A stretch of 64,000 nucleotides of DNA, taken from contig JAAOMT010000096.1 in NCBI GenBank assembly GCA_016748015.1, forward strand, positions 62,001 to 126,000, given 5' to 3'. The notes under the pieces were generated by a model, which worked only from the letters and a program-made list of their open reading frames with translations, was not told where the DNA came from and did not search any database. Of this stretch, positions 1 through 64,000 are shown piece after piece. A program made the position numbers and the translations under genes. The first letter of the stretch is position 1; each line of letters starts with the position of its first letter. The DNA comes from Geosiphon pyriformis uo1. Lineage: Eukaryota > Fungi > Glomeromycota.

Positions 1-1374
1 AATGCTGATGCCATTGATTTGGACAGGAACAGCTTTGGCTATGCCCAAACCTTTCTTTTTGTCACCATGTATATTGGTCATTGGTCTTGTAGACAGTTCA
101 TCAATTTTTCTGCCAATTGCTTCTAAGAAGTGTTTGGCAATAATGCTAACAAAAGATCTATTGTCCAGGATTAGATTAATGAAATAACCAGCCACTTGGA
201 CTTTACAAATAAAAGGGGTAACATTGCTGTTGTTAACAAGTCCAGCTTGGTGTAGACATTTGTTGGTCTTTGGTGTCTTTTTCTTGAGAATCAAAGATTT
301 GCAAAGGTTTTTTCTGAATTGAAAATGGGTTATTAACTGGCCAAAAGTAATGTAAACAGGCATTTCTATGAGATTTTTGACAACAAAATAAGATTCAGAT
401 TTTTGTACAATTTCTGAAAGTTCCAACTTTGAAGAATTCTTAAAAACTTTAGCCTTTGATGGTTTATTATTATTAACAATTGATTTGAACACTTTGTTTG
501 GGTCTAGAACAAAATCAATCTTGAGATTTTTCTTTTTTCTGGTTGATTCAGAGGTGTTAATTGCTAGTTCATTCATATTATGGTCATTATTAGTTAGGTT
601 AAAAGCATAAAAAAGGTTTTTTTCTGGTTGGCTTGTACTCTTACTTTTTGGAGATATGTCTACTAGTTTAAAGGCTGATAAACAATGGCTTCAACTAAGG
701 GATCCTCTTCAAAGAAATTGATGTTGGCATGATTGGGTTTTTAATTGAAACCATTGTTGTTGATGGTTCTGTTATTTTGATTGTCATTGTTTCTGGAAGC
801 TGGAGAATTGTTGCAATCTCTGAAGAAATGTTCAGTTAATCTACAATAATAACATACAGGTGGGCTACAATTTTGTTGTCTTTGATAAGGAAGTTGCTAA
901 GACTAATTAAAACAGAGTTCAAATTTGGGTCTTTGAGTTTGTTGATTTTTTCTGACTGCTTGAACTAAGAATTCTAATAACTGAACAAGATTGGCTGTGA
1001 GTCTATCTATTAATTGTTCATTGGGATCTGAAGTTTGAGCAGTAAAAGAAGTGGCAGCCATTTAGGGAGCAGGGGCCATAACAGAAGCAGAAGCAAAAAC
1101 TAAAAGTGTGAATTCCAAGTGCATTCTTTGATTGTTTTCAATTTGTTGGATTAGTTTAATAGCCATATCCATTGTGGAATTGTTTTTCAGGGCCAAAAGG
1201 GGCCAAAAAGTATATAAAAGATCAGTTCTTAATTCTTTTGTAAAGGAGTGAGTTTTCTGCTCTTCTGTTTAGTTTTTTTCAGAGTCTACTTACTTGATTA
1301 ACTTTCTAATTGCTTTTGCATATTTAGTTACAGCTTTACCAGAATCTTGGATTCTTCTTTCTAATTTTATACAT

Positions 1375-2342
1375 TGTAACCAAAGGTTTTAGTCTCTTTT
1401 CTTGAATGTTATTACTGTTTGTCTGTCATTAATTTCACGTTTTCTGGAAGCAATTGAACCTTTAATAACTGAATTTATCTTTAAATTATCTCTTATAATT
1501 TGAACTGTTGGGCTTATGAGTGGAATGGCCAATTCCTTGTCAGTTACTTTATGTAGTTATGTTGTAGTAAATGTCAACTTTTTCCTAGGAATTGTTCATC
1601 TGAAAGCTTACTAAAAATGTGTAACTACTTTGCTGTAAAAGTCAACTCTTCTACAGGAATCTCATCTGTAGGCTACCCTATAATTATGATAAGAAAAGAA
1701 AGAAAAATAAAAGAAATGTAAAAGAAATAGAATTTTATCAAGAAAAACGTTTTCTATTCAGGCCTGAAATTACTAACAGATTATTGAAATTGGTAGCTAA
1801 TTAATTTCAAAACGTTAGTTGTGTTGAGGGAATTTCAAGTATAATAATTTAAGAATTTGGTTTTCAAATACTTAATTTTTATTTGAATGTGTAAAAGGTG
1901 ATTTGTTTCAATTAAGATATCTAAAATAGAATACTATGGTAAGATACTATGAAAAAATACATTTTTTTGAAGAGAAAAGCTCTTCTTTTATACAACTTGT
2001 TATAATACTAGTCTTTGAACTTGCACTTTTCTCTTTGCTACAATTTGGGTGAACTAAAGATACATTTTGGTAAATTACAAGTTATTTCACTAAACTATTG
2101 ATTATTTTAGCCAATTTTTATTAATTTCGGCAAATTTTAACTATGTTAAATGGTTCAGAGTATTGTGTAATTTGATCATCTTAATTTTTAAAGTACAAAT
2201 CGAATTATTGATTGAGTAATGATATTTGATAATTTGATTAAATAATAAGTAATAATCAAAATAATAATAATATATGCTAATTAATAATAGGAATTATGAA
2301 GGTAATTTCGTGCTAATTAGTAACTAAATTCTGCTGGTAACA
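1375..2342 (-). repeat. 3' LTR of A1
   Basis: Starts TGTTACCAGC on the minus strand right after the PPT; collinear with 10265-11192. Confidence 0.93.
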
Positions 2343-3030
2343 TAATCTCTTCCCTAAGACTGAGTTCCATCGAAGTTCAAGTACTATCTGAAATGTTAAG
2401 ATAGTAGTTCAAGATAATTGAAGTGATCTGGCCTGACAATTGTTAAAATTTCAGTTCTGTAAGCTTTCTAATGTATTGAATCTTCATTGGATAGAGTATT
2501 GGATTTTGTAGGACGTTTTCACAAGTGTTGAATAAATTATAAAGTTTAGATACTGTTTTAAGTTTGTAGTAAGTATTTGTTAGTCCAGCTGCTGTTTTGA
2601 ATTTATTGTGAATTTGTTTTTGTATAGTCTCAGAAATGATGTTAGTTGCTTCAAGTTCCAGTTTTTGTTCATAAAGTGTTTTTCCAATATGAAAATATCT
2701 ATATATAAGAGTATGTTCATTGTTCTGTTCATTAAGAAATAGTAGAAGTTTTTGTTGAATTGTGGCATTTGGTGGCATGTCAATAGGGACAATTAAAAGA
2801 TTTTCTTTTAGTGCTTGCTTCAAAAGTTCTGGTAATCTATTTTTAGAGTGATCTCTTGTTTTTTTTCTATAGGGGTGATAGTTTTGAGAATTATTTACTA
2901 CTAAGGCTGTGATTTCTTTCTGAATGTAATTAATTTGACTTCCATTAATTGTTATGGATAAGTCAAAAAATGTTTTCAAGGCTAACATTAATTTTTGGGA
3001 TATTTGTTGATAATATTGACTAATTAATAA
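2317..3030 (-). pseudogene. Family A ORF3 (unknown accessory protein), A1 copy
   Basis: ORF 2443..2988 aligns with 36436..37155 (IYRYFHIGKTLY, FKT.AG, LY.LF.TCENVLQNPI). The frame continues past premature stops through the PPT into the LTR. Start approximate. Confidence 0.85.
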
Positions 3031-3189
3031 AGAGAAAAAAAAATAAAGAAAATTATTTTTGGATATTGGGTTTTTATTTGTTTTTGGGTTTGAGTGTTTC
3101 TTGTAATTATTTACTATTTTGTTTTTATGTTTGTATATTTTAGAAGTGATTATTAAAAATGTTAAATTAAGTATTCAAGTTTGATTGTT

Positions 3190-4552
3190 GTTCTATTATA
3201 ACTATTGGTTCTAAATTTTGAAAAATATTTTCAGAATTAACTAAAGAAAAATGTGTACCAATTTGTGAAATTAATAGTTCAGAATTGTTTCTGGAATAAT
3301 AGTGTTTCAATCTATCTCCATGTGCAACTTTTGCTAGTACTTTGTCATCAAGTCTTAATTTGTATGATCTATTACCTAAGATTTCGTGAATATAAAATGG
3401 TCTATCCTATTTATGTTCAAATTTTCCACTCCATTGTTTTTTAATCTTAGTTTTATATAAGAGAACTTTATTTTCAACTTTAAATTCATTGGTAACTGGT
3501 GGCAATTTGTTGTCATGCCTTTCTTTTTGTAAGACTTGAGAGTATTTAATATGAGAGGCTGCTATGTGTCTTTTTCTTTCTAATGTACTAAGGAAAGTGT
3601 AGGCTCTTCTTTGGAGTGTTTTTTGCAAGTTTTCTTCATTGATTGGTTGTACTGGGTATGTTTTCACTGTGAAATTAATTGGTAATGTTACTGTTCTTCT
3701 ATAAGTAAAATCAAATGGTATGTGTTTCATAGTATCTTGTTTTAGTGTTTTATATGCTAGTAACACTGATGGAATAAAGATATTCTATTCCTGCTCAAAA
3801 TTTGTTAAGACTTTGGCTAATAATTTACACAATGTTCTGTTGAAATGTTCTACAAGTCTATTTGTTTGAAGGTAATAAAGTAATGATAAAAGTCTCTTGA
3901 CATTGAATTATTCACAAATTTCTTGTATTAAGTTGTTTACAAAATGTGTTCTTTAATCTAATAAAAGTTCAATTGGGCATCCATGTCTACAAATAATGTC
4001 TTTATAGATAAAATTTGCTACTGATTTTGCATCTGCTCTTTGAATGGCTCTAGCTTCAGATCATTTGGTAAGATAATCTACTACAACTGCAATATAACAA
4101 TTTCCTTGGGTTGTGATAAGTAATGGTTTGACTAAATCAATTTCAATTCTGTCAAAAGATTGTCCAACTTTGATTGGATTTAGAGGTTCTGTAAGGCGAG
4201 TTCCTTTTCTTTTTTGACAACTATTACAAGATTCTACATATTGTTAAATGTTTTTTTGCATATAAGACCAAAAATAATGTTCAAAAATTCTTTGAATTGT
4301 TCCATCTCTTCCCAAGTGTCCTGATAAAAAATCTGTGTGCATGTTGTATAGGATTGTTTTTTTTTCATTTTCCTGTACTAGTCTAAATAGTTGGTTTGGG
4401 TTTCTATGATTTTTGTAATAAATTTTGTTATGGTATATAAAATATTGTTTGGATTGGTGTTGTAATCAATGTTTTTCATTTGGAGACCAATTTTCTGATA
4501 TGGTAAGAGTCTCTAAATAGTTTTTAAGATTGTTGTAATTTCTGAAATTCAT
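3190..4552 (-). pseudogene. Integrase of A1 (separate ORF, own ATG at 4552)
   Basis: MNFRNYNNLKNYLE start; HHCC and DDE-core remnants; ORF 3407..3766 MLLAYKTLKQDTMKHIPFDFTY matches the A4 integrase. Confidence 0.88.
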
Positions 4553-4599
4553 TGTTGTTTTGTTAGTAGTAATAAGTTGTAATGAAATTGTTGGTAGTG

Positions 4600-7500
4600 T
4601 TAATCTTGTCTTATTCTTGAGAGACTATTAATATTGGTGTGTAATTTTTTTGGTTTGTGGTGTACAATATATTTGTAGTCTGTTAGGAAATCATTCCATT
4701 AAGACTGTTTGGCACTTTGTTCAGTTTTCTTTTTATTGAGCCATTTAAAACCAATATTGTCAGTTATGATATCAAATTTTTTTCTATTTTTTAGGTATTG
4801 CTGAAAATATTTAATAGCCCAAATAATTGCAGCAGCTTTTAATTCAGTTAAGCCATATTTGAGTTCTGTTGACTTGAATGTTCTACTGGCATAGACAATG
4901 ACTTGCTCCTGGCTATTTTCATCCAATTGTGATAAGATAGTACCAAATGCTATATGTGAAGCATTAGTGGCTAGTTGAAATCATTTGTTGAAATCTGAAT
5001 AAACAAAAACTGGAGCTGTTGTTAATTTTGTCTTGAGAGTTTCAAAAGCTTTTTGTTGTTCTTTAGTTCATTGGTATAGCACATTTTTGTTGATAAGATA
5101 ATTGAGTAGTTTGGCAATTTCTGAGAATCTTTTTATGAATTTTCAATAGTAAGAGGCTAATCCTATAAATTCTCATAGTTCTGTAGTATTTTTGGAGATT
5201 TGAAAGTTTTTGACAACACTAATTGTTTCAAAGTTTGGTTTGACTTCATCTTTGCTAACAATGTGTCCAAGAAAGATTAGGCTTGTTTTTCCAAAATAAT
5301 ATTTCTCAATGTTTAACTTCAATTCTGTTTTCTGTAATCATTGAAAAACTTCTCACAAGTGAATAAAATAAGCTTCAAAGTTTGGTGAGTATACATTAGT
5401 GTTATCAAGATAGACAACTACTGATTGCCATAAGAGTCCTTTATATACAACATCCATGAGTTATTGGAATGTTGCTGGTGTATTGCAGAGTTCAAAAAGC
5501 ATAACATTGAATTCATAGTTTCCTTTTTGAGTGGTAAATGCTGTTTTGGGTTGATTTTTTGGGTTTATTTCGACTTGTTAATATCCATTTTCCAAGTCTA
5601 AAGTTGAAAAAAACTTGGCTTTTCTTAAAGCATCTAACATGTTATCAATTTTTGGAAAAAGATAGACATCTCCAATTGTAACACTATTCAATTGTCAATA
5701 GTCAACACAAAATCTGATTTTTCCATTTTTTTTTTAATAAGAACTACTGGTAAGACCCATGGACTTCTTGATGATTGAATCAATCCGTTATTAAGCATTC
5801 CTTGGATTTTTTCTCTAATAAATTGGTAGCTAGCAGGTAGAACTTAATAGACTTGTTATTGTTTTAGTAAAGCATCTCCTGTATAGATCTAATGTTGAAC
5901 AATATCAGTTTTTTCAAGGTCATTGTTGTTTTTTGCAAATATATTTGCAAATTCAGCTTTTAGCTGTTTTAATTGTCTTTGTTATTGGGGTTCTAAGGAA
6001 CCCATGTTGATTCGAAAGAGTTTTTCTTCCAAAAGATGGTAGTTTTCAATGGTAGGAATGATGTTCGGATTTAGAAGTAATATATGTTTTATAATTTCGA
6101 TAAAATTAGAGACAATTTGAGGGTTTTTATTTTGAAAGATGTTACTGTATATGATTCCAATCTCTAATTTTTTTAATAAGACAATAAGGTAATTATTGGG
6201 GTTGTAGAATGTAACTTGAAATTTTTTTATTCCTTTGGGAATATAAATATTTGGGATTGAGATTTCATGCTTCAAACAAATTTGTTCATTGGACTTAAAG
6301 ATTTGTTGCGTAGTGGTGGGTTTTGAGCAAATGTAAATTTCGTAATGTTTTCCAAAAGGTGAAATAGTAATTGGTTGAGGAAGTTAAAGAATCTGGTGGG
6401 ATTTATTCTGTGCATTGAGAGCTATGTTTACTGGTACTGTAAATCGTTCAGTTGAACCAAAACCTTGTATTTTTTTTTTACTTTTTCCCAATTGTTCTCT
6501 GTTGTTAACTGATTGTAAACCCGAAATGTTGATTAAAGATAAATAAATTGCTTGGGCAATCTTTTTGGCATGTTCAATCTTGAATGGTTTGTCTGTTTCA
6601 TTTTGCAACATGATGATAATGTCTCCAGTATATTCTACATCTATGACTCCTCCTTTAACATTGATTCCTTTGCTTGCCAATGATAATCTGGATGCAATTT
6701 GAACCATTGCTTTAGGTGAAATTTCAAGAGCAATTTTGAGATTGATTTTTGTCAAGAACTTTGGTTGGAGAACCAAGATATCTTTTCTTGGGTATCTTAG
6801 ATCATATCCAGCATCAATCTCGTATGCTTTTTCTGGTCTGATTCCTTGGCTATAGTTGTCAAAATATTTAAGTTGTAGAGGTGATTGATTTTCAAGAAGA
6901 TAGATGAGAGTGATTGGTAGTTCTTTTATCAGTTTAGATACTCTAAATTCGATTTCATTTTCATCATTCTCATCTGGCAAGAGAATGCTAAAAGCATAGC
7001 ATTCTAAACACCATTGATCATCACAAAACATAACACATTCTTTACATAATTGAATGTTCATTTGCTTTAATCATTGAATTTGAGCTTCTTTGGTTGGGTA
7101 TATATGACTTGCAATTTGGTGGTAGGTTTCTACTTTATTTTCATAATCAAATTCAGCTAATTCTATAGTATATTTAATGTATTCAGTTTCTTTCATTTGG
7201 TGGACATCTTTTTGGGTGGCTCTATTGATTAATGCTATTGCTAAGTCAAAAATTATTTCAGTATCATGAGAGTAGTAGTAGAGTTTATTGAGAGCACTGT
7301 TGTATGCTGCATCAAATAGTGTTCTTTTTCTGACTTTTTCCGAGATTGATAAAGCATATTAACAGGTTTGATCATATATTCCTCTTCTTATTGCAACATC
7401 AATCCAGTTGTATTTTTCTGGTAGTATATTTCCATATGTGAGACAAGAAGTGTTGTTTCATTTTTTACTTCTTTTTGGAAATTCAAATCATTCTCTATGA

Positions 7501-10219
7501 CATACTTTGCAAAAGTAGCAGGTGTGAGTTTCATATTCCTCTTCTGAGGAAATACAGACTTTCATAAATAAAAGCTTCTTTTTGCAATCTTTGCATTTTA
7601 GTGAAATGTATGGTGGTTCTTTTCATGGTTCTAGTATAGAATACCAAACTTTTTTCCATCCTCTGGTTTTTTCAAAAATTTCTTGTTTTGTTTTTTCAGC
7701 CCAATTGGATATTAATCCAAGAGCCATGTAAGTCTCAGTAAGTGATATTTCTTTCTTCTCCTTAAATTTGAATACTGGGGCTTTTTCTGATCATTTGTTA
7801 AAAGTATTACAAGTAGCAGATACTATGGTGTATTGTTCTTGGTATAAGATTTTTAGTTCCTGAGTTTCCCAGTCTAAGTTTGCATTGGTCTTAAGAAGCC
7901 AATCATTTTTAACAAGAGCTTGATATTGGGTGTATCCATGACTAGAACTTTGACTGGAATAGTAATTCTATCAATAGTGAATGGGAAGTTGTCAATTTCT
8001 CCTACTGGTGTCTTTTTTATACCATTTGCTATAACAATTACTGTTTGGGCTGGTCTGTTGACATTTTAATTGAGTTGTTGTATTAATTGGTAGGTGATAA
8101 TACTTTCAGTGAATCTACTGTCTAGAATTAATTGAATGGGTTTTCCTTCTACTGTAGCTTCAGTGTACATGACAGTGATAGCTTTTTGCTCATTGATTGC
8201 TGCATTGCTAAGCAAGAATAATGATTCATTTGCTTCAAATTCGAATAAGAATATATCTAAAAGATTGGCATTTTAGGCAATTTGGGCTGGTAGAATAATA
8301 TTGTTGGAAGAATTTGATCTTGGTGCTGCAACTTCACTTTCAGAAAGTGCAGTTTGTTGAAAATCCGATTTTTCTTGTATTGTTAAATAACTGGGTTAAG
8401 TGTGAAACTGAGTAGGTCTTTGTTGAACAGAATTTCAGAGAACTAGTTGATTATTGGGGTTAAATCTGTTGTGGTTTGTTAAAAAACGGTTTTGTGGTGT
8501 GAATTGGTTTTGTTGAACCAATCTTCTGGCTGGTACTTGATATTGTTGAATAGATGGTGTTTGATATTGCTGAATTGGTAAAAGTTGCTAATATTGTTGC
8601 TGTATTGGTTGTGGAGCTGGTTGATAGTAATTGTTTTGATTTTGTGGTCTTGGTAGATAATAAGTTGGTAATGGAGATTGGTAATAAGATTGTTGTGGTA
8701 AAGAGTAACATTGATTACTTCTGTTTTGTTGGTCTCTTTGCAATTTTCTGCAATCTCGTTTCCAGTGTCTTGAGATTCCACAATAATGACAATTTTGAGA
8801 TTGGTTGTTGGATGGCGATCCAAAATTGTTTTGGTTGTATTGTTGTGGTGGTTAATATTTTTGTAGTTGCTGTTGTTGTTGTTGTTGATTTCTAAAGTAG
8901 TTTTCAACCTTTTTTGTAAGTTGATCTATTTTTTTCAGCTGCTGAGCTGGTTTCTCTAATAGCTAGGTTGACAAGTTTGATGTGATTTGCTTCTTCTATT
9001 GTTATTTTATAATTCTTTGTATGTCTAATGGCAGTAATTAAGTCTTTTGGAGCATGTGGACAAACTTTTTTAATGAGTTTGTTTTTTAATTCTGTTATGA
9101 ACTGATCCAAAATCTAGGCATCAGAATAGTATTTATTGGTTTCCAATTGTCAAATTTGTCAAAGAAGTTTGTTGAATCTCTCAAGATAAGTCATAACAGT
9201 TTCAGATGTTTCTTGCTTGATATTACAAAAGTGATTGCAGAGAGTAATAAAGATGTTGTTGTCAGTGAATTGTTGTAAGAAAGCATCTTTGAATGCTTGC
9301 TAGTTTTCAAATAGTTCTTCTAAGTTTTCAAACCATTTTTCTGCAGTTTTTTGGAGAAAATATAGGATTGTTTTGAGCATTCTTGCTGCATTTCAACCAT
9401 TTGCATCTCCTGTTTTCTGAACTTTGTCAAGTCATTCTTGAGGGCTGGTATCATTGTCTTTACTAGTGAATTCTGGAATCTTTGCAATATAAGCAGTTGT
9501 TATTTCTTTTTTATTTTCTGTGGTTCCTTCTTGTTTTGATTTAGTTTTTTTACTTTTCAAGTTTTCTGAATAATTATTTTTATTTTTCTGTAAGTAATCA
9601 ATAATATTGGTGCTTGTTGATATGAGTTCCTGCTGTTAAGTAAGATTTCTAGGTGACTGATAATCTTTTGGTCTGGAAAAATAGTTAAGTGGTGAATTTG
9701 GTGTTTGTAATTGAACAAGTGAAATTGGAAATAGTGTAATAGAAAGTGGTAATTTGATATTGGTTTCTTGTTTAGGCATTTGTAAGTGTTTGGTAGTTGT
9801 TCTTAGTGTTTTTGAAGTATTTGGAGTGGTACTTAAGTATTGTTTCAGTTTCTGTTTGCCTTTGTTGCTTGTTTCTGTCTCTGATTTAAAGTCAATAGAG
9901 TATTTAGACTGTACTAGATATGTTTCTTTACAATACTTGATAATGTTAAAATTAAGTTCTTGAAAGTAGGTGGCAAGTGTTCACTGTTAAGATCTTCAGT
10001 TTCCAACTGTAAATAGTGCACTAAATTATTGTAAAAATTGCTTCTAATTTCTAAAATGTTGTAATCTCCAAGAAGATAATTGTTAATGCAGTTTTCAATA
10101 TACTGGTAAAGTGTTTTCTTAACAATTTCAATTCCGTCTGGAATGTTGAATTTCTGCTTGCAATGGGTGTAAATTGACTGATAATACTCTAGAGTTGTTG
10201 TGTCTGATGTGGTCACCAC
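4600..10219 (-). pseudogene. Gag-PR-dUTPase-RT-RNaseH polyprotein of A1, disrupted
   Basis: Fragments: gag (9914..10219, 8904..9110), dUTPase (DAGYDL, ASRLSLA, GVIDVEYTGDI, IAQAI, GFGST in 6384..7061), RT (VYLDNTNV near 5395-5417), RNase H (VIVYASRT..ELKAAAIIWAI, 4699..4926). Confidence 0.92.
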
Positions 10220-10264
10220 TTTGAATTTGTTGTTGTTATATTATTTCTGTGGAAGAGCACCAAA

Positions 10265-11192
10265 TATTACTGGAAGTTTTTGGTCTCTTTTCTTGAATGT
10301 TGTTACTGTTTGTCTGTTGTTAATTTTATGTTTTCTGAAAACAATTGAATCTCTAATAACTGAATTTATCTTCAAATTATCTCTTATAATTTGAACTGCT
10401 GGGCTTATGAGTAAAATGGCCAATTTTTTGCCAGTTACTTTATGTAGTTATGTTGTAGTAAACATCAACTCTTTCCCAGAAATTGCTCATCTAAAAGCTC
10501 ACTAAAAATGTGTAGTTACTTTGCTGTGAAAGTCAACTCTTCTACAGAAATTTCGTCTATAGGCTTTTCTAATGATTATGATAAAAAAAGTAAAAGAAAA
10601 TAAAAAAAATATAAAAGAAATAGAATTTTATCAAAGGAAACGTTTTCTATCCAGGCCTGAAATCACTAACAGTTTACTGAAATTGGTAGTTAATCAATTT
10701 CAAAATGTTAGTTGTGTTGGAAGAATTTCAAATGTAATAATTTTAAGGATTTGGTTTTCAAATATTTACTTTTTATTTTAATGTGTAAAAAATGATTTGT
10801 TCCAATTAAGATATCTAAAGTAAAGTACTGTGATAAGATACTATGAAAAGATACATTTTTTTGAAGAGAAAAGCTCTTCTTTTATACAACTTGCTGTAGT
10901 ACTAGTCTTTGAACTTGCACTTTTCTCTTTGCTACAATTTGGGTGAACTAAAGATACATTTCGGTGAACTACAAGTTATTTCACTGAACTATTGATTATT
11001 TCGGCCAATTTCTATTAATTTCGGCGAATTTTAATTTCTAGAGTACAAATCGGATTATTGATTGAGTAATAATATTTGATAATTTGATTAAATAATAAGT
11101 GATAATCGAAATAATAATAATATATGCTAATTAATAATAGGAATTATAAAGGTAATTTTGTGCTAATTAGTAGCTAAATTTTGCTGATAACA
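10265..11192 (-). repeat. 5' LTR of A1
   Basis: TGTTATCAGC...TCCAGTAATA, followed by TT and the PBS. Confidence 0.93.
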
Positions 11193-12074
11193 ACACCATT
11201 TGGATATTAAGATAGGAGTTCTAAATTTCATTTCAAACTGGATAGTAAAAGAGATGTTGTCTTCTTCAGTATTTGCTAGTACCCATCTAATGATTCTTTG
11301 CTGAGCATTGGCATTGGTTTTTTGTGAGAACCAAGTAGCAGGAGAGCCTTGAAAATAGCCATCAACAATTTAGAACTTGTATTCATTATTATATTGGTTG
11401 GCTATGGCCATTTTCTCAAAGTTATCTAATTATTTAATTGGATCTAGTGCATTATCTCTAAATAATGGTAGTGGGATATTGTTTCTTCATTCTAAAGCAG
11501 TTTGTATGTCTTGGAGGGCAATTAGGATGTTTTGTTGTATAGAATCATTAGCTATTGGTTTAGGGGTAACTGTTTGTGTAGATGAATTTGATTTACTTAA
11601 TAAAAGGTCAAAAACAGGAGCAGTTTGGTAGCTTTTTTTTTTGTTTCAAAGGAAGTTTCAGTTGCTTAATAGACAGCAATCCAAATGTAAATTTGATGAT
11701 TCAGATATTTAAAATCAGAGAGCTGTTGTTCAAAAATTGTGGAGTATAAAAGCTAATTGATACTATTGTTTTTTTCTTCAAAGTTGTCTTCAAAATAAGC
11801 TTGGTCAAAGTAATAAGTTATATAAGCTGTATAGATTTCAGCTAAAGGCTTGTTTAGAAACCAGTTCCAAAAGTTTTGGAATTGTCTACTGGATTGTTTT
11901 TCAATGGAAAAGCAAATCAAGCAGAAGGACAAAAGATTGAGTTTAATAAAGTCTAGATTATTTTTGTTGTGTGCTTCAAAGTATTCTTTTAATTGTTGTG
12001 ACAAATATAAATAATCACTCATACAATAGAAAACAAGATGGATTTTGACAACCTCACAAGGAGTACCACTTTTA

Positions 12075-12742
12075 TGTTATGAATTGGAATAACAAGCTAA
12101 TGGATAGCGAATGAGAACAGAATTGTAGAGTAATGGAAATAATCAAAAAGATTTCAACTTCAATGAGTAAATTGAATAAATATGGATTCAATGTACAAGA
12201 TCAGTTTTATAAAATATCTCAGTCACTATACTTTTCAAAAGATAACTGAAGAATCTGAAGGTAGAGGAGTAGTCCATACTGTCAACAAATGATCATGTCT
12301 GATATAATTCTATGCCTTATATTGGTGCTCTTAAAATTCAATATCAGGTATCAGATATATTTTTCAGTCACATTTTATTTAATAATCTTCAAATGCTGCA
12401 ATTACACGTTTCAGGAAAAAGGTAAAGAATAACCAACAAGTAATTTTTTATCCCAAGATGTTCAAATACTTGAAAGTAGGAAAAGAGAAATTTGTAATAA
12501 AAAAATGATTAAGATAAAAGTTGTTATTTTATTTATTTTTCTTTCTTTAATTCTTACATATTTTTCTATAGCTAAGAGATTCATTGCTTATATAGTTATC
12601 AAAAGTAATCAATAATCAGGTTAATGGTTAGGTCATTAATTAGGTTAATGATCACTTTCTAAAAATAGAATGACTAATTTATATAATATTAGTGGCTAAT
12701 ACATGTAATAATTAATAAGAAGTATAAGTTTTAACCATAACA
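12075..12742 (-). repeat. 5' LTR of B1
   Basis: TGTTATGGTT...ATAACA; homologous to the solo LTR at 42557-43234. Confidence 0.88.
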
Positions 12743-14364
12743 ATATAATTACTTTGCAGTAAAAGTCAACTCTTTTTCAGAAATTGTTTATTTAAAAGCT
12801 TATAAAAAATGTCTAGTTATTTTGCTATAAAAGTCAACTTTTTTACAGAAATCTTATCTGTAAACTATCTTAATATATATAATAAAAAATGTAAAAAAAA
12901 CATAAAAAAAAAAAATTTTATTAAAAAAATCATTTTTAGTTTAAATCTAAAATTACTAACAAATTATTAAAATTGGTAGCTAATTAATTTCAAAATATTA
13001 ATTAAGAATTGATGAATTTTAAGTGTAATAATTTAAAAAATTTGTTTTTTAAAGTATTTGTTTTATTAATTTATATATATAAAAATGATTTTAAATAAAA
13101 TAATTCTAAATAAAATTATTATTTCAAGATAAGATATATTTTTTCAAAGAGAAAAACTCTTCTTTTATACAATTTATTATAGTATTAGTTTTTGAATTTG
13201 CGCTTTTTTTTTGGCTATAATTTTAATAAATTTAAAAATATATTTTAAACTACAAATTGTTCCTATAAATTATAAATTATTTTGGGTAAATTATTAAATT
13301 ATTTTACAAAATTCTATAAAATTTAGCAAATTCTTGAATGTTATAAAGTTTAGAATATTGCATAATTTAATTATCACAATTTGTGTATTATATAAATCAA
13401 GTTATTAATTAGGTAGTAATATTTAATAATTTAATTAAATAATAAGTAATAATTGAAACAATAATAATATATGTTAATTGATAATAAAAATTATAAAAAT
13501 AATTTTATGTTAATTAATAATTAAAATTCTATTAATAACATAATTTTTTTTTAAGATTGAGTTTTATTAAAGTCCAAGTACTATCCATAATATTAAGATA
13601 ATAATCCAAAATTATTGATGTAATTTAATTTGAAAATTATTGAAATTTCACTTCTGTAAGCTTGTCAATATATTGTATTTTTATTAGTTGAAATATTGAA
13701 TTTTATAGGATATTTTTACAAGTATTGAATAAATTATGAAGTCTAAAAGCTATTTTAAGTCTGTAGTGAGCATTTATTTATCTAATTATTGTATTAAATT
13801 CATTGTGAATTTGTTTTTATATAGCTTCAAAAATAAAATTAGTTGTTTTAAGTTTCAGTTTTCATTGATACAATGTTTTTTTAATTTGAAAATATCAATA
13901 AATAGAGGTATATTTACTGTTTTTATTAAGATATATTTAAAATTTTTGTTGTATTATAATATTTAGGAAAATGTTAATAAGAATAAACAATAAGTTTTTT
14001 TTAAAATTTGTTTTAAAAGTTCTAATAAGTAACTTTTAGAATAACTTCTTGTGTTTTTTCTATAAGAATAATAATTTTGCAAATTATTTACTATTAAAAC
14101 TATAGTTTTTTTCTAAATATTATTAATTTGACTTCTATTAATTATTATAAATAAGTTAAAAAATGTTTTTAAGACTAATATTAATTTTTTAAATATTTGC
14201 TAAATATTTCAAAAAATAAGTATTATAAAATAAAAATAATAATAATATTTTAGAAAAATAAAAAAAAATTATTTTTGGGTATTAAAATTTTTATATATTT
14301 TTTGGTTTAATTGTTTTTTTTATAGTTATTTTACTATTTTTGTTTAATATTTTTGTGTTATTTT

Positions 14365-15264
14365 TTTTTTTTATGTTTATTGAGTGAAGTCCAAATGTAA
14401 CTTAGAACTATACATCATATAAATGATTTAAACTAGGTGTAAATCATGCTTTTTCTATACATGACTAGCCATTCAGGCCAATCAGAACAATACTATTCAC
14501 CTATATACACAAAGACCATGTCACTAATACCTAAGAGAAACTGACAAGACTTACATAACCCAAAACTAATACCATGTGCATTGGTAATATCCAGTAACCT
14601 AACCATACCAGCCAAAAGCATCAAAGGAAGACCAAAGACCAAGATGAGAATGAAGCCATCACATGGAATTAGCCTATTCTTTTCCATAAAAGCTTGATGT
14701 TTGGTCCGAACCAGCCAAAAGCCTTTCTGGAAAGCGATACACAATTCACATACAAAATTCACTATATTTAAACTCGCAACTTTGGGATCCTTAAAGACAG
14801 AAACTGACTCATCAAACCACCCACTGAATACAAAGCTCTTACACAGAGCAGCACAAATATCCACATTAGCAGCACAATCAAATAGTAACTGAGACACATA
14901 TGAAAAAGAATAAGATAACCCAGAGCACACCTCCCAAATAGAAGCATGAGTATTCATCAACCGAACATGATCAGCAGCATCAAACAGACAAGAAAAAACA
15001 TGATCTGAGACTTTGACATCTTCACAGAACAAATACACCACACTGGGATAAAGTCTACTATAAAGACACTTACACACAGCAACCAGAAGCCAATGATGTA
15101 AAGTCTTCATGAAATAAAAACAAAGACCAGCAGTTCACACACTAGTAAAGCCAGCAGCCAAGTAGGAATCTGGATGCCAAACCAACAATGATCTGGGCCA
15201 ATCAATATCAGCATGCAGACTGGCCACCATAACATGAGAACCAGAACCAATCTCCCAATGCACA
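14365..15264 (-). mobile_element. 5'-truncated LINE (ORF2 C-terminus, 3' UTR, poly(A))
   Basis: ORF 14493..15110 matches the LINE ORF2 C-terminus. Poly(T) at 14361-14372. TSD TGTGTTATTTT at 14354-14364 and 15265-15275. Confidence 0.9.
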
Positions 15265-17531
15265 TGTGTTATTTTAAAAAAATTATTAATATAAATAATT
15301 TAAATATTCAAATTTGATTTTTGTTTTATTACAATTATTGATTTTAAATTTTGGAAAATATTTTTAAAGTTAATTAAAAGAAAATATATACCAATTTGTA
15401 AAATTAATAATTTAAAATTGGTTCTAAAAAATAATATTTCAGTCAATTTTTATATACAACTTTTGCTAAAATTTTGTTATCAAATTTTAAATTATATAAT
15501 TATTGTTTAGAACTTCATAAATATAAAATGATTTATTCTATTTATGTTTAAACTTTCTATTCTATTATTTTTCTACCTTAATTCTATATAAAAAAACTTT
15601 ATTTTCAATTTTAAATTTATTGATAACAGATAGTAGTTTGTTGTCATGTTATTTTTTTTTGTTAAACTTATAATATTCAATATAAGTGACTAATATTTAT
15701 TGTTTTTTTTCTAATATATTAAAAAAAATATAAGTTCTTTGTTATAATATTTCTTAAAAGTTTTTTTTAGTAATTGGTTATATTAGATATATTTATATGG
15801 TAAAATTGATTAGTAATATGGCTGTTTTTTTATAATTTAAATCAAATAGTATGTGTTTTATTGTATTTTGTTTTAGTGTTTTATAAGTTAGTAACACTAA
15901 TAAAATAAAGATATTTTATTTTTGTTTAAAATTGGTTAAAACTTTGGTTAATAATTTACATAGTATTTAATTGAATTATTCTATTAATTTATTTGTTTAT
16001 AGATAATAGAATAATAATAGTAGTCTTTTAATATTAAATTGTTCACAAATTTTTTGTATTAGGTTGTTTACAAAATGTGTTTTTTGATTAGATAAAAGTT
16101 TAATTGGGTATTTATGTCTATAAATAATATCTTTATAGAAAAAATTTGCTATTGATTTTATGTTTGCTCTTTAAATAACTTTGGCTTTAAGTCATTTGGT
16201 AAGATAATTTACTATGACTGTAATATAATAATTTTTTTGTGTAATAATAGATATTCAATCAACTAAATTAATTCTTATTTTGTCAAAGAATTATTCAACT
16301 TTAATTGGATTTAAAGATTCAATAGGACAAATTCTTTTTTTTTTGACAATTATTACATAATTTTATATATTTTCAAATATTTTTTTATATGTAAAACCAA
16401 AATAATGTTCTAATATTTTTTGGATTGTATTATTTTTTTCTAAGTATACTAAAAATAAGTCTGTATATATGTTGTAAAGAATAGTTTTTTTCTTGTTTTC
16501 TTAGATTAATTTGAATAAGTTGGTTAAATTTCTATAATTTTAATAATAAATTTTGTTGTAATAAAGAAAATATTGTTTTGATTAGTATTGTAGTTAATGC
16601 TTTTTAATTAAAGATTAATTTTCTAACATAGTAAAAGTCTCCAAGTAGTTTTTGGGTTTTATTATTTGTTTGTTGTTTATTTGTTAAACTGATAGATTAT
16701 GGTATTAATAGATTATTAATATTAATTTTAATTTTGTTTTATTCTAAAAAGATTATTAACATTAATATGTAATTTTCTTAATTTGTAATAGATAATATAT
16801 TTGTAGTCAGCTAAAAAATCAGTTTATCAAAACCTTTTTTGTTAAGCTATTTGAAATTAATATTGTCAATAATAATGTTAAATTTTTTTTTTTTTCATAA
16901 ATACTATTAAAAGTATTTGAAGATCCATATAATAACTGCTGCTTTTAGTTTGATTAAATTATATTTTGTTTTAATAAATTTGAGTATTCTATTAACATAA
17001 ACAATAACTCATTTATTGTTATTGTTATCTAATTGTGATAGAATTATATCAAATACTGTATATAAAGCATTAATAGCTAATTGAAACCATTTGTTGAAAT
17101 CTGAATAAGCAAAAATTAAGATAGTAGTTAATTTTTCTTTCAGAGTTTTAAAGATTTTTTGTTAAACTAAAGTCTATTAATATTTCACATTTTTGTTGAT
17201 TAAATAGTTAAGAGATTTGGCTATTTCAAAAAAATTTTTAATGAATTTTCGATAATAAAAGACTAATTTTATAAATTCTTTTAATTTTATAGTGTTTTAA
17301 GGAACTTGGAAATTTTTAACAGCATTGATTATTTTGAGATTAGATTGAATTTCATCTTTGTTAACAATGTGTTCAAAAAAGATTAGACTTGTTTTTTTTT
17401 TTTTTTTATTATTGCTTAACAAGTAAGGCCCAAACACTATCTAGTGTTATACATTAAAGAATTGATCTAAACTAGGCATGAATCATGCATTTTTTACATG
17501 TGACCAGCCACTCGGGCCAATCAGAACAACA

Positions 17532-20500
17532 CTACGCATTTATATAAACTGATACCGAATCACCTACACCTGAAAAGAACAAACAGGACTTGCGAAAACC
17601 AAAATGAACACCCAAAGCATCAGTGATACCAAGTAATTTAACCACTCCTGCAAAAAACCTTGAAGCCAAACCATGAACTGAGATAACAGCCGAACCATCC
17701 GGTGGGATCAATCCATTTTTTTCTATATAAGCACAATGCTTAACACAAACTAACCAGACATCCTTCCTGAAAGCAAGACCAAGAAAATGCACAAACTTGA
17801 CAATCTCTAAAACTGCAATTTTGGGGTCGCAAAAGACGCAAACAGTTTCATGAAACCAATCATTGAAAACAAAGCCCTTAAAAAGAGCCATGGACACGGA
17901 GGAATCAGATACACAGGATGACAACAAATGTAAAATATCCAAGGAGGAAAGAAAGGAACCAGAAAGCGCCTTCCAGACTCCTACATGAGAATTCAGCAAC
18001 TGACATCAAGTGGATTTGTCAATCTTGCAGGAGAACACATGATCTGACACCTCTATCTCACCACAATATAAGCATAACACACTAGAATAGTGTCTATTAT
18101 AAAGGCGTTTTCATACAGCAACTGGCAGCTAATAATGCAGAGCCTTCATAAAGTAAGTGTGTATACTGGCCGAAGGCCTGCTGGTAAAACCCGTAGCCAT
18201 GTGCAAGTCAGAATGCCAAACCAATGACGAGCGGAGCCAATCAACCTCGGAAAACAGACGTCCCACTAAAACCTTAGAACCAGAACCAACCTCCTAGTGT
18301 GCATGACAAACAGAACAATAAATATCATGGATAAAATGTCTTGCATTTTCAGAAACAACACCACCATCAACTGCTAAGAAACGTTTACTCAAGCAGGGGG
18401 GAAGATACCACTTGGAGAAAAAAGCGGCACCAGCAATCTCATCAGCACACTCGTTTCTCGGAACGCCAAAATGACTTTTTACCTTGTGAAAACTGACTCC
18501 CAACTCCTTACTACGAATCAAGTTGACAATATAACAATGTTTGATCCAACACTGATTATAAAAATTGGGACACATCAGACTCAACTCCGACCTACAAGCA
18601 TCCAAAGCTGATTGATTATCTGAAAACAAATAAATAGAGCTTGATGAAAGGACACACTCTAAAGCCAAGACAATAGCCTACAACTCTGCCAAAGTAGACG
18701 ACATCAAACCTGACACATTAACACCCAAACTCACACCAATGTCCTCAAAAAAAACAGCAGTGCCAGCTCTACAGCCAACCATGCCAAGATTACTAAGGAA
18801 CCCATCTGTATAAACTGACAAACTGTTAGCACCAGTCACCAGGAAACAATCATAAACAAGCACATATTCACTGGATTTAAGAATGTTCAAAGGACCACTG
18901 TTATTCAAAACCAAAGACTGAGTGTGAGAAGATCCCACACTATTGAGAAACAAAACAGAATGCTTGAACCACTCAGGAACAGAGCCATGGAGGTCCAATC
19001 TCTTCTACTGCTTGAAGATATACTAATCATAGACAGCACCATGATAATCACAAAGTTGATTCACAAAAACAATACCATACCACCGAAGGGATGGGAGAAA
19101 CCTGAAAAATCTTGACTCACTCAGGACCATAAACATTGGTACCCCACCACAAAACCAAAAAGAATTGACCAAAGAGCCACCCAGAGACACATTGCAATCA
19201 AGAAGAACACGAACCATGTCTGCCAGAAAGTTATTAGATGCACTAACCCGAATATGGACAGGAGAACTCAACAGATGAATAAGACGCCAATACAGAACTT
19301 GCAAGTCATAAGACCTGTGGAAAAACAAACAACCCAAGATACCACTAGAGTTCGCAAAACTGACAAGAAAAGCAATCTTGCTCTCAGACTGAATTTGAAA
19401 AAATAACTTTAAACCATAAAATGAAGGGTGATGAATCACATCATTAAAGAAATCAAGTGGCAGACCAGATTTGAGCTTTAAACCTTTACAAATCAGAGCA
19501 TCCCACTTGTTGCACACGCCAACAGGAACAAAACTGAATTGAGTTCTATAGCTGACTATTGGATGTAGAACTGCTGACACCAAATATAAAAACTGTTTAT
19601 TCAAGACCACCTTCTTCAACACCAGATTGGTGAAAAAACGAACGTTCGAATGCATCTTAACCAAACTAGGCTTCAAAAAACCCTCAGTCAAAAGAAAAAT
19701 GCCCAGATATTGGTGTGATTCCCCCTTTTTGGCAATAGAAATGGGTGAACCACTGATAAAAAGAGAGGGATTGCTAACTCTGCTATTGATAGAAATGGCT
19801 ACCATTTTGTCATTAACATGAAAAAATTCACTAGCAATATTGAGAATATGTTGAGTAGCCGTCTAACTGCTGCCAACCCAAATCGTATCATCAACAAAAG
19901 CACCAGTGGCAAAAAAAGAAGAAAACCCAGCCTGAGATTCAGAATGACCATTTTTGGAAACAAAGTGAGAATTCAATCTATACCCACATACACTCTCCTG
20001 TCTTTTGACTTCGCACAAAAGAGGATCATAAAATATGCACCAGAGAAGAGGGGAGAAGACTTCTCCCTGGTCCAAACCATTGTGCACACAATAACCACTT
20101 GTTAACCCAAAATCTGTCATAACTTGGTTGGTATGATCCCTATGAATACTGCCAAAAAACCGAATAAATTTGCTACACATCTTAATCCTGACCAAACTTT
20201 TCTTGAGATGCTCTCAGCCAACTGAGTCATATGCTTTTTGCATGTCTTGAAAAACCAGCCAGAGCTCTCTGTTTTTCTCCAAAGCATCTTCGATTACTGA
20301 TCCAATTGCAAAAATAAGAGACTGGGTTGTTGTACCCTTTAAAACCAAAAAATTGTCCCTTCGAAAAACATCAAAAGTGCTACACGCCAAAGAAATTCTG
20401 TCAGAGAGAATCTTGGAAAGAATCTTGTGAGCTGTTTTAATCAAGGCAATAAGATGTGTATTCGTCAGAACACCTTCTTACTCATAGGGTTTGGGAATCA

Positions 20501-22202
20501 TCGAGACCCATGCTTCCTTCCAAGGGCTAGGCACCAATTCTCTGGACAAACAAAAGTTCAAAAGCACCAGCAACATATCCAGAACTGACCTATTACAGTG
20601 TTTCCAAAGCTCATTTGAAATACCTGACAAACCAGCTGTTTTGTCATCTGGAAGATTAAAAACCACCCCAAAAAACTCATCATACTCAATTGAGCACATA
20701 ACTCCAGAAAAAGCTTTATCAAAAACATATTCTAATGGTTAATACTGGTGACACCAATCAACTGAGATATTACTGACCACCCAGCACTTTCTAGTCCAAC
20801 CCTCCATGATCACATCTACCTTAGACTTAACCAGATCAGGTTCCAAAATCAATTCATCATCAACCACCAAATGATTCAGCACAACCTTATGAAACGGGCA
20901 TTCCAATATACTCCTTATCATATGACTCTTATTCATTTCAAAGCTTTCCATCCTTCTGCTTATGACAGACCTGATGTTTGCCTCTTTAGTATTCTGAGAC
21001 TTAATAAGCTTGGACGCCTAATAAGATTTCCTAACACCCAAAAGAACAGAAAAAACACGACCAGATTCCACACCAGAGTTCACCAAATTCTGAATGGTTG
21101 AAGCTTTAACACTGTCCAAAGAAGCCCAATGCTCCATGAGAGAAGCAAAATCCAAAGCACACCCTACACGAGACGCCTTAATAATCTTCGAAACCAGAAG
21201 CTCCAATTTGTGAAACTTCGAAGAGTCTTTGATAAAGACATCGTTGAATTCCTTGAACCATTTTTTCTTGAAAACCTTACCAGCTGAGAAAACTATTATT
21301 CTGCAAATAACACTCCACATTACATCTAAATCCGAAAGCCTCGCAGAGGCATCAAACTCATCTGAGAACAAAGTAGCATTGGCTGACGTAGCACCTTTAA
21401 AACTGTTCTACTTAATCTCATCAGCACCCTTGAAATCAAATTTCCAATGGTCCCTATTCACTTGTCTGTGAAGAGAGTTTAACTGCATATTCAAAAGTCC
21501 ACCCAAACCTACAGCCATTGAAACAGCTTGGTAATCCATATCAAAATGCTTACTAACATCCAAAACTTCACAATTCACTATCACATCGATCAGATTTGGA
21601 GAAACAAACACATAATCAATCATCTTCATGACACCCCTAGAATTTGCCCAAGTGGGCAATTTTGAAGCTAGGCTTCCAGCCAAAAAATTCACCAGACCCA
21701 AATCTAGACACTTTTTAAAACTTGCATATTTATGAGAACCGTCTTCATTGAAATCACCACCAAGAACAACGAAGGAAGATTCATTAACAGCTTTTGTAAT
21801 GAGACAGTTGACTTCACCAGCCTAAGAGAACTGAACTGCTGAGGAAGCACCAGCATATAGTCCCAGAATAGACACCGAAAGTTTATTTCTGAAAAGTAAC
21901 TTAATGGACAAGAGCTGACCAGACATTTCTGAAATCTTACACATATGTTTTGCCAAAGAAAAATTTATGATGACTACAACACCAGCACTCAGATAGCCAG
22001 ATTCTAAACCAGAGATAAACATTTATACACCATCAAATTTGTTGACAATCCAGAAATGAATCTTTCCTCTTAACTTTGATTCTGTAAAAATAGAAACTAA
22101 ATTGTCTTTATCCTTATGCCAATGAATGACATCGTCCTATTTCACAGGATTGTTCATTCCTCTGACGTTGCAAGTAGCAATATTCCAAATCAGATTGGTC
22201 AT
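17532..22202 (-). pseudogene. LINE ORF2: APE endonuclease, RT, RNase H, CCHC
   Basis: IATCNVRG, GGDFNE, IDYVFVS (APE); DMQKAYDSV, GLDQGEVFSPLLW, AFVDDT, YLGI (RT); VYTDG, TLAEL, SDNQSAL, KVKSH..NECADE (RNase H). Confidence 0.93.
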
Positions 22203-24869
22203 TGAGAAGAAGAAGAATTTGAACCTACACCAAAACTGTCTACTTTGGCCGAAAGGCCCAGAACTGTTTTTATCAGACACTTCATGCTGTCTTCCAACTT
22301 GGACACCACAGATACATCAAAAAACACCACTCCCACAACAACCTTACCACTGGTGGCTGCACCTGAACCCTTACTCATCACTATATCTGCCCCTTAATTC
22401 TGTGATGAAGGAGTCACCAACGGCTGACATCTAGGGCTTGGCTGGGAAACCATTGGCCCAAGTGCATCCAACCTCTTAGCCAGCTTATCCACCTGCTCCG
22501 CGAGGCTGGCAATGTTATGGTTTAAGAATTTAACAAAAGAATCATAAAAATAATACAAACTATTCAATCATAATATAGCGCAGTAATAATTTTAGAAAAA
22601 TAATGATTAACATAGTAGCAAACACCATTTTGTGATAGTGGCAAGCACCAGTTCACAATAGCAGCCAACATCAACTGGTGATAGCAGCAAACACCAGGTT
22701 AAAATATCAAAAAGAAAGTATTACAATGTGTTTTCTCATAGAACTACAAACATGTATATATACAGTAGCTTTAATATTGGGAAAAAAGAAGCAAGTAATA
22801 AAAATCATAACTTATCAAGCAATAGATCCAATTTTATCCAACAAACTCCATTTTAAATCATACTTTCAAATTAAATATCCCAAAAAACCTTTAAATCAAA
22901 AAGAAATGAAAAAGAATATTTAAAACTGAATTATCACAACCCAAAGTATTAAGAAACTTACTTGTATTATTTATTAAATGAAACTATCATTCATCAACTG
23001 AATCTCTTGGAAGAATAATCCTTGATCAAGATTATTCACGTTATTACTAATTGATAAAAGCTTTATTGTAAGAATTAGAAAAAGCACTAAAAGCCATTAA
23101 CATTCTGTGTTTCTAGATTAGAGAAACACATCAGACAATTGTAAAGATAGTCTCAAAAAAGACCCCAGACAGTGGGTAGATTTCAGTTCAGCCTCTAAGA
23201 AGGAGTACATAAACACACACAACAATCAGGAATTGAAGAATAACTTACATCACAACATTAAAAAGAAAGCCTTCAGTATAACAGTAACATTATTACACAA
23301 ATAGAATTAAGAAACTCACGAAAGACTGATTGCAATTAAAATGGGATATCAGCAATTAAATATAACAAAAAAACCATCTTGTAACAGTGAGACTGCACTC
23401 AAGAGTGGCAAACCTATCATCAATTTCCATTGAAACTGGCAGGGACAGCTCTATTTTCAAAGAAGAACCAGATTTCACAGAAACCTTTCATCCAGAGAGA
23501 GGGGGAAAAGAAGACCCACTAGCAACCTTTGCCCAAAAAAGACCACCAAAAGAGACTGGATAAGCAACTGGAGCTGATTGTTTGGCATAGATGGCTGCCA
23601 ATCTGCTTTTATTTGTGTCTGACAGAGCTCTACGCAAAGACAAACTTGATGAAACTTTTCCACCAACCTCACAGCCTAATGATGTATGGCCTAATTTCCC
23701 ATACTTGGCACACTTAGCTGAGACAAGATGAGACCAGCAGAAATTGGTGCCCCTCAATACTGGTGTGGTTCCCACGATGACATCCAGTGATTCAGCAGAA
23801 TCAAAACAGATGACAGCACACTTAGCCCTAATATATGTAACTGGATGACAATCAATAACACATGTCCTTCCACCCACTGAAACAATAAAATCTCAGATGT
23901 CATGAGCAGTCATTCCCATTGGTAAAGTATAGAACAGTGCCCTATGCTGGTCTCTTGCATCTCATGATTCTTTGTCTAAATCCAATCTAGCTACTTGTAC
24001 AGCATCCTTCCCAATTAAGATTGACCATTTCGCCGTGACCAAATTGGCATGACCTGATTGCTCAAACTCTACTACAGCTTTCTGCCACAGTCTTACCAAT
24101 TGCATCTTGATCAACTTAATTATCCCAAACTTGGAGAGCGCAGTGCGCACAGCCTCAGCTGATGTTCCAACCGGAATTTCCTTCAACACCACAGCCCAAT
24201 CTAAGCAACCAGCAGATTTTTTAAGATCAGTGTTTATTATGATATTCGCATCAGTAGCCATTTTGGTAGTCTTCACCAAACTCGATTTGGAAGTGAATGT
24301 TGTCCGGATGATCTCAGCAAATTTTGAGAGGGTAGAAACCCCCCCCCAAAACCATTGATTCTTGAAAACAATTTTCTGACCACCACCAATTTCTCCTGAG
24401 ATGATTTTCCAGTAATCTTGTCTAAGCCAATATCTAAAGTAAAAGATTTATGGATGAAAATGGCAACCAACTTTTTGACAGGTGTGAGAAGTGCCAGTGG
24501 AGTATCAAGAAGAACATCATTATCATTTTTGTCAAGCAAAAAATCAATCTTTCCCAATGGTTTGCCCAGTGCCTTTTTTGTTTTGACTCTTATACCCGTA
24601 GGTGTCTGATCATGATCCCCTTCAGCAAGAGCACTGCCTTTGCTGTAGTCGAAACTGGTTTCCTCTACAAGGCATTTCTCTTCCATGTCAACACTTTCAG
24701 ATTCAGTAGTGTTACTAGTCTCAAAACTCCATGAACTACTTTTCCGAACTTTAGGACCGATATTACTACTACCAGAACTACCTTCCAAAACCCTGCCTCT
24801 TCTCTTTTTACTTGGAAGAATAGGTCTGAAACCACCACCAGAAACAGAAGCTTTAGCAGCTTTCTTCAT
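22199..24869 (-). pseudogene. LINE ORF1 (RRM-like region, degenerate zinc knuckle, coiled coil), interrupted by a solo LTR
   Basis: AVVLKEIPVGT..ALSKFGIIK.IKMQL..LWQKAVVEF; CAKYGKLGHTSLGC; homologous to 45103-46769. Confidence 0.85.
22513..23386. repeat. Solo LTR of a third family (C) inserted in LINE ORF1
   Basis: TGTTATGG...TTGTAACA termini. Flanks GCAA/GTGA are both single-transition products of a GCGA TSD. Removal restores LECSLASLAEQVDKLAKRLD. Confidence 0.85.
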
Positions 24870-25149
24870 AACAGCAATACTACAGCCAACAGTAGCCTTA
24901 TAGTCAAGAATAAAGAGTTTAGATTTATCATACTGAATTGTAAAAAACTTTCTTTAAAAAATTTTATGACTCTTTTTTAGGAATTTGAGACGAAGAAAAG
25001 AAAGAAGTCTATACAATCCAATTTTTTTTTTGTTTTTTTAAAGTGGTATTTCTTGATGTTTAGCTTTAATTTTGCTGTTTGTAATTATTAAAAAACTTTT
25101 TGCAGATTGATTAAATAAGCTTTGAAAGTTGGAAAGTATATATTAGTAT

Positions 25150-25853
25150 TGTTATGGTTAAAACTTATAGTTTTTATTAGTTATTATATAATTAACCACT
25201 TTATTTTTAGATAGTAATTATTAATCTAATTAATAATCTAATTATTAACCTAATTATTGATCTGATTAATAACTTGACCATTAACTTAATTATTGATCTG
25301 ATTATTAATTACTTTAAATAGTTATATAAGCAGCTAAGTTTCTTAGCTATAGAAAAATATGGAAAAATATATGTAAGAAATCAAAAAAATAAAACAATAT
25401 TTATTAATTTATTCATTTTCTTATTATTTGTTTCTCTTTCTATATTTTTTATTTTTAAGTATTTAAATATTTTGAAATAAAAAATAACTTGTTGGTATTT
25501 ATTTACTCTTTTTTAATTTATATAATTGTAATATTTAAAGATTATTAAATAAAATATAATTAAAGAATATATTTAATACCTAATATTGAATTTTAAGAAT
25601 ACCAACATAAAACATAGAATTATATCAGAATGTTATTATTTATTGACAATATAGACTATTTTTCTATTTTCAGATTCTCTAATTATTCTTTGAAAAAATT
25701 AGCAATTAAAATATTTTATAAGACTGATTTTACATATTGAATCTATATTTATTTAATTCACTTCTTAAAGTTAAATTTTTTTTGATTAATTTTATTACTC
25801 TACAATCTTGTTTTTTCTTGTTATTTATTAATTTGTTATTTTAATTTATAATA
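25150..25853 (+). repeat. Solo LTR family B (decayed), inserted in the RT of A2
   Basis: TGTTATGGTT start, 12-bp array, TSD GTAT/ATAT; the flanks rejoin the RT catalytic-motif region. Confidence 0.85.
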
Positions 25854-28240
25854 ATATTATTAAAATAGACAACTACTAATTACCATAAAAGTTTTTTATA
25901 TACAATATTTATAAGTCACTAGAATATTGCTGGTGTATTGCAAAGTCTAAAAAACATTATATTAAATTCATAGTTTTTTTTTTGTATAGTAAATTCTGTT
26001 TTGAAATAATTCTTAAAATCTATTTTAACTTGTCAGTATTTATTTTCTAAGTCTAAAGTTAAGAAAAACTTGGCTTTTCTTAAGGCATCTAATATGTTGT
26101 TAATTTTAGATAAAAAGTATATATCTTCAATTATAATACTATTTAATTAACAATAGTTAACACAAAATCAAGTTTAAAATTATTAATTACTAGCAAAAAA
26201 ATTGGTTCAATTCAACCAATTTATATTATAAAACTGGTTTCAGTTAAATAACAATAAATTTGGTTTTAATAATTAATTAGTACTTCATAATAACAACTAA
26301 TAGCCACCCAAACATTTTTACATTCAACCTAGTTATTTTACAATACCAGAAAATTAGAATTTTTATTATATTGTACTTTTAAAAAGTAAAACTACAGTAT
26401 AATAGTAAAATTTTTTTCTTAATTATATTATAATTTTATTAGCAAAGATTGTCAAAAATGCTAATATTTTAAACATATTTTCATTTAAATTTGAAGTTAA
26501 TAAATTTTTTTTTTACTTAGCAATATAGCAGTCTTTGAACAAAAAACAATTATTACTATATATATAAAAGCTAAAATTAAAAAAAATTTATTTAATTAAT
26601 CTTAAATAGTAAATCTATTGAAAGTATTATTACTTATTAATTGATAAAACAACTCAAAAAAAATATAGATTGACTTATTTAAACAGTAATTATTATAGCT
26701 AATAATATAAAAAAAATATCAGTAGAAAAAATTAACAACTTTTTTTTATTGTTAATAAAATTATCATTCTAATCAAAGTTTTTATTATAAATATATTTTA
26801 ATATTAAGTTCTTATTGGAAATAATTGGCTTCTTAAAGCTAATATAAATTTAGATTAGAAAATATAAAAACTAAAGATTTTTATTAAGAACAATACATTT
26901 ATTTATGATACTTTTAATAAACAATCAAAAAAAGCATTAGTTTTTGAATTTAAAAAAGAATATAAAAAACTAATTATTAAAATCTATATGGTTTTAACTT
27001 TTGGTCTGATTTAGTTAAAAAAGCAAAACAACAGCTATTTGATTAATTTAAACTATAATTAACATTATAATTAAAAAATTCTAATTAACAAATATTATTA
27101 ACAACAATAATTAAACAAATTAACAATTAATATGTTCTTTATTTTAAGCCACAATCTAAGAAACAATCTGTTTATATCTTATTTAAATACAAAAATTGTA
27201 ATAAAAAGCTTTTATTTATGGAAACTTGTATATTATTAAAAAAAAATACAAAACTTATATTTATTACTACTGTAAAGTTTATTATTAAAAACAATTTAGA
27301 AGTTCAAAATAAAGTAGAAAATAAAATAACATATTTTGTCTTATATATAAAGAATTGTTATTAGAAAAATACAATTAGATTGATGTTATAATAAGAAAAA
27401 ATGTCTGTAATTAAATTTGTTAATATGCTCTCTTTATTTTGAAAAAAGTAAAATAATGAATATTTTTTATTGCAGCATATAATAACACTCTTAATATACT
27501 ATATTATTTATATGATGCCAAAATAATCTATAAACTGACAATAATTCTAATTAATAGAAGATTTCAAGAAAATATTTATTAAATAAAAAAGACAGAATAT
27601 ATTAAATATACTATAAAATTAATCAGATCTGACTATAAAAATAAAGTAAAACTTTACTAACATCTAATTATGTATATTTTTTTAAAGAAACTCAAATATA
27701 ATAGTTAAAACAAATAAATATTCAACTTTACAAAGAATATATTATGCTTTGTAATAATATATAGTATCTCAAATACTATACTATTATTTATTGAAGATGA
27801 TTAAAAAAAAACTAAATTCAGAAAAATTGAAAAAAAAGCTTTAACAATTCTAATTTACTTTAATAAAAACCAATTTGTTTTATTTTTCAAATACTTTAAC
27901 AACAATAAGCAAAGAATTAACTTAAAAAAAGTCTACAAAATTAATACAAAATATGACTTATAATATTTAAAAAATAATATATTTATCTTGAACTAAAATT
28001 ATTTACAAATATTTACCTAAAAATTGTTTTTAAAATTCTATTAAGAACAATAATACAAATTGCTTTTCAATTATTACTAACAAGCAAAAAAATTAATATT
28101 AGAAGAAAAATTATAAATATTAAATATATTAAAGACATTATAGTAATATTCCAAAATGAAACTGAAAAGCCATTTATAATTAAACATGTTAAAAAGATTG
28201 CTTAAGCTATTTATTTATTTTTAATCAACATTTTGGGCTT

Positions 28241-29215
28241 TGTTACCAGACAAAATTAGAGATATTATTTAGCATAAAATTATCTTATAATTCCTATCAT
28301 TAATTAGCATTGTTTCAAATTATTACTTATTACATTAGCAAAAATGTCCGAAATTATCATTTAATTAATAACCCAAATTGTACACAACACAAATATAACC
28401 TAATTGCGATGATCAATCATGCAATACCCCGAACTATGTAACATTCAAAAGTTTGCCGAAATTTATAGAAATTTGCTGAAATAATTAATAGTTTACTGAA
28501 ATATCTAATAGTTTGCAGAAATAACTTGTAGTTCACCAAAATGTATCTTTAGTTCAGCAAAATTGTAGAAAATAGCAAAGTTCAAGTTCATAGAATAGTG
28601 TTATGACAAGTTGTATAAAAGAAAAGCTTCTCTTTTCGAGAAAATGTATCTTACTTTTGATTTAACAATTAGAATCATTCTTTATACACAAAAAACAAAA
28701 TAAATATCAAATAATTCGAAAAATCAAATCCTGAATTATTTCACTTTTGAAATTAACTAATTCCTACTAAACAGTTTGAAATTGATTAGCTACCAATTTC
28801 AGTAAACTGTTAGTGACTCCAGGCCTGGATAGAAAACACTTCTCTTGACAGAAATTTTATTTTTTTTACATTTTTTTTATTTTTCTTTTATTTTCTTATT
28901 ACAATCATTAGGGTAGCCTACAGACGAGATTCCTGTAGAAGAGTTGACTTTCACAGCAAAGTAACTACACATTTCTAGTGAGCTTCCAGACGAGCAATTC
29001 CTGGAAAAGAGTTGACATTTACTATAACATAACTACATAAAAGCAACTGGCAAGGAATTGGCCATTCTACTCATAAGCCCAGCAGCTCAAATTATAGGAG
29101 ATAATTTGAGAATAAATTCAGTTATCGAAGGTTCAAACACTTCTCATAATTGTAAATTAACAGCATTACAACAAACATACAAGAGCTAAGAAGAGACCAA
29201 AAACCTCCAGTAATA
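28241..29215 (+). repeat. 5' LTR of A4 (975 bp)
   Basis: Direct repeat of 37124-38424 once the gap duplication is removed. Confidence 0.96.
28613..28652 (+). promoter_or_regulatory. Candidate TATA box of the family A LTR
   Basis: GTATAAAAGAARAGCTTCTCT...AAAATGTATCTT is conserved in all A-type LTRs, including the divergent one at 57907. Confidence 0.55.
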
Positions 29216-29217
29216 TT

Positions 29218-29235
29218 TGGTGCTCTCCTACAGAA
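29218..29235 (+). promoter_or_regulatory. Primer binding site (TGGTGCTCTCC...)
   Basis: TGG 2 nt after the LTR end, complementary to a tRNA ending ...GAGCACCA; conserved in A1. Isoacceptor not determined. Confidence 0.85.
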
Positions 29236-29260
29236 ACAACACAGCAAAAACAACTTCAAA

Positions 29261-32200
29261 GTGGCGACCACACCAGACACAACAACTTTAGAGTATTACC
29301 AATCAATTTACACCCACTGCAAGCAAAGATTCAACATTCCAGACGGAATTGAAATTGTCAAGAAATCAGTATACCAATACATTGAAAACCGCATCAACAA
29401 TTATCTTTTTGGAAATTACAATATCTTAGAAGTTAGAAGCAATCTTTACAATAATTTAGCACACTATTCACAGTTGGGAACTGAAGACCTTAACAGTGAA
29501 ACACTTGCCACTTACTTTCACAAACTTAATTTTAACATTATCAAATACTGTGAAAAAACATATCTAGTGCAGTCTCAATACACTATTGATTTTGAATCAG
29601 AAACAGAAACAAGCAACAAAGGCAAAAACAAATTGAAGCAATACTCAAAAACCACCCCAAATACTCCAATACTACCAAAAACAACTGCCAACCATTTACA
29701 AACACCTGAACAAGGAACCAGTTCAAAACTTCCACTTACTATCACATCTTTTCCAGCTTCATTTGCACAAGCACAAACACCTAATTCACCCTTGAATCGA
29801 TTTGCAAGACCAGAAGATTTTACATCACTCAGAAGTTCCACCAAACAACAAGAACTCCTTTAAACTAGTTCCAATCTCCTTGATTTTCTAGCTGAAAATC
29901 AAAGTAAACACTCTGAGACAGCAGCAAACAAAGAAAACAACTCTGAAATAACTGAAGAAGAATTAATAAACAGTGAAAACGAAGAAGACAAAATGACAAC
30001 ATACATCGCAAAAATCCCTGAATTCAATGGAGAAGATATTGAGACCAGTCCCCAAAAATGGCTTGACCAAGTTACTAAAACTGGAGATGCAAATGAATGG
30101 AATGCTGCCAGAATGTTAAGAACAATTCCCTACTTTCTCAAAGGAACAACAGGAGAATGGTTTGAAAACCTGGCTGCCCCATTTAATGATTGAAATGCTT
30201 TCAAAGCAGCCTTCTTTGAACAGTTCACTGACAATAATACCTCCATTACCCTTCACAATTGTTTTCGAAATATCAAACAAAAACCCTCCAAATCTGTTAT
30301 GACTTATATTGGGAAATTCAACAAACTTCTCAAACAAATTCGCCAACTTGAAACAAATGATTATTATTCCGATGCTCAAATCTTGGATCAATTTATCACT
30401 GGTCTAAAAGATAAACTAATTAAAAAGGTTTGCCCACATGCGCCAAAAGATTTAAACTCTGCCATACAGCATGCGAAAAGATATGAAATGGCCATGAAAG
30501 AGACCAATTGCACAAAACTTGTAAATTTGACAATTGAAGAAACCAGCTCAGCAGCCGAGAAAAAAATTGACCAACTCACAAAGAAGATTGAAAACTATTT
30601 CACCAATCAACAACAACAGCAACCCCAAAAATATCAACCATCCCAAAGACGAAATCAAAATAACTTTGCACCACTTTCTAATAACCAGCCTCAAAATTGC
30701 CATTACTGTGGAATCTCTGGCCACTGGAAAAGAGATTGCAGAAAGCTACAATGGGACCAACAAAATAGGAGTAATCAACATTACCCTCCATCACAGCAAT
30801 CTTATTATCAACCACCACCACCAGCTTACTATCTACCAAGACCCCAATACCAAAATAACTATTATCAGCCAGCCCCACAGCCAATCCAACAGCAATACCA
30901 ACAACCACCCACACAACATTATCAAGTACCTGTTCAAAAACTGATTACATAAAATCAATTCATACCACAAAACTAATACCAAGTAAACAACAATAGAATC
31001 AGTTCGAACAACCAATTGGTTTTCCGAAATTCCACTTAATCAAGACCCAACCACTACCACACTCAACCCAGTTATTTAACAATGCCAGAAGAACAGGAGT
31101 TTCACCATACTGCACCCTCAGAAGATAGAGCTGCAGCACAACAACAAAACTCTTCTCATAATCACACCACTATTCCACCAGCCCGAATTGCTGAAAACGC
31201 CAATCTCACTGATATTTTTTCTTTCGAGTTTGAAGCCAATGAATTACCATTTCTACTTAGCAATGCAGCTGCCAATGAACAAAAAGCAATCACGGCTATG
31301 TACACTGAAGCAGAAGTCAAAGGAAAGACAATTCGCTTGATCCTAGACAGTGGATTCGCCAGAAGCATTATCATCTACCAGTTAATGCAACAGTTGAAGA
31401 AAAATGTCAACTGACCAGTTCAAACAGTAATCGTCACTGCCAATGGCATGAAAAAGACCCCAGTAGGAGAAATTGACAATTTTCCATTTACTCTTGATGG
31501 AATCACCATTCCAGTCAAGATTCTTGTAATAGACGCATCCCAGTACCAAGCTCTCATCGAAAATGATTGGCTTCAAAAAGCCAATGCTAATCTGAATTGG
31601 GAAATACAAGAGTTAACAATTTCCTACCAAGGACGACATGTCCGAGTACTTGCCACTTGTAGTACATTTAACAAACGCTCTGAAAAAGCCCCAGCTTTTG
31701 AATTCAAACCAAAAGAGAAAAAACCCCTTATTGAAACATTCATGGCACTTGGATTAACATCCAACTGGGCCAATAAAACAAAACAAGAACATTTTACCCC
31801 GCACTCTGAACCCAAAACCTCTGGATGGAATATACCTTACTCAAAACCCGAACCAAGAAAACAATGCCTCTATATTCCTCTTAAATGTAAGGACTGCCAC
31901 AAGAAACTATCGTCAATGGAAGCCTATATTTCACTTGAAGAAAAATATGAAAATCATACTTGTTATTACTACAAGGCTTGCCACAGAGAACAATAGGACC
32001 ATCTAATAAAAAGAAGTGGAAAATGGGACAACACCCCTTGTTTGACTTGTAAAGATATGCTACTGGAAGAATGCAATTGGATTGATGTAGCCATAAGAGG
32101 AGGAGTCTGCGATCAGACCTGCCAATATGCTTTATCAATTTCAGAAAAAGTAAAAAGAGGAACACCCTTTAATGCGGCATACAACAGTGCTTTCAACAAA

Positions 32201-34879
32201 CTTTATCACTACCCCCATGATGCTGAGATGATTTTCGACCTAGCAATGGCATTAATTGCTGGAGCTAACAAAGAAGATGTTCGCCAAATGAAAGAAGCAG
32301 AATACATTGAATACACCATGGAATTAGCTGGATTCGGTTATGAAGACGAAGTAGAAGTCTATCACCAAATTGCAAGTCACACCTACTCAATCCAAGAAGC
32401 TCAAATTCAACAATTAGAGCAAATGAACATTAGGCTATGTGAAGAATGCATTATGCTTTGTGATGAACAGTGATGTCCTAAATGCTATGCTCTTAGCATT
32501 TCCTTGCCCAGTGAAAATGATGAATACGAAATTGAATTTGGAGAACTTGAAGCGACAGAAGAAATTGAGACAACACTCACCTATCTCATCGAAAATCAGC
32601 CTGCTTTACAACTCAAATATTTCAACAACAATGGACAAGGAATAAAACCAGAAAAAGTTCACAAGATTAATGCTAGATATGATCTAAAATATCCAGGAAA
32701 AGATACTCTTACTTTCAAACCCAAATCTCTCACAAAAATCAACCTCAAAATTGCCTTTGAAATTCCACTAGGAGCAATGGTTCAAATTGCTTCTCAATCA
32801 TCCTTGGCAAGCAAAAGAATCAATGTTAGAGGAAAAATCATTGATGCTGGATACACAGGAGACATCACAGTCATGTTACAAAATGAAACTGATAAACCTT
32901 TCAAAATTGGATATGCTGAAAAAATTGCTCAAGCTATCTATTTACTCTTAATTAACATTTTGGGTTTACAAGTAGTTAATCAAAGAGAACAGTTGGGAAA
33001 AAGTGAAAGAGAAACACAAGATTTTGGTTCAACTGAATGTTTCACAGTTCCAGTAAACATAGCTCTCAATGAACAGAAAGAATCTTACCAGATTTTACAA
33101 CTTCCACAACCAATTACCATTTCACCCTTTGGAAAACACCCTGAAATTTACATTTGTGAAAAGCCAACAACCACACAACAAATTTTTGAATCAAATGAAC
33201 AAATCTGCTTGAAACATAATATCTTGATCCCAAACATTTATATTCCAGAAGGAACAAAGAAAGTCCGAGTTACTTTTTACAATCCCAACAATTATCCCAT
33301 ACTTTTATTAAATAACTTAGAAATTGGAATCATTCACAGTAACATCTTTCAACAAGAATTACCCCAAACAGTCCCCAATTTTTCTGAAATTATTGGACAT
33401 TCACTACCAAAAATCAACTCAAACTCCAGCTCCGAAAACTACCATATTGTTATGGAAAAACTATCTTGAATTAACATGGGACAACTTGAACCACAACAAC
33501 AAAACCAGCTCAAGAAACTAATTGCAGATTTTGCCGATATCTTTGCCAAAAACAACAATGACCTAGGAAAAACCGATTTGGTGCAACACCAAATCTATAC
33601 AGGAGATGCCAAACCAAGGCGACAACAAGCCTACCGAGTTGCTCCAGAAAGCCACCAATTTATCTGAGAAGAAGTACAACGGATGCTTAACAATGGGCTT
33701 ATTCAACTATCAATGAGTCCATGGGCCTCACCAGTGGTCCTAGTTAAAAAAAAGAATGGAAAGATACAATTTTGTGTTGATTATCGACAACTTAACAGTG
33801 TCACTATTAGGGATGCTTACCCTCTTCTGCAAATCGATGACATGTTAGATGCCCTTGGAAAATCTAAATACTTTTCAACATTAGACCTAGAAAGTGGATA
33901 CTGGTAAGTTGCCATGAATCCTAAGGACTGCCCCAAAACAGCATTCACAACACAAGGAGGAAAATATGAATTCAATGTAATGCCCTTTGGATTATGCAAT
34001 GCGCCAGCAACATTCCAAAGACTCATGGATGTTGTATATGCTGGACTTCTTTGGAAATCAGTAGTTGTCTATCTTAATAACACTGATAGTTATTTCCCAT
34101 TTTTCGAACTTCATTTAATTCACCTGTGAGAAGTTTTTCAACGATTATGTAGGGCAGGATTAAAACTAAACATTGAGAAATGTCATTTTGGAAAAACAAG
34201 TTTGGCCTTTCTTGGTCACATAGTTAGTGAAGAAGGAGTCAAACCAGATCCAGGAAAAATCAGTGCTGTTAAAAAGTTCAAAGTTTCACAAAATACTACA
34301 GAACTAAAAAGATTCATAGGATTAGCATTCTACTATCGGAAGTTTATCAAAAGATTCTCGGAAATTGCAAAACCCCTTAACCAGCTCACCACCAAAAATG
34401 TTGAATACAAATAGACTACTGAACACCAAAAAGCTTTTGAAATTCTCAAGGAAAAACTGACAACAGCTCCAATCCTCGCCTACCCGGATTTCAGCAACCG
34501 ATTTTGACTAGCTACAGATGCTTCATATACTGCTTTTGGTGCCATCTTATCACAACTAGATGACAATAGAAATGAGCGAGTAATTGCTTATGCTAACAGA
34601 ACATTAAAACCAGCTAAGAAAAACTACCCTGCCACAGAACTAGAAACAGCAGCCATAATTTGGGCCCTACACTACTTCAACCTTTATCTCAGGCCTAAAA
34701 AATTCGATATTATCACTGATAATATTGGACTCAAATGGCTTCAGAACAAAAATACTCAGCTGAATGCAAAACAAACCCAATGGACAGGATTTCTAGCAAA
34801 CTATTAATACATAGTACATCACAAACCAGGAAAACTCCACACCAATGTTGACTGTCTCTCCAGAATGAGACAAAATTAG
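29261..34879 (+). pseudogene. Single-frame Gag-PR-Cys-rich-dUTPase-RT-RNaseH polyprotein of A4 (point stops only)
   Basis: The domain-bearing ORF fragments from 29261 to 34202 all start in the same frame. Capsid-like IPEFNGED, CCHC CHYCGISGHWKRDC, PR LILDSG, dUTPase motifs, RT SPWASPVVLV/DYRQLN/MPFGLCNAPATFQR, RH ending HTNVDCLSRMRQN-stop. Confidence 0.95.
32600..33035 (+). pseudogene. dUTPase domain within Pol
   Basis: Trimeric dUTPase motifs: (D)A(G)YDL, AS(R)SSLA, IIDAGYTGDI, KIAQAI, R..Q(G)FGST. The A1 copy retains DAGYDL and GFGST. Confidence 0.93.
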
Positions 34880-34928
34880 AAAACAAAAACCAACACTTAA
34901 CTTAATCAACCAAAAGAGCCAACAAACA

Positions 34929-36293
34929 ATGAATTCAGAAAACTACAACAATCTCAAACAATATTTGGAAACATTAACAATTCCAACAGATTGGTCTCCA
35001 GATGAAAAACATTGACTACAACAACAAGCCAAACAATATTTTCTACACAACAATATTATTTATTATCAAAATTTCAAAAACCCAGACAAACCACTCAGAT
35101 TAATACAAGAACAGAAAAAAGAGACCATATTATACAACATGCACTCAGATTCTTCATCAGCACACTTCAGAAAAGATAGCACCACCCAAAGAACACTAGA
35201 ATACTACTTTTGGCCTCGAATGAGGAAAGACATTCACGAATATGTCAAATCTTATAATAGTTGTCAAAAAAAAGGAGGAACACGCCCTACTGAACCATTA
35301 AATCCAATCAAAGTTGGACAACCCTTTGACCGAGTTGGTATCAATTTAGTCAGACCATTATCTATCACCACTTAAGGAAACCGTTATATTGCAGTAGCTG
35401 TAGACTATTTTACTAAATGGCCTGAAGCCAGAGCCATTCAACGAGCAGATGCGAAATCAGTAGCAAATTTTATCTACAAAGACATCATTTGTAGACATGA
35501 ATGCCCAATAGAACTTTTATCTGATCAAGGAACACATTTTATGAACAATTTAATCCAGGAAATTTGTGGACAATTTAATGTCAAGAGACCATTATCTTCA
35601 CCCTATCATCCACAAACAAATAGACTGGTAGAATAGTTCAACAGAATATTGTGTGAATCATTAGCCAAAGTTTCAACCGATTTTGAGCAAGAATGGGATC
35701 TCTTTATTCCATCAATGTTACTAGCATATAGGACACTAAAACAAGATACCACAAAACACATACCATTTGATTTAACTTACAGAAAGATGGCAACATTACC
35801 AATTAGTTTCACAGTAGAAACATACTCAGCACAACCAATCGATAAAAACAATTTTCAAGAAACGCTTTAACAAAGAGCCTACACTCTGCTTAGCACATTG
35901 GAAGGAAAATGATGAATAGCAGCCACCCATATTGAACACTCTCAAGCTCAACAAAAAGAATGGCATGATGACAAATTGCTTCCAATCACCAATGAATTTA
36001 AAATTGGAAACAAAGTTCTCTTATACAGAACTAAAGCTGAAAAACAATGGAGTGGAAAATTTGAAAATAAATGGGATGAACTATTCTTTATCCATGAAGT
36101 TTTAGGCAACAGATCATACAAGCTAAGACTTGATGACAAAATTCTAGCAAAAGTTGCACATAGAGATTGTTTGAAACACTATAATTCCAGAAACAATCCT
36201 GAACCATTAATTCCACAAATTGGTACACATTCCCTTTTAATCAATCCCGAAGACATTCCCCAAAATTTAGAACCAATAGTTGTCATTGAATAG
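34929..36293 (+). pseudogene. Integrase of A4 (stand-alone ORF; HHCC, DDE core, GPY/F-like C-terminus, no chromodomain)
   Basis: ATG 34929 MNSENYNNLKQYLE; MH.....AHF..YFWP.M..DI..YVKS..SCQ; RVGI(D)LV, LLSDQGTHF, SPYHPQTN.LVE.FN. Different frame from Pol. Confidence 0.93.
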
Positions 36294-36435
36294 CCTCACA
36301 ACTTGAACACTTAATTTAAATTTATTATTATAGTTATCTTCTTATAATTTAGAAACAATCTCACAAAAACAAAACAAAAATAACATAAAAACCCATGCAC
36401 CAAAAATAATTTTCTTTTATTTCAAATCGCTTATA

Positions 36436-37155
36436 ATGACTATTCCTCAAAACATTCAACAATTATTCCAAAAACTAATGTTAGTTTTAAAAACAATACC
36501 CGAATTATCCATTACTGTTATTGGAAACCACATTAATTATACCCAAACAGAAGTAGTTACAAATTTAGCCCCAAATTTACAAAAATATCACCCGTATAAG
36601 AAGAACACAAGAAGTTATACTGGAATTCACCTGCCAAAACTTTTAAAACTTGCTTTAAGAGAAAATCTAATGCTCATTCCGATTAGTATTCTACCAAATG
36701 CTACAATTCAACAAAGACTTCAACTGTGTTTCAATGAGAAAAACACTGAATATCCTCCAATTTATAGATATTTTCACATTGGAAAAACACTCTACAAACA
36801 GAAACTGGAACTTACAACAGCAAACTTCGCAAAAAAAGCTATTCAGAAACAACTTCACAACGAATTCAAGACAACAGCTGGATCAATAAACAGTCGCTAC
36901 AGGCTCAGAGCTGCTCTTAGACTTTATGACCTATTCCACACCTGTGAAAACGTACTACAAAACCCAATTTTTCAACCTTTGAAAATTCAATATATTGAAA
37001 AGCTCACAGAACTGAAATTTCAACAATTTTCAGACCAATTTTCTTCAATAATTTTGGATTATTATCTGGAAATGACAAACAGTACTTGGACTTTGATGGA
37101 GCTCAGTCTTGAGAAGGAGGTTATGTTATCAGATGAAATTAGAGATATTATTTAG
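36436..37155 (+). CDS. Family A ORF3, 239 aa, unknown function
   Basis: Intact ATG-to-stop ORF at the env position, with homologues in all four A copies; overlaps the PPT and the first 32 nt of the 3' LTR. Confidence 0.85.
   Translation: MTIPQNIQQLFQKLMLVLKTIPELSITVIGNHINYTQTEVVTNLAPNLQKYHPYKKNTRSYTGIHLPKLLKLALRENLMLIPISILPNATIQQRLQLCFNEKNTEYPPIYRYFHIGKTLYKQKLELTTANFAKKAIQKQLHNEFKTTAGSINSRYRLRAALRLYDLFHTCENVLQNPIFQPLKIQYIEKLTELKFQQFSDQFSSIILDYYLEMTNSTWTLMELSLEKEVMLSDEIRDII
37111..37120 (+). promoter_or_regulatory. Polypurine tract
   Basis: GAGAAGGAGG, 3 nt before the TG of the 3' LTR. Confidence 0.85.
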
Positions 37156-38424
37156 CATAAAATTATCTTATAATTCCTATTATTAATTAGCATTGTTTCA
37201 AATTATTACTTATTACATTAGCAAAAATGTCCGAAATTATCATTTAATTAATAACCCAAATTGTACACAACACAAATGTAACTTAATTGTGATGATCAAT
37301 CATGCAATACCCCAAACTATGTAATATTCAAAAGTTTGCCGAAATTTATAGAAATTTGCTGAAATAATTGATAGTTCACCAAAATATCTAATAGTTCGCA
37401 GAAATAACTTGTAGTTCGCCAAAATGTATCTTTAGTTCAGCAAAATTGTAGAAAATAGCAAAGTTCAAGTTCATAGAATAGTGTTACGACAAGTTGTATA
37501 AAAGAAGAGCTTCNNNNNNNNNNNNNNNNNNNNACTTATTACATTAGCAAAAATGTCCGAAATTATCATTTAATTAATAACCCAAATTGTACACAACACA
37601 AATGTAACTTAATTGTGATGATCAATCATGCAATACCCCAAACTATGTAATATTCAAAAGTTTGCCGAAATTTATAGAAATTTGCTGAAATAATTGATAG
37701 TTCACCAAAATATCTAATAGTTCGCAGAAATAACTTGTAGTTCGCCAAAATGTATCTTTAGTTCAGCAAAATTGTAGAAAATAGCAAAGTTCAAGTTCAT
37801 AGAATAGTGTTACGACAAGTTGTATAAAAGAAGAGCTTCTCTTTTCGAGAAAATGTATCTTACTTTTGATTTAACAATTAGAATCATTCTTTACACACAA
37901 AAAACGAAATAAATATCAAATAATTCGAAAAATCAAATCCTGAATTATTTCACTTTTGAAATTAACTAATTCCTACTAAACAGTTTGAAATTGATTAGCT
38001 ACCAATTTCAGTAAACTGTTAGTGACTCCAGGCCTGGATAGAAAACGTTTCCCTTGACAGAAATTTTATTTCTTTTACATTTCTTTTATTTTTCTTTTAT
38101 TTTCTTATTACAATCATTAGGGTAGCCTACAGACAAGATTCCTGTAGAAGAGTTGACTTTCACAGCAAAATAACTACACATTTCTAGTGAGCTTCCAGAC
38201 GAGCAATTCCTGGGAAAGAGTTAACGTTTACTATAATGTAACTACATAAAAGCAACTGGCAAGGAATTGGCCATTCTACTCATAAGCCCAGCAGCTCAAA
38301 TTATAGGAGATAATTTGAGGATAAATTCAGTTATCAGAGGTTCAAACACTTCCCATAATTGTAAATTAACAGCATTACAACAAACATACAAGAGCTAAAA
38401 AGAGACCAAAAACCTCTGGTAACA
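37124..38424 (+). repeat. 3' LTR of A4 (contains a 20-N gap with overlap duplication)
   Basis: Matches the 5' LTR; 37207-37513 is repeated after the Ns. Confidence 0.93.
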
Positions 38425-41400
38425 GCTTGTAATTATTTAAAAATCAAAAAAAACTTGGCAAAAGTAAAAGAAAAACTCAAAACTTTAAATTAATTAAATA
38501 GTTTAAAGTTTTAGTAAATATAGCTTTCAATATACAAAATAAATCTTACCAGATTTTCAGATTACCAAAAACAAATATTATTCTATTTTTTAGAAAAATT
38601 TATAAAATATACATTTGTTTAATACCTATTATTATTTAATAAATCTTCAAATCAAATAAACAAATATGTAAAAAATATGAAATTTTGATTTCAAATATTT
38701 ATTTCCCAAAAAAAATCAAAAAAATCAAGATTACTTTTTACAATTTAAACAATTATTTTATTATATTAAATAACTACTTGGAAATTAAAATTATTTATAT
38801 TAATATCTTTTAATAAAAACTATTACAAAAAGTTTTAAATTTTACAAAAATAATTGGACATTTTCTTTTAAAATTTAACTTAATTCTTACTATTAAAAAT
38901 TATTATGTTGTTATTAAAAAATTATCTTAAATTAACATAAAACAATTAAAGTTACAACAATAAAAAAAATTCAAAAAATTAATTGCAAAATATATAGATA
39001 TATTTGTTAAAAATAACAATAACTTGAAAATTAATTTGATTTAACATTAAATCTATATAAGCAATACCAAATCAAAATACCAGTAAACATATTAAGTCTT
39101 AAAAAGCTATTAATTTATTTAAAAAGAAGTACAATAAATGTTTAACAATAGACTTATTTAATTATTAATGTGTTTATAAATTTTACCAGTAGTTTTTTTA
39201 AAATAAAAAATAAAAAAATCTATTTTTCTGTCAACTATTGCCAACTTAATAATAATATTATTAAAATATTTATTTTTTATTATAAATTAATAATATGTTA
39301 GATGTTTTTAAAAAATCTAAATACTTTTTAACATTAAATCTAGAAAGTGAATATTAATAAGTTATTATAAACTTTAAAAATTGTCCAAAAACTATTTTTA
39401 TTACTTAAAAAAAATTATAAGTTTAATATAATGTCTTTTAATTTATATAATATACTAATAACATTCCAAAAATTTATGAATATTGTCTATATTAAACTTT
39501 TTTAGAAGTTAGTAATTGTCTATTTAAATAATATTAATGTCTATTTACTCTTATTCAAAGCTTACTTAATTCATTTGTAAGAAGTTTTTCAATAATTATA
39601 AAAAATCAAATTGAAATTAAATATTAAAAATATTATTTTAAAAAAACCAACTTGGCTTTTTTAAATCATATTATTAATAAAAAAAAGTCAAATCTAATCC
39701 AAAAAAATCAGTGTTGTCAAAAACTTTAAAGTTTTATAAAATACTATGAAATTAAAAAAATTTACTAAATTAGTATTTTATTATTAAAAATCTATTAGAA
39801 ATTGTCAAATCATTCAACTATCTAATTAACAAAAACATCGAATATAAATAAATAGCCAAATAATAATAAGTCTTTAATATTCTCAAAAAAAGCTTATAAT
39901 AGTCTTAATTATTATTTATTTGAGTTTTAACAAAAGATTTTAACTAGTTATAGATGTCTTTTATATTGTTTTTGGTATTATTTTATCTTAATTAGATAAT
40001 AATAACAATAAACAAATAATTGTTTATACTAACAGAACACTAAAACCAGTAAAAAAAATACTTTGCCATTAAACTAAAAACAGCATTAATAATTTGGGCT
40101 TTTTATTATTTCAATCTGTATCTTAAATCCAAAAAATTCAATATTATTATTAATAATATTGAACTTAAATAACTATAAAACAAAAACTTTAAACTAAACA
40201 CAAAACAAATCCAACAGACAAAATTTTTTGCAAACTACTAAAATATTGTATATTATAAACCAAAAAAGCTTTTCATAAATGTTGATTGGTTTTTCAAAAT
40301 AAAACAAAATTAAAAATCTTAAATACCATCCAATTTAATTAACAATAACAAACAATAAACAATAAACTCTAAAAATTATAACAATCTTAAACAATATTTA
40401 AAAATATTTATAATACTAAAAATTAATTTTTAAGTAAAAAACATTGATTATAATACCAAATAAAACAATATTTTCTATATAACAATATTATTTATTATTT
40501 AAACTATAAAAATTTAAACAATTTATTCAGAGTAATTTAAAAACATAAAAAAAAATTTTATATAACATATATTTAGATCTTTTATCAGTATATTTTGAGA
40601 AAAATAGCACAATTTAAAAAATATTAAAATGCTATTTTTGGCTTTAAATAATAAAAAATATTTACTAATATATTATGTCTTATAATAGTTGTCAAAAAAA
40701 AGGAGAAATATGCTCCATAAAACTACTAAATTCAATCAAAATTGAACAATTTTTTAATTAAATTGGTATTAATTTAGTTAGATCACTACTTATTACAACT
40801 TAAGAAAATTAATAAATTGTAATTGTAGTAAATTATCTTACTAAATAGTCTAAAACAAAAGCTATTCAATAAGTAGATGCAAAATTAATCGCAAATTTCA
40901 TTCATAAAAACATTATTTGTAAACATAAATGTTTAATTAAACTTTTATTCAATTAAGAAACATATTTTATAAACAACCTAGTACAAGAAATTTATGAAAC
41001 AATTTAATATTAAAAAACTTTTATTTTTGCCCTATTATTTATAAAAAAATAAATTTGTAGAATATTTCAACAAAACACTTTGTAAATATTAGTCAAAGTT
41101 TTAACAAATTTTAAGCAAAAATAAAATTTTTTTATTTTATTAGTATTACTAGTATATAAAATACTAAAACAAGATATAATAAAACATATACTATTTAATT
41201 TGACATATAAAAAAACAGCAATATTATTAATTAATTTTATAGTAAAATCTTATTTAATTTAACTAATTATTAAATACAATTTTTAAGTAATACTACATAA
41301 AAAAGTATACTTATTTTTTAGTATATTGAAAAAAAAAACAAATTGTAACTATCTATATAAAACACTTTTAAGCTTAACAAAAAGAATAACATAACAATAA

Positions 41401-41493
41401 ACTATTATTAATTATTATTATAAATAAACTTAGTAGAGTATTATATTAATGTTTAATGCTCTGAATTTGAGTAAAAAAGTCATTGTTACCCAA

Positions 41494-42467
41494 TATTACC
41501 AGAGGTTTTTGGTCTCTTTTCTTGAATATTGTTAATGTTGATTTGCTGTGTATTCATGTTTTCAGAAAGTAATTGGACCTCCAGTAACTGAATTTTTCTT
41601 CAAATTATTTCCTATAATTTGAACTGCTGGACTTATAAGTAGAATGGCCAATTCTATGCCAGTTACTTTGTGTAGTTACGTTGTAGTAAACATCAACTTT
41701 TTCTTAGGAATTGCTTGTCTGGAAGCTTACTAAAAAATGTGTAATTACTTTGCTGTGAAAGTCAACTCTTCTACAGGAATCTTGTCTGTAGACTACCCCA
41801 ATAATTGTAATAAGAAAAGAAGAAAAAAAATAAAAGAAATGTAAAAGAAATAGAATTCTGTTAAGAGAAACGTTTTTTATTCAGGCTTAGAGTCACTAAC
41901 AGTTTATTGAAATTAGTAGTTAATCAATTTCAAAACATTAGTTGTGTTAAGGGAATTTCAAGTACAATAATCAAAAAATTTGGGTTTCAAATATTTACTT
42001 TTTATTTGAAATGTGTAAAAAGTAATTTGTTTCAATTAAGATATCTAAAGTAAAATACTATGATAAAATACAATGAAAAGATACATTTTTTTGAAGCAAG
42101 AAGCTCTTTTTTTATACAACTTGTTGTAATATTAGTCTTTGAACTTGCACTTTTCTCTTTGCTACTATTTGGGTGAACTAAAAATACATTTTGGCAAACT
42201 ACAAGTTATTTTACTGAACTATTGATTATTTCGGTCAATTTTCATTAATTTCAGCAAATTTTGACTATGTTAAATGGTTCAGAGTATTGTGTAATTTGAT
42301 TATCTTAATTTTTATTGTACAAATCAGATTATTGATTAAGTAATAATATTTGATAATTTAACTAAATAATAAGTGATAATCAAAATAATAATAATATATG
42401 CTAATTAATAATAAGAATTATGAGGGTAATTTTATGTTAATTAATAGCTAAAGTTTTATTGATAATA
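41494..42467 (-). repeat. Solo LTR family A
   Basis: Complete A1-type LTR with no internal sequence; TSD CCAA/TCAA. Confidence 0.92.
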
Positions 42468-42556
42468 TCAAGTAGAAAAACCGATCCAAAATTATGAAGA
42501 AACATGACCAAAATGTGACATAATACAGAATAGTATGCAATAATGTTGGATAATGT

Positions 42557-43234
42557 TATTATGGTTGAAACTCATAGTTTTTATTAGTTATCACATGTAT
42601 TAGCCACTGATGTCATATAATTAGCCACCCTATTTTTAAATAGTGATCATTGACCTGATTATTGACCTGATTATTGATCTGATCATTGATCTGGTCATTG
42701 ACCACTTTCAATAGATATATAAGTGATAAGTCTCTTAGCTGTAGAAAAAAAGAATCAATGAAAAGAATCAAGACAATCAAAGAAATAAAATAACAAACTT
42801 CTATTTCAAACATTCTCTTATCGCTAATTTCCCTTTCTCTACCTTTAAGTATTTAAACATTTTTTGGATAAAAGATTACTTGTTGACACTTTTCTGAAAC
42901 ATGTAATTGCAGTATTTGAAGATTATTTGAATAAATGTGACTGAAGAGCACAAGTTGATATCTGATATTGAATTCTAAGAGTGCTGACATGAGACATAGA
43001 ATTATACTAGTGGTTATCAATTGTTGACAGTACGGACTATTCCTCTACCTTCAGATTCTCTTGTTATTTTTTGAAAAGAATAGCAACTGAAACATTTTAT
43101 GAGACTGATCTCACACATTGAATCCATACTCATTCAATTTGCTCATTGAAGTTGAATTCCTTTTGATTATTTTCATTACTCTACAATTCTGTTCTCTCTT
43201 GCTATTTATTAGCTTGTTACTCTAACCTGTAACA
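42557..43234 (+). repeat. Solo LTR family B
   Basis: T(G>A)TTATGGTT...AACCTGTAACA; perfect TSD ATGT. Confidence 0.92.
42644..42703 (+). repeat. 12-bp tandem array (TGATCATTGACC) x5 in LTR B
   Basis: tgatcattgacc tgattattgacc tgattattgatc tgatcattgatc tggtcattgacc. Confidence 0.9.
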
Positions 43235-43480
43235 ATGTGTTATAACTTAGAATAATACAGAATAACATGTTATAACATAGGATAACACAGAATAATATGT
43301 AATAACACCAAATAATATATTATAACATAAGATAACTAGTAATAATATAGAAAATTGGAGCAATTACAGAAATAGCAAAGCAATAGTTAGCAATAACAGA
43401 ACAATCAAAAACAATCCTATAGAACAAAAAAAATGTATAAAATAAGTAGCTGTAGAAGTTAAAAAGATATCCAAAAAGAA

Positions 43481-43546
43481 AATTAGACTTTTAGAAGTCA
43501 ATTAGACTTTCAGAATCAATTAGATTCTCAAAATCAATTAGACTCA
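43481..43546 (+). repeat. 18-19 bp tandem repeat, about 3.5 copies
   Basis: AATTAGACTTTYAGAA(G)TC units. Confidence 0.75.
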
Positions 43547-44943
43547 CAGGTCATAATTATTAAATACTCCTCCTTTCAAGGATAGTTGCTATTAATTGAA
43601 ATGAAATTATATTAATAAAATATCTTTTTAATTCTTCAAATTCATGTTATTATCTACTACTTAATCTGCTGGCACAATAGCCTTTGATTATGGCTATTGA
43701 CAGAATACTTATTTTTTATTTTATTTTCTTTATTTCCTTGTTTTTTTTTATTTTTTATTTTTTTATTGTGGAGCAGCAACATAGTAAAATTGCCTGTTTG
43801 GGAATAGACTTTGTGATAGCCTGGTAAAAGAGGAAAGCTCTCTCTAGGTTTTTGAATATTAACATTATCTTGATAGCTTATCAGAAAGATGAAAAAACAA
43901 TGCCAGACCCTAATGACTACACTTGTTAACTTGGAGAAAAAAGCTCACTTTTATAAGAAGTTGCAATCAGCAAGAACCAAAACTCTGTGTCTTATAATCA
44001 AAGAACTCAATAAGTAAATTTACAACCAGTAAATAAGACTTTTAAAGACTGATAATTAAGACTAAGCCAGCAGAATTATGTGAAAAATACATTACCAATA
44101 CTTAAGAACACTAAATGTTATCATTTTCCTATTCCACCAAGTTTATCAATAATACCATGAAGTTTTTTTTTAATTATATAAGAGACATATTAGGATTTAT
44201 CAATCTTTAAAAATTTTCATTATATATTACTTTACTTATTAAGTTTTTTAATTATAAGACACAAAGATGCATTTTGGTAAGTTGTAATTGTAGATATAAG
44301 CTATTTTTTCTAAGCTAATCAAGTACAATTGTTAGGATCTGATATTGTCTTTTTGCCTTTTTAGTAAGCTAACAAAATAAAATTAATATCCAAATCTAAA
44401 AAAACCTTTTTTTTTATTAAACTATTATAAGATCTATTTTTAAACAGTCAATTTTTAATATTGTTACTTTACAGAAAAAAAAAATCAAGAAAAAACAAAA
44501 ATAAAAAAAATAAAAAAAAATAAAAAAATAAAATAAAATAAAAAATTTATATTATTAATTACTGTAATTAAAAACAATTGATTCAAGTCATTAGAATTTC
44601 AAAGCTGTTTATATTAATAGCATTTAGTCTGGAATAAAAGTAAAAAAAATAATTAATTTAATTTTGACAACACAAAATCTGAGATTATATATAAGTAGAT
44701 TAAATAATATTTTTATTTAATAATAAATAAAAAAAATATAGAAAAAATAAGAAATTGTTGTTAAAAATACAAAAAAACAAAACTTCTTTCTCTCCTATGT
44801 CCCAAATTTCTGAAATAGCACACTTTTTGAAAGAAGTTTTTTGGTTTTTTATCTGTTCTTATCTTTTATTTTGCTTGGTTTTCACAATTTCTCAACTTAC
44901 CAATCCTTTCGTTGTCCCTTTAGTGTCTGATGCTGTTAATGCT

Positions 44944-46772
44944 ATGTCCACAAAAAAATTGGCCAAAAGTGCTGCTACAAACTCTGTGAGTGGAAGTCTG
45001 AGGCAAAAACCTAAGGTTTCACTTGGCAAAATCAAACACTCGGGTGATAAAACTGATTTAACTTACAAACTGCCTGCAAGTGTTTCCAGTTAATACAAGA
45101 ATATGGATACTTCTTATGATGGAAAGTTGGAGTGTGAGATAAGCAAGAACATGGGCTATGGTGCTAGTAGTAAGAGTAATAGGCAGTTGAACTTTTGTAT
45201 TAACACCCCAAAGATGAAACATTTCAACTCTAGTATGGTGAATGTTCTATCTCTGGGCCTCTGTGATTTTGGCTCGGCCATTAACAACTTTGATATGGGC
45301 TTATCTCCCTCTGTTTTTTTGAGACCCTTTCATCATTTTGTTGCTTCTGTCAAAAAAAAACTCTGTTTTGAACCTACTAAATCCTTCACACTTAATATTG
45401 GTCTGTTGGCTGTTCCCGAAAGTACTCTATGTGACAAACTCAAGGGTGTCAGGTCACTATTCTACAAAATTGATGGTTTTGGGGGTGCATCAACTCCTTT
45501 AAAATTTCCAAGCATTATTTGGGCATCTTTTACATCTGATTCCAGTCTTACTATGGCTAAACAATTGGCTGTGTCTAAGAATCTTGTCATCAATGCTGAT
45601 TTCAAAAAAATCAGCATACATTCAAATCAGGAAATTGTTATCAAAGAGATTCCGGTCGATCTGCCCAAATCAGTAATTAAATCTGCTTTGGTTAAGTATG
45701 GGAAAATTTTTTCAATCAAAATACAGCTTATTGGCCTCTGGCAGAAAGCGCTAGTGAAGTTTGAGAGTTCTTAGGTCACTAACCTGATTGTGTCCAAATA
45801 GTCAATCTTGCTAGATAAGAATTCAGTGCATGTTGCCAAAGCCAATACTGACAAACAAATGTGGGATTTAAGGAACAGCTATCATGCTTTCCTATACATT
45901 TTGCCAATAGACATAACTGCTCACAATCTCTCAGACTTGGTCCAATCATATGATGGGAAAACTTGCTATATTTCTAGAAATTCAGTATCTTATGCATGAG
46001 CTTACTGTGCTGTCATATGTTTTGATTCTGACAATGCCAGAGAAGCTGCTGTTTGCTCTACATTAGTGTTTAGGGTGTTAACCTCGTTTGGATTGGTTTG
46101 TTTTCTCCTAAGTATGCTGCATGTGAGAATTTTGGTTACATTTTGTCTGGCTGTGAAAGTGGTGAGAAAGACAGTGGGCAGGGTTCTAAGAAAAAAAGAT
46201 TTCTCTGTTCTGATTCAGATAAGAGGCATCTTGTGCTCATTTATGCCAAAAAGCAGGCACTCATATCTTATCTAGTATTCTTTGGTAGTGCGACTTGGGC
46301 TTCTGTGGTAAGTGGCTTCCCTAAAAATTCATATTTTACACTAATCATTGGGAACAATTCAAGCATAGGTTCAGTCAACAGTTTGATGCTTGTGGTTAAA
46401 ATTCTGGCTTTGTGTGTTAGTGTCTTTGAGCATTCACTTGAGAATGTGTTAGATCAGATGGCAGACATTTCACATAAACTAAACAGGTTGCTGGCTGTTT
46501 TGTCAGCAAATTTTGCTGTTCCACCCTCTTCTGAACATAATCCTGTGCTGGACATGACTGTTGATGCTCTGTTGTTTGTTTCCCCTGTGCTTAGTGTGAT
46601 TACTGCTATCTCTCAGGAAATTTCTCCAAGTGGTGCTCGTGTTTTAACTGCAAAAGTGGGTGGTCTGAAGGCTAACTTGGCAGTTCTGGAGAATTTGGTT
46701 AAGGCAATATTGAATAAATTGGACTCTTTTGGTTTTGGTAGTAGTATGGTAACCCTTTTCCTTTCTTAATGA
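44944..46772 (+). pseudogene. LINE ORF1
   Basis: EIVIKEIPVDLPK..ALVKYGKIFSIKIQLIGLWQKALVKF; degenerate knuckle ACENFGYILSGC. Confidence 0.85.
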
Positions 46773-49700
46773 GTAGTTTAGCTTGGAAAATTGCTACTTA
46801 TAATGTTAGAGATATGAATGTTCCTGCCAAACAGTATGACATTATTAGATGGCACATGGTTTTGAATAATGACATTTCAATAATTACTAAGACTAAGCTT
46901 TACTCCAGCATCAAGCCTTGGATTGCAAATAAGTTTCCTGGTGTGAGGGTGTTTACTTCAAGTCTAGATGCTGGGTTTTTGGGTGCAGGCATGGCTTTAA
47001 TCATGAATGAGAAATTAGCCAAACATGTTTCAAAAATCTCTGAGATTCTGAGCAGACTTTTGATGGTCCATTTGTTATTCAAAAACAAAAAATCTGTTTT
47101 TGTGTTGGGTTTATATGTAGAGACTTCTTTGGATAAGCATATGATTCAAACTGGTCTTGTCAATTCCTTTATAGCCAGAGTTTGTAATAAAAGTACTTTT
47201 GTTATTTTGGGTGGTGATTTCAATGAAGATAGGAACAAACATAGCTCTAGCTTTAGTAAGTGTACAGATTTTGGTCTAGTCAATATATTGGTTAACAGTT
47301 CTCACATTAAGGCTTCTACTTGAAGGAATTTCAGGAATTTTGAGAAGACTATTGACTACATTTTTGTTTCCCAAAGTTTGAGTAATGTTTTAATAAAGGG
47401 GTGTGTTGTTGATGTGGATGAATTCTTTAACACTGATCATAGTTCTGTTCAAATTACAATTGGTCTTGGTGGAATTTTGGATCTTGTTTTAAGGACTATT
47501 TGTGTTCAAGCCAATAAAAACAAGTGGAGGTTTAATGTTAAAAATGCTGATGAGATTAAATGAGAGCAGTATAAGATTGCATCTCATGATAATTTTGCCA
47601 TGTTTTCTGATGAGTTTACAGACTTTCACAGTGCATCTGATCTGGATGACATGTGGAGTGTTATTCGCAAAGCTGTTTGTTTTTTAGCGAATAAAGTTTT
47701 CTCAAAAACCTGGTCTAAAGATTTTGATGGTGGTTTTATCAAGAGCTTTTCCCACTATCATAGATTGGAACTTTTGGTTTCTAAGTTGGTAAAGGCTTCA
47801 CATTCTGTGTCGTCAATTGAATTTGTCTTCTTGTTGAATGTTTGGGCATTTTTGAACTCTGTTAATGTTTCTATTATCAAATCTTTTTTTTTTCAGAATC
47901 TCATTTTGATGCTATTAGATCAGCTTTGGTAAAAGTTAGAAAGTTTTATTGTTCTCTCAAAATGATGGAATCAAAATGTGCTAGGGACTCTTAAATCAGG
48001 CTAGTAATTGACAAAAGAATGAAGAACTTTGAGTTAAATAAAGGCCAAACTATTAGAAATGTACTTGAGCGGCCATTTCATAAAGTCACATTGAATCACT
48101 TGGTTGTAGATGAAAATCTTATTTTGGAGTCTGGTTTGGTCAAGAGTTATGTCAATAGAATTATGGAGGACTGGACTAGAAAGTGTGTAGTGGCTGATGA
48201 CATTTTAGATGAATGGCGTCACCAATTTTAACCCTTGGAATATGTCTTTAATAATGCCTTTTCGAATGTCATACACCCGATTATGGTAGAAGATTTTCTT
48301 GGTGTGGTTTTAGATTTGCCTGATAATAAAGCTGCTGGCCTTTCTGGTATTACAAATAAACTATGGAAACATTGTGACAGGTCTGTTCTGGATTTGTTTT
48401 TGGTGCTTTTGAACTCTTGTTTAATTTGTGGATCTGTTCTGGGTCCTTGAAAGAAGACCTGGATGTTTATAATTCCTAAACCCTATGACTGAGAAAAGGT
48501 TCTTACAAACACCCGACCCATAGCACTGATTGAAACTGCTTATAAGATTCTTTCTAAGATTCTCTCTGATAGGATCTCCATGGCATGTAGTAAGTATGAC
48601 ATTCTTCGTGGTAACAACTTCTCAGTTCTTAAAGGTATAACAACGTAGTTCCCTATTTTTGTTATTGGTTTGGTGGTTGAAGATGCTTTGAAAAAAAATT
48701 GTGAACTTTAGTTAGTTTTGTAAGACATGAGAAAAGTGTATAACTCAATTGGTTGGGAACATTTGAGAAGAAGTTTGGTCAGAATCAAAATGTGCAATAG
48801 ATTCATAAAATTTTTTGGGAGTATTCACAATGGCCGCATGAACAAAGTGATGACTGATTTTGGGCTAACTGATGGATATAGTGTTTATAACAGCTTAGAT
48901 CAAGGGAAAGTGTTCTCGTCTCTTCTTTGGCATATTTTTTACAACACTTTGCTGTGCGAGGTAAAAAAACAAGAGGCAGTGTGTGGTTATAGGCTAAATT
49001 CACACTATGTTGCCAAGTTTAGTCGCATTGATCCTTAAGATAGTTTGATCTCTTTTCTTGTTGTAGGTGCATTCGTCAATAATACTATATGAGTTGGTTC
49101 TAGTCAGGTAGCTACACAACACATTTTCAATGTTGCCAGTGAATTTTTCAGAATGAATAATATTTTGATCAACAACAACAAAACTGTAGCAATCCTGATT
49201 AATTGCAAAGTGGTGGCTCCTTTTTTATCTGTCTGTGGTGCCCCTATTTCTATTGCCAAAAAAAGAACATCTTACCGATATCTGGGAATTTTTTTTTTCT
49301 CTGATGGGTAATTTAAGCCTAGCCTGGCTAAAGCACATTCAAATGTACGGTTTTTCACCAATTTTGTTCTAAGAAAAGCTATTTTGGATAAACAGTTCTC
49401 TTATTTGGTTTCGGCTGTTTTTTATCCTATCATTGGTTATAGGATCCAGTTTAGCTTTATTTCTGCTAGTGTGTGCTGAAAGTGGAATGTTTTAATTTGG
49501 AAGGGCCTGAAATTAAAATTGGGTCTGTCTCTGAACTTTCCTAATGATGTTTTGCACCATTCCTTATTTTATGGCTTAAAGACTTTTGAACAGATCTAAG
49601 CTGAAGGCAAGGTTGCTGCTGTGATGTGTTTTGCCAACTCTGTTGGAGTTTTGGGCCAATTGTTCAAGCATAAGTCACATGACTTGCAGGTCGTGAGTTG

Positions 49701-51456
49701 GTGTCCAGTGCATTCCTTGTGTTTTTCTGTTTGTATTAGTGTTAATCTTTTAAACAACTTCTTGGCAGGTGTGATTCGGGTCTTTCTCAGTTCTGGTTTA
49801 TTTTTGGGCAATCTTAAATGTAATGCTTTTCACTTCCAGTATGGTACTCTTTTATCTGGTGTCTTTGGTGAATCTATGTATTTCAGGTGCCTTTTCTCTC
49901 TTTATCATTATGGAATTGCTTTTGTTGAACAGCTTTGGTGCCATGATGGGGCTGTTTTCAACTGAAAAACTTTCAAGCAATGGAAGAAACTTGACCCACA
50001 TGGTCCTGTTCCTGTTTGGTTTGGTGCTGCCATTCAGCATCTCCATAATTTTGGTACTCTTGATGTTTGCTCTTCCCTTCCAGACAGTGCTGTTGCAAAG
50101 AACATTCTTAAATCTCATAAGTTTAGAACAGTGCGTGATCAATTGTCTAGCATTGATGCCTCTGGCTTTTCAGTATACACGGATGGATCTTTTTGTGGTC
50201 TAGGGAGTGTTAATATGAAAGCTGGCACTGCTGTGTTCTTTGAGAACATTAACTTAGATCTTAGAATAGAAGTAACTGGTATGGTGTCTTCTACATTGGC
50301 AGAGCTTCAAGCCATAGCATTGGCCCTTGAGTGTGTGCCTAGTTTGAGTTCAGTCTGTTTATTTTTTGACAGCCAAGCTGTCTTGAATGCGTGTAGAACT
50401 GAATTATTGTTGTTGGTTCTGGATTTCTAAAACAAATGTTGGGTCAAATGTTAACACATTGCTGGCATTATACATAAAAGAAATTTGAATATTGGCTGAT
50501 ATAAGGTTAAAGAACATTCAGGTGTTATGAGTAATGTGCAGGCTGATTTGTTTGTTGGTGTTTTTTCTCATTCAGACTGGCTCTTTCCCTCCTGGCTTAA
50601 GAAGTGTTTTATTTTGACAAATGGCAGTATTGTTTCTGGTAACTCTTAACACTTTGTTCATAATGTTTTTTAGTCTATCCATTGCACATGCTAGGAATTA
50701 GGCTCTGGTGTCAAAATTGTGGACAGTCATCTGCTTCCAAATGTTGATTGGTCTAGATCGTCCTTTGTTTGGCATTCTGACTCTCATATGGCTGCTGGCT
50801 TTACGAGTCGCCACTCTGCTGGCTTCTGTTCTTATTTTATAAAAGCTTTACATTATAGACTGCCTGTTGCTGTTTGCAAATGTCTCTATGATAAATATTA
50901 CCCCAGTGTGGTGTGTTTGTATTGTGATGATGTTGAAGTGTCAGACCATGTGTTTTTTTGTGCATTTAATGCAGCTGTTTGGCTCCAATTGTTTGTTGAT
51001 TTTGTTTCTGCTTGAAGAGTTGTTTCTGGTCTATTCCATGTTTCATCTTTTGTGTTACAAATGTTATCTAATTGTTTGACTGATTTGGATCTGGTTGCTT
51101 CTCTGTGCAAAAGTTTTGTGCTCGTGGATTGGTACCAGGAGGCCACTTCTTGCTTTGATGACTCTAAAACTGCATCTGATAAGGTGGTTGAGTTTGTTCG
51201 CAGTTTGTGCTTGTCTTTTAGGAATGATATTTGGCTGGTCTGTTCTAAACATCTAGCTTTTATAAAGAAACACAGTTTGATCCCTTATGATGATTTGATT
51301 CCTGTCTCAGTATCTGGTAGCATGTCAATGCTTTTGGCCCATGTAATTAGACTGCTTGGTATTGATGATGTGTTTGGTGTTAGTTTTGGGTTGCATAGTT
51401 CTTGTTGGTTTTTTTTAGGTATAGGTGATTTGGTTTTTGTGTCCATGTGTGTATAA
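46769..51456 (+). pseudogene. LINE ORF2: APE, RT, RNase H, CCHC
   Basis: IATYNVR, GGDFNE, TDH; TRPIALIE, LDQGKVFSSLLW; VYTDGS, LAELQAI, DSQAVL; CLYCDDVEVSDHVFFC. Confidence 0.93.
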
Positions 51457-54016
51457 TGTAGTCCTGGTTGGCTTGAGTAGCTAGTTATATATAGTAAAAG
51501 CATGATTCACATTTAGTATAGATCATTATTTTAATGTATTGTTACTAGGCAGTGTTTGGACTTCACTCATTAAACTTAATAAAAAATAAAATAAAAAAAT
51601 AAAATAAAAAGTTTTATCAAGTTTTAAAGCTAAAATATGTTTTAAAAAAATAAGTTTTTGTTTTCTGTCTGTTTTTTTTTATCTGTTACAACTACTTATT
51701 TTTATATATATTTTTTAATTTTACAAAATTTCTTTTAATTGTTTATTATTACTAGTTATTATTTACTATTTTTATTATTGTTTTGTTTTTTTATATTATA
51801 ATTAATTATTTTATGTTATAACTAATTATTTTGTGCTATTTTATATTATTATGTATTATTTTGTATTATCTTAAGTTATTATATATTATTTTGTACTATT
51901 TTGTATTATTATATTTTTTTATATTATTATGTATTAATTATGTTTTTTTAATAGCTTTAGATTGGTTTTTCTATTTAAGTAATATAATCAATAAATTTAA
52001 AGTTGAAAATAAAGTTTTCTTATATAAAACTAAAACTAAAAAACAATAGAGTAAAAAATTCAATTATAAATAAAATGAATTATTTTATATATACAAAATT
52101 TTAAGAAATAAATTATATAAGTTAAGACTTAATAAAAAAATTTTAAAAAAAGTTGTATATAATGATAAACTAAAACATTATTATTTTAGAACCAATTTTA
52201 AATTTCTAATATTACAAATTAGTACACAATTTTTTTTGATTAATCTTAAAAATATTTTCTAAAACTTAGAATCAATAGTTATTATTAAACAATTTTTAAA
52301 CTTAATTATTTAAAGTTTTAATTTTTTTTATAGTTATTTTTTATATTTTAGAAACAATTATACAAAAACAAAATAAACTGCACAGAAAAACAAAACAAAA
52401 ATAATATAAAAATCTTACATACCAAAAATAATTTTATTTAATTATATTTTTATTATGATTATTTTCTAAAACATTTAACAATTATTCTAAAAATTAATAT
52501 TTTTCTTAAAAATATTACTTAAATTATTTATAACTATTACTAAAAAACATATTAATTACACTTAAACAAAATCTGTTATAATTTTATTTACAATTTTATG
52601 AAATTACTATTTTTATAAAAAAAACACAAAATGTTATTTTAGAATTTACTTACCAAAACTTTTAAAGCAAGCTTTAAGAAAAAATTTAATGTTTATACTT
52701 ATTAATATTTACCAAATATTATAATTTAACAAAAACTTTAATAGTGTTTTAATAAACAAAACAACAAATACATTCTAATTTATAGATATTTTTATATTAA
52801 AAAAACACTTTCTAAAAAAAACTAGAGCTTAAAACAGCAAATTTTATAACTAAAGCTATTTAAAAACAACTTTATAATAAATTTAAAACAACAACCAAAC
52901 CAAAAAAAATCTAATACAAACCTAGAGCAGCTTTTAAACTTTATAATTTATTTTATATTTGTGAAAATATTCTATAAAATCCAATTTTACAATTTTTAAA
53001 AATTTAATATATTAGAAAACTTATAAAACTAAAATTTTAATAATTTTTAGATGAAATTTCTTCAATAATTTTAGATTATTATCTGAAAATTACAAACAAT
53101 ATTTGGATTTTAACAGAGTTTAGTCTTAAAGAAAAAATTATATTACTAGCCAAAATTTAAGATATTATTTAGCATAAAATTATTTCTATAATTCTTATTA
53201 TTAGTTAATATATATTATTATTTTAATTTATTACTTATTATCATATCAAATTATCTGAATTATTATTTAATTAATAATTTAATTTATACAAAACACAAAT
53301 ATAACTAATTTATAATAATTAGATTATATAAATACTTTAATCTATGTAATATTTAAAATTTACCAAAATATTTAACAGTTTATTAAAATAATTTATAGTT
53401 TACAGAAATAACTTGTAGTTTAATGAAATATATTTTTAGTTTACCAAAATATTAAAAAAAAAAATACTAAATTATAAAATAGTATTATAATAAGTTATAT
53501 AAAAGAAAGACTTCTTTTTTCAAAAAAATATATCTTAATTAAAATCAACTTTTTATTAGATATTTTCTTTACAAATTGATTTTAATTAAACTTATTTTTA
53601 AACCTAAATTTAAAACAACTTTCTTAAACATATTTTTCATTTTTTTTTAGTTTATTTTCTTTTTTTCTTTTATTTTTTTTATATTATTGAGTAGTTTACA
53701 GTCGAAATTTTCTATAAAAGAGTTAATTTTTACAACAAAATAACTATACATATTTTTAAAAAACTTACAGACAAAATTTTTCTGTAAAAGAGTTAACTTT
53801 TACTGCAAAATAACTATATAAGTAATTAGTATAGAATTGGCCATTCTATTATAAACTCAACAACATATATAATCTAAAGTATAAATTAGATTATTAAAGA
53901 TTTATTGACTTTTATTAATAGCAAAATTAATAACAAAATAACATTAATAATAACAAAAAAAGTTAGAAAAATCTCTTTAATAATAACAGAAAAGATTAAA
54001 AAAACCTCTAGTAATA

Positions 54017-56586
54017 CCAGCTATTTGGGCTTTGTAAATTAAAAAAATATTATTATTATTATTAACAAATTCTATTTGGTAAAAATGTTTTTGGTTTTAG
54101 ATATCTTTTTTTTTAAAATTAGAAATTTGTAAAGATCTTTTCTAAACTGAAAATAAATTATTAATTGGTCAAAAATAATGTGTATTAGAGTTTTTATAAG
54201 ATTTTTAATAATAAAATAAAGTCCAAATTTTTATATAATTTTGGAAATTCTAGCTTAATAAATTTTCAAAAGCAAAAGTATTCAAAAAATTTTCTGTTAT
54301 TAGTAGTAAAAATTAAAGCTTTATTTAAATTTAAAACAAATTCAATTTTGGCTTTTTTTTTTTGTAAAAACAGAAAAATTGATAACTAATTTATTTATAT
54401 TATAGTTATTATTAATTAAGTTAAAGGAATAAAAAAAGTTTTTTATTGATTAGCTTGTATTCTTATTTTTTAAAAATGTGTTTATTAACTTAAAAACTAA
54501 TAAATAGTGGTTTTAAATAAAAAGTCTTTTTCAAGAAAATTCAGATTAACAAGATTAAGTTTTTAATTAATTATTATTGTTGTTAACTTTGTTGTTATTA
54601 ATTTTGTTGTTCTGATTATTATTATTTTTAAGAGCTAAAGAAAGCAAAAAAAAATTATTGTAATCTTTTGAGAAATATTTAGTTAATTTACAATAATAGC
54701 ATATAGATAGGTTATAATTTTGTTGTTTTTAATTATAAGATAACTATTAAAATTAATTAAAATAAAGTTCAAATCTGGGTTTTTAAAACTGTTAATTTTT
54801 TTTACTATTTGTGTTAATAATTCTAATAGTTAGACAAAATTAATTTTAAATTTGTTTATAAATTGTTTAGCTGAATTTTAAGTTTAAGCAATAAAAAAAA
54901 TAGCAGCTATTTAAGAATCTAAAGCCAAAACAAAGATTAAAAATATAAATTCCAAATGTATTCTTTGGTATTTTCGATTTTTTAAGCAAATTTAACAGTT
55001 ATATTTATTGTAATATTGTTTTTTAAAGCCATAAAGAACCAAAAAACATATAATAAGACAGTTTTTAATTTTTTTATAAAGAAGTAAATCTTCTGTTTTT
55101 TAATCTAATTTCTTTTAATGTTTATTTAATTAATTAATTTTCTTATAATTTTAACATATTCAGTTATAACTTTATCAAAGTTTTGGATTTTTTATGTACT
55201 ATTTAGAAATCAGAATTAAAGTTTTGAATTGAGTTTAAATCGATTATAAAAAAAGTATTTTCTTTTTCAACTTGTATTAATATCTATCTTATAATTTTTT
55301 ATTATTAGTTTTTTATAAAAACCATATAATAAAATTTTTTTGAAAGTAATTATCTATGATTTAAAACTTGTATTCAATATTATATTAGTTGTAATTCTTT
55401 CAAAGTTATCTAATTATTTAATTAAATTTTGTGTATTATTTATAAATAAAAATAATAAAATATTGTTTTTTCACTTTAAAGCAGTTTGTATGTTTTGAAA
55501 AATAGTCAAAATATTTGTTTATATTGGGTTATTAATCATTAATTCTAAAATAGCTGTTTTTGTAAAAAAATTAAATTTATTTAAAATTAGATAATAGTTA
55601 TTTAAAGATAACAGATTATAAAAGCTAATTAATATTGTTGTTTTTTTTTCAAAAAATCTTCAAGATAAGATTGGTTAAAAAAATATATAATGTGGACAAT
55701 TTAGATTTCAGCTAAATATTTATTTATAAATTAGTTCTAAAAGTTTTGAAATTGTTTACTAAATTAATTTTAAATAGAAAGTTAAATTTAATAAAATTTA
55801 TATTATTTTTGTTGTGTATTTTAAAATGTTTTTTGATTATTGTAATAAATATGAATAATTATTTATATAATAAAAAACAAAATAAATTTTTAATAACTTC
55901 ATAGAAAGCACTATTTTTATATTATAAATTAGAATAACAAATTAATAAATAGTAAAAAAACAAAATTGTATAGTAATAAAATAATCAAAAAAAAAATTCA
56001 ATTTCAAAAAATAAATTAAATTAGTATAAATTTAATATATAAAATCAGTTTTATAAATATCTTAATTACTATTTTTTTAAAGAATAACAAAAAAAATTTG
56101 AAAAAAAAAAAAATCTATATTATTAACCAAAAATAATACATTAATATAATTTTATGTTTCATATTGATATTTTTAAAATTCAATATTAGGTATTAATTAT
56201 ACTTTTTAATAATGTTTATTTAATAATTTTTAAGACTTAATAGTTTTAAATAAATACTAACAAGTAAGTTTTTATTCACAAATGTTTAAATACTTAAAAA
56301 AATTGAAAAAAAATAATTAAATTGAAAAAAATTGAATATTTAAAAGTAATTTTTATTATTTTAATTTATATATATTTTATATATTAGAATATGTTTTTTT
56401 AAAGCTAAAAAATATATTATTTATATAGCTATTTAAAATAATTAATTATTAAGTTAATAACTAAGTTAATAATCAGATTATTGATTAAGTTATTAATTAT
56501 TTTATAAAAATAAAGTGGCTAATTATATGATATTAGTAATTAATATATGTAATAATTAATAAAAACTATGATTTTTAATTATAATA
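54017..56586 (-). mobile_element. Decayed family B copy B2 (5' LTR 55920-56586, PBS, uninterrupted gag, start of protease)
   Basis: Collinear with 188-1370 plus 11197-12742; truncated by the 3' LTR of A3. Confidence 0.85.
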
Positions 56587-56699
56587 ATAATATATTTGTG
56601 ATTTTAAAAAACAATTTTAAAAAATATTCTAATTTAAAGTTATTTAACTTTTTTGTTGTAATTTAATAATAAAAATTCTAACATAATATAATTTTAGAC

Positions 56700-57060
56700 T
56701 CAAAATTAACAGCTTAATTTTTTATTATTTTTAACAAATATATTATTTTTTTTGAAAAAAAATTCAAAAGCTTTTGAATAAAAACTGGTTTTAACTTAAT
56801 ATTAAGCAAAAAACCACTTTTTTTCAATTTTGTTTGAAGTTTTAAATTGGGTAACCAAACCTTATTTCTGTAATTAATAATTAGATTACATATAAAATTA
56901 ATTAAATAAGAAGTGACCAACTTAATCTTTTTAAAAACAAATATAATTTTAGCCAGCCAAGATTCAAACATAAAGCTTTTGCTCAAAACCAGATATAAAT
57001 TAACATTAATGACACTAAAATATAATAATTAAAGCACAAAAGATAATAACAAATTTGTAT
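56700..57060 (-). pseudogene. Decayed LINE ORF2 C-terminal fragment
   Basis: SKSFMFESW..IFVFK..K....INFICNL...RNKVWL....K..G resembles CKSFVFSGW..SVFKDPK..IVNFVCEL..FWLVR in the other LINEs. Confidence 0.6.
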
Positions 57061-57560
57061 TGGTTAAAAATTTTTAAAGCTTAAAATAATCAATTAACAA
57101 ATTTCTATTATTTTATATAAAATTGTTAATAAAAATTATTAAAAATATAAGTTTAAAAATATTAATATTATTAAATAAAATCATTTCAAAGATTTCTTTT
57201 TCTTAATAGCTGTGGCTGTAACTAAATTTTTTAACAAGTTACAACAAATAATAATCTTGATAATATGTGAATTTTCTTATAAATATTTTGTGTTTATTAA
57301 TTGATAAAATTTTTAAAAAATTGTGAACCAGAAATTTTAATAATAATAAAAATAAAAATAAACAGTCATTTAAGTTTTATAAGCTAGAAATTTTGGTATT
57401 TAAATTGTCAAAAAATTGAAAAAAAGATTAAATGCCAAGCTTAAACAATTTTTAAATACTTGGTTGTTTGTTGATAGAGCTAAGACTTCTATAATTTAGA
57501 ATATATTGAATGTTGACTCATGTATTAAAAAGGGTTATAAGATTTTTAAATATTATGAGT

Positions 57561-58483
57561 TGTTACCAGCTGAAAAATGAATGAAAATTAGCATGAAATT
57601 ATCCTTATAATCCCTATTATTCACTATTATATATTAGTTAAATCACATTTTATTATTAATTATTTTATTATCATTTTACGAAATTATTGATCATCCATAT
57701 CTCAATTAATTACAAGTACACAAATGTAACTAAATTTGATGATCAAATATGCAATACCCCGAATTCTGTGACAGAAATCCACGAATTTTGCAATAATTCA
57801 CTGAAATATGAAGAGTTTGCTGAAAAGTCATAATTAGTTCTAGGAAATTCATAGAAATAAGTGCAAAGAAAAGAGTGCTAGAACTTGAGTAAGTACTACT
57901 CAAAGATGTATAAAAGAAGAGCTTCTCTCTTCAAGAAAATGTATCTTAACATCTAATAGTCTTAGAATTAGATAACAAGTTACAAATCAAACAAAAATAA
58001 AAATATTCTTTTGAAAAACCCAAAATTCTTAAATATTCTTTTGAAATTTTATAACATTCGAAACTAATACTTTGAAATTGACTAGCTACTAATTTCAATA
58101 GTTCATTTAGTTTCCCACTCAGGCCTAAGCAGAATTCATGCAACAAAATTATCTCTAATTATTATAAAACCGCATTTTCGATTTTTCTATTTTTCTTGTA
58201 ATTTATCACGAATTATTGAGAACCTACAGTTAGAAAGATACTGTAGAAGTGTTGAATTTCACAGCGAAGTAACTGCATAACCTATTGAAGAAGCCTGTAG
58301 TCGAGGGATTCCTACAGAAGAGTTGACTTTTAATAACAAAGTAACTACAGAGAATAATTGGCATGGAATTGGCCATTCCATCATAAGCCCAACAACATAA
58401 ACGGTTTCCAAAGTATAAGGAATACTTTGAAGAAAATTTAGCATTAACAACAACAAAGAAAGTGAGAAAAACTATCGGTAACA
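57561..58483 (+). repeat. Solo LTR, divergent relative of family A
   Basis: TGTTACCAG...TCGGTAACA, TSD GAGT/AAGT; shares the TATA block, double-hairpin modules and GGAATTGGCCATTC block. Confidence 0.9.
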
Positions 58484-58784
58484 AAGTCATATATAACTGA
58501 AACTTCTAATATTAGAGCAATTATTAAAAAATATATAAACAATTTTGTTAATAATAAAGATTGTATAATTAAGAATATTTTAGAGTATTCTTTTTGTAAA
58601 GTTGTTTTAAATTATTTATTTACTAATAATAAGCTCATTCTTAAATCCAATAAAATTGAATCTAAGATTAATAAGATTATAAAAAATTAAACCAAAAAGA
58701 GGATAGTATTAGATAATATTCCAAATTTTTGGTAGTATTAATATGTTTTTTTAGAATATGTAAATAATAGTGTTTTTAGTAGTA

Positions 58785-61096
58785 AAGTCAAACCTAAGAT
58801 AACTTATACCCTTGGTGAATACAAATTGCTATGAATTATTACAGGTTATGAGTTTTCTCAAGTTTAAATATATATAGTATACATATAATAAAAATAGATA
58901 TAATATTAATAAAAAATAAATTTATTTGCATATTCTTATAAAAATCTTTAAATAGCTTATGGAATATTAAAAAAACTTGTAAAAATTGTTTGTTTTTGTT
59001 TATCTTGTATTCTCTTATGAAGTATATATTTAACATAAGCAAGCTTATTAACTGTATCATAAAATTCCTTCCTATTTTCAAGCTTTATAAACTGTTCAAG
59101 ATTTGTAATAATAGTTAGTGCATTCTTAATATTTATTACTTTCTGTATCTTTTGTTTTTTATTAGAGCTATCATACTTTGTTTTACAATTTATTATAATA
59201 TAATTTGCAATCTTATAATTATTCAGATGTTTCAAAGTAATTATATCATTTTTCTTAGATAAATTTACCAACTCTTTAATTAATAAGTATGTACAATTTA
59301 ACTGTATGTAATTGAATTTTTTGTAACAATTTTTAATCTTTTTTAATACTATTTCTTAATTATAATTAGCTATTATTTCCAAGTTTGCAGTTTTATTCTG
59401 AAAGTTGTTATTTGTATTGATTAAAAAAATATCAACTTTGTGTCAATAATAAGTGATTTTTTTATTTAAAACATTTTTTTATGTCCTATAAATTAGATGT
59501 ATTGTTTAAAATTGGTTAATTACATAAATGTTATTAGCACTATTATCAAAAAAATTTAATATATAATAAAAAAATAACAATAATAACGTGTTTTAAAACA
59601 ATAAATAATTTTAGTATTTATAAACTAAATATGTACTATCAAGTTAAGTTTATAATAAATTTTATATTATAGTTAAAACCAATAAATTGTTTACTAATAA
59701 CAATATATTTTAGTTTTTTTTATACAACTAATAGTTCTAATTAACAAACTACTCTCAAAAAATATTATTAGTCATTTAAGCATAAGTATTTGAATAATAC
59801 TGAAAATCAAATTGTTTTTTGTTTTTTATTAAAAACAACATGAATATTTAACATAACTAATAATAAATAATAACAAATGCTCAGTTCTATTAGCATTAAT
59901 TGTAAAAACAAGTATCAATTGTATTTTTGATTATTTAGTGCCATGATTTAATATTATAACAAGAAGTATTATTATATATATTTATTTATTTTTAATATAT
60001 TTAATATTAGTTAATAATATATTATTATAAAAGTAAAATAAATGCAATTTAATATAGTTTTTAAAGTTCTTAAGCCAGTTATTAAATAGTTTTTGGTGCT
60101 TATTTTTTAAAATATTTAATTAATTATAGAACTTTATACCAATAGTTTGAATTATATCTTTAATAAGTATTATTTTATATAATTTTTTTTTGTACAAAAA
60201 TAACAAATGCTTTATTAAAATTAGAATTATATGTTGTATATATTTATTTGTTAATCAAATTATGTATTATATTTACTTGTGCATAAAAATTTAATTCATC
60301 TTTAATTTAAGCTAAAACTAAAGACTATTTTATATATAAAAAACTGTTTTTTTTAAAGTGTTTTGTAGTTTTTAATTGGGTTTTATTATTTTTATAATAC
60401 TAATTAGATATTATAAACTTATAATAAAGTATAGTATTTTTACAACTTTGTAAAATACAAACTGAAAAAATATCATGCTTTTTGTTAATAAATATAATAG
60501 AATTAAAAAAGAAAAGAAAAGTATAATTAGAACTTTAATCAAATAAAACTAATCCAAAATTTTGATTTAATTATTCACATAATTGATAATAATTTAAAAC
60601 TTGAAACAATTCAAAACTATAATTTGATTATTTATACAATTAATAATAATTTAAAACTTAAAACAATTTGAAATTTTGATTTAATTACTTATAAAATTAG
60701 TAATAATTTAAAACTTAAGATAATTCAAAACTTTAACTTGATTATTCACACAATTGATAATAATTTAAAACTTAAAATAATTTGAAACTCTGATTTAATT
60801 ATTTACACGATTAATGATTATTTTATTAAATAAGTAATGTTATATTATTATATAGTATTTTTAGTTATAAAAATATTGGTTTGCTTTACTGTAATTTTAT
60901 CAAAATTAGCAGAATTTAAATTAAATTTAGCATCTAAGATAACTTATACTGACAGTAAAAAGTTATAAGTTATTAAGTATTACAAGTATAAATTATAAAT
61001 ATAAAATTTTTTAACTATTAAATTAGTAAATTTAAAATACTATAATTTATTACAAATTATAAGTTATCTTAGTATAAATTATCTCAAATTTGACTG
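58785..61096 (-). mobile_element. Decayed pogo/Tigger-type (Tc1/mariner superfamily) DNA transposon
   Basis: TIRs TA|AAGTCAAACCTAAGATAACTTATAC and (reverse complement) TA|CAGTCAAATTTGAGATAATTTATAC, with TA TSD. Minus-strand remnants HGTK.SK...FTINANRTE and YYSN.YA(W)MT..IF are typical of DDE_1 transposases; C-terminus in ORF 58957..59271. Confidence 0.75.
60552..60820 (+). repeat. 57-bp minisatellite, about 4.7 copies, inside the pogo-like element
   Basis: AATTTAAAAC recurs at 60591, 60648, 60705 and 60762. Confidence 0.9.
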
Positions 61097-62658
61097 TATT
61101 ATAATTTAGATTAAATAAAATAAATTATTGTTAATTATAAAAAATTTTTTTAATAACAAAATAGTAAATTTGTTTAATATTTTTAATAAATTTAAAAACA
61201 CTATAATAATATTATTATTGGTTTATTATTAAATTTATTAAATATATATTTATTAAATAAGTTATTATTTATTATTTAAAAAAAAATTTGGGTTTTGATG
61301 ATTTTTATACTTTCTAAATAAGATAATATTTTTATTAATATTTAATTTATTATCTTAATAAAAACTGATAAAAATTTTTTTTAAAGATTTTATTTAACTA
61401 AAGTTTTTTAATATATAATAAATTTAATGTTTTTTATAGTAATAACTTTTTTGTTTTAAAAAAAACTTTTATCTAATTTTCTATATTTGTTGTAAACTTA
61501 ATGATTAAAGTTATTTTTTTTAAAAAAATCTGGTTGGTCTTACAAAATATATACAAAACATATAATTTTATAAACTAATCTTATTTAAAAGTAATTTAAC
61601 TTATATTTAAAGTTTATTAAATTTTTTAGTAATATTCACAATAATAAAACCAATAAAATTATAATAAATTTTGGCTTAACAAATAATTACAAAATTATAA
61701 TAATTTTAATTAAAATAAAATCTTTTTACTTTTGTTTTAAAGAATTTTTTTATATAAAATTAAAAAACAAAACCATTTATACAATTATAAAATTTATTAT
61801 AAAAACTAATAAACAAAATTTAAAACTGGTTTAACTTTTTAGCTGTTAAAACTTTTGTCAATAATATAATTTAAATTAGTTGTTTTTAAGCTATTTTACA
61901 ATATATTTTGAATATTATTAATAATTTTTTTAATTTAATAATATTTTAATAAATAATAAAAAACAATAATTATTTTTATTAATTATTAAGTTAAAAAGCT
62001 TATTTAAAACATAAGTAAAGCACTTATTTTTATTGTTAAAAAAAAATATATAAATATTTCGAAATTTTTTGTTAATTAATAATTTGTTTAAATTTAATTT
62101 AAAAAAAAAAACATAGTTTAATATTAAGTTATTTACAAATATGATTTTTAAAAACACTATTTTAAATAAATAATTTTGTTTTAAGTTTTAACAGTTTTGT
62201 AGTTAATTAATTATAAAATTTAATTTAATTTATATTTAAGAATATTTACATAAAATAGAATTTAATTATTAAGAAAAGATTAAAATTTAAAACCAATCTA
62301 CTTAAAAATTTTTAATAAGACAATTTATTATTTTTTATTATATAATTTCAAATTATATAAACATATTCAATTAAAAAAAAATTGGCCAGTATAATTATTT
62401 ATATTAATATAAATCATATTCTTAAAAAAATTTTTAATTATAAAATAATAGATTTATAAATTATAAATTAAATATTATAATATCTATTATAGTTTTCTAT
62501 TAAGTTGTTTATTAATTTTGTAAACAATTTTTTGGCTAATATAATTGGTATTTTTTAAAATACAATTTGTTTTTAACAAATAATTTGTTTTATGCTTTAT
62601 GTTTTAAAAATAAAATTTTAATTTTAGATATATTAAATTATTTAAATTATTATAATAT

Positions 62659-63389
62659 TGTTATAAATTGGAGTAATAAATTAATAGCAAAGTAAAACAA
62701 AATTGTATAGTAATAAAAATAATTAAAAAAGAATTTAACTTTAAAGAATAAATTAAATTGATATAAATTCAATATATAAGATTAGTTTTATAAATATTTT
62801 AGTTGCTATAATAAAAAAATTTAAAAATAGAGAAATAGTTTATACTGTTAACAAAAAATAATGCATTAATATAATTTTATGTCTTATATTAGCATTTTTA
62901 AAATTTAATATTAAATATTAATTGTATTTTTTAGTATTATTTATTCAATAATCTTTAAAATTAACAATTATAAGTGAATATTAACAAGTAATTTTTTATT
63001 ATAAAAATATTTAAATACTTAAAGAAAATCGAAAAAGAAAAATAAGCAAATTAAAAAGGATTGAATATTTTAAGAAATAATTTTTATTACTTTGATTTAT
63101 ATATATTTTGTATATATAAACATATTTTTCTAAAGCTAAAAAATATATTATTTATATAATTATTAAAAGTAATCAATAACCAAATTAATAACCAAATTAA
63201 TAATCAAGTTATTAATTAGGCTAATAATTAAATTATTGATTAAGTTAATAATTAAGTTAATAATTAAGTTAATAACTAAGTTATTGATCAAGTTAGCAAT
63301 TATTTTCTAAAAATAGAGTGGCTAACTATATAATATTAATGACTAATACATATAATAATTAATAAAAACTATGGCTTTTAATTATAATA
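62659..63389 (-). repeat. Solo LTR family B (decayed) with expanded 12-bp array
   Basis: Collinear with 12075-12742; TSD ATAT on both sides. Confidence 0.85.
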
Positions 63390-64000
63390 ATATAATTAGA
63401 TTTTTAAAAAATTTAATTTTACTTTTATTAATTAGTTTTTAAATTGTTATAAGTTATGTTTTATTTATTTTATTGTTAAAAAAGATTAAATTTTAAAAAT
63501 TTAATATGTTTAATTTAATTTTATTGTTGTATTTATTAATAAAAAATTTTTTATTAATTAACATATTTTAATGTTTTTTGCTAATTTATATTTTTGTTTA
63601 TTTAAGCTTAATAATTATAAAATGACCAAGAAATACTTAATAAATATTAGTTTAAATATTATTATTATTATGTATACTAATAGTTTAATTAAAAATTTAA
63701 GCTTTTATAATAATATTATTAATGTTTTTGCTTGGTTTTGAAATAAATATAAGTATTTATAATTATTTTTTGTTTATATTAATTAAATTGCAAATAATTG
63801 TTTTAATTTTAAACTATGTTTTAATATAAAATATAGTTTTAATTAATTTAAATAGTTAAACTTTTTTGAATATATATAATTTAAACTTAAATATTATTAG
63901 TTTTAATTTTTACAATAATTATTAAATTTAATATAGTTATATTAATAATACTATTATAAATAAAATTAAAAATTACTTTAATATTATTATTTATAATTAT

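Follow-up and report, generated by a model that had tools for sequence, protein, structure and literature searches.

A duplicated double-hairpin module in the LTRs of a Ty3/gypsy retrotransposon family of Geosiphon pyriformis, a candidate structured leader RNA

The DNA analysed here, 64,000 nucleotides of the G. pyriformis uo1 genome referred to below as the window, carries several LTRs of one retrotransposon family (family A) in which a preliminary description had recognised two tandem double hairpins and proposed an undescribed functional motif. The question raised by this locus is whether the pairing reflects selection on a folded nucleic acid, be it RNA or single-stranded DNA, or just the mutational history of a repeat, and, in the former case, what the structure might do for the element that carries it.

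Host element and anatomy of the module

In G. pyriformis, around 41% of the genome is made up of LTR retrotransposons (PMC11952901). The window itself consists of such elements, nested and decayed, with GC contents of 10-40%. The module studied lies in the 5' LTR of a plus-strand family A element with the following features:

28237-28240 and 38425-38428: target-site duplication GCTT (4 bp) flanking the element
28241-29215, plus strand: 5' LTR, with ends TGTTACC...GTAATA, the latter decayed from GGTAACA
29218-29228, plus strand: tRNA-type primer-binding site (PBS) TGGTGCTCTCC, after a TT spacer at the end of the 5' LTR
37111-37120, plus strand: polypurine tract GAGAAGGAGG
37124-38424, plus strand: 3' LTR, with ends TGTTACC...GGTAACA

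The LTR pair with TG..CA ends, the target-site duplication, the PBS, the polypurine tract and the gag-pol region in between identify a bona fide LTR retroelement. According to Pfam, its internal region includes a Retrotrans_gag/Ty3 capsid with a CCHC knuckle, a dUTPase, a reverse transcriptase (RT), an RNase H and an integrase, and many stop codons interrupt the coding sequence. The module has the same orientation as gag-pol, i.e., the sense strand. A protein search with the Gag fragment at 30194-30949 detected more than 200 relatives, and all those listed or looked up were hypothetical proteins of G. pyriformis from assembly GCA_016748015.1, down to around 30% identity; word-index and exhaustive protein searches with this Gag piece showed none from other species among the proteins looked up by name. 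The relatives at around 30-46% identity led to other G. pyriformis families, named here B1 to B4, C and D.

Other features of the window were also recorded. The dUTPase domain (32474-33466, plus strand, Pfam E = 2.5e-14) is located inside pol, between the gag/protease region and the RT, and is likewise found in the sister-family loci L002, L005, L007, and L008. Between the integrase and the 3' LTR there is a third frame of 263 codons (ORF3, 36334-37122, plus strand), for which a Pfam search returned no domain. The 3' LTR contains a 326-bp internal tandem duplication (37208-37507 and 37534-37833) that doubles its TATA-like box (37494 and 37820), whereas the 5' LTR lacks it. Immediately before the element, the sequence at 28002-28240 is 73-75% identical to the family A internal dUTPase region (32732-32967 and 6517-6755), and thus the element is nested in an older relative. 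In addition, a tandem array with a 57-bp period is present at 60541-60854, in surroundings of very low GC, and ARAGORN detected no tRNA-like gene in the window or in L001 to L005.

The sequence at 28915-29037 reads as the preliminary description claimed, as two tandem units of around 66 nt, in each of which an AAG linker joins the 6-bp hairpin 1 to hairpin 2, whose 4+5 bp lie on either side of a bulged G:

28846-28902, plus strand: T-rich tract adjoining the module on its upstream side
28915-28941, plus strand: unit 1 hairpin 1, AGC-CTACAG-loop of 9 nt-CTGTAG-AAG (-6.4 kcal/mol, z = -3.45)
28942-28969, plus strand: unit 1 hairpin 2, AGTT-G-ACTTT-loop of 6 nt-AAAGT-AACT, then ACA (-3.0 kcal/mol, z = -0.44)
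28981-29009, plus strand: unit 2 hairpin 1, AGC-TTCCAG-loop of 11 nt-CTGGAA-AAG (CTGGGA at insertion)
29010-29037, plus strand: unit 2 hairpin 2, decayed here (ACATT/AACAT; ACGTT/AACGT at insertion)

In unit 1, AGC (28915-28917), CTACAG (28918-28923), the loop ACGAGATTC and CTGTAG (28933-28938) are followed by AAG, AGTT, the bulged G (28946), ACTTT, CACAGC, AAAGT, AACT, and ACA (28967-28969). Unit 2 runs in the same way through AGC (28981-28983), TTCCAG (28984-28989), the loop ACGAGCAATTC, CTGGAA (29001-29006), AAG, AGTT, G, ACATT, TACTAT, AACAT, AACT, and ACA (29035-29037). Alongside AAG, the linker shows a common variant, AAAAAGTTGAC (AAAAAG).

Some details of this anatomy needed correction. 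The arm CTGGAA, given in the preliminary description as the partner of TTCCAG, is indeed read in this copy, but it is the product of a post-insertion G>A change; the element's own 3' LTR and most other copies have CTGGGA, so the insertion state was TTCCAG/CTGGGA, with one U.G wobble. The bulged G, said to be invariant, is replaced by A in five decayed units. On the other hand, the reconstruction of unit 2 stem 2 as ACGTT/AACGT is sound, as it follows from the CpG decay variants of other copies; in the copy at 28915-29037 this stem is broken (ACATT/AACAT, two C.A mismatches).

The module had been claimed for every family A LTR, and all eight family A LTR copies of the window carry it, the seven others being:

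1551-1674, minus strand: module in the 3' LTR of a minus-strand family A element
10442-10565, minus strand: module in the 5' LTR of the minus-strand family A element
12743-12866, minus strand: module in an LTR truncated just past unit 2, where unit 2 has a TTCCAG-type stem 1 and ACTTT/AAAGT as stem 2
38124-38247, plus strand: module in the 3' LTR (37124-38424) of the plus-strand element
41670-41794, minus strand: module copy
53694-53819, plus strand: heavily decayed module copy with a CTACAG-type stem 1 in unit 2
58223-58349, plus strand: module in a divergent solo LTR, with CTACAGT/ACTGTAG in unit 1 and the flipped CTGTAG/CTACAG in unit 2

Both pairs of arms attributed to the divergent solo LTR were seen, CTACAGT/ACTGTAG at 58225 and, in flipped form, CTGTAG/CTACAG at 58295. 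Eight further copies were detected on other G. pyriformis contigs, two each in L001, L002, and L003 and one each in L005 and L008. Outside this genome, a metagenome scan with the family B/D pattern gave 0 matches, and the 9 matches to the family A pattern were discarded as chance, all of them being without the upstream hairpin and the second unit.

Pairing retained through sequence change

As the paired LTRs of one element are identical at insertion, their differences were taken as neutral change. Eight elements from the window, L001 to L004, L006, and L008 showed 514 transitions against 35 transversions (94% transitions, around 15:1), with CpG hit hardest and CpA, CpT, CpC and every context affected. 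This suggests that the repeats of this glomeromycotan fungus undergo hypermutation, either RIP-like or driven by methylation. Blocks of 10-19% GC, in the 52000-64000 region, look like the end state of such decay. Because copies within a family differ almost only by post-insertion C>T/G>A decay, they are not independent evidence, and the use of the copies as a record of covariation in the preliminary description was overstated; what counts as evidence is the few differences that separate units, subfamilies and families from one another, and these were the comparisons considered informative.

Hairpin 1 of family A presents four arm types, with pairing retained in each. Unit 1 has CTACAG/CTGTAG arms, which recur in unit 2 of the subfamily found at 53143 and in L005. 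TTCCAG/CTGGGA arms characterise unit 2 in the main subfamily and are seen again at 13519. The divergent LTR at 57588 supplies the other two types, CTACAGT/ACTGTAG in its unit 1 and the flipped CTGTAG/CTACAG in its unit 2, the last type being known from a single copy. RNAalifold run on 30 aligned units predicted the hairpin 1 helix alone, with 4 of its 6 pairs compensated. In these 30 units, 91.8% of the cells pair, compared to 85.5% in shuffles (0 of 500 reached 91.8%) and 33-51% when the partner was slid, and doubly changed cells amount to 29 vs. 14.4 expected. By our own estimate, around 0.5 six-bp hairpins are expected per 120 nt of this composition, so one of them would not be unusual. The exact frame AGC-arm of 6 nt-loop-complementary arm-AAG gave 16 matches vs. 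1.2 in shuffles in the first 175 kb scanned, and AAGAGTTGAC with at most one mismatch occurred 19 times vs. 4.5 expected. Three occurrences of AAGAGTTGAC in L001 (minus strand, around 7750), and its presence in L006, look unrelated to the module, being located inside a family B internal region that shows a KELT repeat in a by-eye translation.

The claim that stems compensate while linkers stay fixed holds well for hairpin 1, both in family A and in its sister families, with the AGC, AAG-AGTT-G and AACT-ACA flanks kept, but much less so for hairpin 2, where one pair covaries. The sequence of the latter (AGTT-G-ACTTT/AAAGT-AACT) is conserved, with one clean compensation from U-A to G-C, to which unit 2 of the main subfamily owes its ACGTT/AACGT stem. 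This hairpin is thermodynamically weak, and RNAalifold, run on the 30-unit alignment, did not call it. In terms of folding energy the module is ordinary (z = -0.83 for the whole module and -0.92 for the 328-nt putative leader). On the alignment of the whole module, RNAalifold preferred a long-range pairing of two GUUGAC segments, which is G.U-rich and lacks covariation.

Families B1 to B4, C, and D showed a structured domain at the same place of the LTR, 240-340 nt before its end, with flanks that can be aligned with those of family A (GG[A/G]TAGCC upstream and AACTG[C/G]CA...TGGCCA downstream). A homologous domain of this kind is present in the window:

43814-43894, plus strand: structured domain of sister family C, ATAGC-CTGGTAA-AAG ... 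ATAGC-TTATCAG-AAA

In these families, the AGC...AAG frame holds an outer 7-bp helix, with arms CTGGTAA/TTACCAG shared by B and C, and CTCAGAG/CTCTGAG found in D, so that 4 of the 7 pairs differ between B/C and D, all of them compensated. An inner hairpin, ACCC-loop-GGGT, is conserved among the sister families, with loops that cannot be aligned between subfamilies. Both the outer and the inner helices were recovered by RNAalifold.

Some additional observations were made on the sister families. In B, C, and D the same flanks accompany both arms of the outer helix (GGATAGC-arm-AAG twice; L004:12178-12258 on the minus strand, L006:9778-9858, L009:8872-8952 on the minus strand and other copies), so AGC opposes AAG at both ends of the helix in a pseudo-symmetric duplex. 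In family A, the LTR is bounded by terminal inverted repeats (TGTTACCAG...CTGGTAACA; 28241-28249 and 38416-38424) to which the B/C arms CTGGTAA/TTACCAG are identical, a match that may be coincidental. Family B shows a 10-nt palindrome, TTGACGTCAA, containing the CRE consensus TGACGTCA, 5 nt before the hairpin and around 25 nt past the TATA-like box (L004:12260-12275 on the minus strand, L007:12150-12165, L006:9760-9778). Finally, some B1 copies have AATAAA in the loop of a GCCAG/CTGGC hairpin around 15 nt after the domain.

Altogether, around 10 independent compensatory events were counted, all from one genome. At least five of these compensations are paired transversions, running against the 15:1 transition bias, and such paired transversions were found in stem 1 (A-U to C-G), in stem 2 (U-A to G-C), in a further hairpin at 29087 (U-A to G-C) and between families B and D. 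According to a rough estimate, which is not phylogeny-aware, these matched changes, especially the paired transversions, would not arise by chance. A rival to a selective interpretation is that the inverted repeats have no function and were kept or renewed by mutation itself, through quasi-palindrome template switching and duplication of units, with the compensatory look coming from the small number of lineages sampled. The small number of independent events and the unremarkable folding energies speak for this, and so does the course of the decay, which once ancestral wobble is set aside left 9 G.U against 17 C.A pairs in the stems and hence no preference for wobble. In the same sense, the L001 and L003 elements present stem-breaking G>A states in both of their LTRs (CTGAGA, AATTGAC, CTGTAA), which implies either that mismatched stems still permitted transposition or that the LTR pair was homogenised. 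However, mutation alone accounts poorly for a frame and a helix that persist across families with 30-46% Gag identity and unalignable loops, for paired transversions opposed to the prevailing bias, or for compensations in three different helices, and we regard the absence of function as distinctly unlikely.

Place of the module in the LTR and the rest of the putative leader

The position of the module was analysed with respect to the following features of the same LTR:

28611-28621, plus strand: TATA-like box TTGTATAAAAG, kept in family A including the divergent solo LTR
29054-29068, plus strand: GGAAT-TGGCC-ATTCT, a strongly conserved possible 5-bp hairpin with a GGCC palindrome
29087-29109, plus strand: 9-bp hairpin TCAAATTAT-AGGAG-ATAATTTGA (z = -5.5)
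29192-29228, plus strand: U5 segment AGAGACCAAA (itself 29192-29201) pairing with the TT spacer and the PBS TGGTGCTCTCC

The module had been placed around 300 nt downstream of a candidate TATA box, and this was borne out, with 301 nt in family A and a box that is conserved in families A, B, and D, where it aligns with ATTGATAAAAG / ACTAATTGATAAAAG of B and D. The distance from the box to the structured domain is around 36 nt in B, 95 in D and 301 in A, the domain being always downstream, and the family A module ends 178 nt upstream of the LTR end. As far as can be judged from sequence, this arrangement points to a place in the leader (R/U5) more than to an enhancer in U3.

A DNA-level role was weighed as an alternative, in which the module would be a tandem U3-type repeat of a promoter or enhancer. 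Its inverted repeats, together with the fixed core TTGAC(G/T)T, would serve as factor sites, such as bZIP half-sites, and any folding of the RNA would be a by-product. In favour of this, retroviral enhancers typically contain tandem repeats, TGAC is found within the invariant linker, TTGACGTT was present in unit 2, family B has the perfect TGACGTCA palindrome mentioned above, and the U5 segment complementary to the PBS could mark a transcription start further downstream. Yet the arms change while staying complementary, and even swap sides, whereas a dimeric factor that recognises a given sequence would not tolerate such changes; the AGC...AAG flanks mark one strand and form no palindrome; and the module lies downstream of the TATA-like box in A, B, and D. 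If this box is the promoter, the two hallmarks of U3 tandem enhancers, a position upstream of the core promoter and conserved factor sites, are absent here. A promoter or enhancer function thus appears unlikely to us.

Downstream of the module, the hairpin at 29087 also shows covariation when compared to the L005 copy and to the solo LTR, which reads CAAAGTAT/ATACTTTG at 58400. The GGAAT-TGGCC-ATTCC hairpin was considered as a possible kissing loop and is kept as an idea only, as it was not stable in the energy model. Complementarity of a U5 segment to the TT spacer and the PBS was found in every family (29192-29228; L007:8886-8957; L008:9301-9372; L004:9385-9450; L005:10700-10790), reaching up to 16 bp and -22 to -30 kcal/mol in family B, and the U5 segment covaries with the PBS across families, with TCACCAAA/TTTGGTGA in D and GAGCACCAA/TTGGTGCTC in B. 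The module is one part of this longer multi-hairpin region, which also takes in further hairpins and the U5-PBS stem.

The U5-PBS stem could be either a mimic of a tRNA 3' end that occludes the PBS or a sign of Tf1-like self-priming. The PBSs start with TGGTG, and we take them to resemble tRNA 3' ends, Trp-like in D and Thr- or Met-like in A and B; on the strength of this presumed likeness, tRNA priming is favoured. If a Tf1-like self-priming start occurred at the U5 segment instead, the module would fall in U3, and thus in the promoter and the 3' UTR, not in the leader. The module itself did not show complementarity to the PBS beyond chance: the pairing is weak, has two C.A mismatches and is inconsistent between families, the module was not a consistent partner when the PBS was matched to the LTR with RNAduplex, and the best complement of the PBS is the U5 segment (29192-29201). 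A CCTACAG sequence after the PBS was also considered as a partner of the module and rejected, because less decayed copies read TGGTGCTCTCCCACAG there, and it is a decayed PBS flank.

A location in R/U5 would also mean that the module is copied into strong-stop DNA, and the selected structure could then be single-stranded DNA, of either the minus or the plus strand, that helps or paces strand transfer during reverse transcription. The compensatory evidence applies equally to it, complementarity being strand-neutral. Against it, the U.G pair present in unit 2 at insertion corresponds to a C.A mismatch on the minus strand, the flanks are conserved without being symmetric, and 6-bp DNA hairpins with loops of 9-11 nt would be very weak. 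We consider single-stranded DNA an improbable target of selection; the U.G wobble that unit 2 had at insertion fits with sense-strand RNA.

Proposed function and relation to known systems

The most probable explanation, which we hold with moderate confidence, is that the module is part of a cis-acting structured leader RNA in a G. pyriformis clade of Ty3/gypsy retrotransposons, kept under selection. If, as we infer, transcription starts downstream of the TATA-like box, the genomic RNA would carry the module between its 5' end and the PBS, and, should the module belong to R, a second copy would be present at the 3' end of the RNA. Each unit would fold into the 6-bp hairpin, with its base flanked by the invariant AGC and AAG, followed by the weaker 9-bp bulged hairpin, and selection would act on the helices and on the single-stranded purine-rich flanks, not on the sequence of the arms.

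As to what this leader RNA might do, our tentative preference is for a packaging or dimerisation signal that would be bound by Gag through its zinc-knuckle nucleocapsid (NC), the site being duplicated in family A and acting jointly with the downstream hairpins and the U5-PBS stem. This preference is prompted by the repeated small helices, the invariant unpaired flanks containing G, and the CCHC Gag of the element. R-region hairpins that aid first-strand transfer rank next and are nearly as likely. There is also a slim chance that the AGC/AAG-capped helix, duplicated in family A and capped at both ends in B, C, and D, is a recognition module for a protein encoded by the element, such as the Gag zinc knuckle or the ORF3 product. 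If true, this would give an early-diverging fungal lineage a new RNA-protein motif or a regulatory pair of the TAR/Tat kind.

No described Rfam family was detected, as anticipated in the preliminary description, with 0 matches in the whole window at gathering thresholds (Rfam 15); the same search at 28300-29300 with E up to 10 yielded four chance-level matches, none over the module. The families covered included TAR, retroviral Psi/DIS, hammerhead, twister, pistol, HDV, and xrRNA. These data bear on the suggestion of a catalytic or nuclease-blocking RNA, i.e., a self-cleaving ribozyme or an Xrn1-resistant element, to which a structured RNA with no prior description and with invariant single-stranded linkers could correspond, and nothing else points there. 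No ribozyme or xrRNA family of Rfam matches even at E up to 10, two simple hairpins offer neither a pseudoknot nor a conserved core, and a different topology replaces them in the sister families, all of which makes this role very improbable.

A literature search found no description of this motif, and to our knowledge nothing is known about the cis-acting signals of G. pyriformis LTR retrotransposons. The portrayal of the feature as an undescribed motif agrees with the lack of Rfam matches, but the module appears to be part of a multi-hairpin leader of the sort expected in LTR retroelements, and so it is less exotic than that portrayal implies. As a conserved, covarying candidate leader domain, it could be used to map active subfamilies and to build a model of the Rfam type, and it opens a route to how Gag selects RNA in Glomeromycota.

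Among known systems, the R hairpins of retroviruses, such as TAR and the poly(A) hairpin of HIV-1, are arranged in tandem between the transcription start and the PBS, and their stems covary among lineages. The module resembles them in being formed by tandem hairpins with covarying stems, predicted to lie in LTR-derived RNA between the transcription start and the PBS, and the family B domain, around 36 nt past the TATA-like box, comes close to the 5'-terminal position of TAR. In contrast, the family A module is located around 300 nt past the box, its stems are shorter (6 bp) and without a TAR-type bulge or loop, and no Tat-like activator is known. With retroviral Psi signals, e.g., the gammaretroviral ones bound by NC, it shares the repeated small stem-loops and the conserved unpaired flanks containing G, in an element that encodes a CCHC Gag; it differs from them in lacking sequence or Rfam similarity and in lying upstream of the PBS, whereas Psi lies downstream, and the binding of NC is here putative. 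The U5-IR and U5-leader stems of avian retroviruses and the self-priming structure of Tf1 are similar in that a U5 segment pairs and covaries with the PBS region, but the U5-PBS stem is separate from the module, at least 155 nt downstream of it, and the module is not complementary to the PBS beyond chance. Finally, the 5' leaders of Ty1 and Ty3 in budding yeast are likewise cis-acting RNA structures of fungal LTR retrotransposons, with a need for replication established on the yeast side, although they consist of a pseudoknot in Ty1 and a bipartite PBS in Ty3, show no homology to the module and belong to a host of a different phylum. Most likely, then, the feature is an undescribed element of a well-known class, that of structured retroelement leaders, and involves no new principle.
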